Translations under genes and position numbers: made by a program
Assembly (NCBI GenBank): GCA_965214835.1
Contig: CBDCCK010000002.1
Span: forward strand, 2,816,001-2,880,000
DNA length: 64,000 nt
Direction: 5' to 3'
Origin: Nitrosopumilaceae archaeon
GTDB lineage: Archaea > Thermoproteota > Nitrososphaeria > Nitrososphaerales > Nitrosopumilaceae
Shown: one piece after another, positions 1 to 64,000 of the stretch
How the letters are laid out: each line of letters begins with the position of its first letter
Position numbering within the stretch: position 1 is the stretch's first letter
Notes under the pieces: model-generated
Database searches by the model: none
Seen by the model: only the letters and a program-made list of their open reading frames with translations
Told to the model about the DNA's origin: nothing

Positions 1-3000
1 CCTGGATAGCCCCAACTCGCTGCTGCTCAACAGCACCAGTGATGGAGACACCTTTGAGGTGAACTCGCGGATCTACGCGGCGGTGGTCGACGACTTTGAA
101 AGCTTTTTCCACATAGTCGACATCACGGATCCCCACAATCCGATCACGTTCAGGAGCCTGCCGGCCGATCGCGGATCTTCAGCCCACTTTGACCCCCAGA
201 GTGTGCATGTCTTCAAGATCGACTCTGCCATCTATGCGGCGGTGATCTCCTACCACGACAGCACCACCACGTTTCAGGTAATCGATGTCAGCGACCCGGC
301 CTTTCCGGCGGGAGCCGGGCGGCTGGTGGACGCCGAGGGCCCCGACGAGTTGCTGCTTGATGGAGCCCAGGAGACAAGGACATTCGAGGTGGACGGTGTC
401 ACCTATGCGGTATTGGCAAGCATAATCGACACCGGCATCCAGATAGTAAAGATGGAGCCCCTGTCCGACGAGTTTGAACCCGTCTTCAGATCCGCCGTTT
501 TGAACCTGATAACCGGCAAGATGACAGTCGAGTTCGACGAGGTAACAGACATCTCCGAGACCGACCTATCCAAGATGTACATAAGCGACGTAAACCAGAC
601 AAACACCGTTTCGTTGAACGGCGCCATGATGAACTTTTCGTCTGCCGACGTCGAGACCCTCTCGCTTACACTGACCGAGTCCCAGCTAACGCAGGTGTTT
701 CCGATGGATGAGCCAGAGCTCGATATTACCGTCGGCGCCGTAGTAGACATACTTGGAAACCAGATAAAAGACTCGCCTGACAACCCGATCACGGTCATTA
801 CCGACACGACACCGCCCGTCATTACAGTAAACGGCGACAACCCTGTCACCATCGAGCTGGGCAGCAGCTATACGGATGCCGGCGCGAGTGCCACCGACAA
901 CGATCCGGCATATGACGGGACTGTGAGCGACGACGCTGCCAGCGTGGACGCCGGCAGGTCCGGCAGCTATACGGTAACCTACACTGCCACCGATCCGTCC
1001 AGCAATACCGCGACTGCTACCAGGATAGTGCATGTCAATGATACCACAAAGCCGGTCATCGAACTAAACGGGAACTTGACTGTCACAGTAGAGCTGGGCG
1101 ACGCCTACGCCGAGCTGGGCGCCAACGTAACTGACAACGATCCCACGTATCCAGCCACCGAGGCCACCGTCGGCGGCGATACCGTCGACGTGAATTCGGT
1201 GGGAAACTACATCATAAACTATACGGCACCGGCAGATGCGGCAGGCAACGTCCCCGACGAGGTGACCCGCACCGTCATAGTCCAGGACACCAATGCCCCG
1301 GTGATCACACTAAACGGCAACAACCCGCTGCATCATGAGCTTGGAGACGACCCCTACGTGGATCCGGGAGCGACAACAAACGACGGCTCTACTGTAACAA
1401 TCAACTCCACGGCAGTCGACGTCTACGTGCGCGGCGACTATACTGTCAGATTCAACGCCACTGACGAGAACAACAACACCGGCACGGCCACCAGGACAGT
1501 CGAGGTGCGTGACACAACAAAGCCGGTCATTGCGCTAAACGGAGGGGACGTCACAGTCGAGCTTGGAGGCACATACACCGAGCAGGACGCCACCGTATCT
1601 GACAACGATCCGGCATACAGCGGAAACGTCACCGCTACGGGCGCCGTGGACACAGCCAAGGCGGCTACATACACCATAACATATACTGCGCCGCCAGATG
1701 CTGCAAACAACACACCTGATTCCGTGGAAAGGACGGTGACAGTCCAGGACACAACAAAGCCGGTCATTGCGCTAGACGGATCCCCCAGCATTACAGTAGA
1801 GCTAGGTAATAGATATAACGAACCCGGTGTCAGTGTAACTGACAACGATCCGGCATACACTGGCACGGTGAATTATAGTTATTTTCGCAGTAATGAAACT
1901 CCTTGGATATCAATAGACACGTTAGTTGTAAAGTCCGTTGGAGTTCACAACGTAACCTATACTGCGCCAGCAGATGCGGCAGGCAACGTACCCGACGAGG
2001 TGACCCGCACCGTCATAGTCCAGGACACCAATGCCCCGGTGATCACACTAAACGGCAACAACCCGCTGCATCATGAGCTTGGAGACGACCCCTACGTGGA
2101 TCCGGGAGCGACAACAAACGACGGCTCTACTGTAACAATCAACTCCACGGCAGTCGACGTCTACGTGCGCGGCAACTATACTGTAACCTTCAACGCCACT
2201 GACGAGAACAACAACACCGGCACGGCCACCAGGACAGTCGAGGTGCGTGACACAACAAAGCCGGTCATTGCGCTAAACGGAGGGGACGTCACAGTCGAGC
2301 TTGGAGGCACATACACCGAGCAGGACGCCACCGTATCTGACAACGATCCGGCATACAGCGGAAACGTCACCGCTACGGGCGCCGTGGACACAGCCAAGGC
2401 GGCTACATACACCATAACATATACTGCGCCGCCAGATGCTGCAAACAACACACCTGATTCCGTGGAAAGGACGGTGACAGTCCAGGACACAACAAAGCCG
2501 GTCATTGCGCTAGACGGATCCCCCAGCATTACAGTAGAGCTAGGTAATAGATATAACGAACCCGGTGTCAGTGTAACTGACAACGATCCGGCATACACTG
2601 GCACGGTGAATTATAGTTATTTTCGCAGTAATGAAACTCCTTGGATATCAATAGACACGTTAGTTGTAAAGTCCGTTGGAGTTCACAACGTAACCTATAC
2701 TGCGCCAGCAGATGCGGCAGGCAACGTACCCGACGAGGTGACCCGCACCGTCATAGTCCAGGACACCAATGCCCCGGTGATCACACTAAACGGCAACAAC
2801 CCGCTGCATCATGAGCTTGGAGACGACCCCTACGTGGATCCGGGAGCGACAACAAACGACGGCTCTACTGTAACAATCAACTCCACGGCAGTCGACGTCT
2901 ACGTGCGCGGCAACTATACTGTAACCTTTGAGGCGACCGACGGGGAGGACAACACCGGCATGGCCACCAGGACAGTCGAGGTGCGTGATACTACAAAGCC

Positions 3001-5161
3001 GGTCATCAAACTCAACGGGAACTCTACTGTAACCGTCGAGCGCGGCAACACCTACACCGAGCTGGGCGCCAACGTGACTGACAACGATCCCGCATACATG
3101 ACCACCAATGCCACAGTCGGCGGCGATGCCGTCGACGTGGATTCGGTGGGAAGCTACGTCATAAACTATACGGCGCCCGCAGATGACGCCGGCAATGAGC
3201 CTGACGCCGTCACCAGGACGGTGCAGGTGCGCGACAGCCTGCCGCCCACATTTGCGTCGGCGACCCTTAACGAGAACACTGGGGCAATGATGATCATGTT
3301 TGACGAGACCGTCGATGTCTCGGCTACCAACCTGTCGCTGCTGTATGTCAGTGACATAAACCAGACAAATACAGTTCCGCTGAACGGCGCCATGATGAAC
3401 TTTTCGTCTGCCGACGTCGAGACCCTCTCACTTACGCTAGTCGAGTCCCAGATGTTGCATGTGTTTCCAATGGGAACCCCGCAGCTGGACATCTCCGCCG
3501 GTGCCGTATCAGATATACTCAGCAACCAGATAGAGGACTCTCCGGACAACCCGATCACGGTCATCCCCGACACCACAAAGCCCGTCATTGACCTCAATGG
3601 AAACTCTACCATCACAATCGAGCTGGGCGACAGCTACACCGAACCGGGTGCCACCGTATCTGACAACGATCCTACCTACAAAGTGACGGTGAGTATCGCC
3701 GGGACGGTGAACGCGACAACCGTGGGAAGCTATAACGTGACATATACGGCGCCCGCAGATGACGCCGGCAATGAGCCTGACGCCGTCACCAGGACGGTGC
3801 AGGTGCGCGACAGCATGCCGCCCACCTTTGCATCGGCGACCCTTGACGAGAATACTGGGGCAATGACGATCACGTTTGATGAGACCGTCGATGTCTCGGT
3901 TACCAACCTGTCACTGCTGTATGTCAGTGACGTAAACCAGGTAAACGACGTTACGCTGGGCGGCGCCATGATGGACTTTGGCTCTGCCGACGTCGATACC
4001 CTCTCGCTTACACTAACCGAGCCCCAGCTGCTGCAGGTGTTTCCGATGGGTACTCCGCAGCTCGACATCACCGCTGGCGCCGTATCGGATCTGTCTGGAA
4101 GCATGATAGATGATTCACCGGACAATACAATTGCACTCACCGAGATTGTTCCAGTCGATGACGATGATACTGACACCGAAGTGCCGCCGCCCAACGGAGG
4201 CGGACCTGGATCCAATGGCGACACGGACGGCGGACGACCATCAGGCGGCGGTGGCGGCGGTGGCGGCGGTGGCGGTGGCAGCCGAGGATCCAACACCAAC
4301 ACAGACATCAGGCAGACATCAGGCGGCGGCAGAGACCTGGTCAACATACTGTCCATATCATGGGACTGTTCCACAGAGTTGATCAGGACGACCGTCGAGC
4401 CAGACACAGGAGACCTGTCCGTGTTGGTGCGCACCAGCGAGTACGGCACCCAACGGGCCGTCGAAGTGCCCGCCAACGGGCTGGCTAATCCTGCAGGATA
4501 CAGGGTATTCACAGCCAAGATGCACAGTGAGGAGAGTTACATAGGGGTCGACGCGGTGCTGCTCCTAGGAAGCAGCCTGTTGCGTGACAAGGAGTCGGTA
4601 AATGTGGACTCATGCACAGGCCAGGAGACCTTCAATTACGGCGAGGTACTCTTCCCGCCCGAAACCGTCCTAGTGTCCGACGAGACGCCAGACGAGTCTG
4701 ATGCAGGAGAATCCATACGTCCGGCGGTACCCCCACCCACCCAAGTGGACATGGTTCTGCCCGGGCACTTCGGGTGCGGGCCTGGCGTCGAACTGATCGA
4801 CGGTGTGTGCCTCCCCGCAGTGCGGACGGGCGGATGTGGGCCCGGTGCCGAGCTGATCGACGGTGTGTGCCTCCCCGCAGTGCGGACGGGCGGATGTGGG
4901 CCCGGTGCCGAGCTGATCGACGGTGTGTGCACACTCCTAGATCAGTCCGGCGCTATCCCCCCACAAGACGCCATCTCAGACGACCAGCCCGCCATGTGGG
5001 CATCCCCCGTACCGTTCGGCTTTGGCATAGATCTGCTCATAAGCGCAGTAGTCGTGGCCATCATGGCCCTGATCATGGGAATCATCCTGTGGGTTATATC
5101 CAAGTTGAGAAGATCAAGGGATCATCAGGAGGCGGCCCCTACACCGGGGACCACCATCTGA
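1..5161 (+). CDS. Giant secreted/surface protein, 5'-truncated by the window: LVIVD-like repeats, many HYR/DUF5011-like Ig modules, poly-Gly linker, Cys-rich repeats, C-terminal TM anchor
   Basis: Frame is open from position 2 (LDSPNSLLLNST...). Contains 'IVDITDP' repeats, 'DTTKPVI.L.G...ELG..Y.D.GA' modules and a hydrophobic segment LLISAVVVAIMALIMGIILWVI followed by a basic tail. Confidence 0.85.
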   Translation, partial: LDSPNSLLLNSTSDGDTFEVNSRIYAAVVDDFESFFHIVDITDPHNPITFRSLPADRGSSAHFDPQSVHVFKIDSAIYAAVISYHDSTTTFQVIDVSDPAFPAGAGRLVDAEGPDELLLDGAQETRTFEVDGVTYAVLASIIDTGIQIVKMEPLSDEFEPVFRSAVLNLITGKMTVEFDEVTDISETDLSKMYISDVNQTNTVSLNGAMMNFSSADVETLSLTLTESQLTQVFPMDEPELDITVGAVVDILGNQIKDSPDNPITVITDTTPPVITVNGDNPVTIELGSSYTDAGASATDNDPAYDGTVSDDAASVDAGRSGSYTVTYTATDPSSNTATATRIVHVNDTTKPVIELNGNLTVTVELGDAYAELGANVTDNDPTYPATEATVGGDTVDVNSVGNYIINYTAPADAAGNVPDEVTRTVIVQDTNAPVITLNGNNPLHHELGDDPYVDPGATTNDGSTVTINSTAVDVYVRGDYTVRFNATDENNNTGTATRTVEVRDTTKPVIALNGGDVTVELGGTYTEQDATVSDNDPAYSGNVTATGAVDTAKAATYTITYTAPPDAANNTPDSVERTVTVQDTTKPVIALDGSPSITVELGNRYNEPGVSVTDNDPAYTGTVNYSYFRSNETPWISIDTLVVKSVGVHNVTYTAPADAAGNVPDEVTRTVIVQDTNAPVITLNGNNPLHHELGDDPYVDPGATTNDGSTVTINSTAVDVYVRGNYTVTFNATDENNNTGTATRTVEVRDTTKPVIALNGGDVTVELGGTYTEQDATVSDNDPAYSGNVTATGAVDTAKAATYTITYTAPPDAANNTPDSVERTVTVQDTTKPVIALDGSPSITVELGNRYNEPGVSVTDNDPAYTGTVNYSYFRSNETPWISIDTLVVKSVGVHNVTYTAPADAAGNVPDEVTRTVIVQDTNAPVITLNGNNPLHHELGDDPYVDPGATTNDGSTVTINSTAVDVYVRGNYTVTFEATDGEDNTGMATRTVEVRDTTKPVIKLNGNSTVTVERGNTYTELGANVTDNDPAYMTTNATVGGDAVDVDSVGSYVINYTAPADDAGNEPDAVTRTVQVRDSLPPTFASATLNENTGAMMIMFDETVDVSATNLSLLYVSDINQTNTVPLNGAMMNFSSADVETLSLTLVESQMLHVFPMGTPQLDISAGAVSDILSNQIEDSPDNPITVIPDTTKPVIDLNGNSTITIELGDSYTEPGATVSDNDPTYKVTVSIAGTVNATTVGSYNVTYTAPADDAGNEPDAVTRTVQVRDSMPPTFASATLDENTGAMTITFDETVDVSVTNLSLLYVSDVNQVNDVTLGGAMMDFGSADVDTLSLTLTEPQLLQVFPMGTPQLDITAGAVSDLSGSMIDDSPDNTIALTEIVPVDDDDTDTEVPPPNGGGPGSNGDTDGGRPSGGGGGGGGGGGGSRGSNTNTDIRQTSGGGRDLVNILSISWDCSTELIRTTVEPDTGDLSVLVRTSEYGTQRAVEVPANGLANPAGYRVFTAKMHSEESYIGVDAVLLLGSSLLRDKESVNVDSCTGQETFNYGEVLFPPETVLVSDETPDESDAGESIRPAVPPPTQVDMVLPGHFGCGPGVELIDGVCLPAVRTGGCGPGAELIDGVCLPAVRTGGCGPGAELIDGVCTLLDQSGAIPPQDAISDDQPAMWASPVPFGFGIDLLISAVVVAIMALIMGIILWVISKLRRSRDHQEAAPTPGTTI
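1225..3010 (+). repeat. Intragenic tandem repeat, period 738 bp (246 aa, three Ig-like modules), about 2.4 copies, near-identical DNA
   Basis: Antisense ORFs 1438-1866 and 2176-2604 are near-identical and offset by 738 bp. Confidence 0.9.
4772..4930 (+). repeat. 60-bp tandem repeat, about 2.7 copies, encoding GCGPGAELIDGVCLPAVRTG
   Basis: Lines 4801, 4861 and 4921 all start with cggtgtgtgc. Confidence 0.95.
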
Positions 5162-5271
5162 GCGGGCCACCATACATCCGGAAATGTAACAGTTCGGGCC
5201 AGGGAAGCGTACGAGGCCACCAATCAGGCACGAATTAGCATGTATGATTGTGATTTTCATGCCTGGCCATC

Positions 5272-6921
5272 GTACGAGTTTACCCCTCAGGCGACGCTGC
5301 CAGTCAGGGTCTTGACGAGCATTTCCCTCACGCCGCACCCCCGGGCGCGCCAATTCATCGCGCACGTCATCAATACGGTGAACATCTCCATGCCTTCCAT
5401 GGTACGGAGTCCTTGGAATACCTTGCGCGCAATTACGGACGGCCTCAGCATGCGCTCGGCCAGGTTGTTGGTGGGCTCCATGCCTGGATGCAATGTGAAC
5501 GTGTAGAGAAATTCCGAGGCGTTCCCAAGCTTTGTGGCAAAGCTCTCGCATCCGGCCTCCCTGCCGAATGCCTCGGCCAGCCCGCGCGTTTCTGCCACCA
5601 GCATGTCGTGCCGGGCGGCGCCCTCCTCCTCCGGCGGCCCCAGCCCCTTGGCATGGATGAACTTTTTCTTGAGTGTACCATACAGCGCGTGGGCCTTCCG
5701 GGAGGTCTTGCCGGCCTCCCTGGCCTCCCGGAGTATGTGTGCCCAGCACCACTGCCTGGTCTTGAATGCGGCGTATACGCCGTACCCGTCGACTGTGACC
5801 GGTTTGTCATAATACGGAAAGTTCATGTCAACTACGGCCCTGCCCCTACTGGGTGCGGCCAGCGTGTGGACGCCGGCGACGGTGCCGTCCCTGTTCCTGC
5901 CCACGACCACCCATATGCGGGCCGTCCTGCCGTTGTATGGCATGGCAGTCTCGTCAATATGCAGATAATCAGAATCCCTGATGGCCTGCCTGATGCTCTC
6001 TACGCCGGGCTTTATCGCATTGGCGCCGGCCCTCAGGCACTGCAGCACGCCTGCCTCTGACACTTCTATGCCTAGGATTTCTGAGCACAGTGTGGCCGTG
6101 GCCTGTATGGAGGCAGGTGCCACGCGTATTGCGGCCATCATCCCCGTGATGTTTGGTCCAAACTCGGTTCCCGGCACGTTCCATGACCTGTCGTCTTCGA
6201 TGCACATGTTGCCACAGTCGGCGCATTTGCGCCTGTATGCGGTGTGCTGTGTCGTGACCGGCTCGGGCCTCTTGGGGGTATCGGTCACAAGCTTGGAGAA
6301 GATCTTTTTCGGCTTCTTCATGTTGGTGCTGCCGCACTTGCCGCACTTTTTGGGGCAGTGCTTTACAAACAAGGTCGGTTTTCTGGCGTGTGAGACCCCC
6401 TCGTGTCCCTGTCTGCGGCCCGGCTTTGCCTTTGCAGGTGCCGGTACATTACCTGATGCCTTTGCCGCGGCGGCCTTTTTCTGCCGGGTAGGAATAGAGT
6501 TCTGCGATGAGGGGGTGTGAGGGTTTTCGTAATATCTGATGTGCTGTCTGAGCTGCTGGTTTTCTGCTTCCAGTGCCGCGGTTTGCGCGTCAGGTGCCGT
6601 CCCTCCCCGGGGTTCGCCCTCTGGCCACCCTGGGGCGGGCCCCTTTTGCTTGAACCAGTTGATCTGTGCTGTCTGCATCAGGATTGTCACCGAGGCCTCG
6701 GCCAGCTGTTCGGCAAGCCCGACTATTGCCCGATCCCTGTCTGCGATGATTCCATCCTTCTTGTCTGATTCGGCTATGACGCGGGCCAGCTCGTCGCGCA
6801 GTATCTTGATCTCTGAATCAGGCAATGAATACAGGTGTGGTCTTGACGTATATGGATCCAGATGGTGATCAAAAGTTGGCCTCGTACTCAACCTAAACTA
6901 TAGGGAGGGGTAAACTCATAC
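5272..6921 (-). mobile_element. IS66-family element A (single ORF, ISBst12-like), copy 1
   Basis: TIRs GTACGAGTTTACCCCT / AGGGGTAAACTCATAC; 9-bp direct repeat CTGGCCATC at 5263-5271 and 6922-6930. Confidence 0.9.
5287..6891 (-). CDS. IS66-family DDE transposase (TnpC-like)
   Basis: Coiled coil, 'YENPHTPSS', 'KPGRRQGHEG', CxxC zinc finger, 'HIDET', 'VDGY', 'CWAHILR', 'PTNNLAERMLR'. Confidence 0.92.
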   Translation of the reverse strand: MSTRPTFDHHLDPYTSRPHLYSLPDSEIKILRDELARVIAESDKKDGIIADRDRAIVGLAEQLAEASVTILMQTAQINWFKQKGPAPGWPEGEPRGGTAPDAQTAALEAENQQLRQHIRYYENPHTPSSQNSIPTRQKKAAAAKASGNVPAPAKAKPGRRQGHEGVSHARKPTLFVKHCPKKCGKCGSTNMKKPKKIFSKLVTDTPKRPEPVTTQHTAYRRKCADCGNMCIEDDRSWNVPGTEFGPNITGMMAAIRVAPASIQATATLCSEILGIEVSEAGVLQCLRAGANAIKPGVESIRQAIRDSDYLHIDETAMPYNGRTARIWVVVGRNRDGTVAGVHTLAAPSRGRAVVDMNFPYYDKPVTVDGYGVYAAFKTRQWCWAHILREAREAGKTSRKAHALYGTLKKKFIHAKGLGPPEEEGAARHDMLVAETRGLAEAFGREAGCESFATKLGNASEFLYTFTLHPGMEPTNNLAERMLRPSVIARKVFQGLRTMEGMEMFTVLMTCAMNWRARGCGVREMLVKTLTGSVA

Positions 6922-6950
6922 CTGGCCATCAGTGGGACGTGACCCCATAC

Positions 6951-7560
6951 GAATACGACTATTGCCATGACGTTCGTGCCGCAATACTCCCCCGGCAGCA
7001 CGGCGGAGGTGTGCTTTTTCTTGCATGACTTGCAGTAGCGCCTGATAACGCTCCATTGCATCTTGATCCACCTGCCGTCGATCAGATCCCCGAGAGATCC
7101 TTGAGTACTCTTCGGATCAGTCAGAGCTTGTTGCCGCACCAAGGGCAGGACTAGGCGTCTGCTGCACATGTACGTGTGACGGCCTTTCTTGCGTGTCTCT
7201 TTTGTGGCCTCCCTTTGGTGGTGCGGGAGATTATTGAGCTTGTGCACGTTATAGCCGCGGGAGTTTGGCTTCTTACGGGCCTACTTTGGAAGAGTCGCCC
7301 GTCGACTCGGATCCCGTTGCCGCCGTCCGTTGTTGGCCAAGCAGTGCCTTAGCCGTTGATTCCCTTTTTATAGCTGCTGGTATTTGCTTTGCACCTACTG
7401 GCTTTCGCTCTGCAGCTGTTGGATCTCTTTTTCAACCTTCCCCATCCCTGGCTTTAGGTATTCAAACAGGTGGAGCGCGTCTGGATTGTTCCAGTCCACA
7501 TCCTCAATGTCAGGATCCCCGACCGATACTTGGAAAGCAGGTTCCGTGATCTTTGTGTGG
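6951..7560 (-). pseudogene. Degraded IS66-like transposase remnant
   Basis: Fragment 'RRYCKSCKKKHTSAVLPGEYCGTNV' resembles the IS66 zinc-finger/PGxxFG region; multiple stops upstream. Confidence 0.5.
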
Positions 7561-7579
7561 CAGGATAACCCCTAGGCAG

Positions 7580-7763
7580 AATAAGTCATGACCCCCCCCC
7601 CCCTGCCGGACAGGCATGAAAACCACAGTTGCAAGCAAATGCATGCCTTGCTGCTGCCTAGGCAGGTGCTGTCCTATTAGACTTTATGCGTAATCGACCT
7701 GAATGAGATGGATTTGTTCGTAATAATCCTAGATCTGAGCCGATTACGCATAAGGTCTATTAC
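7580..7763. mobile_element. MITE E derived from IS66-C ends, with a MITE D inserted in its terminus; contains a C12 run
   Basis: CAGGCATGAAAACCACA matches 27960 (CAGGCATGAAAATCACA); the reconstructed end CTAGGCAGGTGCTGTCCTATTAC resembles IS66-C TIR CTAGGCAGGGGCTAACCTATTAC. Confidence 0.6.
7679..7758. mobile_element. MITE family D (80 bp, IS5/ISL2-like ends)
   Basis: TIRs AGACTTTATGCGTAATCG / CGATTACGCATAAGGTCT; 3-bp TSD ATT. Confidence 0.85.
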
Positions 7764-7832
7764 GTGCTGTCCGGAAGGCCTCCGAGGCGGCAAGATTCAC
7801 GCCCAAGCCTCCAGAACCCGAGCTGCCACGCA

Positions 7833-9899
7833 GTACAACTTCAGGTCCTTTTTATACTGACAGTCAAACATTTTTGGGCAGCATCTTATGATCAGATGCC
7901 CCTGCGAACATGGCTGAACATCAGACATTTGTGATCAGACATTGCAGGTTTGGAATTTACGGGAGTGACATAATATCGGCATCTTGGTCAAAGAATTTCG
8001 ATGGAAATCTTTTTTGATCTTGCCTGTCTGATGTAACATATGGACTCCAAAGCCGTGCTTGCACGCTGTACGGATCCTAGAAAGGCACTTGTCATGATCA
8101 TGGAGCAAGATGAGAAGATCTCCGGGCTGGAAAAAGAACTCTCTATTGTCAAGAAGGAGAATGCGGATGTCAAGAAGGAGAATGCTGAGCTTCAGGCAAG
8201 GCTTGCCCTGTACGAGAGTCCCAACATGCCCACGTCCACGCCGTCATTATACAATGATGCCAGAAAAAAGTTCAGGGAGAAAAGGGGCGAGGATCCCGGC
8301 GGCAGTCCCGGCGATGCGGCCAGGGGCAAGAAACGCGGCCCTCCGTGCGGACACCATGGTACATCGCACGGCAACCGGCCATCCATGACATTAAGGTACG
8401 ATCTTGATTTCAAAATATGCCCAAAGTGCAACATCCAGTTACGGATGCTCAAGCCGATCCACAAGCTTGTCAACGATCTGGACGGCTCCATGCGCATGAT
8501 TACTGCCAATGCCATCATCCAAAACGCGGTGTGTCCACAGTGCAATACCGTGCATGTCGCAGCTACCCCGTTTCTAGGCGGCACGTCACTTGGGCCCGTC
8601 TCACTCTCTCTAATCATGATGTTCTTTGAGAAGGGAAACATAGACGAGGACATTGCAGAGTACTTTCAGTATATGTTTGGATTCAAGATGGCCCCAAATA
8701 CCGTGACTGCCGCCCGGCACGCAGTGGCAGAGGCACTCCGGCAAAACATGATACAATGCATACAGACATTCATTGCGGGCAGGCCGTGGATACAGATGGA
8801 CGAGACCGGCTTTAAGCGCGGCGACGGACACACGGGGTACGTCTGGGTGCTCAACTGTGCGGGGGCGTGCTTTGTGGTCTTTGCAGATTCCCGGTCCTCT
8901 GAGGTACTGCACACGCACTTTGGATGGCTGGATCCCAGGGTTCCCATAGTCGTCGACGGGCTGGCCCAGTACAAGCTGTTCTTTGAGATAATCCAGAGGT
9001 GCTGGAGGCACCTTCTGGCGTATGCAGAAAAGCTTGCAGTAAAGATGCCCGAAGGCGATGATGGGAAAAGGTATGACTTGCTGCTGGAATTTTACAGGGA
9101 GGTAAAAAAGATCAAAGACGCTTGCGTCGCTTACATACATGGAGCTTTCAAGGGAGGCATACAAAATAATCAGCCCGTATGAGGACGATCACGTGCGTAC
9201 ACACCTGCTAAACGCCATACCCAACATGTTTACGTTTCTAGCGCGTCCGGGAATGCCGCCGCACAACAACGATACGGAGCGATGCATACGCGACGGGATC
9301 ATACCACAGCGCAATGCGCGCCACAAGATCGTAACTGACGGGGGAAGAAAGACGGCTTCTGCGCTGCTGACGTTCTCGATGACATGCCGCAAGCAAAACA
9401 TACATCCTGCCGGTGGACTCTTGAAATACCTGCGGGATCCGGGCTGGGATATCTTTGCAGGGGCCAAGGATGACGCGCACCTGCTGTCCTCGCTTGTCAA
9501 TACGGACGGTACAAGATACAGTGTCTTTGAGTGTCCCGGGCCGCCGCCGGTGTGGCCGCCTGCAGCAGGTGCAGGCAAGGGGGCGGTACGCTGGAACCAG
9601 ACGGCCGTCGTACCCGTAGCCCCGATGGCACTTTGATCCGTCTGGCGCCTACGGGACGGCGTAACCCGTAGCCTCATATCGAAGGATCCGGCTGAATCTG
9701 CCAGTCAACGGCACCGAATGCAACAGTTTCTGATTGCCTGCAGGTGCCGTCTGTCAATGTGTTGCCTGCACGGCGCCGGTTCTGGCATGTACAAAGGATG
9801 TGTGGTGATGCAACGGGTCTGTCACAACGGATGCGGAAGGATCAAAAAGTTCCGGACAAAAAGTTCCCTGGGCGCTTTAAATAGGACCTGAAGTTGTAC
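7833..9899 (+). mobile_element. IS66-family element B, copy 1
   Basis: Perfect 17-bp TIR GTACAACTTCAGGTCCT; 8-bp TSD GCCACGCA. Confidence 0.93.
8040..9636 (+). pseudogene. IS66 transposase split by a +1 frameshift (ORFs 8040-9182 and 9139-9636)
   Basis: 'QMDETG' and 'QRCWRHL' in ORF1; 'PPHNNDTERCIR' in ORF2; frame switch near GTAAAAAAGATCAAAGACG (9102-9120). Confidence 0.85.
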
Positions 9900-9980
9900 G
9901 CCACGCATGATGCGTCAAAATCATGATCCGTTTTTTGGCGTGCGCACCGCGGTTTTCGTTTTTGCGCTAGCGTCCGGCAC

Positions 9981-10373
9981 TCAGGGGTGGGAGCAAAGCT
10001 CTGTCAGCACGCCCTCCAGGGACTTGGGATGGATGAACGTGACCCGGGTTCCCTCAGAGCCGGGCCTCACCTTCCCCAGAAACCGGATGCCGCAGTCCTC
10101 CATGCGGGAGACCTCGGCGTCAATGTCGTCAGTCTGCAGGGCCACGTGATGCAGGCCCTGCCCCTTCTTCTCCAGGAACCGCCTGATCGGGCTGTCGTCT
10201 CTTGTCGGCTCCATCAGCTCGATTCTGCCGTTTTCCAGCCTTATGATGGCGACTCTGACGCCCTCGGTCTCGACGGTCTCAAACTCGACATGATCGACGC
10301 CCAGCGCCTCCCGGTATACCTTGGCAGATGCCTCAACGTCGCTTACCGCGATCGCAATGTGGTCTATCCTCAT
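9981..10373 (-). CDS. mce: Methylmalonyl-CoA epimerase
   Basis: VOC fold motifs 'IDHIAIAV', 'GLHHVA', 'FIHPKSLEGVLTEL'; adjacent to the mutase. Confidence 0.93.
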   Translation of the reverse strand: MRIDHIAIAVSDVEASAKVYREALGVDHVEFETVETEGVRVAIIRLENGRIELMEPTRDDSPIRRFLEKKGQGLHHVALQTDDIDAEVSRMEDCGIRFLGKVRPGSEGTRVTFIHPKSLEGVLTELCSHP

Positions 10374-11978
10374 CTAGAACACCTCCCTTGGCCGGTATTC
10401 GCCAAAGACCCTGCGGAACGAGTCGCTGATCTCGCCGGTCGTCGCATATGCCTTGGCCGCATCGATGATGTAGGGCATCAGGTTCCCGTCGGTCTCGGCT
10501 GCCGCCTCCATTGCAGACAGGGCCTTTTCGACCTTGGAGGCGTCCCGGGATGAGCGCAGCCTCCCTAGCGCCCTTTTCTGCTGGACCTCGATCTTGCCGC
10601 CGACCCGCAGCAGGTCAGGCTGCTTTTCTGCCTCCGTATACCTGTTGACGCCCACCAGGATTCTCTGGCCGTCGTCTGCCTCTTTTTTCAGGCGGTATGC
10701 GTTCTGCCGGATTTCTGACTGGAAAAAGCCCCTCTCGATTGCGCGCACAGAGCCGCCCATCCTCTCAATCCGCCTGAGGTACTTCCAGACGCCGTCCTCG
10801 ATTTGATCGCACAGCTCCTCAAGATAGTAGGAGCCGGCCATCGGGTCGGCAGTCTTGGTCACGCCGCTCTCGTGCGCCACGATCTGCTGGGTCCGGAGCG
10901 CGATTTTCGCGGATTCCTGGGTGGGCAGCGCCAGCGCCTCGTCCCTGGAATTTGTGTGAAGCGACTGGGTGCCGCCCATTACTGCGGCCATGGTCTGGAT
11001 GGCCACGCGCACGATGTTGTTGTCAGGCTGCTGCGCCGTGAGCGACTCGCCGCTGGTCTGCGTGTGGAACTTTAGCTGCATTGACTTTGGGTTCCTGGCG
11101 TGAAACATCTCCCGGAGGATTTTGGCATACACCCTTCTTGCGACGCGGAACTTTGCGACCTCCTCGAAGAACTCTATGGTACAGCAGAAGAAAAACGACA
11201 GCCGCGGGGCAAAGTCGTCAATCCCCAGGCCCCTGTCTATGCATGTCCGGATGTAGGCAATCGCGTTTGCAAGCGTGAATGCCACCTCCTGCGTCGCGGT
11301 GCACCCTGCCTCCCTCATGTGATAGCCGGAGATCGATACCGGATACCAGGACGGAACCTCCTGCGCGCAGTAGCCTATCATGTCGCCAATCAGCCTCATC
11401 GAGGGCTGCGGCGGATAGATGTAGGTATTCCTTGCGATGTACTCCTTGAGGATGTCGTTCTGTGTGGTTCCCCGGAGCTGCCGGCTTTGGAATCCCTGGG
11501 ACTGGCCCACTGCTATATAGTATGCAAGCAGGGTGGATGCCGTCGAGTTGATCGTCATCGAGGAGCTTACCCTGCCCAGCGGAATCCCCTCAAAGGCAGT
11601 CATCATGTCCTTTAGTGACGCAATCGAGACGCCCACCTTGCCGACCTCGCCCTCGGCCTGTGCCGAGTCCGGATCGTAGCCGATCTGTGTCGGCAGATCA
11701 AAGGCCATGCTGAGGCCGGTCTGCCCCTTTTCAAGCATGAACTTGAATCGCTCGTTGGTGAGTCTTGCATCGCCGAATCCGGAGTACTGGCGCATGGTCC
11801 AGAGCCTGTCACGGTACATTCCCGGGTGGATTCCACGCGTGAACGGGTACCTTCCGGCATCCTCGGCAGGCCTCTTTTTTGCAGATCCCCTGTAGATCCG
11901 CTTTACTGCAAAGTTAGAATCAGTAAAGATCTTCCTTTCTGGCTCTTTTGCCGTTTTTGTAGGTTTTTTTGCCGCCAT
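10374..11978 (-). CDS. Methylmalonyl-CoA mutase large (substrate-binding) subunit
   Basis: 'YPFTRG', 'WTMRQYSGF', 'GTTQNDILKEY', 'SISGYHMREAG', 'QSLHTNS.DEAL'. Confidence 0.95.
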   Translation of the reverse strand: MAAKKPTKTAKEPERKIFTDSNFAVKRIYRGSAKKRPAEDAGRYPFTRGIHPGMYRDRLWTMRQYSGFGDARLTNERFKFMLEKGQTGLSMAFDLPTQIGYDPDSAQAEGEVGKVGVSIASLKDMMTAFEGIPLGRVSSSMTINSTASTLLAYYIAVGQSQGFQSRQLRGTTQNDILKEYIARNTYIYPPQPSMRLIGDMIGYCAQEVPSWYPVSISGYHMREAGCTATQEVAFTLANAIAYIRTCIDRGLGIDDFAPRLSFFFCCTIEFFEEVAKFRVARRVYAKILREMFHARNPKSMQLKFHTQTSGESLTAQQPDNNIVRVAIQTMAAVMGGTQSLHTNSRDEALALPTQESAKIALRTQQIVAHESGVTKTADPMAGSYYLEELCDQIEDGVWKYLRRIERMGGSVRAIERGFFQSEIRQNAYRLKKEADDGQRILVGVNRYTEAEKQPDLLRVGGKIEVQQKRALGRLRSSRDASKVEKALSAMEAAAETDGNLMPYIIDAAKAYATTGEISDSFRRVFGEYRPREVF

Positions 11979-11984
11979 GCCCAG

Positions 11985-12902
11985 TCACCCCAGTATTGAC
12001 CTCGAGATTCTGTCTCCTGCCTCAAGCGGGTCTATCTTCCCAGATTTTAGTTTTTTAAGACAACTGGCGTATGTCTTGCTAGAGCCAAGCATGGTATCGA
12101 TCTGTCCTGCTATGTTATTTAAAACAATATCGCGCAGCTCGCCCTCCAGACGGATTGGATCCCTTTCCTTTTTCTCCTTTTTCTTGGCAGCCATCATCCC
12201 CTTGAGCTGCCTTGCAAACTCCTTGATTCCCCTGTTTTTCTTGGCAGATGTCTTTAGGATTACGGGTTTTTTCTGGGAGGTCCCGATATGATCCAGGACT
12301 GCATCGAAGAGCTGGGATGCCCCATCCAGGTCAGACTTGTTTACAATGTACATGTCCCCGATCTCGGTCAGTCCTGCCTTGATGGCCTGGATGCTGTCGC
12401 CGGTATGGGGATTGAAGACGACTACGGTGACATCGGCGATGTTGGAGATCTCTACCTCCGTCTGCCCGGCCCCCACGCTCTCTATGATTATCGGGTTGAA
12501 TCCCGCATATTCCAGGACGCGGATGCTGTTGCGCAGCGAGCGCGATACGGCACCAGCAGAGCCGCGGGATGCAATGCTCCTGATATAGGTTCCCGAGTCC
12601 GTCGATTCGGTCATCCTGACCCTGTCGCCCAAGATTGCTCCGCCGGTAAGATGGCTGGTGGGATCGACGGCAAGGACGGCAGGCTTGGTCTTGAGCCTTC
12701 GAAGCTCGACTGTGGTCTTGTCGATAAGCGAGCTTTTCCCGGCGCCGGCAGGACCGGTTATGCCTATTACGATGGACTTGCCGGGGCCACGGAAGATCTC
12801 CTTTAGGAGCCTTCTGGTTCCCTTTTGATCGTTTTCGACGACGGAGATTGCCCTGGCAATTGCGCCGCGCCTTCCCCTCTTTAGATCGGCTAGCATGTCC
12901 AA
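11985..12902 (-). CDS. meaB: Methylmalonyl-CoA mutase-associated GTPase (ArgK/MeaB)
   Basis: 'GITGPAGAGKSS', 'AVDPTS..TGGAILGDRVRM', 'ESVGAGQ', 'NKSD'. Confidence 0.93.
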   Translation of the reverse strand: MDMLADLKRGRRGAIARAISVVENDQKGTRRLLKEIFRGPGKSIVIGITGPAGAGKSSLIDKTTVELRRLKTKPAVLAVDPTSHLTGGAILGDRVRMTESTDSGTYIRSIASRGSAGAVSRSLRNSIRVLEYAGFNPIIIESVGAGQTEVEISNIADVTVVVFNPHTGDSIQAIKAGLTEIGDMYIVNKSDLDGASQLFDAVLDHIGTSQKKPVILKTSAKKNRGIKEFARQLKGMMAAKKKEKKERDPIRLEGELRDIVLNNIAGQIDTMLGSSKTYASCLKKLKSGKIDPLEAGDRISRSILG

Positions 12903-12949
12903 CAGTTATGGTGGATTTTTACTGCAATAAAATCTTGCAGGTGATCCGG

Positions 12950-13357
12950 TCACAGGTAGCTGTATATCACCGCAGGCTTGGGCTCTCCGGGGGCTCGGAT
13001 CTCTGTCTTTAGTCCAACCTTTCCCAGCTCCGGATGCTCTATTACAAACGTGACAGGATGCACCTTCCATCCGTACTTTGGGGGCAGTCCGAAGGCGACT
13101 TCCTCGACAAAGCTGGTCTCTTCATAGTATCTCTGAAACGTCTCATCCATTCCCAGAACCTCCATTGTTACAGATGTCGACTGGCTGCCCGTATCCTCAA
13201 AGGAGATCCGCACGAGTCCCTGCTCCTCATGATATGTTGCATCAACGACAAACGTGCCGCCAAGATCCGGCGGTCCGCCTGCGCCTGCAACAAGAAACAG
13301 CACCGCAAGGCCGGTGACGACTATGATGCCAAAAACAGACATTGTCTTTGCAATCAT
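12950..13357 (-). CDS. Hypothetical membrane-anchored/secreted protein
   Basis: N-terminal hydrophobic helix; tightly packed in the operon. Confidence 0.75.
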   Translation of the reverse strand: MIAKTMSVFGIIVVTGLAVLFLVAGAGGPPDLGGTFVVDATYHEEQGLVRISFEDTGSQSTSVTMEVLGMDETFQRYYEETSFVEEVAFGLPPKYGWKVHPVTFVIEHPELGKVGLKTEIRAPGEPKPAVIYSYL

Positions 13358-13363
13358 ATCAGA

Positions 13364-15862
13364 TCAGCTGCTTTTCAGATCCTCTTTGACGGATGCAAGG
13401 AACCTTGAGCGTATGCGCATTCGCTCCAGGGTCTGCTCCAGGGTTCTGTCGGTTCCCGGGGTGGGGTTCTTTTTGAAAAACGACCGGATCTCCTTTTCTG
13501 CCTTTGCATCTGCTGCCTGGCCAATGCTTGCAACGATTCTGTTGAACAGTAGATTTCCGTGCCCTACCTTTTTGCTGAGCTTTGTCCAGTTCTTCTGAAG
13601 CCAGGGCCAGAGGATTTCCCTTCCGTGCGGATTGGCCGCAACGCGCATTATTGGCAGCTGCATGTTCTGCGAGCGCACCTCCGGTGTTTGTGAGAAGTTC
13701 AGCGTCCTGACAAGCAGCCTCCTGTCCTGGAAGTTGCACAGTGCGCCCAGGAACCGGAGCTTTTCCTCCTGGGTCTTGGTCTTTTTGAAGAGATCCGTAA
13801 GCTGCGCATGTGTCTTAGAGTCGCCGTTCCATGCCACAGCGGAGAACACGGCCTCACGCAGGTCTGGGTGCAGGGAATGCGGCCGTTTCAGGAACGCCCT
13901 GAACCTGGATTCGGCCTCCCCGGCTACCTGCTCGTCGCCCAGTCTTGCCAGGGCAGAGATCGTAAAGCCTCGAAGCAGTGCATCGGTGTGTCGGTCAGAC
14001 TTTTTGGGATTCCAGCCCAGCCGGTGCAGCAGGTGCCTGAAATAGTTCATGGCATGACCCCGGATCACCTCAGATGTGGGCTCCCAGTAGGTCATCAGAA
14101 ACAACGAGTAGATGTTGCGCGCTACGTTTACGGATACAAGATAGCTGTCCTCCTCAAAGTATGCGTCGCTAAAGTCAAGATAGTTTCCCACGGTATCGTC
14201 TCCAGACATGCACAGTGCAAACAGGTCGTTTTGGACTGCCCACCGGTCAACGTGGGGGATTCGCTTTTGATCTACTAGCATCTTCAGATCAAGGAGGATT
14301 CCGGCATCATACTTTGTGCGGTAGAATCCGTTTCTGCCCCGATTGACTATAGGGGTGGAGTTTTCGAGAACCCTGATGTTCTTTGATTTCGAGGTCAAAA
14401 GATGGCCCTGGTGCCGGGTGCCAGCAGAGACGTCGACTGGGATCTGCCACAGTCCCCTTTGGTGCCTTTTGTCAGGCTCTAGCAGGAACCGTTTTTGCCG
14501 GAGTCTGACACCGGTCCCGTTCTTGCTCACCTCAAGCACGGGAAAGCCCGGCTGTCTGAGCCAGCTGTTCACCATGGATTTTACAGGCTTGCCTGAGGCC
14601 TCGCCGATTGCCGACCATAGATCGTCGCCTGCGGCGTTTTGGTACTTGAACTGCGACAGATATCTTCTCAGGCCCTTCCTAAAGCTGGGCTCGCCCACGT
14701 AGTTCTCAAGCATCCGCAGGATGCAGCCGCCCTTGTCATAGGATATGGCATCGAAGATCTCCCGGATCTGGGCAGGGCTGTCTACCTTGACATCGATGGG
14801 ATGGGTGGACTTGAGGGAGTCAAGATCCATTGCAGTGTTCATCGCGTCTTCGACGAACTGATCCCACAGTTCCCACTCCGGATAGAACATGTCAACGAAC
14901 TTTGTTGCCATAAACGTGGCAAAGCTTTCGTTGAGCCACAGGTCGTTCCACCACCTCATGGTCACGAGGTTTCCAAACCACTGGTGTGCAATCTCGTGTG
15001 AGATGACCTCCGCAATGAACTGCTTTGTCCTAGTAGAAGAGGTCCGGGGATCATAGAGCAGGATCGTCTCCCTGAACGTGATTGCGCCCCAGTTCTCCAT
15101 GGCGCCTGCCGCAAAGTCTGGTATTGCAAGAAGGTCGAGTTTTGGCAGTGGGTACTTTATGCCGAAATACTTCTCATAAGATGCAAGCAGTCTCTTTGCA
15201 AGATCCAGTGAGAACCTGCCGTGGGCCTTGTTTCCCCTGGTTGTGATCACCCGGACGCTTGTCCTGCCGGATCTGCCCGATATGTATTCAAATTCTCCCA
15301 CCCCGAGATAAACAAGGTAGGTTGACATGACAGGAGTGGTGTCGAACCGGTGGCGGGTCTTCCTGCCAAGCTTCCTCCTGGAGACTGCCGGCATGTTGGA
15401 GACTGCCATGTAGTTGCTTTCAGCAGTTATTGCAATGTCAAAGGTGGCCTTTGCCTGGGGCTCATCCCAGCAGGGAAACGCACGCCTAGCATCGGCTGCC
15501 TCAAACTGGGTTGTGGCCATGTACTTTGTCTTAGAGCCGACCTTGTACTGGCTGCGATAAAATCCCAGCAGCCGGTCATTTAAGACCCCGGCAAAGTCAA
15601 TCTCTAGGACAAACCTGCCCCTGACCGGGGATCCCGTTGTTATGTGAAGCTGCTCGGATTTTTCATCCAGCCGGGTCTTGGCCCGTGTCTTGGAGTCTCC
15701 ATGCACGATATGGCAGGACTTGATCTTGAGCTCTGCTGCATGGATCGATATTTTGCTGGTAGGCCTGCTGGCAACTGCCGTAATGACTTCCCTGCCGGCA
15801 AACGTGAAGTTTTTGAGGTCTGGCTCAAATTCCAGATCATAGTTTATTGGAGATACCAGCAT
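13364..15862 (-). CDS. M1-family zinc aminopeptidase (tricorn-interacting factor F / PepN-like); likely start ATG at 15862
   Basis: GAMEN and HEIAH-X18-E motifs; the ORF extension to 15994 runs into a MITE. Confidence 0.93.
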   Translation of the reverse strand: MLVSPINYDLEFEPDLKNFTFAGREVITAVASRPTSKISIHAAELKIKSCHIVHGDSKTRAKTRLDEKSEQLHITTGSPVRGRFVLEIDFAGVLNDRLLGFYRSQYKVGSKTKYMATTQFEAADARRAFPCWDEPQAKATFDIAITAESNYMAVSNMPAVSRRKLGRKTRHRFDTTPVMSTYLVYLGVGEFEYISGRSGRTSVRVITTRGNKAHGRFSLDLAKRLLASYEKYFGIKYPLPKLDLLAIPDFAAGAMENWGAITFRETILLYDPRTSSTRTKQFIAEVISHEIAHQWFGNLVTMRWWNDLWLNESFATFMATKFVDMFYPEWELWDQFVEDAMNTAMDLDSLKSTHPIDVKVDSPAQIREIFDAISYDKGGCILRMLENYVGEPSFRKGLRRYLSQFKYQNAAGDDLWSAIGEASGKPVKSMVNSWLRQPGFPVLEVSKNGTGVRLRQKRFLLEPDKRHQRGLWQIPVDVSAGTRHQGHLLTSKSKNIRVLENSTPIVNRGRNGFYRTKYDAGILLDLKMLVDQKRIPHVDRWAVQNDLFALCMSGDDTVGNYLDFSDAYFEEDSYLVSVNVARNIYSLFLMTYWEPTSEVIRGHAMNYFRHLLHRLGWNPKKSDRHTDALLRGFTISALARLGDEQVAGEAESRFRAFLKRPHSLHPDLREAVFSAVAWNGDSKTHAQLTDLFKKTKTQEEKLRFLGALCNFQDRRLLVRTLNFSQTPEVRSQNMQLPIMRVAANPHGREILWPWLQKNWTKLSKKVGHGNLLFNRIVASIGQAADAKAEKEIRSFFKKNPTPGTDRTLEQTLERMRIRSRFLASVKEDLKSS

Positions 15863-15934
15863 GGGATTTGGCTCTTTGTACGGCCTTAAGTAGATTGGCG
15901 TCTGAGGTGTTTGGCCAGAGTTTTTCCAGAAATC

Positions 15935-16122
15935 GCAAGAGTTTGCCTCCCAGGTAGCACTGCTGGCCAAGGCCTTGATCGCCATGCCCGCCACGCCATA
16001 TTTTCGGTGGATAAACCCCTACCACCAAGATGCAAGAGTTTACCCCGCCCCCGAGATGCGGCGTGGCAGGCGTGATCATAAAGACTCCGGCCAGCAGTGT
16101 CACCTGAAGGGTAAACTCACAC
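15935..16122. mobile_element. Two adjacent, oppositely oriented MITE family C copies (15935-16022, 16032-16122)
   Basis: Ends GCAAGAGTTT(A/G)CC...GGTAAACTC resemble IS66-A TIRs; interior CAGCAGTGTCACCTGAAGGG resembles the IS66-A 3' end GGCAGCGTCGCCTGAGGGG. Confidence 0.75.
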
Positions 16123-16235
16123 CGAGATAGTGAAAGAGGTATTATGCCAAGATCTACTATGAACGTCATGAGGGTGTGCCTCTGGCTGCTATGCCAGATC
16201 TACCCACGGCGTTCCGTCTAGCAGCACCGGGGATC

Positions 16236-16327
16236 GTATGTGGTCACCTGCCCCTATCAATTAGGCATGAATTGGCATGTACAATGTGATTTTCGTGCCT
16301 AGATAGCAAGGGGACGTGACCACGTAC
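16236..16327. mobile_element. MITE family A copy (92 bp)
   Basis: GTATGTGGTCAC...GTGACCACGTAC. Confidence 0.8.
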
Positions 16328-16439
16328 GGTGGTATTGGAGAGCACCCTTCTGATCGAGTACCTTGTCAGGGAGTACGGCCTAAATGGGGGCCGCCAGACA
16401 GCTGCGCGATGAGGTGGACGTAACGTTTGTGTTCTGCGG

Positions 16440-16900
16440 CAGCGGCTAGGACGAGTCGGAAGCCAAGTACACCGAGGAAAACGACCTCTCCAACGTGAGA
16501 TTCTTGGGACTTGTGGGATCCCAGCAGCTGCTAGAGTGCATGAAGAGTAGCGACGTGTGCCTCGGACTGTTCCAGACAAACAGCAAGATGGAGGGATCAC
16601 TGCCCAACAAGGTCAACCAGATCCTGTCATCTGCCAAGCCCCTGATTACGGCAAGCACGTCTGCAGTGCGCGAGAGGACTGGCAGGCAACACCCCTAGGA
16701 GCACAAAACCAACCCCTGATTACGGCAAGCACGTCTGCAGTGCGCGAGAGGACTGGCAGGCAACACCCCTAGGAGCACAAAACCAACCCCTGATTACGGC
16801 AAGCACGTCTGCAGTGCGCGAGGCTGGCCTAGTCGACAAGGAGAACTGCATGCTAGTGCAGTCCGACTCGCTAGGGAGCTGGCCCGGTGCACCTTACAGC
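16440..16900 (+). pseudogene. GT4-like glycosyltransferase fragment
   Basis: 'NVRFLGLV...SDVCLGLF...LPNKVNQILSSAKPLIT'; disrupted by a 74-bp repeat and stops. Confidence 0.6.
16639..16822 (+). repeat. 36-bp unit x3 separated by two identical 38-bp inserts (period 74)
   Basis: CCCCTGATTACGGCAAGCACGTCTGCAGTGCGCGAG at 16639, 16713 and 16787. Confidence 0.95.
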
Positions 16901-17304
16901 TGAGGGACGACGGCGGCCTTCGGAGGTACGTGGCAATGCAGGAGCAACGACACTATGTAGAAAGACTGTCAGCTGATCGGTCGGGCAGGCAGCTGGGCAG
17001 ATACATGTAGGACGTGTGCAAGGATGGGCGTTCGAGCTGTCCGACAGGCGGCGTCCATGCGCAGCACACCCCCGATCCAGAGATGCCCCCCACCCAAGAT
17101 CACCCTGACTGACCAGAGCCAAGACGGAACTACGAGATCATCACCCTCTAGTTATTCAAGCATGAATTCGCATGTGACTGTGATCTCCATGCTTGGCTGG
17201 CAAGGGGATGTGGCCTCATACGCGGAACTTGATCTAGCCGTCCCCCTCGTAACGCCTCCACAAGAACCTGCAAGGGCCATCATGGTTCCGTCCCGCCGGC
17301 TATG

Positions 17305-18110
17305 TCACTTTTTGATTTCCCCAAGGATCGCAGCAAGCCTGTCTGCGGCCACGCTGCTGTCACAGTTGTCCTGCACGAACCTGCGTCCCTGCCTTCCCAT
17401 GTCCCGGGCCCTTTCTGCATCGCCCAGCAGCAGCGTGATCTTCTCTATCCACCCCCTATAGTCCCCCAAACATACCAAGAGCCCCGTCATTCCGTCCCGC
17501 ATCGTCTCTGAGACGCCGCTAGCATCCGTTGCAATGGCAGGCTTTTCCATGGACATGGCCTGCTTGAGCGAGTATGGCCACATGTCAATGCCGCTTACCA
17601 GGCTGTAGACGTCGATCGAGGAGAGGTACTCCATGATCCTATCGGTCCCTCCAGCGGCTCCAGTATCCTGTCGCGGTAGCGCCCGTCGCCGGCTCAGTAA
17701 AATGATACGTGTGGGAGCGCCTCGACTGCCTTGGGCAGGATGAGCATCTCCCTTGTCTTGGGCCAGCAGCCAGCGCTCTAGCAGGCCCACGCACGGATGC
17801 CTCAGCTCCATGGCACCCCCGGGATCCCTCGCTCTTCCAGTTGTCCGCGTCTATGCTCGAATGCAGGAACGTTACTGTGTTGTTTTTTGGATAGTGCTTC
17901 CTTATGGTGCCCGCTATGAAGCCTGTCTCGGCAGGCAACAGTTCGGGCTTTGGAAGCGGCTTGCGATTTTAGGTGCAGATTACATCTGCAAAGATCCCCG
18001 GCGGCAAAGCTCACGCCCGGACTTCGAGTCCGAGCTGTTACCCATACATACCTAGCTGGCCGAAGGCAGGCGGCCATGCGCTTTGCCCTGCAGGCTCTGT
18101 CGGCCCGGTA
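17305..18110 (-). pseudogene. GT4-like glycosyltransferase pseudogene, frameshifted and interrupted by MITE B
   Basis: 'SLKQAMSMEKPAIATDASGVSETMRDGMTGLLV...MGRQGRRFV'. Confidence 0.75.
17935..18041. mobile_element. MITE family B copy
   Basis: GCAACAGTTCGGGC...CCGAGCTGTTAC; interior similar to 38633-38741. Confidence 0.8.
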
Positions 18111-18121
18111 TCCATGCCGGA

Positions 18122-21100
18122 CTAGTCCGATACGTGGTATGTCATGGACATCATCCTGTCTATGATCTCCTGCGCCCTGAGCCGCTCGGCCTGCAGGGCG
18201 TCGGCCAGCTGCTCAAGCCGCACGTCCCCGGGCTGTATGTCAGGATACTCGTATGCAAACACGGATCCGGGCTCCGGTACAAGCTGCGCCGCATCAAAGA
18301 CCAGCACGGCCCGGTCATGCTCGGCCTGCACGAGCGTCGCAAAGTTGGAGTTCATCCTGTTCATCACCTTCCATGCGTCGTCCTGGTGGCGCTCAAAGGC
18401 ATCGGGAACCGTCCTGTACCAGGTGCCGTGCGAGTTGCGGGCCCACTCGTTGCCCCACTGGTCTGCCCACAGGTCTGCCAGCTTGTCGGTGCGCTCCAGC
18501 TGTATTACGGCCGCCTCGTGCTGCTGTCCGCGCTTGTATATCCCCGCCGTATCCAGCGGGGCAGGATTCATCGAGTCGCCCTGTACAAGCAGGCCGTCGT
18601 TCATGTAGTTCTGCGCGCTCCAGCGCTGTACGTCCATCACATATATGACAAAGGGCTCGTGGTACATCTGCTCCCTGAACAGCAGTCCCCCGATTGAGAG
18701 CTCGACGCACTTTGTAGGATCGGCGGGGGACATGCACCCGACAAGTTCCACGCCGAGGACTGCCTCTCCTATGACGTCGTTTGGATCCGTGTATGCGGCA
18801 TCCAGTATCTCATATGTAGAGTCTGCAGAATAGTCGCGCCCGAGCTCGACGGTCAGGACGGCCTCTGATGCGCCCATCGGCGAGCCGACCTCGGGCACCC
18901 CAAAGCCTATCTGGAACTGCTGTACCCCGGCTACGGAGTGCGCCCTCAGCGTAAAGTCGTGCTTGGTATTGGTCTGTATTGATTCGCGCCTGTAATCGAC
19001 GTGATAGTCAAGCACGTCGCGGCACGTGCCGTCCATCGAGTATCCGCAGGCCACCACCTGGCTGCCCGTCTGCGGGGATATGCCAAAGGTCGGGGCCGTC
19101 TGCCACTCGTCGTCGTTGCCGCCGCCCCTTGAGTCAGGGATGAATCCGTCATCCCATACGCCCAGGCGCGTCCAGCCCGAGCCGTCTATCCCCCATACGG
19201 CATATATGGACCTGTCCAGGTCTCCTGCCGCGTTGAGATTGATGTCGCCTATGGCCCCCTCATGCCCTGATGCGGCCTGCGGAATGGCATCCTTTATTTC
19301 AGCAAACCCCGCATCCCATCCGGCCCGCTCAAGTGCCAGGCCCAGGACCCGTATGGTATCGTACGTGCTGTATGTGTACACGGCAGGCGTGGTGGTGCCA
19401 AACTCGTCGTCTATCCTGTCCGTCAGCGACTCGTACAGGTCGCTGCCCGAATCCTCTGCAAAGGCGGATGCCTGGAATTCTGCGCCTGCCAGGAACCCGC
19501 GTATCCTCGGATCGCCTGCTAGGTTCCCGTCAAGGACGGATGCATCAGAGCCCATCCACCGCACGGTGCCCAGTGCCGGATAGTCTGCTGCCCTGTCCAC
19601 GAACCGGAACGTCTCGTCCTGCCCTATGAACAGGACAGACACCCTGTCGGCGCCCACGTCCTCGGTGTGCCCGGAGACGGCCGTGTTGAGGCGCTGGGCT
19701 AGGCCTGCAAACGTGCCGTTCAGGTTTGCGTCATCCGGATCATAGCTGCCCACGGTCTCATCGACCGTTCCCCCGAGCGCCTCAAACCCGGCCACAGCCG
19801 AGTTCTTGATGCCCTCGCCCCAGATGTCACCGCGCCATACCACCACCACGACGTCCTTTTCGTACTCTTCCCGCAGCAGGTCGGCAATCACGGGTCCCTG
19901 CTGCGAGTCGTCAGGTGCCATCCTGAAGACGTTATCACCCGCAATTGCAAGCGAGGGCGCCGTCGAGCAGCAGCTGAAAAGTATCATGTCGTTGGAATCC
20001 GCATAGTTCCTTACGGCATCCAGCTCGGAGCTGCGGACGGGTCCGGAGACCAGCGTGACGTTGGCAGTGTCAAGCGACCGGATCGCGGCGTCCGCGCCGG
20101 CAGCCTCCGTATCCCTGATCTCCAGGACGGCGCGCCAGACTGCATCGGTGCTGGCAAGGTGTGCATTGAGGTCGGCTATGGCCTGCTCTGCTGCAAAGGT
20201 GTGGTGTGCTCCCAGCTGGCCGCCTAGGCCCCCGGTCTGCGGAATCATGGCGCCTATCGCTATCATCTCTACGGGAATCACCACGGTTCTGGTGGCAGTG
20301 GCCGTGTTGCCGGCAGCATCGGTTGCCGTGTAGATTACCGCATAGGTTCCGAGCCTGTCCGTATCCACCGTGGTGGCATCGGTAGATATGGACTCTGTGT
20401 ATGCTGGATCGTTGTCAGTGGAGCTGGCACCCGCGTCTGTGTATGTCGAGCCCAGCGGTATGGTGACCGGATCCTCGCCTGATATCGTGATGACAGGTGG
20501 CGTGGTGTCGCGCACCACCACGGTCCTGCTGGCAGTAAGGGGGTTGCCATCGGTGCTGGTTGCCGTATAGTTTACGATATAGTCGCCTGTCAGATTTGCA
20601 TCCACCGCAGAGGCGTCGGTGACGACCGGCGAGCCGTCGGTTACCGTGGCTCCCGGATCTGTATACGGGGTGCCAAGCTCGTGGTACAGCGGATTGGATC
20701 CGTTGAGCATGATTATGGCCTCGGCGGATACCGTTATCTCAAAGGTTTGTGAGTCGGTGCCGCCGCGGCCGTCATCTACCGTTATTGTAACCTCGTGGGT
20801 CAATCCATCGACCGAAGTTGGCGTCCAGGTAAGGATGCCGTCGGATGTGGAAAACACGGCAGCTGCCGGCAGCGTGCCGCGCGATATAGAGTACGTGTGT
20901 GTGTCGGTGGGATCGGCGTCGGTTACCATAGGCGTTACTGTCAGCTGGACTCCCACCACCGTAGTCCGGCTGCCTATGGTTTCCAGCACGGGGTCGTTGT
21001 TGTCGCGCGTTATGGTTATCGTTATGGTACCCTGCGCCGTGTCGATGCCGTCAGATACCGTATATCCGAACGTGTCGGTGCCCGTATAGTCCTGGTCGGG

Positions 21101-24100
21101 CGTGTACGTTATCGTAGTACCGTCATGGGTGGCAGTCCCGTTGGGCGGATTCTCCACTGCCGATATCCTCGGGACATCTATTGTATCAGGATCCGATATG
21201 GCAGGCGTTATGGTTACCTGCACATCCTCTGTGGTGGTGGCCGTCGCGTCCGGCGCCACCGGCGCGTTGTTGGGAATCAGATCTGCACCCTCTACAAGCT
21301 TTGCCATCTGGAGTCCCTCCGTGTCAGAGACCACCGCGGCGTACGTGTCCCTGCCGATCATAAACAGGTCCAGATCCCGTGCATTTTCAAGTGAGTACTG
21401 CGGGCCGTCCTCCAGGGATCCGGCCTCCGACGGATTATCAGGATCGGTGACATCCACAATCTGAAGGCCGTCGTCGGACTGGGATGTCATGGCCGCATAG
21501 ACGGCCTGGCCCACCCTGAATATCTCCACGCCGCTGGCCCCGTCAAGCTGCAGCTCGCCGCCGTCTGCAAGCTTGCCGGCAGCTGCCGGATTTTGCGGAT
21601 CGGTGACATCCACAATCTGAAGGCCGTCGTCATGAAATGATGCGGCCGCCACATATGTGGAGCCGCCCTCCTCGAAGACTGCCAGGGCGCGGGTTCCGTT
21701 GAGCAGCAGGTCGCTGTCGTCTTCCAGCTGTCCTGCGGCTGCCGGGCTGGCCGGGTTGGTTATGTCTATAATCTGGAGGCCGGGCTCACCCCAGGAGGCC
21801 ACGACGGCATACGTGGAGCCTCCCGTCTCGAAGATGTCCACGGCGCTGGTATCTACAAGCAGCCGGTTGCTGTCGTCTTCCAGCTTGCCGGCAGCTGCCG
21901 GGCTGGCCGGGTTGGTTATGTCTATAATCTGGAGGCCGTCGTCGTTCTGGGTGGTGACGGCAGCATAGATGTTCGGGCCTATCCTGAAGGTGGTTACTGC
22001 ATTGACGCCGTCAAGAAGCAGGTTGCCGCCGTCTTCCACCTCTCCGACAGAGGCCGGGCTGGCCGGATTGGTGACGTCGACTATCTCGACGCCGTCGTCG
22101 TCATTGGAGGCCACGACGGCGTAGGTCTTGCCGCCTGTCGCAAACACATCCACTGCGCGGGCTCCATCAAGCTCCCTAGTGGTATTATCTGCCAGACTGC
22201 CAACGGCGGTAAGACTGGCAGGATTGGTGACGTCTACAATCTGGATGCCGTCCTCGCCACCGGAGGCGACCACCGCATACGTGGAGCCGCCTATCTCAAA
22301 GGTGTCCACGCCGCGAGACCGATCAAGTAAAAGCTGCGCGCTGTCGGGCAGGCTTCCAGAGTAAAGCGGGCTGTCCGGACTGGCCGTCGTGATCGGGTTG
22401 TCAGCTGCCGCAGATATCCGGTTTCCAAGCAGATCAGATATGGCGCCCGCTGCAATGTCAAGCTGCGGGGTACGCATCTGGCCTACGTCGTCTATCTGGG
22501 ACTGGGTAAGCGTGAGCGATATCGTATCAGAGTCCGGTACCGTGTCATCGAATGTCGCCCCAGTCAGGGCCACCTCGTTTGTTTCGCCCGTGTCGCTGAC
22601 ATACACCTTGGACAGGTCTGTATCTGAGACATCTATGGCTTCGCTAAAGGTTACAGCCATGAGGCCCGTGCGCACGTCAAGGGTTGCCGATGCAAACTCG
22701 GGCATTATTGTGTCAGTCTCGCCAAGCTTTGCCACCTGGAGGCCCTCCGCCTCTGTTACCACAGCAGCGTAGGTGTCCCCGCTGCTCGTAAACAGTGCCA
22801 GATCCCGGGCATTTCTAAGGGAGTACTGCGGGCCGTCCTCCAGGGATCCGGCAGCTGTAGGGCTGTCGGGATCGGTGAGATCCACAATCTGGAGGCCGCC
22901 GTCGGACTGGGATGTCATGGCCGCATAGGCGGTTCCGTCCACCCTGAATATCTCCACGCCGCTGGCCCCGTCAAGCTGCAGCTCGCCGCCGTCTGCAAGC
23001 TTGCCGGCAGCTGCCGGATTTTGCGGATCGGTGACATCCACAATCTGGAGGCCGTCGTCATGAAATGATGCGGCCGCCACATATGTGGAGCCGCCCTCCT
23101 CAAAGACTGCCAGGGCGCGGGTTCCGTTGAGCAGCAGGTCGCTGTCGTCTTCCAGCTGTCCTGCGGCTGCCGGGCTGGCCGGGTTGGTTATGTCTATAAT
23201 CTGGAGGCCGGGCTCACCCCAGGAGGCCACGACGGCATACGTGGAGCCTCCCGTCTCGAAGATGTCCACGGCGCTGGTATCTACAAGCAGCCGGTCGCTG
23301 TCGTCTTCCAGCTTGCCGGCAGCTGCCGGGCTGGCCGGATTGGTTATGTCTATAATCTGGAGGCCGTCGTCGTTCTGGGTGGTGACGGCAACATAGATGT
23401 TCGGGCCTATCCTGAAGGTGGTTACTGCATTGGCGCCGTCAAGAAGCAGGTTGCCGTCGTCTTCCACCTCTCCGACAGAGGCCGGGCTGGCCGGATTGGT
23501 GACGTCGACTATCTCGACGCCATCGTCTCCAACGGAGGCCACGACGGCGTAGGTCTTGCCGCCTGTCGCAAACACATCCACTGCGCGGGCTCCATCAAGC
23601 TCCCTAGTGGTATTATCTGCCAGACTGCCAACGGCGGTAAGACTGGCAGGATTGGTGACGTCTACAATCTGGATGCCGTCCTCGCCACCGGAGGCGACCA
23701 CCGCATACGTGGAGCCGCCTATCTCAAAGGTGTCCACGCCGCGAGACCGATCAAGTAAAAGCTGCGCGCTGTCGGGCAGGCTTCCAGAGTAAAGCGGGCT
23801 GTCCGGACTGGCCGTCGTGATCGGGTTGTCAGCTGCCGCAGATATCCGGTTTCCAAGCAGATCAGATACGGCGCCCGCTGCAATGTCAAGCTGCGGGGCA
23901 TTCATCTGGTTTGCATCGTCCAGCTGGGAGGGGGTAAGCATGAATGATATCGTATCAGAGTCCGGTACCGTGTCATCGAATGTCGCCCCAGTCAGGGCCA
24001 CCTCGTTTGTTTCGCCCGCGTCGCTGACATACACCTTAGACAGGTCTGTATCTGAGACATCTATGGTCTCGCTGAAGGTTATAGTCATGAGGCCCGTGTT

Positions 24101-26491
24101 CTCGTCAAGGGTTGCCGATGCAAACTCGGGCATTATTGTGTCAGTCTCGCCAAGATTTACCATCTGGAGGCCCTCCACGTTTGTTACCACCACGGCGTAC
24201 GTGTCCCCGTCGATCGTTGACAGGGCCAGATCCCGGGCATTTCTAAGGGAGTGCTGCGAGTCGTCCTCCAGGAATCCGGCAGCTGCGGGTTTGTCAGGAT
24301 CGGTGACATCCACAATCTGGAGGCCGTCGTCGGACTGGGATGTCATAATTGCATAGACGGCCTTGTCCGCCCTGAATATCTCCACGCCGCTGGCCCCGTC
24401 AAGCTGCAGCTCGCCGCCGTCTGCAAGCTTGCCGGCAGCTGCCGGATTTTGCGGATCGGTGACATCCACAATCTGAAGGCCGTCGTCATGAAATGATGCG
24501 GCCGCCACATATGTGGAGCCGCCCTCCTCGAAGACTGCCAGGGCGCGGATTCCGTTGAGCAGCAGGTCGCTGTCGTCTTCCAGCTGTCCTGCGGCTGCCG
24601 GGCTGGCCGGGTTGGTTATGTCTATAATCTGGAGGCCGGGCTCACCCCAGGAGGCCACGACGGCATACGTGGAGCCTCCCGTCTCGAAGATGTCCACGGC
24701 GCTGGTATCTACAAGCAGCCGGTTGCTGTCGTCTTCCAGCTTGCCGGCAGCTGCCGGGCTGGCCGGATTGGTTATGTCTATAATCTGGAGGCCGTCGTCG
24801 TTCTGGGTGGTGACGGCAACATAGATGTTCGGGCCTATCCTGAAGGTGGTTACTGCATTGGCGCCGCCAAGAAGCAGGTTGCCGTCGTCTTCCACCTCTC
24901 CGACAGAGGCCGGGCTGGCCGGATTGGTGACGTCGACTATCTCGACGCCATCGTCTCCAACGGAGGCCACGACGGCGTAGGTCTTGCCGCCTGTCGCAAA
25001 CACATCCACTGCGCGGGCTCCATCAAGCTCCCTAGTGGTATTATCTGCCAGACTGCCAACGGCGGTAAGACTGGCAGGATTGGTGACGTCTACAATCTGG
25101 ATGCCGTCCTCGCCACCGGAGGCGACCACCGCATACGTGGAGCCGCCTATCTCAAAGGTGTCCACGCCGCGAGACCGATCAAGTAAAAGCTGCGTGCTGT
25201 CGGGCAGGCTTCCGTAGAAGATCGGGTTGTCCGGGCTGATCGGGATCTGGCTGATCTCCGCTAGCTGGAAGCCGCTGTCACCCCAAGCGGCGACTGCGGC
25301 GTAGGTCTTGTCGTCTATTGTGAAGACGTTCACGCCTCTAGCGCCACGAAGCTCCCTAGAACCCCCATCACCCAGATGCCCTGCGGCGGTTGGAGTGGCA
25401 GGATCGGTGATGTCTATAATCTGGAGGCCGTGGTCGATATTAGAGGCTATTGCTGCATAGGTTCTGCTGTCTAATGTGAATATGTCCACGCCATAGGCAC
25501 CGTCAAGCAACAGCTCGTTACCTCCATCAGCATCTTTCAAATTGCCTACGGCAGTGGGACGGGCTGGGTTGGAGACATCCACAATCTGGAGGCTGTCACC
25601 ATTCTCGGAGACAACTACGGCGTAGGTTGTGCTATCCATCGTGAAGACTGTCACATCTTGGGCGTTTGTAAGCAATACGTTAGTACCATCATGTCTCAGA
25701 TTACCGGCCGCTTGCGGATCGGTAGGATCGGAGACGTTGACTAGCTGGATGCCGGCGTCACTAAAGGAGGTCACTACGGCGTAGGTGTTTGTTCCTATCG
25801 TGAAGACATCCACGCTATAGGGGGCATCAAACAGCAAGGAGCCGGTATTCCCCAGACGCCCGGCAGCTGCCGGGCTGGCAGGGTTGGTGACGTCTATAAT
25901 TTGGAGGCCGTCATCGACGGAGGAGACCACTGCAGCGTAGGTGTTTGTTCCTATCGTGAAGGTATCCACGCTTCTGGCGCCATCAAGTAGCAGTGTGTTA
26001 CCTTCATCGGCATCTTTCAAATTGCCTACGGCAGTGGGACGGGCTGGGTTGGTGACATCTACGATCTGGAGGGCGTCTTCCTCTAAGGCGACGACTGCGG
26101 CGTAGGTGTTTGTTCCTATCGTGAAGATAGCCACATCAAAGGCGCCATCAAGCGCCCTAGTACCCCCCTCTCTCAGATTTCCCACAGGAGTAGGACTGGC
26201 AGGATCAGTGACATTTACAATCTGGAGGGCATCACTAAAGTAGGACGCTACTGCGGCGTAGGTGTTTGTTCCTATCGTGAAGGTATCCACGTTGCGGGCG
26301 CCTTCAAATTCCCGAGAACTGCCATCAGTCAGCATCCCGGTGGGAGTTACCTCGACCGGGAATTGGATCTGCTGTGCATATGCATCCTGCAGACCGCCGG
26401 CGGCTACAAGACCTAAGACGGCCGCAATTAACACCAAGCACATAGAGGCAGTATCTACACGGGCCCGACGGGACGGGTGCGGCCATGTCAA
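18122..26491 (-). CDS. Giant (about 2780 aa) secreted protein: LVIVD-repeat propellers, cadherin/Big-like and HYR modules, a type-1 periplasmic (branched-chain amino acid-like) binding domain, C-terminal unknown domain
   Basis: Signal peptide ending 'AYA'; many 'GLQIIDITNPASP' repeats; 'TITYTPDQDYTGTDTFGYTVSDG'; 'STAPSLAIAGDNVFRMAPDDSQQG'. Confidence 0.88.
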   Translation of the reverse strand: MTWPHPSRRARVDTASMCLVLIAAVLGLVAAGGLQDAYAQQIQFPVEVTPTGMLTDGSSREFEGARNVDTFTIGTNTYAAVASYFSDALQIVNVTDPASPTPVGNLREGGTRALDGAFDVAIFTIGTNTYAAVVALEEDALQIVDVTNPARPTAVGNLKDADEGNTLLLDGARSVDTFTIGTNTYAAVVSSVDDGLQIIDVTNPASPAAAGRLGNTGSLLFDAPYSVDVFTIGTNTYAVVTSFSDAGIQLVNVSDPTDPQAAGNLRHDGTNVLLTNAQDVTVFTMDSTTYAVVVSENGDSLQIVDVSNPARPTAVGNLKDADGGNELLLDGAYGVDIFTLDSRTYAAIASNIDHGLQIIDITDPATPTAAGHLGDGGSRELRGARGVNVFTIDDKTYAAVAAWGDSGFQLAEISQIPISPDNPIFYGSLPDSTQLLLDRSRGVDTFEIGGSTYAVVASGGEDGIQIVDVTNPASLTAVGSLADNTTRELDGARAVDVFATGGKTYAVVASVGDDGVEIVDVTNPASPASVGEVEDDGNLLLGGANAVTTFRIGPNIYVAVTTQNDDGLQIIDITNPASPAAAGKLEDDSNRLLVDTSAVDIFETGGSTYAVVASWGEPGLQIIDITNPASPAAAGQLEDDSDLLLNGIRALAVFEEGGSTYVAAASFHDDGLQIVDVTDPQNPAAAGKLADGGELQLDGASGVEIFRADKAVYAIMTSQSDDGLQIVDVTDPDKPAAAGFLEDDSQHSLRNARDLALSTIDGDTYAVVVTNVEGLQMVNLGETDTIMPEFASATLDENTGLMTITFSETIDVSDTDLSKVYVSDAGETNEVALTGATFDDTVPDSDTISFMLTPSQLDDANQMNAPQLDIAAGAVSDLLGNRISAAADNPITTASPDSPLYSGSLPDSAQLLLDRSRGVDTFEIGGSTYAVVASGGEDGIQIVDVTNPASLTAVGSLADNTTRELDGARAVDVFATGGKTYAVVASVGDDGVEIVDVTNPASPASVGEVEDDGNLLLDGANAVTTFRIGPNIYVAVTTQNDDGLQIIDITNPASPAAAGKLEDDSDRLLVDTSAVDIFETGGSTYAVVASWGEPGLQIIDITNPASPAAAGQLEDDSDLLLNGTRALAVFEEGGSTYVAAASFHDDGLQIVDVTDPQNPAAAGKLADGGELQLDGASGVEIFRVDGTAYAAMTSQSDGGLQIVDLTDPDSPTAAGSLEDGPQYSLRNARDLALFTSSGDTYAAVVTEAEGLQVAKLGETDTIMPEFASATLDVRTGLMAVTFSEAIDVSDTDLSKVYVSDTGETNEVALTGATFDDTVPDSDTISLTLTQSQIDDVGQMRTPQLDIAAGAISDLLGNRISAAADNPITTASPDSPLYSGSLPDSAQLLLDRSRGVDTFEIGGSTYAVVASGGEDGIQIVDVTNPASLTAVGSLADNTTRELDGARAVDVFATGGKTYAVVASNDDDGVEIVDVTNPASPASVGEVEDGGNLLLDGVNAVTTFRIGPNIYAAVTTQNDDGLQIIDITNPASPAAAGKLEDDSNRLLVDTSAVDIFETGGSTYAVVASWGEPGLQIIDITNPASPAAAGQLEDDSDLLLNGTRALAVFEEGGSTYVAAASFHDDGLQIVDVTDPQNPAAAGKLADGGELQLDGASGVEIFRVGQAVYAAMTSQSDDGLQIVDVTDPDNPSEAGSLEDGPQYSLENARDLDLFMIGRDTYAAVVSDTEGLQMAKLVEGADLIPNNAPVAPDATATTTEDVQVTITPAISDPDTIDVPRISAVENPPNGTATHDGTTITYTPDQDYTGTDTFGYTVSDGIDTAQGTITITITRDNNDPVLETIGSRTTVVGVQLTVTPMVTDADPTDTHTYSISRGTLPAAAVFSTSDGILTWTPTSVDGLTHEVTITVDDGRGGTDSQTFEITVSAEAIIMLNGSNPLYHELGTPYTDPGATVTDGSPVVTDASAVDANLTGDYIVNYTATSTDGNPLTASRTVVVRDTTPPVITISGEDPVTIPLGSTYTDAGASSTDNDPAYTESISTDATTVDTDRLGTYAVIYTATDAAGNTATATRTVVIPVEMIAIGAMIPQTGGLGGQLGAHHTFAAEQAIADLNAHLASTDAVWRAVLEIRDTEAAGADAAIRSLDTANVTLVSGPVRSSELDAVRNYADSNDMILFSCCSTAPSLAIAGDNVFRMAPDDSQQGPVIADLLREEYEKDVVVVVWRGDIWGEGIKNSAVAGFEALGGTVDETVGSYDPDDANLNGTFAGLAQRLNTAVSGHTEDVGADRVSVLFIGQDETFRFVDRAADYPALGTVRWMGSDASVLDGNLAGDPRIRGFLAGAEFQASAFAEDSGSDLYESLTDRIDDEFGTTTPAVYTYSTYDTIRVLGLALERAGWDAGFAEIKDAIPQAASGHEGAIGDINLNAAGDLDRSIYAVWGIDGSGWTRLGVWDDGFIPDSRGGGNDDEWQTAPTFGISPQTGSQVVACGYSMDGTCRDVLDYHVDYRRESIQTNTKHDFTLRAHSVAGVQQFQIGFGVPEVGSPMGASEAVLTVELGRDYSADSTYEILDAAYTDPNDVIGEAVLGVELVGCMSPADPTKCVELSIGGLLFREQMYHEPFVIYVMDVQRWSAQNYMNDGLLVQGDSMNPAPLDTAGIYKRGQQHEAAVIQLERTDKLADLWADQWGNEWARNSHGTWYRTVPDAFERHQDDAWKVMNRMNSNFATLVQAEHDRAVLVFDAAQLVPEPGSVFAYEYPDIQPGDVRLEQLADALQAERLRAQEIIDRMMSMTYHVSD
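21290..25235 (-). repeat. Intragenic tandem repeat, period 1428 bp (476 aa), about 2.8 copies
   Basis: Near-identical antisense ORFs at 21657, 23085 and 24513, and at 22128, 23556 and 24984. Confidence 0.92.
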
Positions 26492-26759
26492 AGCTACGGT
26501 AGCTCACCCCCCCCCCAAGCGATCAGGGGAACTTTGGCAGGGGTGCCCTGCCCCATGACAACATGTAAGTCATTCATTCTGATGTCATGGTTAAATCGAG
26601 TGTGATTATTAAAGATATTGAAACCTCTTAGCCTGTGTCTCATATGATAATTAGTTCCGCCTAACATTTGTATCCTTCTCCATCCATTTGGGGTCGCTTT
26701 TCCTGATCGCTTCTGTGGCCTCCCTTGCCGAGAAGGCCATCCTGGGCATCTCGGCACGC

Positions 26760-27071
26760 CCCATGTCAAGCGACCAGTGCGTCCTGCGCTCGTTGTAGAA
26801 CTCGATGAACTCGTCGACCGTCTAAGTGCGTCAGCTCCTTCTCAAGCGTCCTGAACCACCTCTCCAGCTTGCCGTTGGTCTGGGGGTGGTGCGGACGCGA
26901 GTTGAGCAGGACGATGTTGCGCTCTAGCAGCTCGTCCTCAAACAGCGTGGGCGTCCAGCTGCCCCTGGGGGTGCCGCGCCTGGCCGGCGTAAAGAGCTGC
27001 CGTTGTCAGAGAGTATCTGGGCCGGCGTCCCGAATTGCCTGATGGCCTTGCGCAGCACCGGCACTGCATTC
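26760..27071 (-). pseudogene. IS481-like (integrase core) transposase remnant, C-terminal part
   Basis: 'FGTPAQILSDNG', 'SRPHHPQTNGKLERWFRTLE' on the minus strand. Confidence 0.75.
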
Positions 27072-28002
27072 GTACAACTTCAGGTCCTTTTTATACTGAC
27101 AGTCAAACATTTTTGGGCAGCATCTTATGATCAGATGCCCCTGCGAACATGGCTGAACATCAGACATTTGTGATCAGACATTGTAGGTTTGGAATTTACG
27201 GGAGTGACATAATATCGGCATCTTGGTCAAAGAATTTCGATGGAAATCTTTTTTGATCTTGCCTGTCTGATGTAACATATGGACTCCAAAGCCGTGCTTG
27301 CACGCTGTACGGATCCTGGAAAGGCACTTGTCATGATCATAGAGCAGGATGAGAAGATCTCCGGGCTGGAAAAAGAACTCTCTATTGTCAAGAAGGAGAA
27401 TGCGGATGTCAAGAAGGAGAATGCTGAGCTTCAGGCAAGGCTTGCCCTGTACGAGAGTCCCAACATGCCCACGTCCACGCCGTCATTATACAATGATGCC
27501 AGAAAAAAGTTCAGGGAGAAAAGGGGCGAGGATCCCGGAGGCAGTCCCGGCGATGCGGCCAGGGGCAAGAAACGCGGCCCTCCGTGCGGACACCATGGTA
27601 CATCGCACGGCAACCGGCCATCCATGACATTAAGGTACGATCTTGATTTCAAAATATGCCCAAAGTGCAACATCCAGTTACGGATGCTCAAGCCGATCCA
27701 CAAGCTTGTCAACGACCTGGACGGCTCCATGCGCATGATTACTGCCAATGCCATCATCCAAAACGCGGTGTGTCCACAGTGCAATACCGTGCATGTCGCA
27801 GCTACCCCGTTTCTAGGCGGCACGTCACTTGGGCCCGTCTCACTCTCTCTAATCATGATGTTCTTTGAGAAGGGAAGCATAGACGAGGACATTGCAGAGT
27901 ACTTTCAGTAGTAATAGGTTAGCCCCTGCCTAGAGTTAAAGTCACACCCACCGTCTTTTCAGGCATGAAAATCACAACTGCAGGCAGATTAGTGCAGGAT
28001 TG

Positions 28003-29685
28003 CTAGGGGCAGACGACCACGTACCCGGGGTTTCCGACCAGCGCGTCCCTGATCATGTCCGTAACGTTGCACCCCCGGAGGCGCCATGTCTCGATGCACG
28101 TCAACATGTTACCGAACATCTTCTGTCCGTCTTTTGTCCGCAGTCCGAACCGTATCTTGCGCGCGATCACGCCGGGCCTCAGCGTGCGCTCTGCCAGGTT
28201 GTTGGTGGGATCCATCCCAGGACGCGTCGTAAACGTGTAGAGAAACTCCGAGGCGTTGTCAATCTTTGTGGCACAGCTGTCACATCCTTCCTTCCTGTAT
28301 GTGGCGGCAATCTCGCGTGTTTCTGCCACCCGACTGTCGTGCTGCCTGGCAGCCTCCTCCGGCGGCCCCGGCCCCTTGGCGCAATGCATCTGCCACTTGA
28401 GGCGCTCGCCTGCGGCGCGAACCTCCGGGGAGTCCGTTTTCTCGCTTTGGGCATCTGCCTCCCGGATTATGTGGGCCCAGCACCGCTGCCTGTTCCTGCC
28501 AAAGAACTTGTCGTATCCGGGGTATCCGTCAGTCACCCCGACTCTGGGCACGTATGAAAAGTGCTCATCCAGTACGGATGCCCTCCTGCTGTCAGTTGCC
28601 ACCATGTGCGCGCCGACGGCATTGCCGTCCTTGACGCCCACTGCCACCCACATGTAGCCGCTCTTGCCGTCGTATGGCATCCCCGTCTCGTCCATGTGGA
28701 CGTGGTCGCATCCTGCAATGTCTTTTTTGATGTCCTCCACGCACGGATCAAGCTTCTTTGTAACGGTCTTGAGGCAGTTCTGTATCATCGCCTTGCTTAC
28801 ATCAATTTTAAAGATCTCCTTTACGATGCGCCTGATCGAGCCGACGGATGCCGGCATGGTGTACAGGGTGCCGATATAGGAGGCAATGTTGGGTCCAAAC
28901 TCGGTGCCCGGAACGACCAGCCCGCCCCCGTTTGTCGTGGTGATGGCGCCGCACTTGCGGCACTTGCGGCGGGTAAAGTAGTGCTGTGTCGTGACCGGCT
29001 CTGGGATCTCTGGAATGTCAGTAGCCATCCTAGTTCCGGCGGGAACCGGATCTGTCAGGTCGCGCCCGTTGCACGCGCCGCACATGTCAGGCACGTGGTT
29101 CATTTCCCGGGTCGGTGTTCTCCTGTGTGATATGCCCTCGTGTCCGGGCCTGCGGCCCGGCCTTGTAGGTGCCCTTCCAGATGCCCCTGCCGCGGCTGCT
29201 GCCTTTTTCTGCCTGGTCGGAATCGAGTTCTGCGAGGAGGGGCTGTGCGGGTTCTCATAATATGTGATGCGTTGTTTGAACTGCTTGATTTGTGCTGTCT
29301 GCGTCGCGATTTGCGCGGCAGAGACGGCATTGTCAGATTTGCGTCCCGCCTTCTCAGCGGCAAGCTCCTCCCGTGTCCTCTGATGTTCCTTCTGCTCCTT
29401 CTGAAGCTTGCCTTGCGTCCTCTGATGTTCCTTCTGCTCCTTCTGAAGCTTGCCTTGCGTCCTCTGATGTTCCTTCTGCTCCTTCTGAAGCTTGCCTTGC
29501 GTCCTCTGATGTTCCTTCTGCTCCTTCTGAAGCTTGCCTTGCGTCCTCTGATGTTCCTTCTGCTCCTTCTGAAGTTCCGCTTTTTCGCGGGCAAGCTCAT
29601 TGCATAGTTCCTTGAATTCCGAGGCTGTAGGCATGTATTTCCCGGGTAATGATAGTTTATAGATCAGGTGGTCAGAAAAAATCAA
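28003..29685 (-). CDS. IS66 transposase, intact, with 14-aa coiled-coil repeats
   Basis: 'HMDETG', 'TDGY', 'QRCWAHII', 'PTNNLAERTLR'. Confidence 0.92.
   Translation of the reverse strand: MIFSDHLIYKLSLPGKYMPTASEFKELCNELAREKAELQKEQKEHQRTQGKLQKEQKEHQRTQGKLQKEQKEHQRTQGKLQKEQKEHQRTQGKLQKEQKEHQRTREELAAEKAGRKSDNAVSAAQIATQTAQIKQFKQRITYYENPHSPSSQNSIPTRQKKAAAAAGASGRAPTRPGRRPGHEGISHRRTPTREMNHVPDMCGACNGRDLTDPVPAGTRMATDIPEIPEPVTTQHYFTRRKCRKCGAITTTNGGGLVVPGTEFGPNIASYIGTLYTMPASVGSIRRIVKEIFKIDVSKAMIQNCLKTVTKKLDPCVEDIKKDIAGCDHVHMDETGMPYDGKSGYMWVAVGVKDGNAVGAHMVATDSRRASVLDEHFSYVPRVGVTDGYPGYDKFFGRNRQRCWAHIIREADAQSEKTDSPEVRAAGERLKWQMHCAKGPGPPEEAARQHDSRVAETREIAATYRKEGCDSCATKIDNASEFLYTFTTRPGMDPTNNLAERTLRPGVIARKIRFGLRTKDGQKMFGNMLTCIETWRLRGCNVTDMIRDALVGNPGYVVVCP
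29377..29574 (-). repeat. 42-bp tandem repeat, about 4.7 copies (LQKEQKEHQRTQGK)
   Basis: Direct reading of the sequence. Confidence 0.95.
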
Positions 29686-29854
29686 CTAGGCAGGGGCTAA
29701 CCTATTACTTTCAGTATATGTTTGGATTCAAGATGGCCCCAAATACCGTGACTGCCGCCCGGCACGCAGTGGCAGAGGCACTCCGGCAAAACATGATACA
29801 ATGCATACAGACATTCATTGCGGGCAGGCCGTGGATACAGATGGACGAGACCGG

Positions 29855-30939
29855 AGAAGCAATCCGTAATTAAATTACGAGTGGCAGGTTGCAGTTGTTT
29901 TCTGCCGTGTTTTTCAGGCCACAGCGGCTATCCGTTCCAGTATCCTCAGGTTGACCAGCCCGCACACGATACTGTTGGCCAGATCGTACTTTCTGAGCCT
30001 GTTTCTGTACTTGTAGCTCATTATCTTGAATGTCTTGACCCTGCGTATGCCATTCTCCACGTACACCCGTATCTTTGAGTGTGTTCTGTTGTACTCTTTT
30101 TCATCGTCGGTCAGCTTGCCGCCAGGACTCTTCTTGATTGGAAGTATAACCTTCGTCCCTGCATCGATGTGCTGCGCACCCTGGTATCCGCGATCCATAT
30201 AGTGCCGCAGCTCCTCGCCGTCCTCCTCACCGCTCCAGAACGTGGGATGCTTCATCTGGTATATCTTGACGTCGTTTACGCGCCCCGGCGAGTGCGGGGT
30301 CTTGTGCACTATGGCACCGTGTATGTTGACCGTATACTGGACCTTGGCCGTGTGCGTGCCTGCCTTGCCCGAATAGTGCGACTTTTCCATGTCCTTTCTC
30401 TTGGGCCTGTTTGTGGGCTGCTCGGAGGCGTCAGTCAGGCACACCATCCCCGGGAAGATCTCGGCCAGCTCCTCGACTGAGGAGATCCTCTTGGAGTCCT
30501 TGTAAATCTTCTCGGGGATCGGCAGGCATTGTTTTAGCAGGGGCTCAGTCAGGCTTATGGAGCGCGAGACCGACGCCTGTCCTATACCGAACATGGCGCC
30601 AGCCACGTCCTGGGAGACGTACGTCCTGTAGTAGAACAAGACCAGCAGTACGCGGTTCCTCAGATCCAGGGCAAAGGGCCTGCCTGCGCCTATATCCCGC
30701 ACACGGTCGGGCCTTGAGAGCCTCTTCTTCTCGGTATCTGGAAATTTCTTTTGCACCTCGGTACACAGCTGGTCAAACTCTGCCTCGGTCATTCCTGCAA
30801 ACATCCGGAACGTCCGTGGGTTTTTTGTCAGTCTATCGATCAAACACATGACTTGTACATGGTTTTACAGGTATTTTGATCCGTCAGGCATAGATTAGTG
30901 CCCAAGTGGGTCAAAATCTGCTAATTAAGAATCGCTTCT
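29855..30939 (-). mobile_element. IS5-family (ISL2-like) element with intact transposase 29914-30849
   Basis: TIRs AGAAGCAATCCGTAATTA / TAATTAAGAATCGCTTCT; 3-bp TSD CGG; motifs 'LTDASEQ', 'YSGKAGTH', 'MDRGYQG', 'RVYVENGI'. Confidence 0.9.
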
Positions 30940-32032
30940 CGGCTTTAAGCGCGGCGACGGACACACGGGGTACGTCTGGGTGCTCAACTGTGCGGGGGCG
31001 TGCTTTGTGGTCTTTGCAGATTCCCGGTCCTCTGAGGTACTGCACACGCACTTTGGATGGCTGGATCCCAGGGTTCCCACAGTCGTCGACGGGCTGGCCC
31101 AGTACAAGCTGTTCTTTGAGATAATCCAGAGGTGCTGGAGGCACCTTCTGGCGTATGCAGAAAAGCTTGCAGTAAAGATGCCCGAAGGCGATGATGGGAA
31201 AAGGTATGACTTGCTGCTGGAATTTTACAGGGAGGTAAAAAAGATCAAAGACGCTTGCGTCGCTTACATACATGGAGCTTTCAAGGGAGGCATACAAAAT
31301 AATCAGCCCGTATGAGGACGATCACGTGCGTACACACCTGCTAAACGCCATACCCAACATGTTTACGTTTCTAGCGCGTCCGGGAATGCCGCCGCACAAC
31401 AACGATACGGAGCGATGCATACGCGACGGGATCATACCACAGCGCAATGCGCGCCACAAGATCGTAACTGACGGGGGAAGAAAGACGGCTTCTGCGCTGC
31501 TGACGTTCTCGATGACATGCCGCAAGCAAAACATACATCCTGCCGGTGGACTCTTGAAATACCTGCGGGATCCGGGCTGGGATATCTTTGCAGGGGCCAA
31601 GGATGACGCGCACCTGCTGTCCTCGCTTGTCAATACGGACGGTACAAGATACAGTGTCTTTGAGTGTCCCGGGCCGCCGCCGGTGTGGCCGCCTGCAGCA
31701 GGTGCAGGCAAGGGGGCGGTACGCTGGAACCAGACGGCCGTCGTACCCGTAGCCCCGATGGCACTTTGATCCGTCTGGCGCCTACGGGACGGCGTAACCC
31801 GTAGCCTCATATCGAAGGATCCGGCTGAATCTGCCAGTCAACGGCACCGAATGCAACAGTTTCTGATTGCCTGCAGGTGCCGTCTGTCAATGTGTTGCCT
31901 GCACGGCGCCGGTTCTGGCATGTACAAAGGATGTGTGGTGATGCAACGGGTCTGTCACAACGGATGCGGAAGGATCAAAAAGTTCCGGACAAAAAGTTCC
32001 CTGGGCGCTTTAAATAGGACCTGAAGTTGTAC

Positions 32033-32335
32033 CTGCATTCTCCGAGGCAGCGCGTTCAAAGATGCCGAATCCGGTTATGCACCGCGAGGAATCGTCAAGA
32101 TATGCCACCAGATTGAGCTTTTCTAGTAACAGCTCGGGCTCTGGAAGCTGTTTCTGATTTTAGGCACAAATTCTGTTTGAACAGCCCTTTTTGGTGACAA
32201 AATTCGTGCCTGAACTTCCAGAGCCCGAGCTGTTACCTTTTCTAGGCGTGAATCCTTCATTTCGTGCCAGTCTGTATGCCACATTGCGTTGGAATACATG
32301 CGCTCATAGCGCAGCCATTTGGGCCGGCTTGTGAC
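32033..32335 (-). pseudogene. IS481-like transposase remnant, N-terminal core part, interrupted by MITE B
   Basis: 'RYERMYSNAMWHTDW' and 'YLDDSSRCITG'; continuous with 26760-27071 across the TSD. Confidence 0.75.
32126..32236. mobile_element. MITE family B (111 bp, IS66-type)
   Basis: Perfect 22-bp TIR GTAACAGCTCGGGCTCTGGAAG; 8-bp TSD CTTTTCTA. Confidence 0.92.
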
Positions 32336-32408
32336 ACCAGACGCCAGAAAGTGAAACATACCCAATCTCTGACGCTAAGATGGGCTCAGCCGCTACACGG
32401 TAAATATC

Positions 32409-32487
32409 AGACCTTATGCGTAATTGCCAAAAATGACGCAAAAGCTGCCTGATTTTTTTTGATTTTAACCGATTACGCATAAGGTCT
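32409..32487. mobile_element. MITE family D copy
   Basis: TIR AGACCTTATGCGTAAT; 3-bp TSD ATC. Confidence 0.85.
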
Positions 32488-32586
32488 ATCATTTCAATCC
32501 GGAGAAGATCCAGGCTTCATGTCCAGAAGATTGCACAGAACCCTGCAAAACAAGCTTCTTAACCCTAAATCGAACCCACAAGTATC

Positions 32587-34242
32587 ATGCGAGACAGGGC
32601 AATCATAACCAGCGCGCTTCCGTATGCCAACGGCGAGATTCATCTTGGCCACGTTGCATCGACCTATCTGCCGGCCGATGTCACCACCAGGTTCTTGAGG
32701 CAGAAAGGCGTTGAGGCATACTATTTCTGCGCATCTGATGATTTCGGGACTCCGATTCTAATCCAGTCAGAAAAACAGGGAAAAACCCCCCAAGAGTACG
32801 TCGCACACTGGAACAGGCGCGACCGTGAGGACTTTGCCTCCCTTAACATCGGGTTTGACTCCTTTTGCAGCACCAGCTCCCGCGAAAACATAGAGTTCGT
32901 ACAGCAGGTATTCAACAAGCTAAATGATGCCGGGCACATCTACGAGTCCGAAATCATTCAGTTTTTCTGTGAGAATGACGGCAAGTTCCTGCCTGACCGG
33001 TATGTGAGGGGAACCTGCCCGCATTGCAGGGCAGAAGACCAGTACTCAGACCTCTGTGAGAGCTGCGGCCGCGTGCCTGATGCCATAGACAGCCCCAAAT
33101 GCTCCATCTGCGGCCAGACCCCGGTTAAGAAAAAGACCAGCCACTATTTTTTCAGGCTCAAAAGCTTTGGCGATGCCCTAGGCAGGTGGCTGGAGGAAAA
33201 CGGCAACCTGCAGGGGGACGTAAAAAAATACGTCCAAAACTGGATCAATGCCGGGCTGGTCGACTGGGATATCACCCGCGACATAAAGTGGGGCGTCCCG
33301 ATCCCTGCCGAAAAGGCCGGCGGGCAGGTCTTTTACGGCTGGTTTGACAACCACCTGGCCTACATTTCCACCGCAGTCAAGTTTCTAAGCGACAGGGGGA
33401 TTGACGGAAAGGAGTTTTGGAATTCTGCGGACGTTTACCACTTTATAGGAAAGGACATTGTATACCACCACTATCTGTTTCTGCCCGCAATGCGCCTGGG
33501 CATATCCGAGGAATACAAGCTTCCGGACTTTATTCCCACCCGCGGACACCTCACACTGGGGTCTCGGAAGATCTCCAAGAGCAGGAACTGGTATATAGGC
33601 CTCAGGGAGTTTTTGGGGTACTATCCTGCCGACTATCTGCGGTACTATCTGATATCGATCAACCCGTACTCCCAGGACGACCTCAACTTTGACTGGGACG
33701 AGTTTGCCACAAGAATCAACTCCGAGTTGATTGGAAACTTGGGGAATTTCGTAAACCGTGCGCTGGGGTTTGCCGCAAAGAGCTTTGACGGCGTGGTTCC
33801 GTCACCCGGGGAGCTGGATGACGACGACAGGGCAGCAGAGTCCAAAATCATGTCGCTGGCATCGGAGCTCGGAGCCCTGATGGAGCAAAACCACCTGGAT
33901 CGCGCACTCAAAAAAATCCTTGACTTTACAGGCCACTTTAACCAGTACTTTCAGCACAAGGAGCCCTGGAGGGGGGGCTCTGGTACCGGCACCTGCGTGT
34001 TCTTGTCGGCAAACGCAACTGCGAGTCTTGCAATAGCTCTGAGCCCGTTCCTGCCTGAATCCTCGCAGAAGATCTGGGAGCAGGCAGGACTCAGGGGAAG
34101 ATCCTCTGAGCGGTCCTGGGACTCGATGTCTGAGCTGTGCCTCAAGCCAGGCCACAGGCTGGCAGCCCCATCCCCGCTGTTCTCCAAGGTCGAGGATGGC
34201 GATATCACAGAACACAAGCAGCGGCTGGGCGCAAGGCAATGA
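32587..34242 (+). CDS. metG: Methionine--tRNA ligase
   Basis: 'TSALPYANGEIHLGH', zinc knuckle, 'HFIGKDI', 'KISKS'. Confidence 0.96.
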   Translation: MRDRAIITSALPYANGEIHLGHVASTYLPADVTTRFLRQKGVEAYYFCASDDFGTPILIQSEKQGKTPQEYVAHWNRRDREDFASLNIGFDSFCSTSSRENIEFVQQVFNKLNDAGHIYESEIIQFFCENDGKFLPDRYVRGTCPHCRAEDQYSDLCESCGRVPDAIDSPKCSICGQTPVKKKTSHYFFRLKSFGDALGRWLEENGNLQGDVKKYVQNWINAGLVDWDITRDIKWGVPIPAEKAGGQVFYGWFDNHLAYISTAVKFLSDRGIDGKEFWNSADVYHFIGKDIVYHHYLFLPAMRLGISEEYKLPDFIPTRGHLTLGSRKISKSRNWYIGLREFLGYYPADYLRYYLISINPYSQDDLNFDWDEFATRINSELIGNLGNFVNRALGFAAKSFDGVVPSPGELDDDDRAAESKIMSLASELGALMEQNHLDRALKKILDFTGHFNQYFQHKEPWRGGSGTGTCVFLSANATASLAIALSPFLPESSQKIWEQAGLRGRSSERSWDSMSELCLKPGHRLAAPSPLFSKVEDGDITEHKQRLGARQ

Positions 34243-34997
34243 CGAGAAGGCCATTTCCTAGAATTTCAACTAGGGGGTACTATGATCTGGAGACCGGGAA
34301 CACGCTAAAGACATCTCCGTACCACCTCTATCCCAAATCCTTCTTTGACTCGCTTGCCGGGTCGGTGGAGCTGGTAATAATGATGCACGGGCTGAGAAAC
34401 GACAGTGCAGGTGCACTGAACAAGTTCGTAATCGCGCAGAGGCGCCTTCGGCAGATTGGATATGGGCACCCCGTCGTCGGATACAGCTATGACTCAAACA
34501 CCAGGGGCGCCCACCTGGCAAAATCTGCCCTCAAGGCACTGCATGTAGGCCAGAAAATCGCCAGAAAGAACGGCAGGAACCTCTCAAAATTCATCCTGGA
34601 TTTCGCAAGGCATAGTCCGGAGACGAAGATCCGGCTGATGGGCCACTCCCTGGGCTCGCAGGTAATCCTGCACGCAGTCGAGAGCCTGGCAAAGAGTCCG
34701 AAAAACGACTCTGCCATCGAGTCCGTCTACTTTTTTGGGGGCTCTGTTGCCGCAGAGGTGCTCTCGTCTGCAAAATACTCCGGGATGCTGCAGAGGGTTG
34801 TGAGCTCCAAGATTGTGAACTATTTTAGTCCCGGAGACGAGGTTCTCAAGCACGCCCACGACTGCGGGGCCGTCTTGAACCCCGTCGGATACCTCGGATG
34901 CAGGCCAAGGAACCTCCCAAAGTACACCCAAAAGAGGGTATGGCCGGAAAACCACAGGTTTGCAAGCTATGCTGCAACCATCAGGTCATTCCCATAG
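34239..34997 (+). CDS. Alpha/beta hydrolase-fold protein (DUF726/DUF900-like)
   Basis: 'MHGL', 'GHSLG'; ATGA overlap with the metG stop. Confidence 0.8.
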   Translation: MTRRPFPRISTRGYYDLETGNTLKTSPYHLYPKSFFDSLAGSVELVIMMHGLRNDSAGALNKFVIAQRRLRQIGYGHPVVGYSYDSNTRGAHLAKSALKALHVGQKIARKNGRNLSKFILDFARHSPETKIRLMGHSLGSQVILHAVESLAKSPKNDSAIESVYFFGGSVAAEVLSSAKYSGMLQRVVSSKIVNYFSPGDEVLKHAHDCGAVLNPVGYLGCRPRNLPKYTQKRVWPENHRFASYAATIRSFP

Positions 34998-35035
34998 TCA
35001 AGCAGTTAAATCCCATTGATTCTGGCTATACCGGT

Positions 35036-35947
35036 ATGAAGTCCGCAAACTTTGTCGTCCTAGGTGATCAGGGCATTGCAGCCGGCCTCGGAAGGAAGGG
35101 AACCGAGACCGATCTTACGCTGTATGACAAAAAAGAGTCCGGCATCATCCGCACGTGGGTAGTCCCAAACGGGTTTCCAGAAAAGATCCAGCCGCTGTTC
35201 CAGGCAATCAACCTGGCCGAGTTTGCAGTACTGCACATAGCTGCGCTTGACAGGTTTGCCGGAGAGCAGATTGTGGCACTAGACATGCTAGGCAAAAAGG
35301 CAGGAATCCTGAGCCACTCCTACGAGGTTGACGAGGATACCCTAGGCGCAATGATCAGGGGGACCGTCGTCGAGGGCTATGTCGCAGCCGAGCCCGGCAG
35401 AGTCCGCCAAGAGCTGGAAAAAATCGAGCCGGTATCCGTAGGGGGCAAAACCCGGATCGTAGTTGATCACTGCTTTGATGTCAAAGGCGCAGGCACCGTT
35501 GTTTTAGGAAAGGTCGCCTCTGGATCTGTCAAGCAATACGACAGTCTCAGGCTGCTCCCCTCAGGCGCCGAGGTCACGGTAAGGTCAATCCAGATGCATG
35601 ACGAGCCAGTAGATACGGCATCATCGCCCGCCCGGGTCGGCCTGTCCCTCAAGGGTGCAAGGCCAGACGAGGTCGGTCGCGGGGATGTCCTGTGCGAGGA
35701 TGGCTCGGCTAGGGTCGCCGACGAAATAGATCTGGATTTTTCAAAGACTCCGTACTACAAGGGAGAAATCTCCGAGGGACAGATGTGCCTGGTCAGTACC
35801 GGCCTCAAGATAATGGCCGGAAAGCTCGCCTCAACATCCCCCTTCAAAATAAAGCTGGACAAACCCGTTGTGTGTGATGAGATAGGCGTCGTCCTCAAGC
35901 CCGAGTCGGCCGGCATACGCATCATGGGCAGCGGCAAAATCAAATGA
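35036..35947 (+). CDS. Archaeal EF-Tu/SelB-like domain II protein with degenerate GTPase domain
   Basis: 'VDHCFDVKGAGTVVLG', 'VRSIQMHD', 'RVGLSLKG', 'RGDVL'. Confidence 0.85.
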   Translation: MKSANFVVLGDQGIAAGLGRKGTETDLTLYDKKESGIIRTWVVPNGFPEKIQPLFQAINLAEFAVLHIAALDRFAGEQIVALDMLGKKAGILSHSYEVDEDTLGAMIRGTVVEGYVAAEPGRVRQELEKIEPVSVGGKTRIVVDHCFDVKGAGTVVLGKVASGSVKQYDSLRLLPSGAEVTVRSIQMHDEPVDTASSPARVGLSLKGARPDEVGRGDVLCEDGSARVADEIDLDFSKTPYYKGEISEGQMCLVSTGLKIMAGKLASTSPFKIKLDKPVVCDEIGVVLKPESAGIRIMGSGKIK

Positions 35948-35981
35948 CATCATTTAATTAAATCGCAGTCCTGCCTTCTGC

Positions 35982-36512
35982 ATGCGCGCACTAATGATGG
36001 GGCGATTCCAGCCCTTTCACCTGGGCCACTTGGACTTGGTAAGGCAGGTCCTCGGTGAGAACGACGAGGCGATCATCGCCGTGACCAGCTCCCAGTTTAA
36101 TTATCTCTTAAAGGATCCCTTCACGTCAGGCGAGAGAATCGAGATGATCCACAGTTCTCTGCGTGATGAGGGCGTTGACATCTCAAGATGCTACGTCGTT
36201 GCAATCGAGAACCAGCCCAACATTGCAACATGGGCAGGCTACCTGAAATCCTCGCTTCCCCCCTTTGGAAGGGTGTACAGCGGAAACAAATACGTCTCCA
36301 TGCTGCTCGGGGACTCGGACATCGATGTAGTCCTTCCCGAGTTCCTGGAGCGCGAAAGGCTCACGGCCACTGCCATTCGAGACATGATGATTCATGGCGG
36401 GGACTGGAGGTCATGCGTTCCTGCGGCAGTATCTGAAATAATCTCCAGAATCGGCGGAGTAAACCGACTAAGGACCATGGCAGCCTCTGACACCAATCCG
36501 ATCGAGCATTGA
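35982..36512 (+). CDS. nadM: Nicotinamide-nucleotide adenylyltransferase
   Basis: 'GRFQPFHLGH', 'PFTSGER'. Confidence 0.9.
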   Translation: MRALMMGRFQPFHLGHLDLVRQVLGENDEAIIAVTSSQFNYLLKDPFTSGERIEMIHSSLRDEGVDISRCYVVAIENQPNIATWAGYLKSSLPPFGRVYSGNKYVSMLLGDSDIDVVLPEFLERERLTATAIRDMMIHGGDWRSCVPAAVSEIISRIGGVNRLRTMAASDTNPIEH

Positions 36513-36631
36513 CTGAGCCGGTACGCGCATGTCCCATCTGTCCCGAGTGCGGCTCAAGGCGGTTTGAGCGGCTTGCCGGCCCTGGGATGGCCGTAAAATG
36601 CCGAAAATGCGGCAAAATCATGCAGATCTGA
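36509..36631 (+). CDS. 40-aa CPxCG-type zinc-finger microprotein (absent from the ORF track)
   Basis: TTG start overlaps the nadM stop (TTGA); MTEPVRACPICPECGSRRFERLAGPGMAVKCRKCGKIMQI*. Confidence 0.7.
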   Translation: MTEPVRACPICPECGSRRFERLAGPGMAVKCRKCGKIMQI

Positions 36632-36671
36632 GGCTTCATAGTTAATATTTGCAGTATGCTGCCCCCCTCAC

Positions 36672-37670
36672 ATGGCACAAACGTGGAAGGATGCCGACAT
36701 TAGCCTTGACCCGATAAGGGATCAAAGGATAGCCGTGATCGGCTATGGAATCCAGGGCCATGCTCAGGCAAACAACATGAGGGACTCTGGCCTTGATGTC
36801 GTCGTCGGCCTCAGGGAAGGCGGAGACAGCTGGAAAAAGGCCGAGGCCGACGGCCACAGGGTAATGTCCGTTGCAGATGCCACAAAGGCTGCCGACATTG
36901 TTCACATTCTGATTCCCGACATGATTCAGGGCCGCGTATACGGGGATCAAATCGGGCCCAATCTTTCTGAGGGAAAGGCGCTGTCGTTTTCCCATGCCGC
37001 GGCAATCTACTGGAAGTGGATTGAGGCTCCCCCCAATGTTGACCTGATAATGGTTGCGCCAAAGGGTCCGGGCTCCAAGGTAAGGGAGACCTATCTTGAA
37101 GGCTTTGGAACGCCCTCCATCGTTGCAGTCGAACGGGACTTTTCAGGCGGGGCCTGGGACAGGACGCTGGGGATTGCAAAGGCCGTCGGGAGCGCAAGGG
37201 CAGGGCTGATCAGGACAACCTTCAAGGAGGAGGTCGAGACCGACTGGTTCGGCGAGCAGGCAGACCTGTGCGGAGGCGCCGCCTCCATGGTGACCAACGC
37301 GTTTGAAACCCTGGTTGAGGCAGGATACCAGCCAGAAATTGCATACTTTGAGGTCTTGCACGAGCTCAAGCTCATCGTGGATATGATCCAGAGGTATGGA
37401 ATCAACGGGATGTGGAGGCGCGTGAGCGAGACTGCCAGATACGGCGGCCTGACACGCGGCCCGATGGTAATGGATGCGGCAAACAAGGAGAACATGAAAA
37501 AGATCCTGGCCATGATTCAGGACGGCACCTTCAACGGCGAATGGATATCCGAGTACCAGAAAAACGGCAGGGACGCATTTGACAAGTACATGAGGCAATA
37601 CGACGAGCACCAGATTGAAAGGGTCGGCAGGCAGATGCGAAAGATGATGTGGCCTGATTCCACGGAATAA
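36672..37670 (+). CDS. ilvC: Ketol-acid reductoisomerase
   Basis: 'VIGYGIQGHAQANNMRDSG', 'MVAPKGPG', 'ETDWFGEQ..LCGG'. Confidence 0.96.
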   Translation: MAQTWKDADISLDPIRDQRIAVIGYGIQGHAQANNMRDSGLDVVVGLREGGDSWKKAEADGHRVMSVADATKAADIVHILIPDMIQGRVYGDQIGPNLSEGKALSFSHAAAIYWKWIEAPPNVDLIMVAPKGPGSKVRETYLEGFGTPSIVAVERDFSGGAWDRTLGIAKAVGSARAGLIRTTFKEEVETDWFGEQADLCGGAASMVTNAFETLVEAGYQPEIAYFEVLHELKLIVDMIQRYGINGMWRRVSETARYGGLTRGPMVMDAANKENMKKILAMIQDGTFNGEWISEYQKNGRDAFDKYMRQYDEHQIERVGRQMRKMMWPDSTE

Positions 37671-37678
37671 CCCCCTTT

Positions 37679-37777
37679 GTAACAGCTCCCACTTGAAGCC
37701 ATTCCTGATTTTAGGCACGGATTACGCCCGGCCGGGATGGCAAAATTCACGCCCGAATTTGGAGTCCGAGCTGCTGC
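37679..37777. mobile_element. Degenerate MITE B between convergent genes
   Basis: GTAACAGCTC...CCGAGCTGCTGC with internal TGATTTTAGGCAC. Confidence 0.7.
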
Positions 37778-37785
37778 CCCTTTTT

Positions 37786-38208
37786 CTATATTTTCCGCAG
37801 TCTGCCCACGCCGGTTGTGATGTGATCAATGATTGTTGGAAGCGGCGTTCCCGGCCCGAATACGTGGTCTACTCCAGACTTTATCAGTCCCTTGTGGTCG
37901 ACCTCTGGAATGACTCCGCCGCCGACTATTAGGACGTCCTTGATTCCCTTTTTTTTGAGTGCCTTTACCACTCTGGGGAAAAGCGTCCCGTGCGCCCCGT
38001 TTAGCAGACTCATTGCTACTGCGTCAACGTCCTCGTCCTCTGCAATCTGGGCAACCCTCTCAGGCGTGGCAAACAGCCCCGAATAGACCACCTCCATTCC
38101 AGCATCCCTAAACGCCCTGCAAAGAACCAGAGCTCCACGATCGTGTCCGTCAAGGCCCAGCTTTGCCACCAGAATCTTGACCCTGCGTGATGCGGTCTCT
38201 TGCTTCAT
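37786..38208 (-). CDS. Methylmalonyl-CoA mutase small (cobalamin-binding) subunit
   Basis: 'AKLGLDGHDRGA', 'GGGVIP', 'VFGPGT'. Confidence 0.94.
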   Translation of the reverse strand: MKQETASRRVKILVAKLGLDGHDRGALVLCRAFRDAGMEVVYSGLFATPERVAQIAEDEDVDAVAMSLLNGAHGTLFPRVVKALKKKGIKDVLIVGGGVIPEVDHKGLIKSGVDHVFGPGTPLPTIIDHITTGVGRLRKI

Positions 38209-38248
38209 CGATCTAGCGTAAACCTGACACCTTTATTTGATTTTCCCA

Positions 38249-38741
38249 GTAAGAGCTTGCCACTCGGGCGGCCTTGCCGGCAGGGGCCTTGATCACCATG
38301 CCCCCTCACGCCGTATCTCCGGGCCGGCGGTAGCTCGGGCTCGAGGTTCAGGCGTGGGTTTTGCCGCAAGCCTCTCGGGCAACGCCTCTATCCAGCAGGA
38401 GGATTTAGAAAAATCACAACACGGAGATCACGGGACTTGCTTTCCAAGCATTGGTCGGGGATCCTGACATTACGTATGTGGACAGGAGCAATCCCGGCGT
38501 GATCCGCCCGTTTGAGCAAAGTCAGGTGTAAGAGTTTGCCTCCCGGCGACACTGCTGGCCGGAGCCTTCATGGTACGCCTACCACGCCGTATCTCAGTGG
38601 AGGGGCAAGCTCTTACGGATATGGCGTGAGAGGTAACAGCTCGGGCTCGAAGTGATTTATGATTTTAGGCACAAATTACATCTGCGAAGATCCCTTTGGC
38701 GATAAAATTCATGCCTGAACTTCCAGAGCCCGAGCTGTTAC
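38249..38741. mobile_element. MITE cluster: C (38249-~38330), B fragment (~38330-38370), C (38528-38616), B (38633-38741)
   Basis: GTAAGAGTTTGCC...GGCAAGCTCTTAC; B copy has 8-bp TSD CGTGAGAG. Confidence 0.8.
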
Positions 38742-38924
38742 CGTGAGAGGGAGTGCTTTGAGTGGGATTCCCTCCGGATTGAACGATAGTCTGACGGTCT
38801 TATCATCGAAATACCTGTACTTGGGTATGAACGTAAAGGACCTTGATTTGTCACCCTTCTCATCAGGCTCGATGCTACCTTGTTTCTTGTCTTTGCTTTT
38901 AATCTTGCCCGTCTTGTATATTTC

Positions 38925-39164
38925 GACAAGCTCCACCATCACAACAACGACGGCGAGAGGGCGCTGCACACGATGGCCGCGATACGAAAGATCCCGTACG
39001 GAAACAGGTCAGAGAAGGGAATGAGGGTGACTGAGACCATGTGTGCCGTATACACCACCTGCGAGATGCACGGCGTCAGCTTTTGCTCGTTCGAAGTCTA
39101 TCTTGACGGCAAGGTTATCAGCACCCCGATGCCGGTCCAGCGTGTCGGTGCAGCGGCGGCATAA
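38925..39164 (+). pseudogene. IS66 transposase C-terminal remnant
   Basis: 'HHNNDGERALH...RKIPYGNRSEKG'. Confidence 0.65.
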
Positions 39165-39298
39165 TGAGCAGGGATACAACAAACCCTGCCGGCACGCCCT
39201 AGAACCGCTCCAGATGTGCAGAACCGCGGCCGGGGCACGGTGACATAATGGCGACAGTGGCGGTAAACAGTACGCAGATTCGGTTTCGATCCGGCGCC

Positions 39299-39415
39299 GC
39301 TACAGCTCGGATTCCGAAAAGCATGGCAGGCTTGTGCCAAAATCCGGCTTCCAGAGACCGATCAGACAGATTCGTGCCTAGAATCAGGAGCGGCTTCCAG
39401 AGCACGAGCTGTTAC
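39299..39415. mobile_element. Degenerate MITE B, reverse orientation
   Basis: Ends CTTCCAGAGCACGAGCTGTTAC; contains GATTCGTGCCTAGAATCAG. Confidence 0.7.
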
Positions 39416-39469
39416 CAAGACTCGGCTGATTGTAACCCTTAATTCACAGGCAAACCAACCCAGCACAGG

Positions 39470-39658
39470 TTGCAGGCGCACAGGAGATTGATGCTGCTCG
39501 GAGGAATGCTGCTCATCTTGACGTTTTTGATAAACGACTATCACGGGCAAGATTCCGTAGACGGATTCAACTATGCATACGTTACCGGAGCAGCCATGAT
39601 TGCGGTGTTTTTGGCTAGTTTCTACCTGTTTTATTCAAAAAATGGCAGAAACAGGTAG
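39470..39658 (+). CDS. Small two-TM membrane protein
   Basis: Two hydrophobic helices; TATA-like CTTAAT about 30 bp upstream. Confidence 0.6.
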   Translation: MQAHRRLMLLGGMLLILTFLINDYHGQDSVDGFNYAYVTGAAMIAVFLASFYLFYSKNGRNR

Positions 39659-39933
39659 CACTATTCGCTTGGCATGAGGCGCACCAAGACGCCCATGATG
39701 GCATTCCTAGGCCGGAAGGCCTCAGAAGCAATCAGGAAAAGCGACCCAAAATGGATGGACACCGGTGATGATGCGACATAATTTTCATACAACACATGCA
39801 GTGTGCTGAGACTTGAACCGTCTTTTATGACCGCCCGACGGCCGGTACGATGGTATGTCATCCGTCAAGCCAGCAGGTCCGAGTTTTACTGGTTCAGCAG
39901 CGATCAAAACCGCAGCTGGGGGGTGTTCAAAAT

Positions 39934-41166
39934 CTACCAGCTGTTGGCATACTCTACTTGCTCTGGGGTCAGCCTGTCAATTTTGACGCTCATTGCCCTG
40001 AGGGCGTCGCGCGCTACCTGAACGTCGATCTCTTCGGGCACGACTATTGCCTTGTTTTCCATCTTCTTGTGGTTTTTGAGTATGTACAGAATCGAGAGGA
40101 TTTGGTTTGAAAAGGACTGTGCCATCACCTCGGGTGGGTGTCCTTCGGCAGCAACAAGGTTTGCCAGCCTGCCCTTTCCAATCAGGTACACTCGCCTGCC
40201 GTTGCGCAGGCGGCACTCGTCTAGGTTCGGCCGCACCTCCCTTGCGGACTTTGTCAGTAGGAACTTGGTATCAATCTCAACATCAAAGTGGCCTACATTT
40301 CCCATGACTGCACCGTCCTTCATCTTGAGTATGTGCTCCCTTCGGATTACGCCGGTCATCCCGGTACAGGTGACAAAGATGTCGCCCACCCTGGAGGCCT
40401 CGGACATGGGCATTACCTCGTATCCGTCCATGTGTGCCTCCAGAGCCCTGACGGGATCAACCTCGGTGACTATGACCCTGCCCCCCATTCCCGCACAACG
40501 GGATGCCACGCCTTTTCCAACCCAGCCATATCCGGCTACTACGATCCTCTTTGTCGCAATGAGCAGATTCATTGCACGTAGGTAGCCGTCAATGGTGCTC
40601 TGTCCTGTGCCGTATCGGTTATCAAACATGTGCTTTGTATGGGCCTCGTTTACCATAATCACAGGATAGCGAAGCTTGCCCTGGTTTTCTATGGCCTTTA
40701 TTCTGGTAACCCCTGCAGTAGTCTCCTCGGTTGCGCCCAGGATGTCGAGTCCCTGGTGCTTTTTGTCAAAATGTGCCTTGACATTCATGTCTGCCCCGTC
40801 ATCTGTCAGGATGGCAGGTTTGTGTTTTAGAACCTGGTCAATACACCAGTCATATTCCTTGCTTGTCTGATCATTCCACGCATAAACATGAATTCCCTGC
40901 GATGCCAAAAATGCGGCGATGTCATCCTGGGTGGTCAGCGGGTTTCCGCCGCATGCTGCAACGTTTGCCCCCAGCTCCTTTGCACCCATCAAAAGTACGG
41001 AGGTCTCTTTTGTGATGTGCAGGCAGAACCCGACGGTCACGCCTTTGAGTGGCTTTGATTTTTTTAATCGGTTAATGGTATTATCCAAGATTTGCATGTG
41101 AGAGCGGGCCCATTCGTAAGAAAGCCCCCCCTGTTTTGCAAGCCTTGGGTTCCTGACTTTGCTCAA
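39934..41166 (-). CDS. ahcY: Adenosylhomocysteinase; likely TTG start at 41166
   Basis: 'NPLTTQD', 'EETTAG', 'KHMFDNRYGTGQS', 'GYGWVGKG', 'GRLANL..AEGHP'. Confidence 0.96.
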   Translation of the reverse strand: MSKVRNPRLAKQGGLSYEWARSHMQILDNTINRLKKSKPLKGVTVGFCLHITKETSVLLMGAKELGANVAACGGNPLTTQDDIAAFLASQGIHVYAWNDQTSKEYDWCIDQVLKHKPAILTDDGADMNVKAHFDKKHQGLDILGATEETTAGVTRIKAIENQGKLRYPVIMVNEAHTKHMFDNRYGTGQSTIDGYLRAMNLLIATKRIVVAGYGWVGKGVASRCAGMGGRVIVTEVDPVRALEAHMDGYEVMPMSEASRVGDIFVTCTGMTGVIRREHILKMKDGAVMGNVGHFDVEIDTKFLLTKSAREVRPNLDECRLRNGRRVYLIGKGRLANLVAAEGHPPEVMAQSFSNQILSILYILKNHKKMENKAIVVPEEIDVQVARDALRAMSVKIDRLTPEQVEYANSW

Positions 41167-41350
41167 TGGTTTTGGCTTTTGATCATTGTATAAAATTCTA
41201 TCATTGCATGGGGCGCCGTCCATAATCGTGATTAAGGACATGATTTTTGCGGTGATCGGCGCCAAGCCATGACGTAATGATCACCAATACTGGGACGGAT
41301 CCATGCGGCGATCTGGACTGTGCAGCCATCGATTGTGTTTTTGCGCGGTA

Positions 41351-42595
41351 CTGTAGTAACTATGTGTATTAACCAATCACAAAAAGGACAAGAAATTTTC
41401 ACCAAAATACCCAGATACGATACAGTGAAGCAATACGCATGAAACCAGACGACTCAATGATACCAACAGGGGGCAAGTTTCTTCCCAACGTCTCGGCCCC
41501 GTCCCTCCTTGAGAGGTACAAAAATGAGACCGACTCCAAGGCCGCAGCCAGGCTGATGGCCTACATACGGCGCAAAAAAGGCGACTCGATACGCCAGATA
41601 GCCGAGCATCTCGGCCGGGGGTACTCTACGATACGCGACTGGCTGATACGGGCCATGCAGCTTGGCATACAGGGCAGGTACGACATCAAGAGGCCCGGCA
41701 CCAAGATGTGGCTGGATGCAGGGCAGCTCAAGCAGGTGCGCGCCGACCTGATTGCGGGCCCGCGCAGCTGCGGATTAGAGTCGGAGGTGTGGACCGCACC
41801 GCTGCTTGCGGTACACATCAAAAAGAAATACAAGGTAGAGTATGTGGTCACGTCCCCTTACTAGCTAGACACGAAGATCACAATCATTCATACTAATTCG
41901 TGCCTAACTGATGGGGGTAGGTGACCTCGTACAAGGTAGACTATGCCGTCTCCAGCGTATACAAGATACTGCACATGCCTAGGCTTTTCATGCAGAAAGC
42001 CCCCCGCCCAAAGCACCCAAAACCAGCCTCAGAATCCGAGAAAGAGGAATTCAAAAAAAAGCTAGGTGGCACGTAAGGTACCATTCAAAGAGGGGGTACA
42101 CGGCAATGATAGGGGACGAGGCCTCGTTCATCCTTGGGTGGAACGTCAAGAACAGCTGGTATCCCGTGGGAAGGCCCGGTCTTTGCGCCGTCCAACCTGT
42201 CAAAGGAGAGGTTCTATTCGATCGGGGCCCTGTCGGCAAACGGACTTGACTGCCGCTTTTACAAAAAGGCCAAGTACACGTTCATCAGGTTTCTCAAGGT
42301 GCTGCGTCGCAAGTACGGCAAGGTGCTGCTGTTTGTCGACAACGCATCGTATCATAGGGCCACACTGGTCAGGGAGCAGCTAACAGAATGGAGTGGTAAT
42401 GTGGTGCCAAAGTTCCTGCCGCCGTACACGCCGGAGCTGAGCTCGATAGAGGGGCAGTGGCACGGGTTCAAAAAGTCAACTGCAAACCGCCTGTATCAGA
42501 CCGTCGGCGAGATGCAAAAGTCCATACGCGTCATGTTGCACAGGGGCGAGATCAAGATCTGCGAGATGGGTGGTTATCTCAGCTAGATACTACAG
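41351..42595 (+). mobile_element. IS630-family element, inactivated by MITE A and frameshifts
   Basis: TIRs CTGTAGTAACTA / TAGATACTACAG; HTH ORF; A8 run at 42053-42060; 'GDEASF', 'VDNASYH', 'FLPPYTPEL..IE'. Confidence 0.85.
41840..41932. mobile_element. MITE family A (93 bp)
   Basis: GTATGTGGTCAC...GTGACCTCGTAC; 8-bp TSD AAGGTAGA. Confidence 0.92.
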
Positions 42596-43095
42596 TTATG
42601 TCCATGGCCCTCCCGCACCTGCACACCGGCGAGCACGTCCCGTCGTTGTCCCGGAACGTGTGAAGCACCGTCTTCTGGGGGTCGTGTCTTCTGGATGTCC
42701 CCTTGTGGTCCCTCTGGCCTCCCGGCTTTTTGCCGGTGCCACTATTGCTGCCGTTGCCACGGTTACTGGCCCTTTCCCTTTTCCGCTGCGCCTTTTGCCT
42801 CTTGTACTATAGTGATCCTGCAGACGGTGGCGAGTTCTTGTTCTCGTAGTACCGGAGCCGCCTGTCTTGCTCCTCGATTGTCCTGTCCTTCTCCTTTATC
42901 ATCCTGCACATTGCCTTTTGGTTATTTTCTAGCGTGCTTATTCTGTCTGTGAATGATACAATTGTGGCCTCTAGTTCGCGGTATGTGGGTCGACGGCCTT
43001 TCATGTTGATGCTATACAGGCATCGTATTTGATCAGCATGATCGCAATATGTTAAGCAGGTTGTCAAAACACGTCAAAACTAGGTGACCTCGTAC
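42596..43095 (-). mobile_element. IS66-D left-end fragment
   Basis: Inverted near-identical copy of 46795-47123 plus 48644-48910; TIR GTACGAGGTCACCTAG. Confidence 0.85.
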
Positions 43096-43108
43096 CTAGG
43101 AAGTACTG
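43096..43108 (+). repeat. Orphan ISH3 right terminal repeat CTAGGAAGTACTG
   Basis: Identical to 62967-62979. Confidence 0.65.
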
Positions 43109-43181
43109 ACATGGTTACTGGGACTTGGCACTATGGAAGACTTGGAATCTTCTTTTTATTTCACAACTGCACAATTAACAC

Positions 43182-44066
43182 ATGACCAAATCGTGCAGGC
43201 GGCATTTTGCCATTACCGACTCTGACAGGGGGGAGACAATTTGTAACTTCTGCGGCGTGGTTCTGACTGAAAAGCTAGTTGACAGATGCCACGAGAATAA
43301 TTACTTTGAGGAGTTCTCTACAAAGAACAATGCCAGGACAGGGCCTGCCACATGCCTGTCGATGTATGACAAGGGTCTTTATACCGTAATTGGAAGCAAC
43401 ACTGACTCGTCCGGCCACCTCCTTTCAGGCAAGACAAAGTCCAGCTTTGAGCGTCTGCGAGTCTGGGACAGGCGCAGCAAGTCCGTTTCGTTGGGGCGTA
43501 ACTTCGGCACCGCGTTTGTCCAGCTTGACGCCATCAAGGCCAAGCTTGGCATTCCTGACAGCGTCATGGAGGAGACCGCATACCTGTATCGCAAGGTTGT
43601 AGCCAGGCGGCTGCTTCGTGGCAGGCCGATCGCCCATGTAATGGCAGCCTGCTTGTATGCCTCCTGCAGGGCCACCAACACCCCTCGGAGCATAGACGAT
43701 ATTGCAAGAACCGCCAACATCAGGAGGACATCTGTATCCAGAACCCTCCGGCTGCTGCTTTGCGGGCTGAACATGAGGCTGGAACAGTACGACATCCGGG
43801 ACTTTGCCGTAAGGCTGGCAAACAACCTGGGCCTAGGCGAGAAGACCAAAAGGCGCGCGCTGGAAATTCTGGCCGACTCTAAACGGCAGGGCATGCCTGC
43901 AGGCAAAAACCCCGTGGGGTTTGCCGCGGCCTCCGTATACCTTGCATGCCTGGAATGCGGGGAGGAGGTATCCCAGACGCTGGTCTCTGGCCGGTCCGGG
44001 ATTTCCTGCGTGACGATTCGCAACACGGCTGCCCAGATAAGAAAAAGGATCACTCTTCGGCTCTGA
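43182..44066 (+). CDS. tfb: Transcription initiation factor IIB paralogue
   Basis: Zn ribbon 'GETICNFCGVV', 'ARTG', 'RGRPI..MAACLY.SCR...PRS', 'GKNPVGFAAASVY', 'VTIRN'. Confidence 0.9.
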   Translation: MTKSCRRHFAITDSDRGETICNFCGVVLTEKLVDRCHENNYFEEFSTKNNARTGPATCLSMYDKGLYTVIGSNTDSSGHLLSGKTKSSFERLRVWDRRSKSVSLGRNFGTAFVQLDAIKAKLGIPDSVMEETAYLYRKVVARRLLRGRPIAHVMAACLYASCRATNTPRSIDDIARTANIRRTSVSRTLRLLLCGLNMRLEQYDIRDFAVRLANNLGLGEKTKRRALEILADSKRQGMPAGKNPVGFAAASVYLACLECGEEVSQTLVSGRSGISCVTIRNTAAQIRKRITLRL

Positions 44067-45441
44067 TCACCTCTTTTTTGACCCACGTAGTTTGAGATTT
44101 ATGATCCAGCAGCTCTACATTCAGAGACGCAATCTCGTCCCTGATCCTGTCTGCCTCCTCGTACCGCCCTGACCGTCTTAGCTCCTCCCTTTTTACAATC
44201 ATCCCGTTTATGGATCTTACCTCCTCGTCTGAGATTTCTGGAATGGACAGGCCTAGCACCTCCATGTACCTCTCGATCTCCGGCCTTGCAGCCTCGCTGA
44301 CGCTCTTTGTCAGCTGCTCGCCTGCGGCCAGCCTGTTGATTTCCCTGACCAGCCTGAAAAATGCCGACAATGCCTCGTGCGTGTTAAAGTCGTTTTCCAG
44401 GCATCTGTCAAACTCAAGGCCGCATCCCCTTATGATCTCCTGAATCTCCTTGGTGCCCCCTCCGCCTCGTGCATGAACCAGCTCAAAATACGCCGTCTCT
44501 GTCTGCCTCCACTTGACCAGGCTTTCCCTGAGCAGCCCCTCAGAATAGTCAATCGGCTTTGAATAATGTCCCGACAGGCAAAACAGCCTGATGACATTTG
44601 GGCCCCAGTCCCCCAAGAGCCGTCCTACGGACTTTACGTTTCCAAGCGACTTTGACATCTTCTCGCCGTTGACTGTGACCATCCCAACATGCATCCAGGA
44701 TTTTGCAAGCTGCCCGCCTGCATGCGCCTCGGACTGTGCAATCTCGTTTTCATGGTGCGGGAAGATCAGATCCCTTCCACCGCCGTGGATGTCAAAGCCG
44801 CCTCCAAGGTACCTGAGGCTCATGGCCGAGCACTCTATGTGCCATCCGGGCCTGCCTGCGCCCCACGGACTGTCCCATCTTGGCTCCGTATCTGCTAGCT
44901 TCCACAGTGCAAAGTCCAAGGGATCCCTTTTGTCCTCGTCAATTACCACCCTTGCGCCTGACTGCAGCTCGCCGATCCTCTTTTTGGACAGCTTGCCGTA
45001 TTGGGGAAACTCTGACACTGCAAAATATACGCCATTCTTGCTTACATAGGCGGCCTTTTTCCTGATCAAGTCCTCGATGAATCGGATCATGTCTGGGATG
45101 TGTTCTGTGGCCCTCGGATATGCAGTGGCCCTCTTGACGTTGAGCCCGTCAAAATCGCGATGGTAGCCTTTGATGTATTTCTCGCTGATTCCTGCTGCTG
45201 TCTTCCCCTCCACCTGTGCGCGGCTGATGATTTTGTCGTCGATGTCCGTAAAGTTCTGTACCATCTCGACTCTGTGACCCCTGCCCTCCAGATGCCTGCG
45301 CAGGACGTCAAAGACGACAATGGTCCTTGCGTGTCCTATGTGCGAGTCATCATAGACGGTGACCCCACAGAGGTAAATCCCGACCCTGTCCCCAAGCTGC
45401 AGCTCCTTTTCCTGTGCCGATAACGTGTCTGCTATCCTCAT
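44050..45441 (-). CDS. cysS: Cysteine--tRNA ligase
   Basis: 'CGVTVYD.SHIGH', 'GRPGWHIEC', 'FPHHENE', 'KMSKS'. Confidence 0.96.
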   Translation of the reverse strand: MRIADTLSAQEKELQLGDRVGIYLCGVTVYDDSHIGHARTIVVFDVLRRHLEGRGHRVEMVQNFTDIDDKIISRAQVEGKTAAGISEKYIKGYHRDFDGLNVKRATAYPRATEHIPDMIRFIEDLIRKKAAYVSKNGVYFAVSEFPQYGKLSKKRIGELQSGARVVIDEDKRDPLDFALWKLADTEPRWDSPWGAGRPGWHIECSAMSLRYLGGGFDIHGGGRDLIFPHHENEIAQSEAHAGGQLAKSWMHVGMVTVNGEKMSKSLGNVKSVGRLLGDWGPNVIRLFCLSGHYSKPIDYSEGLLRESLVKWRQTETAYFELVHARGGGGTKEIQEIIRGCGLEFDRCLENDFNTHEALSAFFRLVREINRLAAGEQLTKSVSEAARPEIERYMEVLGLSIPEISDEEVRSINGMIVKREELRRSGRYEEADRIRDEIASLNVELLDHKSQTTWVKKEVIRAEE

Positions 45442-45442
45442 T

Positions 45443-46234
45443 TTATATCTCCGGGGCCCCTGGCACTGGCTCCCTTTTGTGCCTGCTGTCCTGATTCATC
45501 TGGCGGATTCTGTTGATTTTTCCCCTTGCGATTCCAGTCTCCTTCTCGGTTTGCTCAACTGACAGCCTCCTGTCTATCAGGCAATGAAGGATTGGGTCTG
45601 TCTCCTCATATGTCAGGCCAATCTCCACCTCTGCGTCGTGGCCCTTCCACAGGTTGGGACTGCTTTTCTTTTTGATGATTTCCTGCGGAACCCCTAGGTA
45701 TTCTGCTAGCCTTCTTACCTGAGTCTTGTACAGTGAGGCGATTGGCATTGCATCTGAGGCGCCGTCCCCATATTTTGTAAAGTATCCTATCAAAAGCTCG
45801 CTTCTGTCGCTGGATCCCAACACGAGATAGTTTCTGATGTTGGCATAGTAATAAAGAACACTTGTGCGGATCCTTGCCCTGAGGTTTCCGGCACCCATCT
45901 GGTTTGGCTCCAGCACCTTTGTAAACTCTCTTACTATCAGGTTGATGTCCAGCAGCTTGTAATCCAGGCCTAGGCTGCCTGCCAGGCCCAGGGCGTCACG
46001 GGTCTCCTCGCTGGGAGATACCTTCGAGTCCGGCAGAATCATGGCAAGCGAGTTTTTTGGAAAGCATCTTTTTGCCAGCACCGCGGTGACCGCCGAGTCA
46101 ACCCCGCCGCTCAGGCCCAGCACCACTCCATCCTTTTTGGCCTGCCATACCCGCTCCCTGATAAAGTCCTCTATGGTCCTGGCTGCCCCGGCATAGTCTT
46201 TGGCGGTCATGCGATCCAGAATCTCTTGGCTCAC
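45443..46234 (-). CDS. nadE: NH3-dependent NAD+ synthetase
   Basis: 'LSGGVDS', 'NLRARIR', 'GYFTKYGDG'. Confidence 0.94.
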   Translation of the reverse strand: MSQEILDRMTAKDYAGAARTIEDFIRERVWQAKKDGVVLGLSGGVDSAVTAVLAKRCFPKNSLAMILPDSKVSPSEETRDALGLAGSLGLDYKLLDINLIVREFTKVLEPNQMGAGNLRARIRTSVLYYYANIRNYLVLGSSDRSELLIGYFTKYGDGASDAMPIASLYKTQVRRLAEYLGVPQEIIKKKSSPNLWKGHDAEVEIGLTYEETDPILHCLIDRRLSVEQTEKETGIARGKINRIRQMNQDSRHKREPVPGAPEI

Positions 46235-46269
46235 GGACTAGGCTGGGTTATTTTGGCATAAAAATTATG

Positions 46270-46572
46270 TCAAACGTCGATATAGACCCCGTCGCCTTTT
46301 TCCTCTACCGGGTATGTCTGCAGCCTGATGCCCTTGAGATAGTCAAGCAGGTCTCCGGTTTTCAGGTTATAGTGCCAGAAGTGGTGTGGGCACTCTACGA
46401 CGTCGCCTTCTATGCTTCCGCATGCTATTGACTGATCCTGATGCACGCACATTGCATCTAGCGCATAAAATCCGTCCTTGTTGAATACGGCTATTCTTTT
46501 GCCGCCAACCTCAACCTCTGTGCCCCCTCCGGACTCGATGGATCCCTTTTCTGCAACCTTTGTCCAGGCCAA
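46270..46572 (-). CDS. Rieske [2Fe-2S] ferredoxin
   Basis: CVH...CPHH motifs. Confidence 0.88.
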   Translation of the reverse strand: MAWTKVAEKGSIESGGGTEVEVGGKRIAVFNKDGFYALDAMCVHQDQSIACGSIEGDVVECPHHFWHYNLKTGDLLDYLKGIRLQTYPVEEKGDGVYIDV

Positions 46573-46621
46573 TGCCTTTTGGCCATTCTTGGCACTTATT
46601 TAGATTCCCACGCAATGGCGC

Positions 46622-46707
46622 GTAAGAGCTTGGACCCCTCCCGAAAATACGGCAGTGTGCACGGTGATCAAGGCCTTGGCCTGCAGTGCTGTGGGGCAAA
46701 CTCTTGC
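46622..46707. mobile_element. MITE family C copy
   Basis: GTAAGAGCTTG...GGCAAACTCTTGC. Confidence 0.7.
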
Positions 46708-46794
46708 CGTTGACACCGTCCCGGATTTTTCCAGAAATCCGCCGATGGGCTTGTGTATCGTGAGTGCGGGATGTGACGGCCTTGTGGATCCACG

Positions 46795-49157
46795 GTACGA
46801 GGTCACCTAGTTTTGACGTGTTTTGACAACCTGTTTAACATATTGCGATCATGCTGATCAAATACGATGCCTGTATAGCATCAACATCATGAAAGGCCGT
46901 CGACCCACATACCGCGAACTAGAGGCCACAATTGTATCATTCACAGACAGAATAAGCACGCTAGAAAATAACCAAAAGGCAATGTGCAGGATGATAAAGG
47001 AGAAGGACAGGACAATCGAGGAGCAGAGCAGGATGATGAAGGAGAAGGACAGGACAATCGAGGAGCAGAGCAGGATGATGAAGGAGAAGGACAGGACAAT
47101 CGAGGAGCAGAGCAGGCGGCTCCGTATGAGTTTACCCCTTCACCTACTTGGTGAATTCTTCCTGACCACCCGATCTATAAGATAGCATTACCTAGAAAAA
47201 CGCATGTCATCCGGCTCGGAGGTCAAGATACTGCGCGACGAGATAGCCCGCCTCATAGCGGAGATTGGCAAGATGAAAAGGGAGTTTGCCACAAGAAACG
47301 GGGAGCTGGCCACACAGCTGGCCGAGGCCATGGCACGAATCGCGATGCTGGAGGCAGAAAACCTGCAGCTCAGACAGCACATCAAATATTACGAAAACCC
47401 GCACACCCCCTCCTCGCAGAACTCGATTCCGACCAGGCAGAAAAAGGCCGCCGCCGCAAAGGCATCAGGCGGCGTGCCCGCACCTGCAAAGGCAAAACCG
47501 GGCCGCAAATCGGAACACGAGGGGGTATCACACAAGAGAAAGCCGACCGAGTTTGTAAAGCACTGCCCCAAAAAGTGCGGCAAGTGCGGCGGCACCAACA
47601 TGAAAAAGCCCGAAAAGATGTTCTCCAAGCTTGTGACCGAGACCCCTAGGAGGCCCGAGCCGGTCACGACACAGCACACCGCATACAGGCGCAAATGCGC
47701 CGACTGCGGCCACGAGTCCGTCGAGGACGACAGGTCATGGAACGTGCCGGGAACAGAATTTGGACCAAACATCACGGGGATGATGACTGCAATACACGTG
47801 GCACCTGCCTCCATACAGGCCACGGCCACGCTGTGCTCTGAGATCCTGGGCATGGACGTCTCAGAGGCAGGCGTGCTGCAGTGCCTGAGGGCCGGCGCCA
47901 ATGCGATAAAGCCCGGCGTAGAGAGCATCAAGCAGGCCATCAGGGATTCTGATTATCTGCATATTGACGAGACTGCCATGCCATACAACGGCAGGACGGC
48001 CCGCATATGGGTGGTCGTGGGAAGAAAAGGTGACGGCACCGTCACCGGGATCCACACGCTGGCCGCACCCAGCAGGGGCAGGGCCGTAGTTGACATGAAC
48101 TTTCCATATTATGACAAACCGGTCACAGTCGACGGGTACGGCGTATACGCCGCATTCAAGATCAGGCAGTGGTGCCGGATCCGCATACTCCGGGAGGCCA
48201 GGGAGGCCGGCAAGGTTTCCCGGCAGGCCCACGCGCTGTATGTGGCCCTCAAGAAAAAGTTTATCCATGCCAAGGGGCTGGGGCCGCCGGAGGGCGCCGC
48301 CCAGCACGACATGCTGGTGGCAGAAACGCGCGGGCTGGCCGAGGCATTCGGCAGGGAGGCCGGATGCGAGAGCTTTGCCACAAAGCTTGGGAACGCCTCG
48401 GAATACCTGTACACGTTCGTGCTATACCCGGGCATGGAGCCCACCAACAACCTGGCCGAGCGCATGCTGAGGCCGTCCGTAATTGCACGCAAGATATTCC
48501 AGGGACTCCGTACCATGGAAGGCATGGAGATGTTCACCGTACTGATGACATGCGCGATGAACTGGCGCGCCCGGGGATGCGGCGTGAGGGAGATGGTCGT
48601 CAAGACCCTGACTGGCAGCGTCGCCTGAGGGGTAAACTCTTACGGCGGCTCCGGTACTACGAGAACGAGAACTCGCCACCGTCTGCAGAATCACTAGAGT
48701 ACAAGAGGCAAAAGGCGCAGCGGAAAAGGGAGAGGGCCAGTAACCGTGGCAACGGCAGCAGTAGTGGCACCGGCAAAAAGCCGGGAGGCCAGAGGGGCCA
48801 CAAGGGGACATCCAGAAGACACGACCCCCAGAAGACGGTGCTTCACACGTTCCAGGACAACGACGGGACGTGCTCGCCGGTGTGCATGTGCGGGAGGGCC
48901 ATGGACATAACTGCCCTGATACGGGACATCATCGACTTTGAACCGGTTCGGATGACAGAGACGAGGCACATAACCGAGCGTGCTACATGCAGACTGTGCG
49001 GCATTACGATATCAGCAGACGACGGACTCCCAAGGAGGGGCAGGTACGGCAAGCACATGATCTCCCTTGTGTCTGCCTTGCGCGCAAGGCACATGCCGCT
49101 GCAGTCCGTGGCAGACACACTCAAGGATTTTACCGGCAGGAGCATCGCCAAATCGAC
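46795..49157 (+). mobile_element. IS66-D, interrupted by IS66-A copy 2 and truncated by IS66-E
   Basis: TIR at 46795; reading resumes 'RRLRYYENENSPPS' after 48643; 42-bp repeat x3 at ~46998-47113. Confidence 0.85.
47124..48643 (+). mobile_element. IS66-A-type copy 2 with transposase 47204-48628
   Basis: TIRs GTATGAGTTTACCCCT / AGGGGTAAACTCTTAC; 9-bp TSD GGCGGCTCC; CWAH motif altered to CRIR. Confidence 0.92.
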
Positions 49158-50792
49158 GTATGAGGTCACCTACCCCTCACAATAGGGTAAACATTACTGA
49201 CGGTGCTGATCCTTATACTATGATCGCGTAGACTAGGCATTGTGAAAGGTCAGCCCTCCGCATGCTGCGAGATCGAGGCATCTACAGCATCGCCCACGGA
49301 GACGATAAGGAATCTAAAAAAGGATCTCAAGGAGCGCGACAATATCATTGAGGAGCAGGGCAGGACCATTGAAAAGCTAAACAAGACACTTGAAAAGCGC
49401 GACAAGACCATCAGGGAGCAGGACAACCGGCTCCGATACTACGAGAACAAGAACTCGCCCCCGTCAGCAGACTCGCTGGAGTGGAAGAGGCAAAAGGCAC
49501 AGAGGAGAAAGGAGAGGGCTAGGTCCGATGCTGCAGCCGGGGATGACGGCACCGGGGAGGACAGAAAAAAGCCCGGCGGCCAGAAGGGCCACAATGGCGT
49601 ATCGCGCACCCACCGGCCCACCAGGGTACAGAAACACTGCTTTCCGGGTGGACGGGCGCCGGAGTGCAAGTGCGGCACCACCACAGAGATCATGAAAAAG
49701 CCGCAGGTGCGCGACATGATAGGATTCAAGATAAAGTACACCGAGACGCGCCACGAGACACAGAGGGCAGTGTGCCCGAAATGCGGCACCATGCATACTG
49801 CCCCCGACGGCCTGCCCCGACGCGGCAGCTATGACACGAGCGTGGTCACAGCCGTCACAAAGCTGCGCAGCGAGGGCGTCCCACACAACAGGATCCCGGG
49901 TATAATGTCAGATATCCTGGGCGTGCACATGTCAAAGTCAACTGCAATCAACAGCATAGGACGCGTCTGCGACGCCGCAAAGGCGCCTGCCGAGGCCATC
50001 GCAGAGGAGGTAAGAAGCTCAAAGACGGTCTGCATAGACGAGACGGGGATCAACCTGGCAGGCAGACTGGGATGGGCGTGGGCCATGCTGTCGGCGGTGG
50101 GCGTGTTCATGATATATGCAGACACCAGGAGCGCCCGGATCCTGGACCAGTACATGGGCGGGTACGGGGGCGCCGTCACATCGGACGGATATCCCGCATA
50201 CAAGAGGTTCGGGCTGCTGGGAAGGCTCCAGCGGTGCTGGGCGCACGAGCTGCGGTTCCTCCTGTATGGCTCGCAGAAAAAGGGTGCCCTGCTGTTTGCA
50301 GGAGTCCTGTACCGGCAGATGCAGCAGCTGTTCAAGGATGCTAGGGAGTGTCTTGAGGGCTGGGACAAGCTGTCCGGGGAGGATCTCCGGGAGCTCGAGG
50401 AGAGGACGGGGATAAGCAGTGCCGGCGGGCTGATGGGGCGGCACTCGCCGGAGCTGCGCCGGCGGTTTGAGACCAACATGCAGAACATGCTGTTCGGATA
50501 CGTTGATGCATGGGGCGGCCCGCTGGAGCCCCTTCTCAAGAGGATGCACAGGGCCCTGCCGTGCATGTTTGCGTTTCTGGAATACGAGGGTGTCGAGCCG
50601 ACCAACAATGGTGCAGAGCGGGCGCTGCGCCCCGTCGTGCTTCAATTCAAGATAAGCGGCCAGATCAAGGGCGGCCTGGTCTGGACGGAAAGGCATGGAT
50701 GGCTCAATACATGCGTGTCGACATGGAAGCTGCAGGGCAAGTCCATCATGGATGAGGTGGCCAAAATAATCTAGGGGTAGGTGACCACATAC
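49158..50792 (+). mobile_element. IS66-E with intact transposase 49242-50774; probable partner of MITE A
   Basis: TIR GTATG(A/T)GGTCACCTACCCCT; 'IDETG', 'SDGY', 'QRCWAH', 'PTNNGAERALR'; no TSD. Confidence 0.9.
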
Positions 50793-50825
50793 GAATACTT
50801 TACCCTTTGCCGATCAGGAAAAACG

Positions 50826-51100
50826 ATGAAAAAGGCAGCGCTTACAGAGCGGCAGATAAAATACGCTACAAGGCAGCGAGAGAAGGGCAGGACGCTGAAG
50901 GCAATAGTAAGGGAGCTGGAGGTGACGCCCCGGTACGTGGGCAGGCTGCGCCGAGTCCGAAAGGACCGGCACGGTGCACGTGCAAAGGAGTCCCGCCAAG
51001 CCCGCATCGCCGCCGCCCTTAAGCGACAAGGTAGAGGCGGTGCTTCGACTGCACGCCGGGCAGGACATCGGCGCGGTGCGCACGACCAGCGCGAGCCCCT
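50826..51100 (+). pseudogene. HTH fragment, probably an IS481-like transposase N-terminus
   Basis: 'KGRTLKAIVRELEVTPRYVGRL'. Confidence 0.45.
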
Positions 51101-51404
51101 CCCTGCACAGGATCCCATCGGGAGAGACGCCGGCTGCAAGCTGCTTTAGCTGGGGCGGCACCTCCGCATGCGCGGTGGCAATGGCAGCTGTTGCCAGAAC
51201 GAGAGAGTCCTGCCGCGGCAAGGCGTCTGATCATGGCATGCCTACAGGCATGTTTCCAAAAAGATTGTCGCCGCGTACGAGGCCGCCTTCCCCTCAGATA
51301 GTTAAGCGCGGGTTGCATGCAACGGTGATTTGCACGCCCGGCAGTGGTGGAATGCGGCCTCGTACGCTTGAGCCATCCTGCAAAGGCTCCGGCCAGGCAC
51401 CAAG

Positions 51405-52532
51405 CTACGCATACAGCTCCTTCATCAAGTAGACATGCTCTGGGGTTGCACCGTTTAGAATATTTTTGTTAAAGGGAACAGAATCAGGCATAGAATTGCG
51501 GCAGGATTCAGCCTCAGAGGCCGGATCTGAGATGTTGTTGTTTTCCATGTCGTTGATTTTCGATATTATCCCGTGCATGGATGCAGAGGACGCATCAGCA
51601 GAACGTGTGCCATCAAAAATTCCCCCGACATGCTGGATCAGGATTTTGATTAACAAGATGTCAGAAACGTGTCTGGTCTTCTTATAACTTGCATCCTTTG
51701 AGATATAGGTTCCCTGGAAATCAGAATGCCGCTTTGCCTGTGCTGCGGTAATGCTCACAGCGGAAGTCAGATCCAGAAAGCCATCCACCGAACAGGAGAT
51801 GTTTTGAACTATGTCATCGACGGCATACTTTGGAGAATGAAAGTGCGCAGTCTTAAAACCAGTGAGTCTTGGAAAGATATCAACTGCTTCCCGTATGTCA
51901 TGCTTGTCGGACAGTCGCATTAGCGCAGCAATGTCGTAGATTTGCTTGGCAATCTCCGTCTGTCGGGTGGGCTTCAGTCCGATTGTGCCCAGTGCCAGGG
52001 TGGTAATCTTGTCAGCCAAAAGAGCGCCCTTGGAGAGAATGTTCATCTCCGCAGTTGTGGAAAAGCCAAAAACGGTGGTGCCTAGAGGCACCGTCCTTGT
52101 GGACAGCGGCAAGCCAGACTCGCAGAGAAAGTCAACCTTGACGGATCCTCTGCCGCCCAGGCACGAGTCATAGGATACCTTGTAGGTGATCAGGTTGTCA
52201 AGAGGGTAGGGATTTGACGGATGGTACTCCTTACATGCAAGCTCATCCATGGCATCAATGCCGACCATTGCATCTCGGACATCATCAAGCGTGCCGGGGG
52301 TCATCAGATCGATGTCGATGCTCAGCCGCTTGGCGGCATCTGGCAAATGAAACGGCATGCACATGCCTCCCCTGACTATGCAGCCAAGACTGCCTGAAAC
52401 ATGGCGATACACCTCAAAGTCCATCATGAATTTTTCAACGGAAGATCTATCAACAAAGCCATACCGGACCGCGACTGCACCAACGTTTTCAGCTGTCAGA
52501 TATCGGGATAATGATAGTGGCAAGTCACTCAC
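51405..52532 (-). CDS. AbiEii/AbiGii-like nucleotidyltransferase toxin
   Basis: 'RGGMCM....RLSIDIDL' (GG...RxSxDxD), 'LLADKITTL', 'KQIYDI'. Confidence 0.85.
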   Translation of the reverse strand: MSDLPLSLSRYLTAENVGAVAVRYGFVDRSSVEKFMMDFEVYRHVSGSLGCIVRGGMCMPFHLPDAAKRLSIDIDLMTPGTLDDVRDAMVGIDAMDELACKEYHPSNPYPLDNLITYKVSYDSCLGGRGSVKVDFLCESGLPLSTRTVPLGTTVFGFSTTAEMNILSKGALLADKITTLALGTIGLKPTRQTEIAKQIYDIAALMRLSDKHDIREAVDIFPRLTGFKTAHFHSPKYAVDDIVQNISCSVDGFLDLTSAVSITAAQAKRHSDFQGTYISKDASYKKTRHVSDILLIKILIQHVGGIFDGTRSADASSASMHGIISKINDMENNNISDPASEAESCRNSMPDSVPFNKNILNGATPEHVYLMKELYA

Positions 52533-54414
52533 TTTGCAGGTACATTTCGACAGAATCTATAATCTTCCTGTGGCGAGCCAGCGAGCGCAGTCTGTCCGAG
52601 TCAAGCAGTCTGCAATCAAGCAGCTCGTCCATGATAGATATCAGCTCATCCTTGTACAGTGTGAGCCTGTTTTTGACGACCTCCACATAAAGATCCAGCC
52701 AGGCCTTTTCAGGGATGGCCCAGGTGGAGGACAGCCTTGCAGCGTATTCACGGATTAGGATCACCTTACTGTGGGGGGAGACCCTTAGCAGCGCCTGAAG
52801 CTCGTGTGGCTTTGGATCCAGCAGGACGGCGAATCCCTTGGCGTATTCAGATACGACCTCCGACAGGGACTGCCCGGATCCATTGGTGGTCTGAATGTTG
52901 TAGACTATTTTGCTGTACGAGTTTTGCAAGAATGGAAAAAGGGTGCTCAAGCCGGTGAACTGAAAGCCATGGGCAAAGCTTTCCTTCAGGTGATCATGCA
53001 GTGGCATGAGCTCGCCGTTCAGGGAGTAGTTTGTGAGGTGGTACAGATTTTGCCCGCGGCGTGACTGCAGGATGCCTGCGGCAGGCATAGAATTCGTTAT
53101 GAACTCGGCCCACCGCCTGTTTCGCGTCATGACAAAATCCGGATCCCTAGCCGACATGAGCAGTCTTGCCTCAATCCCTATCAATCCAAGAAGAGTCAGG
53201 GGGTTCTTGAATGCGCCAAATGCGGGGCTGCCTCTGTTGATTTTTACAGTCACCTCGTTTTCCCGGGCTGTCAAGCCATAGATCTCAGATCCAGAGTCCT
53301 CGAACTCAAAATTCAGCCGTGAGCTGCCCTCGCTTATGCTAAAGGATTCGGCCTTTCGAAGGAGCATCTTTGCATTTGCTGCACTGATGCGGGTATTGAG
53401 GGCCGGGGTGCTATTTTTGCCGGCACCTGACAGTACGGACCGGATTTCCGAGGGGCTGACCTGCCTGGAGGCGGCGCTGCGCAGTGCCTTGATCACGGCA
53501 GGGTCGTTTTTGAACCCGGAAACGGCCTCCCTGTATTCAAGGGAGTCCTCCAGGAATCCGGTCTTGTGAAAGTTGACAGGAACGTGATCAAGTGACAGCT
53601 CCCCTGCAATCTTTGCGACCTCGGGATGATGCCTGATGCCGAATTTAGCATAGGCCTTGATCAGCCTGCCCTTGCGGTACAGGTGGATCCCGTAATCTCC
53701 CTTGATCGAGCGCCTTTCTAGCAGTCCGACCCAGCCGGAAATGGCATGGCCGCTGGGAAGACTGACTGTGACTTCTTGCTTTGTATCATCCTTCAGTTCA
53801 GGGGCAGCATGAATGCAGTCGCGCGAGTTTATGCGTATCCTGACTTGGTTGCTCTTCAGATAGGGCCCGTATCTGATGCCAAACCGCTTTTTAAAACCAG
53901 AGATTTGGTTTGGGTACAGTGGAATCTTTAGCTTGCAGATTACAATTGTTGTGCCGTGCCAGGTGCCGGTCTTTTCCTCCTCGATCTCAAAGTTTGTCCA
54001 GCCCTTTGAGGAATCATCCAGCCACCGATCCTCGTCGTACCTGGCAGTGAATTGGGATTCAGAGCCGGGAGTGGCAGTCGTTATGGTAAAGGATTTTCCA
54101 AGGTGGGAGCAGGCGCTTTTCATGCCCAGGCCAAACCGTCCCAGCTTTTCACCCTCTGCCTTGGTTTCCCTTGCAATGGTAAGCGCATCCCCTAGTCCGT
54201 CCAGTTCCATCCCATGGCCGTTATCAGAGACGGTGATTTGTTTTTGATCAAAGTCAAGGTCTATGTCGATTTTTTCAACCCCACCTGCAAGCCTGGCATC
54301 TATCGAGTTGTCGACTAGCTCCGCTATGGCCTGCTCGGTCCGATATCCTGTCATCCCCAGTTTTTTAATCAGGCTCTTATCAGGGGCTATGTCGACTCTG
54401 GTCTTTTTTGTCAT
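52525..54414 (-). CDS. MORC/GHKL ATPase fused to an AbiEi-like antitoxin C-terminal domain; likely ATG at 54414
   Basis: 'AIAELVDNSIDA', 'SDNGHGM', 'GRFGLGMK', 'HGTTI', S5-like 'GIHLYRKGRLI'; C-terminal 'FTGLSTL...IPEKAWLDL...RLRSLARHR'. Confidence 0.8.
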   Translation of the reverse strand: MTKKTRVDIAPDKSLIKKLGMTGYRTEQAIAELVDNSIDARLAGGVEKIDIDLDFDQKQITVSDNGHGMELDGLGDALTIARETKAEGEKLGRFGLGMKSACSHLGKSFTITTATPGSESQFTARYDEDRWLDDSSKGWTNFEIEEEKTGTWHGTTIVICKLKIPLYPNQISGFKKRFGIRYGPYLKSNQVRIRINSRDCIHAAPELKDDTKQEVTVSLPSGHAISGWVGLLERRSIKGDYGIHLYRKGRLIKAYAKFGIRHHPEVAKIAGELSLDHVPVNFHKTGFLEDSLEYREAVSGFKNDPAVIKALRSAASRQVSPSEIRSVLSGAGKNSTPALNTRISAANAKMLLRKAESFSISEGSSRLNFEFEDSGSEIYGLTARENEVTVKINRGSPAFGAFKNPLTLLGLIGIEARLLMSARDPDFVMTRNRRWAEFITNSMPAAGILQSRRGQNLYHLTNYSLNGELMPLHDHLKESFAHGFQFTGLSTLFPFLQNSYSKIVYNIQTTNGSGQSLSEVVSEYAKGFAVLLDPKPHELQALLRVSPHSKVILIREYAARLSSTWAIPEKAWLDLYVEVVKNRLTLYKDELISIMDELLDCRLLDSDRLRSLARHRKIIDSVEMYLQSE

Positions 54415-54427
54415 TATATGATTCAAG

Positions 54428-54517
54428 ATTTGCGAATTTTATATATTTTCGCAAATTTTACTCGTAAGATTATAAAATTCAATTGGGTTTTATATGCGAA
54501 AATACCCATTATTCGCA
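54428..54517. promoter_or_regulatory. Two TGCGAA-N11-TTCGCA palindromes; the first encloses the TATA box of the GHKL-AbiE operon
   Basis: 54431-54453 and 54495-54517; spacer 1 reads AATATATAAAA on the minus strand, 23-33 bp upstream of the ATG. Confidence 0.7.
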
Positions 54518-54829
54518 AAAGCAAATTGCGAAGACAGCCTCAAAACCATAGAAAATGCGGCCAATTGCCCATCGGGGGCGTAGCAACAAGCGAATCCTCT
54601 GGCGCTACGGGGAGCCGGCCTGATTTCCATCACATCGTGTCGGCTCCCAAAGGTCAGCCCTGCAAAACAGTTAAGCATCTAGAGCCCAGGATACGCGCAA
54701 GGCACGAGCGTGGAGTGGACCCCATAAAATAGGGTAATACGTAGTCATTTGGCCGAGCAAAAAACAGATAATACGACCAGCATTCGTGCAAGTCGTGCCT
54801 AGCACAGATCCAATAAAACTGGCCAACAG

Positions 54830-55446
54830 CATGTCAAAAAGTAGGGTCTATTTTCGACACGCCAGATGGAATGGAAGGAGGACATGTCCCAAATGCGAGT
54901 GCAGGGGGGGTCTATCGCACAGGAGATCGATTCCGGTGTAAAAGATGCTGGTATAGGTTCGACGAGTTTACTGGCACATACTTGGCAAGGATCAGGCTTC
55001 CACCCAACACGGTAATCCTTTTGCTGTATCTGTTTTCGGTAGGAGTTCCGGCATACAGGTTGCGATTTAGCATAAACGTCAGTCTTAGGTCCATAGAACA
55101 TGCGTTCATGGTGTTTCGCGATGCCATATACGAGGCCGCAATCAGAGAGATGAAAATGCTGTCTGGAGACATAGAATTTGATGAGGCGATGTTCGGGGGA
55201 CATCGTAAAGGAAAGCGTGGCTGGGGTGCCGAAGGCAAGACGATCGTATTTGGAATATATGCGAGAAGCGGACAGGTAATGACGTTTCCAGTACCTGACC
55301 GAAAACGCACCACTCTCCGGCCGCTGATCGAAAAGCACACCGAGGCAGGTTCGCTATACTATACAGACGAGCATACTGCATATGCGTTTCTCTCCACCAG
55401 GGGAATGCACAAGACGGTAACCCACAGCAACGACGAGTTTGTACGT
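54830..55446 (+). pseudogene. IS1595-family (ISXO2-like) transposase truncated by ISH3
   Basis: 'IEFDEAMFGG...GKRGWGAEGKTIVFG', 'YTDEHTAY', 'VTHS'. Confidence 0.82.
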
Positions 55447-56978
55447 CAGTAGTTCCTCGATGTACTTTTGCAGGCACGATAATTACGCAATTTGCCGAGA
55501 TTTTTTGACCATCATACTATAGATCAGGCGGTGTGCCAACCATCATCATGTCAGTAACACAAAACGACGTGTTTGCACACCAGTTTGACATAACATCGAG
55601 ACAGTTTAAAACATTGCGACGGCGGTTTCCCAAGCTCGGGCTGGCCGTCTCAAAGAGTCGCAACGCAGTGTATGACCACATCGACGCACTGCGCGTTCTA
55701 TATTTCATGTCTGAGAGGAGGATGTTTGCAGAATCTGCCGTGACGCACCTTCGCAGGCGGGCCTCAAAATGCAGCAGGCAGCAGCATGACGACGGGGCTG
55801 CCTCCAAGGGCGGCGCGTATAGTTGCCGTACGCCTAGTCCGGACTGGATCCTAAAGGCGATCCGGGGCGTCAGCCTGGATGATGCGCAAAAGTGGTGCAG
55901 CTCCATGCTGCAGCATACGGTAAGGTGCGCCCGCAGGTCAGGCATGCTGCACAACACGGACGTCGTGGCAGTGGACGTTACCGACGTGGAATACTATGGC
56001 AAGGGCCTGGAGGATATCGCCAGAAAGTCAAAGCCCAAGAACGGCACGTCGACGTTTCTCTCGCACATTACCATGCACGGAATAGGATCAGATGACGGGT
56101 CTGACCTCGTGCTTTCCTCGCTGCAGCTTCCAAAAGAGGCAAAACTGGCCGATTTCGTGCCTAAAATGATCCGCAAGGCGTCCAGATCAGGGATGAGGAT
56201 CAAGACGTTCCTGTATGACCGCGGGTTCTTTAACGTGGACTGCATGAGGGCTGCAGAAACAAGCACGGGCAGCTACATCATGCCTGCCGTCAAGAACAGG
56301 AGGATAGTGGCGGCAATAGAGGAGCATGACCGCGGAGAACGCGGTGCGGTATCAAAATATACAATGACCAACAAGGACGGCAAGAGCGCCACATTCAGGC
56401 TAGTCATTGTGGAAAAGGACGAGGTAGAAAAGGACGGCACGGCAGCAGCAAAGAAGGACAAGGCAGAAGAGACCATAGCCGACAGGTACCAGGGTCTTTG
56501 CCACCAACATGTCTGCTAAAAGTGCAGAGGCAGTCATTGAGCAGATACCGGAGGAGTACCGCAGTCGGTGGGGAATCGAGACCGGGTTCAGGGTGATCAA
56601 GGGGATAATGGGCAAGACGTGCAGCAATTCCCCGGTCGTCAGGCTGCTGCTGTTCTATATGTCTGTCATACTGTACAACCTGTGGAGGACTGCCGTGTTC
56701 ATAGACGTGGAATCCAAGTGGGACGGATTTGCAGGAGGGAAGGGGTTTACCATGATGCTGTTTGTCGCGTGCATTGTCGATGCGGCCGACTCGTTTGTAA
56801 ACGATCGCGGAAAGTAGCGGCGGTGCCGTGCCCGGTCTGCAAAGGCACACCTAGGAAGTAACCATATGTGAAGACATCGAAAGTGCAGTGATCAGGTGGT
56901 ACCTCCACTGATACGCCAAAGCCCAGGAAGGCGTCAGGGAAGGCAAACAAACTCATTACCCATCGACGTAGTAAGGGC

Positions 56979-57972
56979 ATGATATACGTGGGACTGGACG
57001 TTCACAAGGAATCCGTCCAGATGGCAACGATTGACGGGGACGGAAAGCTCCTGTCCAACAAGAAGATCCCAAGCGACTTTGAATCAGTATCAGAGGCCGT
57101 CTCGAAGATCCCAAAGAAGGCAAAGTACGTCAGAGTCCTCCTCTGTGTGGTACGGGCTGTATCGGTACATGACTGATACCCTCAAGCTGGACGTGGTTCT
57201 GTCAAACCCGTACGCCACCAAGATGATAGCGGCATCCCTGAAGAAGACGGACAGGATAGACGCGCACAAGCTTGCCGAGCTGCTGCGGGGCGGATACATA
57301 GCAAAATGCTATGTCCCCGATGAGAGGATCGTATACCACAGGCAGCTGACCAGGCACCGGAACAAGATAGTGAGGGTCAGGACCAGGATGAAGAACCTGA
57401 TCCACGGCATAACACTGCAGGCCGGATTCAAGAGCAAGGCGCCGTATCCGTTCTCGCCCGCACACGTGGCAGAGCTCAAGGGTCTGCATGACTATAGGAT
57501 AGACTCGTACCTGAGGGAGATAGACATGCAGAACGTGGAGGTTGCAAAGGCAGACATGATGATACGCAAGGCAGTCGATGAGAGCCCCGGTGCGCAGCTT
57601 CTCACGTCGATCCCCGGGTTTGGGCAGTACACTGCACTGGTTGTAATAGCCGAGATAGGCGACATTGAAAGGTTTCCGGACTCTCACAAGCTGTGCGCGA
57701 ATGCGGGGATTGTCCCGTCGGTGCGCAACTCTGCAGACAAGGTATACCACGGGCGCATAACCAAGCGGGGAAGCAACATGATGCAGTGGGTGCTCGTCGA
57801 GGCAGTACACACGCATGTAAGGTGTGCGCCCAACAGCAGCATTACGAGATTCTACAAGCGGCTTGCCAAGAGCAGGGGAACCTCCAAGGCCACCGTGGCA
57901 ACCGCCGCCAAGCTGCTGCGGGTCATCTACTGGATGCTAAAGGAGAATAGGAAGTTCGTAGAATGGCTGTGA
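56979..57972 (+). pseudogene. IS110 DEDD recombinase with a frameshift at ~57132
   Basis: 'YVGLDVHK', 'ESS', 'KTDRIDA', 'SIPGFG', 'AEIGDIERF', 'AGIVPSVRNSA', 'ITKRG'. Confidence 0.88.
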
Positions 57973-58119
57973 CCGTATGTACTGCACTGCGGGGATGGTG
58001 GGGTGACCCTGCATGGTGCGGTCGTTGTAGTGGTGTCCACCCCCTAGCCCCCACCCACCCACCCAATGATCTTATAGGATATGCTTGCACCCGACGGCAT
58101 GAAACGTTTCAAATGGATA

Positions 58120-58290
58120 TCATGGTTAGGAATTTACCGCGTTATCAGTATGAGGATAATGCCTCGGGAAGTAACTGCGGGATCGCCTAACGAATGGATG
58201 AAGATGGTACTGGGGGAAAGCCCCGAATGGATACGTGTCCGCCCATCCTTTGGAAGTGGATCAACCCTAGCGAAAGCCATGCACCATGTC
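58120..58290 (+). ncRNA. Predicted bridge/seek RNA of the IS1111-type element (boundaries approximate)
   Basis: Target loop ATCAGTA-[TGAGG/CCTCG hairpin]-GGAAGTA; donor loop ATGGTA-[GGGG/CCCC hairpin]-ATGGATA; closing stems TTAGG/CCTAA, CCGC/GCGG, GGATG/CATCC. Confidence 0.8.
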
Positions 58291-58334
58291 ACGAAATCCA
58301 GGAAAATGCTTAAAAAGAATTCACATGGATACTG

Positions 58335-59127
58335 ATGTGCCTCTTTTTTCTTCCCGTGTACCGTGTCTTTCTTGCGGTCTTGTCCCCGGGCCTGGCTACG
58401 GGAGTAAGGGTCCCGTCAACTAGGAGGCGTCCTTTTTGGGATCAGTTCCTCTATCCTGTCTGCCGGGGTTTTGCGGATGACGTCTGCTATCTTTTCGGCG
58501 GTAGGCAGTATCTTGCGCAGTATCACGATACAGTACCGGAGGTACCTAGACATCGTGGACTGGTCGACGTCGAACGTTGCGGCCAGGTGGTGCTGCGTCG
58601 CACTGGTCCTCAGGCTCATGAGTTCTGCAAGCAGCGCGTGCCTGATGTGCAACTTGCACCGGTTTCCGGCATCGCTGCGGCTCATGTCGTCCTCCCAGAA
58701 CAGGGGCCTGTCCCTGTCGGCCATGACCGCCTCTGTAAAGCGCTCCAGTATGGTTCTCAAATGACTTCTTTGTGCATCCGGTGACGCTGCAAAGGCGCGC
58801 CGGGCCGCCGATTATGCCGTCTGTAAGCTCGATTGCATGCATCCGCAGTGCCCGGCCGCCGCGCACGATTCTTTCCGTTTTGTTTTCCTCGGACTGCCAC
58901 AGTGAGTCCTCAAACGCAAGCCGGTTCCTCAGATGCTCGTTTTGCTTGGAGAACGGGCATGTTTTGTTCTACCAGACTCTTGTTTTGCTCTTGCAGTGTT
59001 TGGAGAAGGTTGTCATTTGAACTCATACCGTCAAAGAATCATACTGATCTTTATGGTTGTAGGTATACAAATCATGATCTATTGTGTTGTATTTTTAGAT
59101 CAGATTTGCCAATTACGCATAAAGTCT
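58335..59127 (-). pseudogene. Truncated IS5/ISL2-like element; source of MITE D ends
   Basis: 'TQHHLAATFDVDQSTMSRY', 'VDGTLTPVARP...YTGRKKRH'; end ATTACGCATAAAGTCT at 59112-59127. Confidence 0.75.
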
Positions 59128-59183
59128 TACATGAATGCCAGCTCCGTGTAGCGATCATGCGCGGCAGGCGGTGGAAGGAAAAG

Positions 59184-59483
59184 ATGGATGATGTCGGAGG
59201 CCTCAAGATGATGCTGGCATTTGCCGCCGGCATATTCGTAGAGGTCACAGTCATATCATCACTGCTGTCCTCTGATTTGGATTCTGTTATCGGCATTTCA
59301 CTGGCCGTTTTTATACCAATCATCATTCTCCTGATCGCCTTGATTCTAAGCAAGAAGGACAAGAATGAAATCATGGGAAGGCTTGAGACGATGGACAAAA
59401 AGCTGGACAGGCTTGACGAGATGTCAGAGACCCTCAAGGAGATGCGTGACACGCTAAACGAGATCAACCGGAAGCTGAAATAG
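59184..59483 (+). CDS. Small two-TM protein with C-terminal coiled coil
   Basis: Hydrophobic helices followed by 'LETMDKKLDRLDEMSETLKEMRDTL'. Confidence 0.65.
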   Translation: MDDVGGLKMMLAFAAGIFVEVTVISSLLSSDLDSVIGISLAVFIPIIILLIALILSKKDKNEIMGRLETMDKKLDRLDEMSETLKEMRDTLNEINRKLK

Positions 59484-59493
59484 CCGCGAATCC

Positions 59494-59712
59494 GTGCTCA
59501 TTTCGGCTTTATTTGCCTTGCTGCTTTTCATGGTCAACTTGTGGCTGAACAACAACGGCAAGAAGGAGATCATGGAAAAACTTGAGACGATGGACAAAAA
59601 GCTGGACAGGCTTGACGACATCGTGGAGGAGAACAGGGCGCAGACAAAAAAACTGGACAAGATACTGGACATACTGGAGGAAATACGCGACATCCTCAAG
59701 TCACGGGGCTGA
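59494..59712 (+). CDS. Small one-TM coiled-coil paralogue
   Basis: Shares 'EIM.KLETMDKKLDRLD' and 36 identical bp with the upstream ORF. Confidence 0.65.
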   Translation: MLISALFALLLFMVNLWLNNNGKKEIMEKLETMDKKLDRLDDIVEENRAQTKKLDKILDILEEIRDILKSRG

Positions 59713-59911
59713 GGACGGCCGCACGGACGCGGACAGCTGTCAGATGCCCATCATTGCATTCTCGGACAAGACGGCCACCCGGACGCGGACAGGAAATCAG
59801 GCCGCAACGGATGCAGGAAAAGGCATCAGTGGGCAGCGGACATTGTTCCCATACAATGCAATCCAGGGCCGGATTGACAAAGTATAAACACGGACAAAAA
59901 ACCCACCATGC

Positions 59912-60490
59912 GTGGAATCACCCTATGCCGGACTGGATGAGACAGAATGGGCGAACAAGACAGGCGAACTGATCAGCAGGCATCCGCTGAGGCCAGAAGA
60001 AATCACGGGAATAGTAACTAACTGCTGGGACTGCATACTGAACACGGTCATAGGGGACTACAAGATAGGCACGGACATCTTTCCTAGGCCGCAAATCATG
60101 GGGTTTTTTCTGCACGAGCTGATCTGCTTGGAAATATCAAAGCTTGACCCTGAAACATGGGGATGCGAGAAAAAACCAAGCGACAAGGACATTGTCAACC
60201 TAAAAGACGACACGTATTCCATAGAGGTCAAGACATCGTCCCACAAATCAAAAATTTTTGGAAACCGGAGTTACGCGCAAGATACCACAAAACCCAGAAA
60301 GTCGAAATCCGGCTACTATCTGACAATAAACTTTGAAAAATTCAAATCCGGCAGGACAAGGCCGAAGATTACAAAGGTCAGATTTGGCTGGCTGGATCAT
60401 GAGGACTGGGCCGGCCAGAAATCACAGTCGGGACAGCAGGCCCGCCTGCCGCCAAACGTTGAAAAGTCAAAACTGCTGGAGATCCTGTGA
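59912..60490 (+). CDS. ScaI-family type II restriction endonuclease
   Basis: 'SPY.GL...HPL', 'FPRPQIMGFFLHEL', 'KD.....SIEVKTSS', 'GNRSYAQ', 'RFGWLDH.DW' (family recalled from motifs). Confidence 0.75.
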   Translation: MESPYAGLDETEWANKTGELISRHPLRPEEITGIVTNCWDCILNTVIGDYKIGTDIFPRPQIMGFFLHELICLEISKLDPETWGCEKKPSDKDIVNLKDDTYSIEVKTSSHKSKIFGNRSYAQDTTKPRKSKSGYYLTINFEKFKSGRTRPKITKVRFGWLDHEDWAGQKSQSGQQARLPPNVEKSKLLEIL

Positions 60491-61315
60491 CTGCCGCCGT
60501 ATCCTGTCTATTGCAATGTCCAAATAATCCTCGTTTGTGTCACACCCCACGACCTGTCGGTTGTTCATGATTCCTGCTATGGCAACGCTGCCTGATCCCA
60601 TGAATGGATCAAATATCAGATCATGCTCGTTGCTTGATGATTTCACTATCCTGTCCAGTATTGCCAGCGGAAACTGGGCGGGGTGGTCCACTCTTTCCCT
60701 GGATGCCCTGTTCCTTCCAGACGTCACTTTTGGTATCTCCCAGACGTTGGTGGGGTTTTTCCCCAAAGGATTGCATTTTAATCTTCCATTCTTCTTCTGG
60801 TTGGGGTACTTTACGTCGGGATCCCTTATGGAATCCAGGTTGAACGTGTACCGGTCCCGGTTTTTTACATACCACAGGTACTTTTCATTTCTCGGGGAAA
60901 AGTATCTCTTTGTCGCCACTCCGGCCTTGTAGTACCACACGATTTCCTGCATGAAATAGAAATCCGTCTTGTCCCACAGCAGATAGTTTATGGGAACGGC
61001 CTTGCCTATGTCCTGCAGTTCAAAGTACCCCAGGTTGAGCCAAAAGGCGCCATTGCGATCTGTCATTTCAAAAACCTGATTCAGCCATTTCCTGCACCAC
61101 TTTAGGTAGTCCTTTGGGTCCTGCACCCTTTCATACTCCTTGCCTATGTTGTATGGCGGCGAGGTTATTGTCAGGTTCATCAGGGGTGATTTTACTTTAT
61201 CCATGAATTCCACGCAGTCAATATTGTACAGCAGTACGCGGTCATCAGAGTAATAGGGGTCGCCAATCTCCTGCCTTATTGAATCCAGTTTTGACATCTG
61301 TTTCAGGTTGCTCAT
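60467..61315 (-). CDS. Beta-class N4-cytosine/N6-adenine DNA methyltransferase
   Basis: 'TSPPY', 'HPAQFP', 'DPFMGSGS'; convergent with and overlapping the REase. Confidence 0.92.
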   Translation of the reverse strand: MSNLKQMSKLDSIRQEIGDPYYSDDRVLLYNIDCVEFMDKVKSPLMNLTITSPPYNIGKEYERVQDPKDYLKWCRKWLNQVFEMTDRNGAFWLNLGYFELQDIGKAVPINYLLWDKTDFYFMQEIVWYYKAGVATKRYFSPRNEKYLWYVKNRDRYTFNLDSIRDPDVKYPNQKKNGRLKCNPLGKNPTNVWEIPKVTSGRNRASRERVDHPAQFPLAILDRIVKSSSNEHDLIFDPFMGSGSVAIAGIMNNRQVVGCDTNEDYLDIAIDRIRRQSQDLQQF

Positions 61316-61562
61316 CGCTCATCGCTCCGTTTCTTCACTGTGATTTTTCACCACGGGCTTTCGCGCGTCTTTCATGAAACTGTTACCATGCGACTCTACT
61401 TATATTTTCAGCTAGGTGCCGGAGATGGAAATGTGATCCGGGTGGCGGCAGACTCGCCGGATCACATGATCAACTTTGACGGGGAGAGGTTTCTCGGGCC
61501 GTAACATGCGGCATACGGACTGCGGCGTGATGCCGGTCATCCCCGGTCTCCGGCCGGCAAGT

Positions 61563-62979
61563 CAGTAGTTCCTCGATGTACTTTTGCAGGCACGATAATT
61601 ACGCAATTTGCCGAGATTTTTTGACCATCATACTATAGATCAGGCGGTGTGCCAACCATCATCATGATACCAACACAAAACGACGTGTTTGCACACCAGT
61701 TTGACATAACATCGAGACAGTTTAAAACATTGCGACGGCGGTTTCCCAAGCTCGGGCTGGCCGTCTCAAAGAGTCGCAACGCAGTGTATGACCACATCGA
61801 CGCACTGCGCGTTCTATATTTCATGTCTGAGAGGAGGATGTTTGCAGAATCTGCCGTGACGCACCTTCGCAGGCGGGCCTCAAAATGCAGCAGGCAGCAG
61901 CATGACGACGGGGCTGCCTCCAAGGGCGGCGCGTATAGTTGCCGTACGCCTAGTCCGGACTGGATCCTAAAGGCGATCCGGGGCGTCAGCCTGGATGATG
62001 CGCAAAAGTGGTGCAGCTCCATGCTGCAGCATACGGTAAGGTGCGCCCGCAGGTCAGGCATGCTGCACAACACGGACGTCGTGGCAGTGGACGTTACCGA
62101 CGTGGAATACTATGGCAAGGGCCTGGAGGATATCGCCAGAAAGTCAAAGCCCAAGAACGGCACGTCGACGTTTCTCTCGCACATTACCATGCACGGAATA
62201 GGATCAGATGACGGGTCTGACCTCGTGCTTTCCTCGCTGCAGCTTCCAAAAGAGGCAAAACTGGCCGATTTCGTGCCTAAAATGATCCGCAAGGCGTCCA
62301 GATCAGGGATGAGGATCAAGACGTTCCTGTATGACCGCGGGTTCTTTAACGTGGACTGCATGAGGGCTGCAGAAACAAGCACGGGCAGCTACATCATGCC
62401 TGCCGTCAAGAACAGGAGGATAGTGGCGGCAATAGAGGAGCATGACCGCGGAGAACGCGGTGCGGTATCAAAATATACAATGACCAACAAGGACGGCAAG
62501 AGCGCCACATTCAGGCTAGTCATTGTGGAAAAGGACGAGGTAGAAAAGGACGGCACGGCAGCAGCAAAGAAGGACAAGGCAGAAGAGACCATAGCCGACA
62601 GGTACCAGGGTCTTTGCCACCAACATGTCTGCTAAAAGTGCAGAGGCAGTCATTGAGCAGATACCGGAGGAGTACCGCAGTCGGTGGGGAATCGAGACCG
62701 GGTTCAGGGTGATCAAGGGAATAATGGGCAAGACGTGCAGCAATTCCCCGGTCGTCAGGCTGCTGCTGTTCTATATGTCTGTCATACTGTACAACCTGTG
62801 GAGGACTGCCGTGTTCATAGACGTGGAGTCCAAGTGGGACGGATTTGCAGGAGGGAAGGGGTTTACCATGATGCTGTTTGTCGCGTGCATTGTCGATGCG
62901 GCCGACTCGTTTGTAAACGATCGCGGAAAGTAGCGGAGGTGCCGTGTCGGGTCTGCAAAAGTACATCTAGGAAGTACTG
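61563..62979 (+). mobile_element. ISH3-family element copy 2 with both TIRs intact and the same internal frameshift as copy 1
   Basis: CAGTAGTTCCTCGATGTACTTTTGCAG / CTGCAAAAGTACATCTAGGAAGTACTG; ORFs 61649-62635 and 62625-62933. Confidence 0.9.
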
Positions 62980-62985
62980 ATGTGC

Positions 62986-63068
62986 AGTTTGTGCCAAAGT
63001 CCAGTCTCCAGACCGATCAAATAGACTCGTGCCTGAAATCAGGAGTTGCTTCGAGTCCGAGCTGCTGC
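62986..63068. mobile_element. Partial MITE B, reverse orientation
   Basis: CTCGTGCCTGAAATCAGGAG...CCGAGCTGCTGC; similar to 39330-39415. Confidence 0.65.
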
Positions 63069-63288
63069 CTTTCTCTGCCTTTATATCGAGACGATTTTTC
63101 CTCCAGTCTTTTCTTCGTATTTTTTGATTGGTGCAGCCTAAAACAATCCAAGTACGCCTGATCTTAGGCGGAACCAATTTTCGTACAATACACTGTATCG
63201 CTTCTATGGAGGGCGCCATGATGAAGGCTCCCGTGAAATGGCTGCAACGCAGCTAAATTTAAGGGTAGATGGCTAGCTTTAGTAGTAG

Positions 63289-63810
63289 TTGGAATCATTT
63301 GACTTGGTCATTCCATGGATAGGCGAGGTTTTAGGGGAGCACCTATACGAGGGGATCTTCCTGGCGGCCCTGCTTGAGACGGTCATTCCCCCGGTTCCCA
63401 CACTGGCAGTCTTTCCAACCGCCGGACTGATAGCGTCTCAGAACGGACTGTCAGTCTTCGAGGTCATCCCCATGATATTCCTAGGCGCGCTGGGTGCGAC
63501 CATCGGAACCACGGGGATCTACCTGATTGCGCTAAAGCTTGGCAGGAGCGTACTGCTGCGTTACCTGCGCCTTTTGAAAATTTCCGAGAAGAGGCTGGAA
63601 CGTGCAGAAGGATGGTTTGAAAGGCACGGGGACAAGGCAGTATTCATCGGACGGGTGGTGCCGGTAATGAGGGAGATGGTTTCGGTTCCCGCTGGACTCC
63701 TGGGCATGAAGACCCCAAAGTTTGTCCTGTATACATTCGGGGGATCAACGGTCTGGTCGGCAGGAACCATCCTGGCAGGGTACTATTTTGGCGCAGCATG
63801 GAATGCGTAG
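63289..63810 (+). CDS. dedA: DedA/SNARE-associated membrane protein
   Basis: 'LETVIPPVP', 'AEGWFERHG..AVFIGRVVP..R..VSVPAG...M'. Confidence 0.9.
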   Translation: MESFDLVIPWIGEVLGEHLYEGIFLAALLETVIPPVPTLAVFPTAGLIASQNGLSVFEVIPMIFLGALGATIGTTGIYLIALKLGRSVLLRYLRLLKISEKRLERAEGWFERHGDKAVFIGRVVPVMREMVSVPAGLLGMKTPKFVLYTFGGSTVWSAGTILAGYYFGAAWNA

Positions 63811-64000
63811 CAGTGCTTGTGGATACGCGTATGGGGCAGGCTCAAACCAAAGACATGTGCGGACGGTCAGATCAGGGGCTTTGTAAAGGACAGCGAGTTT
63901 TGCTCGAATCCAAGACGGAGGTAAAACCTGTGGGATCCTTTCCGCTGGTTTCCAGACTCCAGTCTGATCCTGTGGCACCCGTGCTCGACACCCAGAGAAA

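Follow-up and report, generated by a model that had tools for sequence, protein, structure and literature searches.

An AbiE-family cassette of an ammonia-oxidising archaeon with a predicted antitoxin domain joined to a MORC-like ATPase

The window, the whole 64,000-nucleotide stretch of DNA analysed here, contains two minus-strand open reading frames that make up one archaeal cassette (Table 1). The first-pass annotation had described two genes overlapping by 8 bp, and the overlap is indeed present: gene 1 ends in ...CAA AGT GAG TGA, and gene 2 opens in the other frame with GTG AGT GAC. The frame of gene 1 is open from TTG 54426 (52525..54426, 633 aa), and its ATG start matches a database record (P0003, 629 aa, 100% identity). 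Homologs align from residues 1-12 of gene 2, which supports its GTG start. The pairing of the two genes is far above chance, because it is seen again in dozens of other genomes. In current gene calls gene 1 is labelled only 'ATP-binding protein' and gene 2 starts 35 codons too late; automated tools therefore probably report an orphan AbiEii.

Table 1. Features of the cassette and its surroundings, numbered from the first letter of the window.
Feature	Position	Strand	Basis or remark
Gene 2, AbiEii/MenT-type (DUF1814) nucleotidyltransferase, predicted	51405..52532	-	375 aa from GTG
Putative toxin catalytic motifs I-II, G55 G56 ... R69-x-S71-x-D73-x-D75	52308..52370	-	invariant in 38/38 aligned sequences
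8-bp overlap GTGAGTGA, gene 2 start and gene 1 stop	52525..52532	-	sequence
Gene 1, GHKL-S5-middle domain-AbiEi C-terminal domain fusion, predicted	52525..54414	-	ORF, 629 aa from ATG 54414
AbiEi-type C-terminal antitoxin domain (DUF6577-like), predicted	52528..53034	-	~residues 465-633, hhalign and VIA-align
Middle alpha/beta domain, zincin-like fold, predicted	53074..53466	-	~residues 321-451, AF2 model
S5-like transducer domain, putative	53527..53868	-	~residues 187-300, weak Morc6_S5 score
GHKL (Bergerat-fold) ATPase domain	53932..54369	-	~residues 20-165 (P0001 numbering), four motifs
Palindrome TTGCGAA-N11-TTCGCAA around TATA-like AATATATAAAA	54430..54454	.	16-40 nt upstream of ATG
Distal inverted repeat TTCGCAA-N7-TTGCGAA	54512..54532	.	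sequence
ScaI-type endonuclease	59912-60490		E 1.4e-72
N4/N6 methylase	60467-61315		E 1.8e-54

The N-terminal part of gene 1 matches the Pfam family HATPase_c_3 (E 4.8e-22, residues 28-131), as do all 37 relatives examined. The four GHKL motifs claimed for it can be read directly, using what we take to be the definitions of the Bergerat motifs: E36-x3-N40-x2-D43, D68-x-G70-x-G72, G96-x2-G99-x-G101 and G158-T159, in columns at least 90% conserved among the 37 relatives. When the family profile was compared with solved structures, the best matches were MORC4, MORC3 and MORC2 (E 3e-16 to 7e-10), with MORC4 and MORC3 covered in two stretches. Judged by sequence, the head of gene 1 appears to be a GHKL ATPase whose nearest relatives are the MORCs. 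For the S5-like domain proposed to follow it, Morc6_S5 is found at E<=0.01 in 29 of the 37 full-length relatives, and in one of them (P0035) the score of 26.6 bits exceeds the cut-off of 26.2, but the window protein itself stays below that value (E 1.3e-3, 19.2 bits). The nearest PADLOC and NCBIfam models, MzaB of MZA and TmtA of Tiamat, have only this GHKL head in common with gene 1 and are unrelated to it elsewhere; the match to the PADLOC MzaB model (E 8.1e-11) spans residues 19-147, and the NCBIfam MzaB model gives 50 bits against a cut-off of 850, over 130 of 480 profile positions. The impression that the fusion is not a named system agrees with PADLOC-DB v2, in which the GHKL head is the only part of gene 1 to be matched.

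The C-terminal domain of gene 1 contains the stretches FQFTGLSTL and PEKAWLDLY, and in alignments with AbiEi-type proteins 'PEKAWLDL' falls opposite their ERAxVDLYFE block. Compared by hhalign with wHTH(AbiEi_4)-DUF6577 proteins from other archaea of the same phylum, the domain gives a probability of 99.8% (E 5.2e-30, 166 columns), and phmmer also reaches stand-alone DUF6577/AbiEi_4 proteins, with E down to 7.5e-14. The fold comparison points the same way. For the C-terminal half, an AF2 model (pLDDT 82.6) was compared with 48,161 chains by VIA-align, and the best match to the C-terminal domain was AbiEi (6y8q_A, residues 57-195; Z 9.5, rmsd 2.8 over 122 aligned residues), the second-best match having a Z of 6.1. 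Foldseek, given this 334-residue model, returned nothing from the PDB at E<=0.001, so that AbiEi was found by the exhaustive VIA-align comparison only. Pfam DUF6577 (PF20217, gathering cut-off 27.8 bits) is likewise absent from the window protein at E<=1, and is present at E<=0.01 in 18 of the 37 relatives (30.4 bits in P0004); the link to AbiEi therefore rests on profile-profile and fold comparison. By hhalign, the window protein is a divergent relative. Sequence profile and predicted fold together place the C-terminus of gene 1 among the AbiEi-type antitoxin domains, as the motif 'PEKAWLDL' had first suggested.

The wHTH-DUF6577 proteins are about 275 aa long and, unlike gene 1, have a winged helix of the canonical kind (PF13338, at up to E 6e-8). 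Their genes lie directly upstream of AbiEii at four of seven loci (L009, L010, L011 and L016), one of the others being at a contig edge (L007) and two without AbiEii (L008 and L017); the partner toxins, of 345-392 aa, resemble gene 2 in length. By their sequence, these proteins appear to be ordinary AbiEi-type antitoxins with a C-terminal domain homologous to that of gene 1. No HTH family is found among the Pfam matches of gene 1 at E<=1, and the N-terminal winged helix of AbiEi-type proteins is absent. The earlier suggestion that the winged helix has been replaced by an ATPase thus holds for the comparison with these stand-alone relatives, where it gives way to a putative GHKL-S5 module.

The middle domain yields borderline VIA-align scores against SPRTN (6mdx, Z 7.0), YbeY (Z 5.7) and selecase (Z 5.5). 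It lacks HExxH; the sequence at that place is IGIEARL, in which Glu419 is invariant. An active metalloprotease was ruled out, since HExxH is missing from all aligned members. Residues 300-345, considered as a hidden HTH, are modelled as three short helices with pLDDT 58-70 and match no family.

Gene 2 matches AbiEii (DUF1814, COG2253) in both Pfam (E 1.8e-10, 41.6 bits against a cut-off of 22.5) and PADLOC (1.2e-15), in agreement with the nucleotidyltransferase motif that had been noticed in it. At the sequence level it is distant from solved structures: its sequence finds no PDB chain at E<=1 and its profile none at E<=10, similarity to the MenT toxins being too low for such a match. Its AF2 model (pLDDT 92.7) finds MenT3/TglT as the best Foldseek match (E 1.3e-6, probability 1.00), followed by MenT4 and MenT1. 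Besides motifs I-II, all 38 aligned toxin sequences keep D174-K175 (motif III) and K196-Q-x-Y-D200 unchanged. PMC3985639 defines motifs I-II of DUF1814 as hG[GS]...R-x-x-x-D-h-D within a pol-beta fold. The corresponding AbiEii residues are G49, G50, R63, T65, D67 and D69 (PMC3985639; preprint 10.64898/2026.01.19.700257). Gene 2 keeps the AbiEii spacing of motifs I-II, with S71 at the place of the phospho-acceptor T65, and differs in motif IV, where the +DxxD pentad of AbiEii is replaced by a variant, K196-Q-I-Y-D200, that retains the last Asp. Motifs and predicted fold indicate that gene 2 encodes an intact AbiEii/MenT-type enzyme.

The layout of the cassette resembles that of AbiE from Streptococcus agalactiae and Lactococcus lactis, which is also bicistronic, with the antitoxin gene first, an overlapping gene for a DUF1814 toxin with the shared G-G...R-x-[ST]-x-D-x-D spacing, and promoter inverted repeats, IR1 and IR2 (PMC3985639). 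It differs from AbiE in having an archaeal host, and in that the repeat-binding N-terminal winged helix of AbiEi (COG5340) has as its counterpart about 460 residues of GHKL, S5-like and zincin-like sequence. The MenAT pairs of Mycobacterium tuberculosis (MenA1-MenT1, MenA3-MenT3) are comparable in toxin fold and in a likely control point at an active-site Ser/Thr (PMC11375011); the MenA antitoxins, unlike gene 1, are small and have no ATPase.

The palindrome at 54430-54454, upstream of gene 1, is operator-like and putatively an operator; it occurs only once in the 3.2-Mb genome. Relatives show this geometry with either identical or other arms. It forms a perfect inverted repeat at 6 of 18 loci, the arms varying by clade. 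A scan for sigma-70 promoters and terminators was set aside as not meaningful for an archaeal host. A palindromic operator implies a sequence-specific DNA binder, yet gene 1 shows no detected HTH family, and none has come to light in gene 2. One alternative reading is that of selfishness or addiction and nothing more: a toxin-antitoxin module in which GHKL-S5 takes over from the winged helix as a dimerising DNA clamp autoregulating the operon at the palindrome, with no role in virus defence. We regard this as unlikely, if well short of negligible: the restriction of the palindrome to this one promoter speaks for it, but an ATP-hydrolysing clamp would be a costly stand-in for a 60-residue winged helix, and no MORC-type ATPase is known to read sequence.

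The genomic distribution of the cassette is patchy and multi-copy. Of 401 genomes from one archaeal family 37 carry the toxin, in 9 of 27 genera, and a search with the gene 1 protein gave 434 clusters (90% identity) at E<=0.001, which makes the fusion family abundant enough for study. A sample of the phylum contained it in 9 of 401 genomes, all of one family, and the pair was also found in one bacterial (Dehalococcoidia) MAG. A single-protein search for related loci recovered three genome loci and a metagenome scan two; no relatives were present among the 143 pattern matches of a viral-contig scan. The conservation of the pair elsewhere, proposed as a check on the first reading, was confirmed from the toxin side, where 27 of 30 loci were informative and every one of the 27 had the fusion ORF immediately in front of the toxin. 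Of these toxins 24 are intact and three broken, and no intact toxin was seen that lacked an open fusion frame. From the side of gene 1, 18 loci comprised ten with an intact AbiEii directly downstream, four with truncated remnants, three with none and one at a contig end. The fusion is accordingly retained with a broken or missing toxin at seven loci, and the order of decay is that the toxin goes before the fusion gene.

At three of the 18 loci the fusion gene has no detectable toxin, and it may therefore have a toxin-independent role. GHL ATPases such as MutL and Topo VI-B act on DNA. Together, the solitary ATPase gene and this kinship lend something to a reading that we consider highly improbable, namely that there is no toxin-antitoxin pair and that the ATPase and the nucleotidyltransferase share a task in nucleic-acid repair or modification, with the AbiEi-like domain as an adaptor. 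A patchy presence confined to one family in the phylum sample argues against such a task, as do the multiple copies, the repeated truncation of the toxin, the variable insertion sites and the fact that proven toxins are what gene 2 most closely resembles in structure. In favour of addiction, the cassette is inserted singly amid housekeeping genes, at sites that differ in related genomes, is multi-copy and often decayed, and both of its copies in the genome of the window lie in IS-rich regions. AbiE stabilised a plasmid (PMC3985639), and S. agalactiae AbiE gave E. coli no protection against 32 coliphages (preprint 10.64898/2026.01.19.700257). Nevertheless, defence-type genes adjoin some loci, and addiction is itself compatible with conditional activation.

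The restriction-modification (R-M) pair reported 5.5 kb from the cassette does exist in the window (Table 1). It lies inside a composite-transposon-like unit of its own, and IS copies stand between it and the cassette. The proposed link of the cassette to R-M is not conserved, as at 11 related loci, scanned over +/-7 kb, none of the 119 ORFs nearby matched an R-M family in Pfam. The neighbours at these 11 loci are mostly housekeeping genes; defence-type neighbours were found only at L006 (PD-T4-4_A/AriA-like), L041 (PDC-S01), L044 (dGTPase-like) and in the window (R-M), and the defence context of the cassette is inconsistent. Prokaryotic MORC and paraMORC proteins have a GHKL and S5 module, as gene 1 putatively does, and a sporadic, laterally mobile distribution like that of the cassette, and the paraMORC-HEPN (Ymh) fusions are a precedent for GHKL-S5 joined to a domain of a conflict system (PMC2292703, PMC3710099). 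In contrast to their R-M contexts, the module is here partnered with an antitoxin domain and linked to a nucleotidyltransferase, with no conserved R-M neighbour.

Among the papers listed by a literature search there was no published description of a GHKL/MORC ATPase fused to an AbiEi domain and accompanied by AbiEii, and no paper contained 'DUF6577'; the few that name an AbiE component together with MORC or HATPase do so incidentally, judged by title and abstract. The main text of the 2008 MORC paper gives no nucleotidyltransferase or toxin context; its supplement and those of PMC3985639 and PMC3632139 may list such architectures. Among searchable papers and PADLOC models, the cassette is thus a conserved AbiE-family variant without earlier description. 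The 'type IV' label first attached to AbiE is dated, since the preprint 10.64898/2026.01.19.700257 reclassifies AbiE as type VII, with antitoxin-induced auto-phosphorylation of the toxin.

The first-pass annotation had interpreted the cassette as a candidate defence system in which an ATP-gated clamp may sense foreign DNA or R-M inhibition and release the toxin. Its architecture, the intact gene 2, the conserved pair and the lack of any PADLOC model extending past the head all stand, and the R-M link is not conserved. We judge it fairly probable that the cassette is a toxin-antitoxin or abortive-infection module of the AbiE/MenAT kind whose antitoxin bears an ATPase switch. The two genes of such a module would be co-translated; that gene 2 is toxic, that gene 1 neutralises it, that a phospho-switch is at work, and that the ATPase has a part in this or the whole acts against viruses are inferences. 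By homology, gene 2 would add nucleotides to tRNA 3' ends and so block translation. By analogy with the solved AbiEi:AbiEii and MenA:MenT pairs, the AbiEi-type domain of gene 1 would serve as the antitoxin by docking on the toxin, and docking would make the toxin phosphorylate itself at Ser71 in its active site and so shut down. The GHKL-S5 module and the degenerate zincin-like domain may form an ATP-driven dimerising switch, which would make antitoxin activity, operator occupancy or both depend on a signal.

Structure prediction for a complex of the two proteins gave a weak result, 0.47 (the median of 0.49, 0.02 and 0.47), against 0.00 for the best control. Of 80 solved complexes 58 pass the mark used, as do 2 of 110 mismatched pairs; passes with a score of 0.60 or less make up only 7 of the 80 but include both mismatches. 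The runs, made with custom alignments, agree in at least 0% of contacts, with partner pLDDT of at least 85; like complexes are already solved, and the pass may therefore reflect memory.

The invariance of S71 bears on how the toxin would be silenced. DUF1814 toxins are switched off by phosphorylation at the S71-equivalent residue (PMC11375011; preprint 10.64898/2026.01.19.700257), and GHKL-fold serine kinases, CapK and VapK, control other toxin-antitoxin or immune operons (PMC13373217). The GHKL head might accordingly be a protein kinase that phosphorylates Ser71 of the docked toxin, as a true kinase antitoxin (type VII). This strikes us as quite improbable, because the head is a MORC/MutL-type domain, not a SpoIIAB/RsbW-type one, and has a putative S5 transducer and a conserved HKTGF block that includes a Lys, and because the studied toxins phosphorylate themselves and AbiEi binds no nucleotide (preprint 10.64898/2026.01.19.700257). 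VapKSC and CapK-CapS remain parallels to the favoured ATPase-switch module in that a domain of the GHKL superfamily governs toxin release; they differ from it in using SpoIIAB-type kinases, STAS-domain partners, separate proteins and a PIN toxin (PMC13373217). The toxin-antitoxin module with an ATPase switch can be taken one step further, to a form that we hold as tentative and on the whole doubtful: the MORC-like ATPase would be a sensor that dimerises, driven by ATP, when it meets foreign or damaged DNA, a drop in nucleotide charge or some other trigger. Dimerisation would pull the AbiEi domain away from the toxin, the operator or both, and so free a tRNA-modifying nucleotidyltransferase.

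AbiE/MenAT is a large and actively studied toxin-antitoxin family, whose antitoxins known until now are small proteins that bind DNA. A conserved lineage with its neutralising domain tethered to a MORC-like ATPase would offer a natural experiment on whether nucleotide hydrolysis can gate an antitoxin. The cassette joins a putative translation-targeting toxin to the MORC/GHKL module, which has been met in restriction-modification contexts and in the genome defence of eukaryotes. Ammonia-oxidising archaea are important in the nitrogen cycle, and we know of few characterised defence or addiction modules in them, their antiviral repertoire being, as far as we are aware, almost unexplored. If the sensor proposal were true, a MORC-type clamp would for the first time be seen coupled to a toxin-antitoxin switch, and ammonia-oxidising archaea would gain a candidate abortive-infection system.

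The cassette comprises two minus-strand genes: gene 1, which encodes a GHKL-S5 ATPase head fused to an AbiEi-like C-terminal domain, and gene 2, which encodes an AbiEii-type nucleotidyltransferase. We confirmed the 8-bp overlap reported in the first-pass annotation: the stop of gene 1 and the GTG start of gene 2 have the bases GTGAGTGA in common. The public call for gene 2 is a protein of 340 aa that starts at M36, 35 codons downstream of the GTG. Because alignments with homologs begin at residues 1-12 and include a conserved YGF..VEKF block, the overlapping GTG is the better start; the database call drops this N-terminal block and conceals the overlap. The window is of archaeal origin: it contains a TFIIB gene, and its relatives in the database carry the names Nitrosopumilaceae/Nitrososphaerota.

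Features of the cassette and its surroundings in the window
Feature	Coordinates	Strand	Remarks
Giant ORF	2-5161		>1700 aa, runs off window start
Giant ORF	18122-26491		2789 aa
TFIIB gene	43182-44066
Five tandem 21-nt units	46986-47116		within a 120-aa ORF (46823-47185), immediately ahead of the first IS66-type transposase
Weaker copies of the 21-nt unit	47268 and 49318-49385		ahead of the second IS66-type transposase
Two IS66-type transposases	47204-50774
152-aa ORF	50974-51432	plus	convergent with gene 2, overlapping its last 28 nt; no Pfam or PADLOC match
Gene 2 ORF	51405..52532	minus	directly after gene 1; GTG start
Gene 1 ORF	52525..54426	minus	ATG at 54414 gives 629 aa, same length as database record
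Proximal inverted repeat TTGCGAA-AATATATAAAA-TTCGCAA	54430-54454		straddles TATA-like box, 16-40 nt before gene 1 ATG
Distal inverted repeat	54512-54532
IS1595 fragment	54871
IS-like element, two 1.43-kb copies	55445-56870 and 61561-62986		99-100% identical
Terminal inverted repeats of the IS-like copies	55440-55479 and 62947-62986
IS110 transposase	57031

Both Pfam and PADLOC assign gene 2 to the AbiEii family, and the nucleotidyltransferase motif noticed at first pass is present. Invariant across 38 aligned sequences are G55, G56, R69, S71, D73, D75 and K132, together with D174, K175, K196, Q197, Y199 and D200. The structure model (pLDDT 92.7) retrieves MenT3/TglT, MenT4, JHP933 and MenT1 as its top Foldseek matches. 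The spacing of G-G...R-x-S-x-D-x-D equals that of G49, G50, R63, T65, D67 and D69 in AbiEii (PMC3985639). According to a preprint (10.64898/2026.01.19.700257), AbiEi switches AbiEii off via the phospho-acceptor T65, and PMC11375011 describes the same logic of control for MenT1 T39 and MenT3 S78. The gene 2 enzyme therefore looks active, and is predicted to be regulatable in the way of the known toxins.

The key claim for gene 1, that its C-terminus is AbiEi-like, is supported by four independent lines. The Pfam domain DUF6577 is present at residues ~470-632 in several gene 1 relatives. Stand-alone DUF6577 proteins of other archaea are ~275 aa long with an AbiEi_4 winged helix at the N-terminus, and of 7 such loci inspected, 4 have an AbiEii gene directly after the DUF6577 gene. 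A phmmer search with residues 300-633 against 1.8 billion representatives recovered 60 proteins, which include fusions of 620-670 aa and proteins of 230-280 aa; among the latter, 14 of 15 scanned are DUF6577 proteins, and 6 of those also match AbiEi_4 (E≤0.01). Finally, profile-profile comparison of the fusion group with the stand-alone group gave a probability of 99.8% (E 5.2e-30, 166 columns) and aligned PEKAWLDLY of gene 1 with ERAxVDLYFE. Foldseek found no match for the AlphaFold model of residues 300-633 (pLDDT 82.6). An exhaustive structural scan of 48,161 chains ranked the C-terminal domain of Streptococcus agalactiae AbiEi (6y8q_A) best, with Z 9.5 and rmsd 2.8 over 122 aligned residues, the runner-up on this domain reaching Z 6.1.

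At the other end of the protein, HATPase_c_3 matches with E 4.8e-22 (Pfam). The four Bergerat motifs of the proposed GHKL fold are all legible and are at least 90% conserved across 37 relatives. For the S5-like domain, Morc6_S5 stays below threshold in gene 1 itself (19.2 bits; cut-off 26.2) and matches 29 of the 37 full-length relatives at E≤0.01, the same set giving HATPase_c_3 in 37/37 and DUF6577 in 18/37. The best solved relatives of the family profile are MORC4, MORC3 and MORC2 (E 3e-16 to 7e-10), with Topo VI-B, HtpG and PMS1 ranking behind. An alpha/beta domain separates the S5 domain from the AbiEi-like one and is zincin-like at borderline scores (SPRTN, Z 7.0; YbeY, Z 5.7). The alignment of relatives contains no HExxH in this domain and one invariant Glu; the domain is probably degenerate and non-catalytic.

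A search with gene 1 recovered a full-length fusion ORF at 18 loci. Their sources are the genome of the window itself, same-family relatives, one Dehalococcoidia and one thaumarchaeal MAG, and two metagenome contigs. Downstream of the fusion we found an intact AbiEii gene in 10 loci, truncated remnants in 4, no toxin gene in 3 and the contig end in 1. As a guard against ascertainment bias, a second search was seeded with the toxin, which is present in 37/401 genomes of the family and in 9 of its 27 genera. Of 30 loci fetched, 3 were uninformative owing to contig ends or an insertion. The pairing proved to be conserved: in all 27 informative loci a fusion ORF, open over the ~490 codons visible, lies directly upstream of the toxin (24 intact, 3 broken). 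Five of these loci were already in the first set. In neither search did an intact toxin turn up without the fusion gene, whereas the fusion gene often persists after loss of the toxin. Such toxin-first loss is what one would expect if gene 1 is the antitoxin and gene 2 its toxin; in a rival reading, the two are enzymes that cooperate without any toxicity.

Gene 1 occurs in 9/401 genomes sampled across the phylum, all from one family. In an Atlas cluster with 111 members, 55% are archaeal, the phylum being known for only 33. The viral contigs searched contained no relative. At one locus beyond the 18 (G359:C1:1777948-1778409 region), deletion has left remnants of the two genes: the first ~160 residues of a fusion gene at 66% identity and, within 130 bp, a toxin piece matching the last ~40 residues only. 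The window's own genome holds a second cassette copy, 43% identical (L002/L044, G000:C2:504506-508739), in which a ~1.4-kb insertion with a DDE_Tnp_1 transposase divides the toxin gene into pieces matching toxin residues 16-160 and 169-311; its neighbourhood includes an IS66 transposase, a Fic/DOC gene and a gene of HD/dGTPase-like type. A 31-residue remnant 0.8 kb beyond the window end (G000:C2:2880773-2880865), which matches the C-terminal end of gene 1 at 77% identity, is probably the relic of a third copy.

The cassette sits in an IS-rich stretch. Two 1.43-kb IS-like copies, each with a 328-aa ORF that has no Pfam or PADLOC match, flank the IS110 transposase, two unknown ORFs and a ScaI-type restriction-modification pair; the pair thus seems to be carried by a unit resembling a composite transposon. 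The link between cassette and restriction-modification drawn in the first-pass annotation is not conserved: none of the 119 ORFs within 7 kb on either side of 11 related loci is a restriction-modification gene. These neighbours are mostly housekeeping genes (cobalamin and purine synthesis, tRNA synthetases), vary between genomes, and are of defence type at few loci only, so the cassette behaves as a self-contained mobile unit. One fusion gene copy (L030/L043, G036:C1:427704-445536) lacks AbiEii and is followed by a 465-aa ORF with no Pfam or PADLOC match. It adjoins genes for Cys-tRNA synthetase and NAD synthase, and since the same two genes border the window island at 44050-46234, this site may be a recurrent insertion region.

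The combination of the two halves is absent from PADLOC-DB v2, from the searchable literature and from the main texts of MORC, HEPN, AbiE and archaeal-defence surveys, whose supplements, outside the search, might list it. PADLOC and NCBIfam matches in gene 1 are limited to the generic ATPase head, and gene 1 scores 50 bits against the cut-off of 850 for MzaB. Both halves of the cassette come from known families.

The word TTCGCAAW occurs four times in the 64-kb window, always in the 104 bp upstream of gene 1, and the four copies are arranged as two inverted repeats; a site like the proximal repeat is found nowhere else in the 3.2-Mb genome. Perfect inverted repeats (arms ≥6 nt, spacer 11-12 nt) occupy the same position in 6 of the 18 loci; the arms are those of the window in L019 and L031, TCTAGAA in L032 and TGTAAA in L020 and L022, and several other loci have imperfect versions. 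Each repeat alone is only modestly unlikely, with the same arm length in 1 to 23 of 300 mononucleotide shuffles. They resemble the pair of inverted repeats through which abiE regulates itself (PMC3985639). The abiE repeats are read by the winged helix of AbiEi, which gene 1 lacks. In a competing account, the cassette is a purely selfish module, and the ATPase does no more than stand in for the DNA-binding head.

We lean towards an AbiE-type toxin-antitoxin core for the cassette, and give much less credence to GHKL-S5 as an ATP-driven switch. Co-folding of the C-terminal half of gene 1 with the toxin, using custom alignments and with like complexes already solved, gave weak support at 0.47 (median of 0.49, 0.02 and 0.47; best control 0.00). 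The mark was reached by 58/80 solved complexes against 2/110 mismatched pairs, but with scores at or below 0.60 by only 7 of the 80 and by both passing mismatches. Contacts shared between runs amount to at least 0%, and both partners have pLDDT of 85 or more. In the toxin-antitoxin reading, the C-terminal domain would dock on the nucleotidyltransferase and induce auto-phosphorylation of Ser71, neutralising the toxin. Alternatively, the GHKL domain could itself be the kinase that phosphorylates Ser71, as VapK and CapK, two GHKL kinases, offer a precedent (PMC13373217). Under the favoured toxin-antitoxin reading, the GHKL-S5 module may serve as an ATP-driven switch that controls neutralisation, occupancy of the promoter, or the two together.

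Follow-up and report, generated by a model that had tools for sequence, protein, structure and literature searches.

A probable RNA-guided IS1111-type element directed to the ends of ISH3-like insertion sequences in an ammonia-oxidising archaeon

The window analysed here, a stretch of 64,000 nucleotides from an archaeon of the family Nitrosopumilaceae (assembly GCA_965214835.1, contig CBDCCK010000002.1, positions 2,816,001 to 2,880,000), contains an insertion sequence (IS) that, judged from its sequence and that of its relatives, appears to be a real RNA-guided element of the IS1111 type, guided to the ends of ISH3-like ISs in an ammonia-oxidising archaeon (rough probability 0.88). Positions given below are those of the window, and all features lie on the forward strand. 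The mechanism was first reported from bacteria in 2024, and the element is well supported as a new archaeal representative of it. RNA-guided IS110/IS1111 elements, the targeting of transposon terminal repeats by IS1111 elements, and archaeal IS110 recombinases are already in print. Our literature search returned no paper combining "bridge RNA" and "Nitrosopumilus". The papers on IS110, Thaumarchaeota and "insertion sequence", going by their titles and the openings of their abstracts, do not deal with RNA-guided ISs, and the supplementary tables published in 2024 may list some.

Both junctions of the element were read directly. On the left, ..CCTAGGAAG-TA (TA at 56859–56860) is followed by the start of the element, ACCATATGTGAA (from 56861), and on the right the end of the element, TTCACATGGA-TA (TA at 58330–58331), is followed by the flank CTGATGTGC (from 58332). 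With one TA counted, this member of the IS110 family spans 56861–58331 and is 1471 bp in length. A preliminary description of the same DNA had given 56851–58340; the element does lie there, but those limits take in flanking context. Removal of the element in silico resulted in GGAAGTACTGAT, which is the same as 62970–62981 at the right end of an intact second copy of the interrupted IS. The insertion point is a TA within the right terminal repeat of this ISH3-like IS, 3 bp in from its outer edge. The insertion is precise, with target duplication limited to the shared TA present at both junctions. The earlier assignment as an IS1111-type element with a TA core, inserted into the terminal repeat of another IS, was borne out. 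The non-coding ends of the element comprise 119 nt on the 5' side (56861–56978) versus 360 nt on the 3' side (57973–58331). Its subterminal inverted repeat, ATGTGAA at 56866–56872 with the partner TTCACAT at 58320–58326, is set in from the tips and measures 7 bp, within the 7–17 bp applied here as the criterion for the IS1111 group. The end motifs ACCATATGTG and CACAT[GA]GATA are kept in relatives. For one of these (d1547), an empty-site paralogue proves that insertion occurred precisely at TA.

The interrupted host IS extends from its left end CAGTAGTTCC at 55447 up to the interrupting TA (55447–56860), and the last 3 bp of its right terminal repeat, CTG, were severed by the insertion and are now found at 58332–58334. 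Including these, it totals 1417 bp, equal to the intact copy at 61563–62979, whose right end GGAAGTACTG (62970–62979) corresponds to the unoccupied target. The transposase frame of the interrupted copy is split (55533–56519 and 56509–56817). ISH3 was the best-matching NCBIfam model for the split frame, but the scores of 71.6 and 59.6 bits are below the curated cut-off of 225 bits. The intact 373-aa protein of a second IS type scored 130.3 bits with the ISH3 model, also under that cut-off, and we refer to these ISs as ISH3-like.

The recombinase gene of the element is encoded in two frames. The N-terminal part (56979–57132, frame 1, start codon ATG at 56979) matches Pfam PF01548 (residues 4–56), and the remainder (57133–57972, frame 2, with the stop codon ending at 57972) encodes the rest of the DEDD domain and Transposase_20. 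Both frames matched PF01548 (6e-07 and 8.7e-13), PF02371 was matched at 3.1e-23, and the NCBIfam model NF033542 scored 194.7 bits against a cut-off of 140 bits; these matches identify the protein as a transposase of the IS110 family. The closest named protein relative found is that of ISHvo10, with which 97% of the protein aligns at 34% identity (E 9e-50). The C-terminus, GIVPSVRNSA, fits the motif GL-P----S(t)G in its spacing, but has SA where SG or TG is expected; excerpts of the seekRNA paper (Siddiquee et al. 2024, PMC11187229) give this motif for the C-terminus of IS1111 members and note an occasional TA.

The frameshift that had been noted earlier is real. Two nucleotides are missing between 57132 and 57133, directly before the catalytic Glu codon, where the element reads GTC A-- GAG and ten out of ten relatives read GT[ACG] [AGC]T[GA] GA[AG]. 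The same deletion occurs in both full copies of the element, which consequently needs a helper for movement; a continuous recombinase frame is absent from it. The second full copy (G000:C2:2027328-2028799) is 97% identical, and the 23 coding differences between the two are divided into 11 synonymous and 12 non-synonymous changes, a pattern unlike neutral decay. By eye, no slippery motif indicative of a programmed frameshift was seen around the deletion, and AGA, accounting for 15% of the Arg codons, is not rare. Given the shared deletion and the non-neutral-looking divergence, the recombinase might still be expressed via a +1 shift. Intact frames are found in the relatives d1547, d1472 and L068. 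Intact recombinases measure 340 aa (P0001) and about 340–370 aa in relatives. Compared with the 340-aa protein of d1547, which is intact, the remainder of the recombinase shows 58% identity. Because intact relatives are present in this genome and in the genus, the system can be studied with no repair of the reading frame.

The shared deletion could mean that the element died upon loss of the two nucleotides and that the present copies are immobile fossils, an explanation to which we assign a substantial chance, though one short of even. The genome also harbors five right-end fragments and one copy with an internal deletion, as would fit a relic. Among the DNA contigs of four runs of one study, neither the circle junction nor the empty site was found; the only joint detected connects 57009 to 58009 and represents the internal-deletion derivative. 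The DNA depth over the right end was several-fold that over the gene, which fits extra right-end copies. However, two deletion-bearing copies at different sites call for at least one later move, unless gene conversion spread the deletion, and the near balance of synonymous and non-synonymous changes does not resemble the decay of a dead gene. The same genome encodes intact relatives with a 58% identical protein and the same left end, and two genomes of the genus carry, each at a different site, an internal-deletion derivative of 470 bp with identical breakpoints, which implies movement in trans.

The 3' non-coding end contains the predicted bridge/seek RNA at 58122–58259 (131.5 bits with our covariance model R1). 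In the predicted layout, stems P1 and P2 come first, followed by a target loop that holds hairpin P3; stem P4 and a donor loop holding hairpin P5 come next. All four guides described previously were recovered at their positions: ATCAGTA at 58144–58150, GGAAGTA at 58167–58173, ATGGTA at 58204–58209, and ATGGATA at 58227–58233. The 5' target guide AUCAGUA is complementary to the top strand TA-CTGAT, that is, core plus right flank, and the 3' target guide GGAAGUA(AC), counted to 58175, equals the top strand of the left flank, the core, and the first 2 nt of the element. The segment complementary to the top strand thus precedes, on the 5' side, the one complementary to the bottom strand, with an overlap at the core; excerpts of PMC11187229 give this order, with an overlap at the crossover, for the seekRNA of IS1111 members. 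Within the donor loop, AUGGAUA is identical to the right end ATGGA-TA. AUGGU of the 5' donor guide AUGGUA is complementary to the left end ACCAT and leaves the core uncovered in this copy, an imperfection that had already been pointed out. As a control for chance matches, the 353-nt non-coding end was shuffled 200,000 times at the mononucleotide level; both target 7-mers occurred together 110 times, and correctly ordered within 40 nt in 11 shuffles. An alternative donor guide, ATGGATATCATGGTTA at 58113–58128, was rejected, as d-type relatives (right end ATAGATA) lack a matching change there while the loop at 58227–58233 does change. A "handshake" base following the 3' donor guide was unconvincing as well, agreeing by eye with the initial base of the flank in 7 of 16 elements.

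Single-sequence folds of 58085–58332 and 58120–58255 were no more stable than those of shuffled sequences (z of +0.29 and −1.08), and the RNA structure rests on covariation instead. An Rfam scan of 55000–64000 with E up to 1 returned zero matches; the RNA is either outside the Rfam library or too distant from any family in it. Of 151 genomes of the class (ammonia-oxidising archaea), 24, from 5 of 12 families, contain matches to the covariance model; two genomes, G019 and G191, hold 20 and 21 of them. In the retrieved loci the model gave 39 and 27 matches, and alignments A2 and A3 had been fitted to it. The paired share of the stem cells in the alignment is 95.6%, compared with 34–46% in slid controls, and compensatory changes occurred in 16 of the 24 stem pairs. 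The CCGC(G)/(C)GCGG and TTAGG/CCTAA stems of the preliminary description are present and covary in relatives. The RNA is presumably transcribed. In the relatives L031–L036, it starts about 10 nt past the stop codon, and it may therefore be cut from the recombinase transcript.

The guides change together with their targets. When the 3' guide was compared with the left flank in 24 elements, 85 of 120 positions matched (permuted mean 33.5, sd 6.3; none of 20,000 permutations reached the observed value), and for the 5' guide and the right flank, 42 pairs gave 218 matches in 294 positions (permuted 158.6 with an sd of 5.3; 0 of 20,000), or 176 in 231 versus 125.6 with one element per guide; these permutation figures overstate independence, since the relatives are kin, and the element ends were found by a regular expression that is wrong for at least one locus kept in the count (L081). 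Guide-target covariation, which had been named beforehand as a check, was thereby found. The fit was poor, at 2 or fewer of 5 positions, for the 3' guide in 5 of the 24 elements (L005, L010, L044, L062 and L053), and the 5' guide matched at 4 or fewer of 7 positions in 14 of the 42 pairs. d1547 and dC1 fit poorly at the left flank, and no rearrangement accounting for this misfit was found in them. On the donor side, the right-end guide follows the element end in every variant seen (ATGGATA, ATAGATA, ATGGGTA and ATAGATG). Left ends vary as ACCAT, ACCGT and ATCAT; the corresponding guide covaries in L030 (ACCGT) and L053 (ATCAT) and has a one-base mismatch in L029 and L047.

These data bear on the alternative that it is the protein that reads the target, with the matches of the non-coding end arising as by-products such as copied junction DNA. 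The 3' target guide together with two further bases does equal the left junction (GGAAGTAAC), as a copied junction would. We consider this explanation highly improbable: the matches are found in loops, within a scaffold with covarying stems, they change with the target in at least 12 distinct target classes, one guide matches the opposite strand, and, according to excerpts of the published work, the same design has been shown experimentally for bacterial IS1111 and IS110 elements. The original reading of the region as a bridge/seek RNA with loops matching target and donor is supported, and stems and guides covary across relatives.

Site choice within the genome was consistent with guidance by this RNA. 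All three copies with both junctions occupy GGAA[G/C]-TA|CTG at ISH3-like IS ends, the kind of site that had been predicted for further copies. One of them (c716) carries the guide GGAACUA and sits in GGAACTA, a matched G-to-C change in guide and target. CTG comes next in four of the five right-end fragments, and a related intact element of the same genus with the guide GGAAC is found in ..ATCGGAAC-TA|CTG at both of the two sites read. One derivative (G080) has the guide GGAAG, yet it is located in CGAAC-TA-CTGGA.

The 10-mer GGAA[GC]TACTG occurs 76 times, compared with 12 occurrences expected under uniform chance; 57 of these mark the ends of one IS type, 6 belong to ends of a second type, and only three further sites are occupied. 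Such numbers suit an explanation that we hold to be somewhat better than an even bet, namely that the guide is tuned to an abundant, non-essential and horizontally travelling sequence as a safe harbor, with no anti-IS function. Insertion would then be harmless to the host cell and would allow hitch-hiking with the IS, and disabling of the interrupted IS would be a side effect. Relatives in other genomes target other repeats: a short palindromic repeat in L031–L036, and the start of a 19-copy repeat in d1547. Bacterial relatives, as described in excerpts of the literature, use REP elements, attC sites and Tn21 repeats. By analogy, the insertion may have disabled the mobility of the ISH3-like IS in this window. 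Under either reading, an insertion this close to the tip (3 bp) would plausibly block the end it occupies; low occupancy is also expected from an element that is now defective, and no observation made here separates a safe harbor from an anti-IS role.

For the RNA-guided element, we propose a mechanism by homology with ISEc11 and IS621. The element would be excised as a circle with the junction ..ATGGA-TA-ACCAT.., and the RNA from the 3' non-coding end would bind the DEDD recombinase. Its first internal loop would pair with both target strands around TA: AUCAGUA would bind TA-CTGAT on the top strand, and GGAAGUA would bind the bottom strand of GGAAG-TA. The second loop would pair with the two element ends. 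Strand exchange would then take place at TA. The programmed target would be the outermost 10–12 bp of ISH3-like ISs, resulting in landing 3 bp inside the terminal repeat. As this copy has no full-length recombinase, a related recombinase would have acted in trans if it moved recently.

A broader and more tentative picture, which we regard as rather unlikely in its entirety, is a layered parasitism in ammonia-oxidising archaea that combines retuned guides, recombinase-less mini-elements and solo guide genes. Members of the family may retune their guides to the tips of other ISs, mini-elements of ~470–580 bp may retain nothing but both ends plus a guide-RNA gene of their own and be moved in trans by related recombinases, and solo right-end copies may act as free-standing guide-RNA genes that redirect a resident recombinase.

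The general picture of how IS110/IS1111 elements work is left unchanged by this element. What it would add is a clade of ammonia-oxidising archaea to the range of RNA-guided recombination of the IS1111 type, with guides that covary naturally with target and donor, and an archaeal counterpart of the behavior of IS4321/IS5075, in which one IS homes to another's tip. For mechanistic and tool-building work at moderate temperature, the naturally reprogrammed guides, the compact intact recombinases and the mini-derivatives could be of use.

Among the known systems, ISEc11, ISPa11, ISKpn4 and ISPst6 have, according to excerpts of PMC11187229, a DEDD recombinase, a long downstream non-coding region and subterminal inverted repeats, as does the element described here. 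In contrast to these, it has an archaeal host, a distantly related protein, a TA core and an IS terminus as target. ISHvo10 of Haloferax volcanii is likewise archaeal and is the closest named IS found; excerpts of the same paper call it a more diverged IS and describe long non-coding regions on both sides, whereas here only the downstream one is long. ISPpu9 of Pseudomonas putida with its Ssr9 RNA (PMC12288879, in excerpts) is also an IS110-family element with an RNA gene downstream of the transposase gene; it is located in repeats, and its genome has further solo copies of that RNA gene at other places, just as solo right-end copies were observed here, but it is bacterial and targets REP elements.

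IS4321/IS5075 are likewise of the IS1111 type and insert at one set point within a terminal repeat that belongs to another transposable element. Those elements are bacterial with Tn3-family targets, whereas the present one is archaeal, with at least two ISH3-like types as targets and with GGAAG and GGAAC guide variants. IS621 carries its RNA in the left end and has the core CT. Its protein shows weak similarity to that of our element (E 6e-11 over the C-terminal part). The RNA of IS621 resembles the one predicted here in having two internal loops, for target and donor, each reading both strands, and Durrant et al. (2024; PMC11208160, in excerpts) predicted the RNA at the right end for 93% of the IS1111 members.

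Direct reading of the window gave the junctions CCTAGGAAG-TA|ACCATATGTGAA and TTCACATGGA-TA|CTGATGTGC for the element, as the preliminary description had them; its coordinates, placed there at 56851-58340, become 56861-58331 (1471 bp) when one TA is counted. The excision product GGAAGTACTGAT is identical to the sequence at 62970-62981, the right end of the intact second copy of the host insertion sequence (IS; 61563-62979, 1417 bp), and the interrupted host copy (55447-56860 plus CTG at 58332-58334) likewise totals 1417 bp. The host IS is named ISH3-like because its top NCBIfam match, the ISH3 model, scored under the cut-off.

The recombinase gene lies in two overlapping frames (56979-57176 and 57031-57972) with the domains DEDD_Tnp_IS110 and Transposase_20, scoring 194.7 bits against the NCBIfam model "IS110 family RNA-guided transposase" (cut-off 140). 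The non-coding ends measure 119 nt (5') and 360 nt (3'), and a 7-bp subterminal inverted repeat, ATGTGAA/TTCACAT, lies a few bases inside each tip. A long 3' non-coding end and subterminal inverted repeats separate IS1111-type from IS110-type elements in PMC11187229 and PMC11208160, and the proposed IS1111-type identity is supported. The closest solved relative is the IS621 recombinase (weak, E 6e-11) and the closest named IS is ISHvo10 of Haloferax (34% identity), which in the literature searched is mentioned in the seekRNA paper (PMC11187229) only. The frameshift noted earlier was also found: 2 nt are deleted between 57132 and 57133, just ahead of the Glu codon in the DEDD motif, which splits the frames (GTC A-- GAG in the window versus a full codon in 10 of 10 relatives). 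AGA at this site is not a rare codon.

All four guide motifs lie where they had been predicted in the 3' non-coding end: the 5' target guide AUCAGUA (58144-58150), the 3' target guide GGAAGUA (from 58167), the 5' donor guide AUGGUA (58204-58209) and the 3' donor guide AUGGAUA (58227-58233). Among 200,000 shuffles of the 353-nt non-coding end, both target 7-mers turned up together in 110, and in 11 they had the correct order within 40 nt. Nineteen homologous 3' ends, taken from this genome and from relatives, were aligned and folded with RNAalifold. The structure has an outer stem P1 (TTAGG/CCTAA in the window copy) and two internal loops: one, with hairpin P3, is closed by P2 (CCGCG/..GCGG), and the second, with hairpin P5, by P4 (GGAUG/UGUCC). 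A covariance model from this alignment had 39 and 27 matches in the element loci compared. In the 39-sequence alignment, which was fitted to the model and is thus biased toward the structure, 95.6% of cells were paired and 16 of 24 pairs had compensatory changes; pairing fell to 34-46% when the partner was shifted by 1-3 columns. Such changes are also plain in the unfitted MAFFT alignment (CCGC/GCGG to CUGC/GCAG; UUAGG/CCUAA to UUAGAAC/GUUCUAA). Across the class, 24 of 151 sampled genomes from 5 of 12 families held matches, two of them with 20 and 21. A further donor guide considered at 58113-58128 has an end-like motif but does not change in the d-type relatives, and was rejected.

To compare guides with sites, element ends were located by conserved end motifs and the flanks were then read. 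Over the five bases before TA in 24 non-identical elements with both junctions, 85 of 120 positions agreed between the 3' guide and the left flank (permuted 33.5, sd 6.3), a value reached in 0 of 20,000 permutations; this and the following permutation figures overstate independence because kin share targets. The 5' guide was scored by its best ungapped 7-mer match in the right flank, which over 42 non-identical pairs summed to 218 of 294 (permuted 158.6, sd 5.3, 0 of 20,000 as high), and 176 of 231 versus 125.6 with one element per guide. Exact duplicates were removed from the 5' count, as were L006 and L008, two loci left out because their 5' guide is truncated. L081, a locus with a wrong end call, was kept in the count. 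The predicted guide-target covariation was found on both sides. Fit was poor on the left (≤2 of 5 bases) in 5 of 24 elements and on the right (≤4 of 7) in 14 of 42 pairs.

Among the relatives, clear cases of guide and flank agreeing on wholly different targets are TCAC-TA and GAATTAC (L029), AGAA-TA and CATC.TC (L030), TGCA-TA and AACTCTA (L034), TCCCAAAAT (L089) and TTCCCAAAT (L093). L031 and L032 differ by one base of the 5' guide (AGAGUUU versus AGACUUU), and the flank differs to match; the target of L031-L036 is a short palindromic element. In a lineage from another family (L099 and L101, distant members of the RNA family), TG replaces TA in both guide and right junction, and the core dinucleotide therefore varies between lineages. 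Two copies in one genome (L045 and L064 in G044) have 3' guides, CAU-UA and CAA-UA, each of which fits the other copy's left flank more closely than its own; the right parts look as though they had been swapped between copies. The target of d1547, a d-type element of this genome, is the start of a 19-copy repeat, and the empty paralogue at C2:1526898 (C2 being a contig of this genome) proves precise insertion at TA. This repeat (C2:1526898 and 18 further places) starts AGGATAGCCCCTGCCTAG, mostly after GTAAC or GTAAT.

On the donor side, all right-end variants seen (ATGGATA, ATAGATA, ATGGGTA, ATAGATG) are reproduced exactly by the 3' donor guide. The 5' donor guide, which complements the left end, tracks it in L030 (ACCGT) and L053 (ATCAT) and is off by one base in L029 and L047. 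In the window copy it matches ACCAT and leaves the core uncovered, in agreement with the imperfect first donor guide noted previously.

The genome (3.22 Mb, 52.6% G+C), that of an ammonia-oxidising archaeon from the Nitrosopumilaceae, holds a second full copy at C2:2027328-2028799 (97% identical, same 2-nt deletion), a window-like internal-deletion copy at C2:716083-716557 (473 bp) and five right-end-only fragments (C2:593214, 1212500, 1816941, 3054178 and 3148110) that keep the RNA gene whole or in part. Three diverged relatives, the d-type (~67% nucleotide identity), occur as well, two with intact frames; there is also a 578-bp deletion derivative of this type, d192 (C2:191530-192098). The 11 covariance-model matches in this genome are all copies already catalogued. 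The mini-elements (~470 and 578 bp) retain both ends and the entire RNA gene. One right-end fragment begins within the 5' target guide, and in another, which reads ATCAGTA-TA-GGAACTA, the guides have lost their intervening hairpin; the guide-coding DNA may itself be a place of recombination.

All three window-like copies with both junctions sit in GGAA[G/C]-TA|CTG, the same kind of site, as had been predicted. The window copy occupies the abundant ISH3-like IS at its right end. The second full copy is likewise at a right end, in this case of a diverged ISH3-like IS in which a ~130-bp MITE is also inserted. For the deletion copy, the site is the end of a second ISH3-like IS type, and empty paralogues of it lie at C2:2636022 and C2:1095361. 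A G-to-C change is matched, with guide GGAACUA in GGAACTA for the deletion copy and GGAAGUA in GGAAGTA for both full copies, and CTG directly follows four of the five right-end fragments. In another genome of this genus, an intact relative with the guide GGAAC sits in ..ATCGGAAC-TA|CTG at both sites read. Against the guide reading, the 470-bp derivative in genome G080 (L041) has the guide GGAAG yet the site CGAAC-TA-CTGGA. The MITE (C2 ~2028800-2028940, ends GGGGTTGTCGCCTAATTC..) has dozens of BLAST matches in the genome and lies in the ISH3-like terminal repeat left of the second full copy, flanked by repeated CTAGGAAG.

The 10-mer GGAA[GC]TACTG occurs 76 times versus ~12 expected: one IS type accounts for 57 through its two ends, the second type's ends make up 6, and 13 are others. 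The site preference in the proposed role as a hyperparasite is supported by the element's own copies and by the intact same-genus relative. Since the insertion puts 1.47 kb between the last 3 bp and the remainder of the repeat, it may plausibly disable the host IS. That the IS tips serve as a safe harbour explains the same facts, and beside it stands the observation that, with three further occupied 10-mer sites, only 3 of ~79 sites are occupied.

The transposase of both ISH3-like copies in the window (55533-56817 and 61649-62933) is split into the same two overlapping frames of 328 and 102 aa, and about 28-29 near-identical copies of the IS occur in the genome; either the frameshift is family-wide and read through, or the IS is dead but recently amplified. 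By eye, a 4-bp ANNT duplication flanks 9 of the 13 complete copies for which flank pairs were compared. The flanks in the window are unmatched (ACGT/ATGT at 55442-55446 and 58335-58339; AAGT/ATGT at 61558-61562 and 62980-62984), which hints at past exchange between copies. Between the two copies lie a 114-aa frame with an HTH_Tnp_4 domain (58416-58760, minus strand), a 282-aa frame with an SPPY motif (60467-61315, minus), which we take to have the look of a DNA methyltransferase, and its 192-aa neighbour on the other strand (59912-60490, plus). The latter two could form a restriction-modification pair with an IS copy on either side.

By analogy, the element would form a circle, the right-end RNA would bridge circle junction and target, and the DEDD recombinase would exchange strands at TA; the DNA contigs showed the internal-deletion form only. 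Both full copies share the frameshift and are therefore not autonomous as read. Their 23 coding differences comprise 11 synonymous and 12 non-synonymous changes, the latter fewer than expected under neutral decay. The full copies occupy different sites, the 470-bp derivative, with identical deletion breakpoints, sits at one site here (C2:716083-716557) and at another in a second genome of the genus (G080:C57:1786-2256), an intact recombinase (58% identical) from elements with the same left end is present in this genome, and a seekRNA, as PMC11187229 notes, is not bound to transposases that are close relatives. The most economical reading is therefore, we infer, that the recombinase is supplied in trans and specificity comes from the element's own RNA.

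The literature searched held nothing joining "bridge RNA" with "Nitrosopumilus", although supplements may list such elements, and titles and abstract openings for IS110, Thaumarchaeota and "insertion sequence" showed no RNA-guided IS topic. Already published are RNA-guided IS110 and IS1111 elements (PMC11187229, PMC11208160), the prediction, for 93% of IS1111 members, of an RNA in the right end (PMC11208160), 662 archaeal IS110 recombinases, and the targeting of transposon terminal repeats by IS1111 members. We rate the finding as correct, neat and useful, and no surprise to a specialist. Its guide order, with the top-strand-complementary guide 5' of the bottom-strand-complementary one and an overlap at the crossover, is the same as in the IS1111 and IS110 elements studied by experiment, as set out in PMC11187229, and so is the two-loop design of its RNA.
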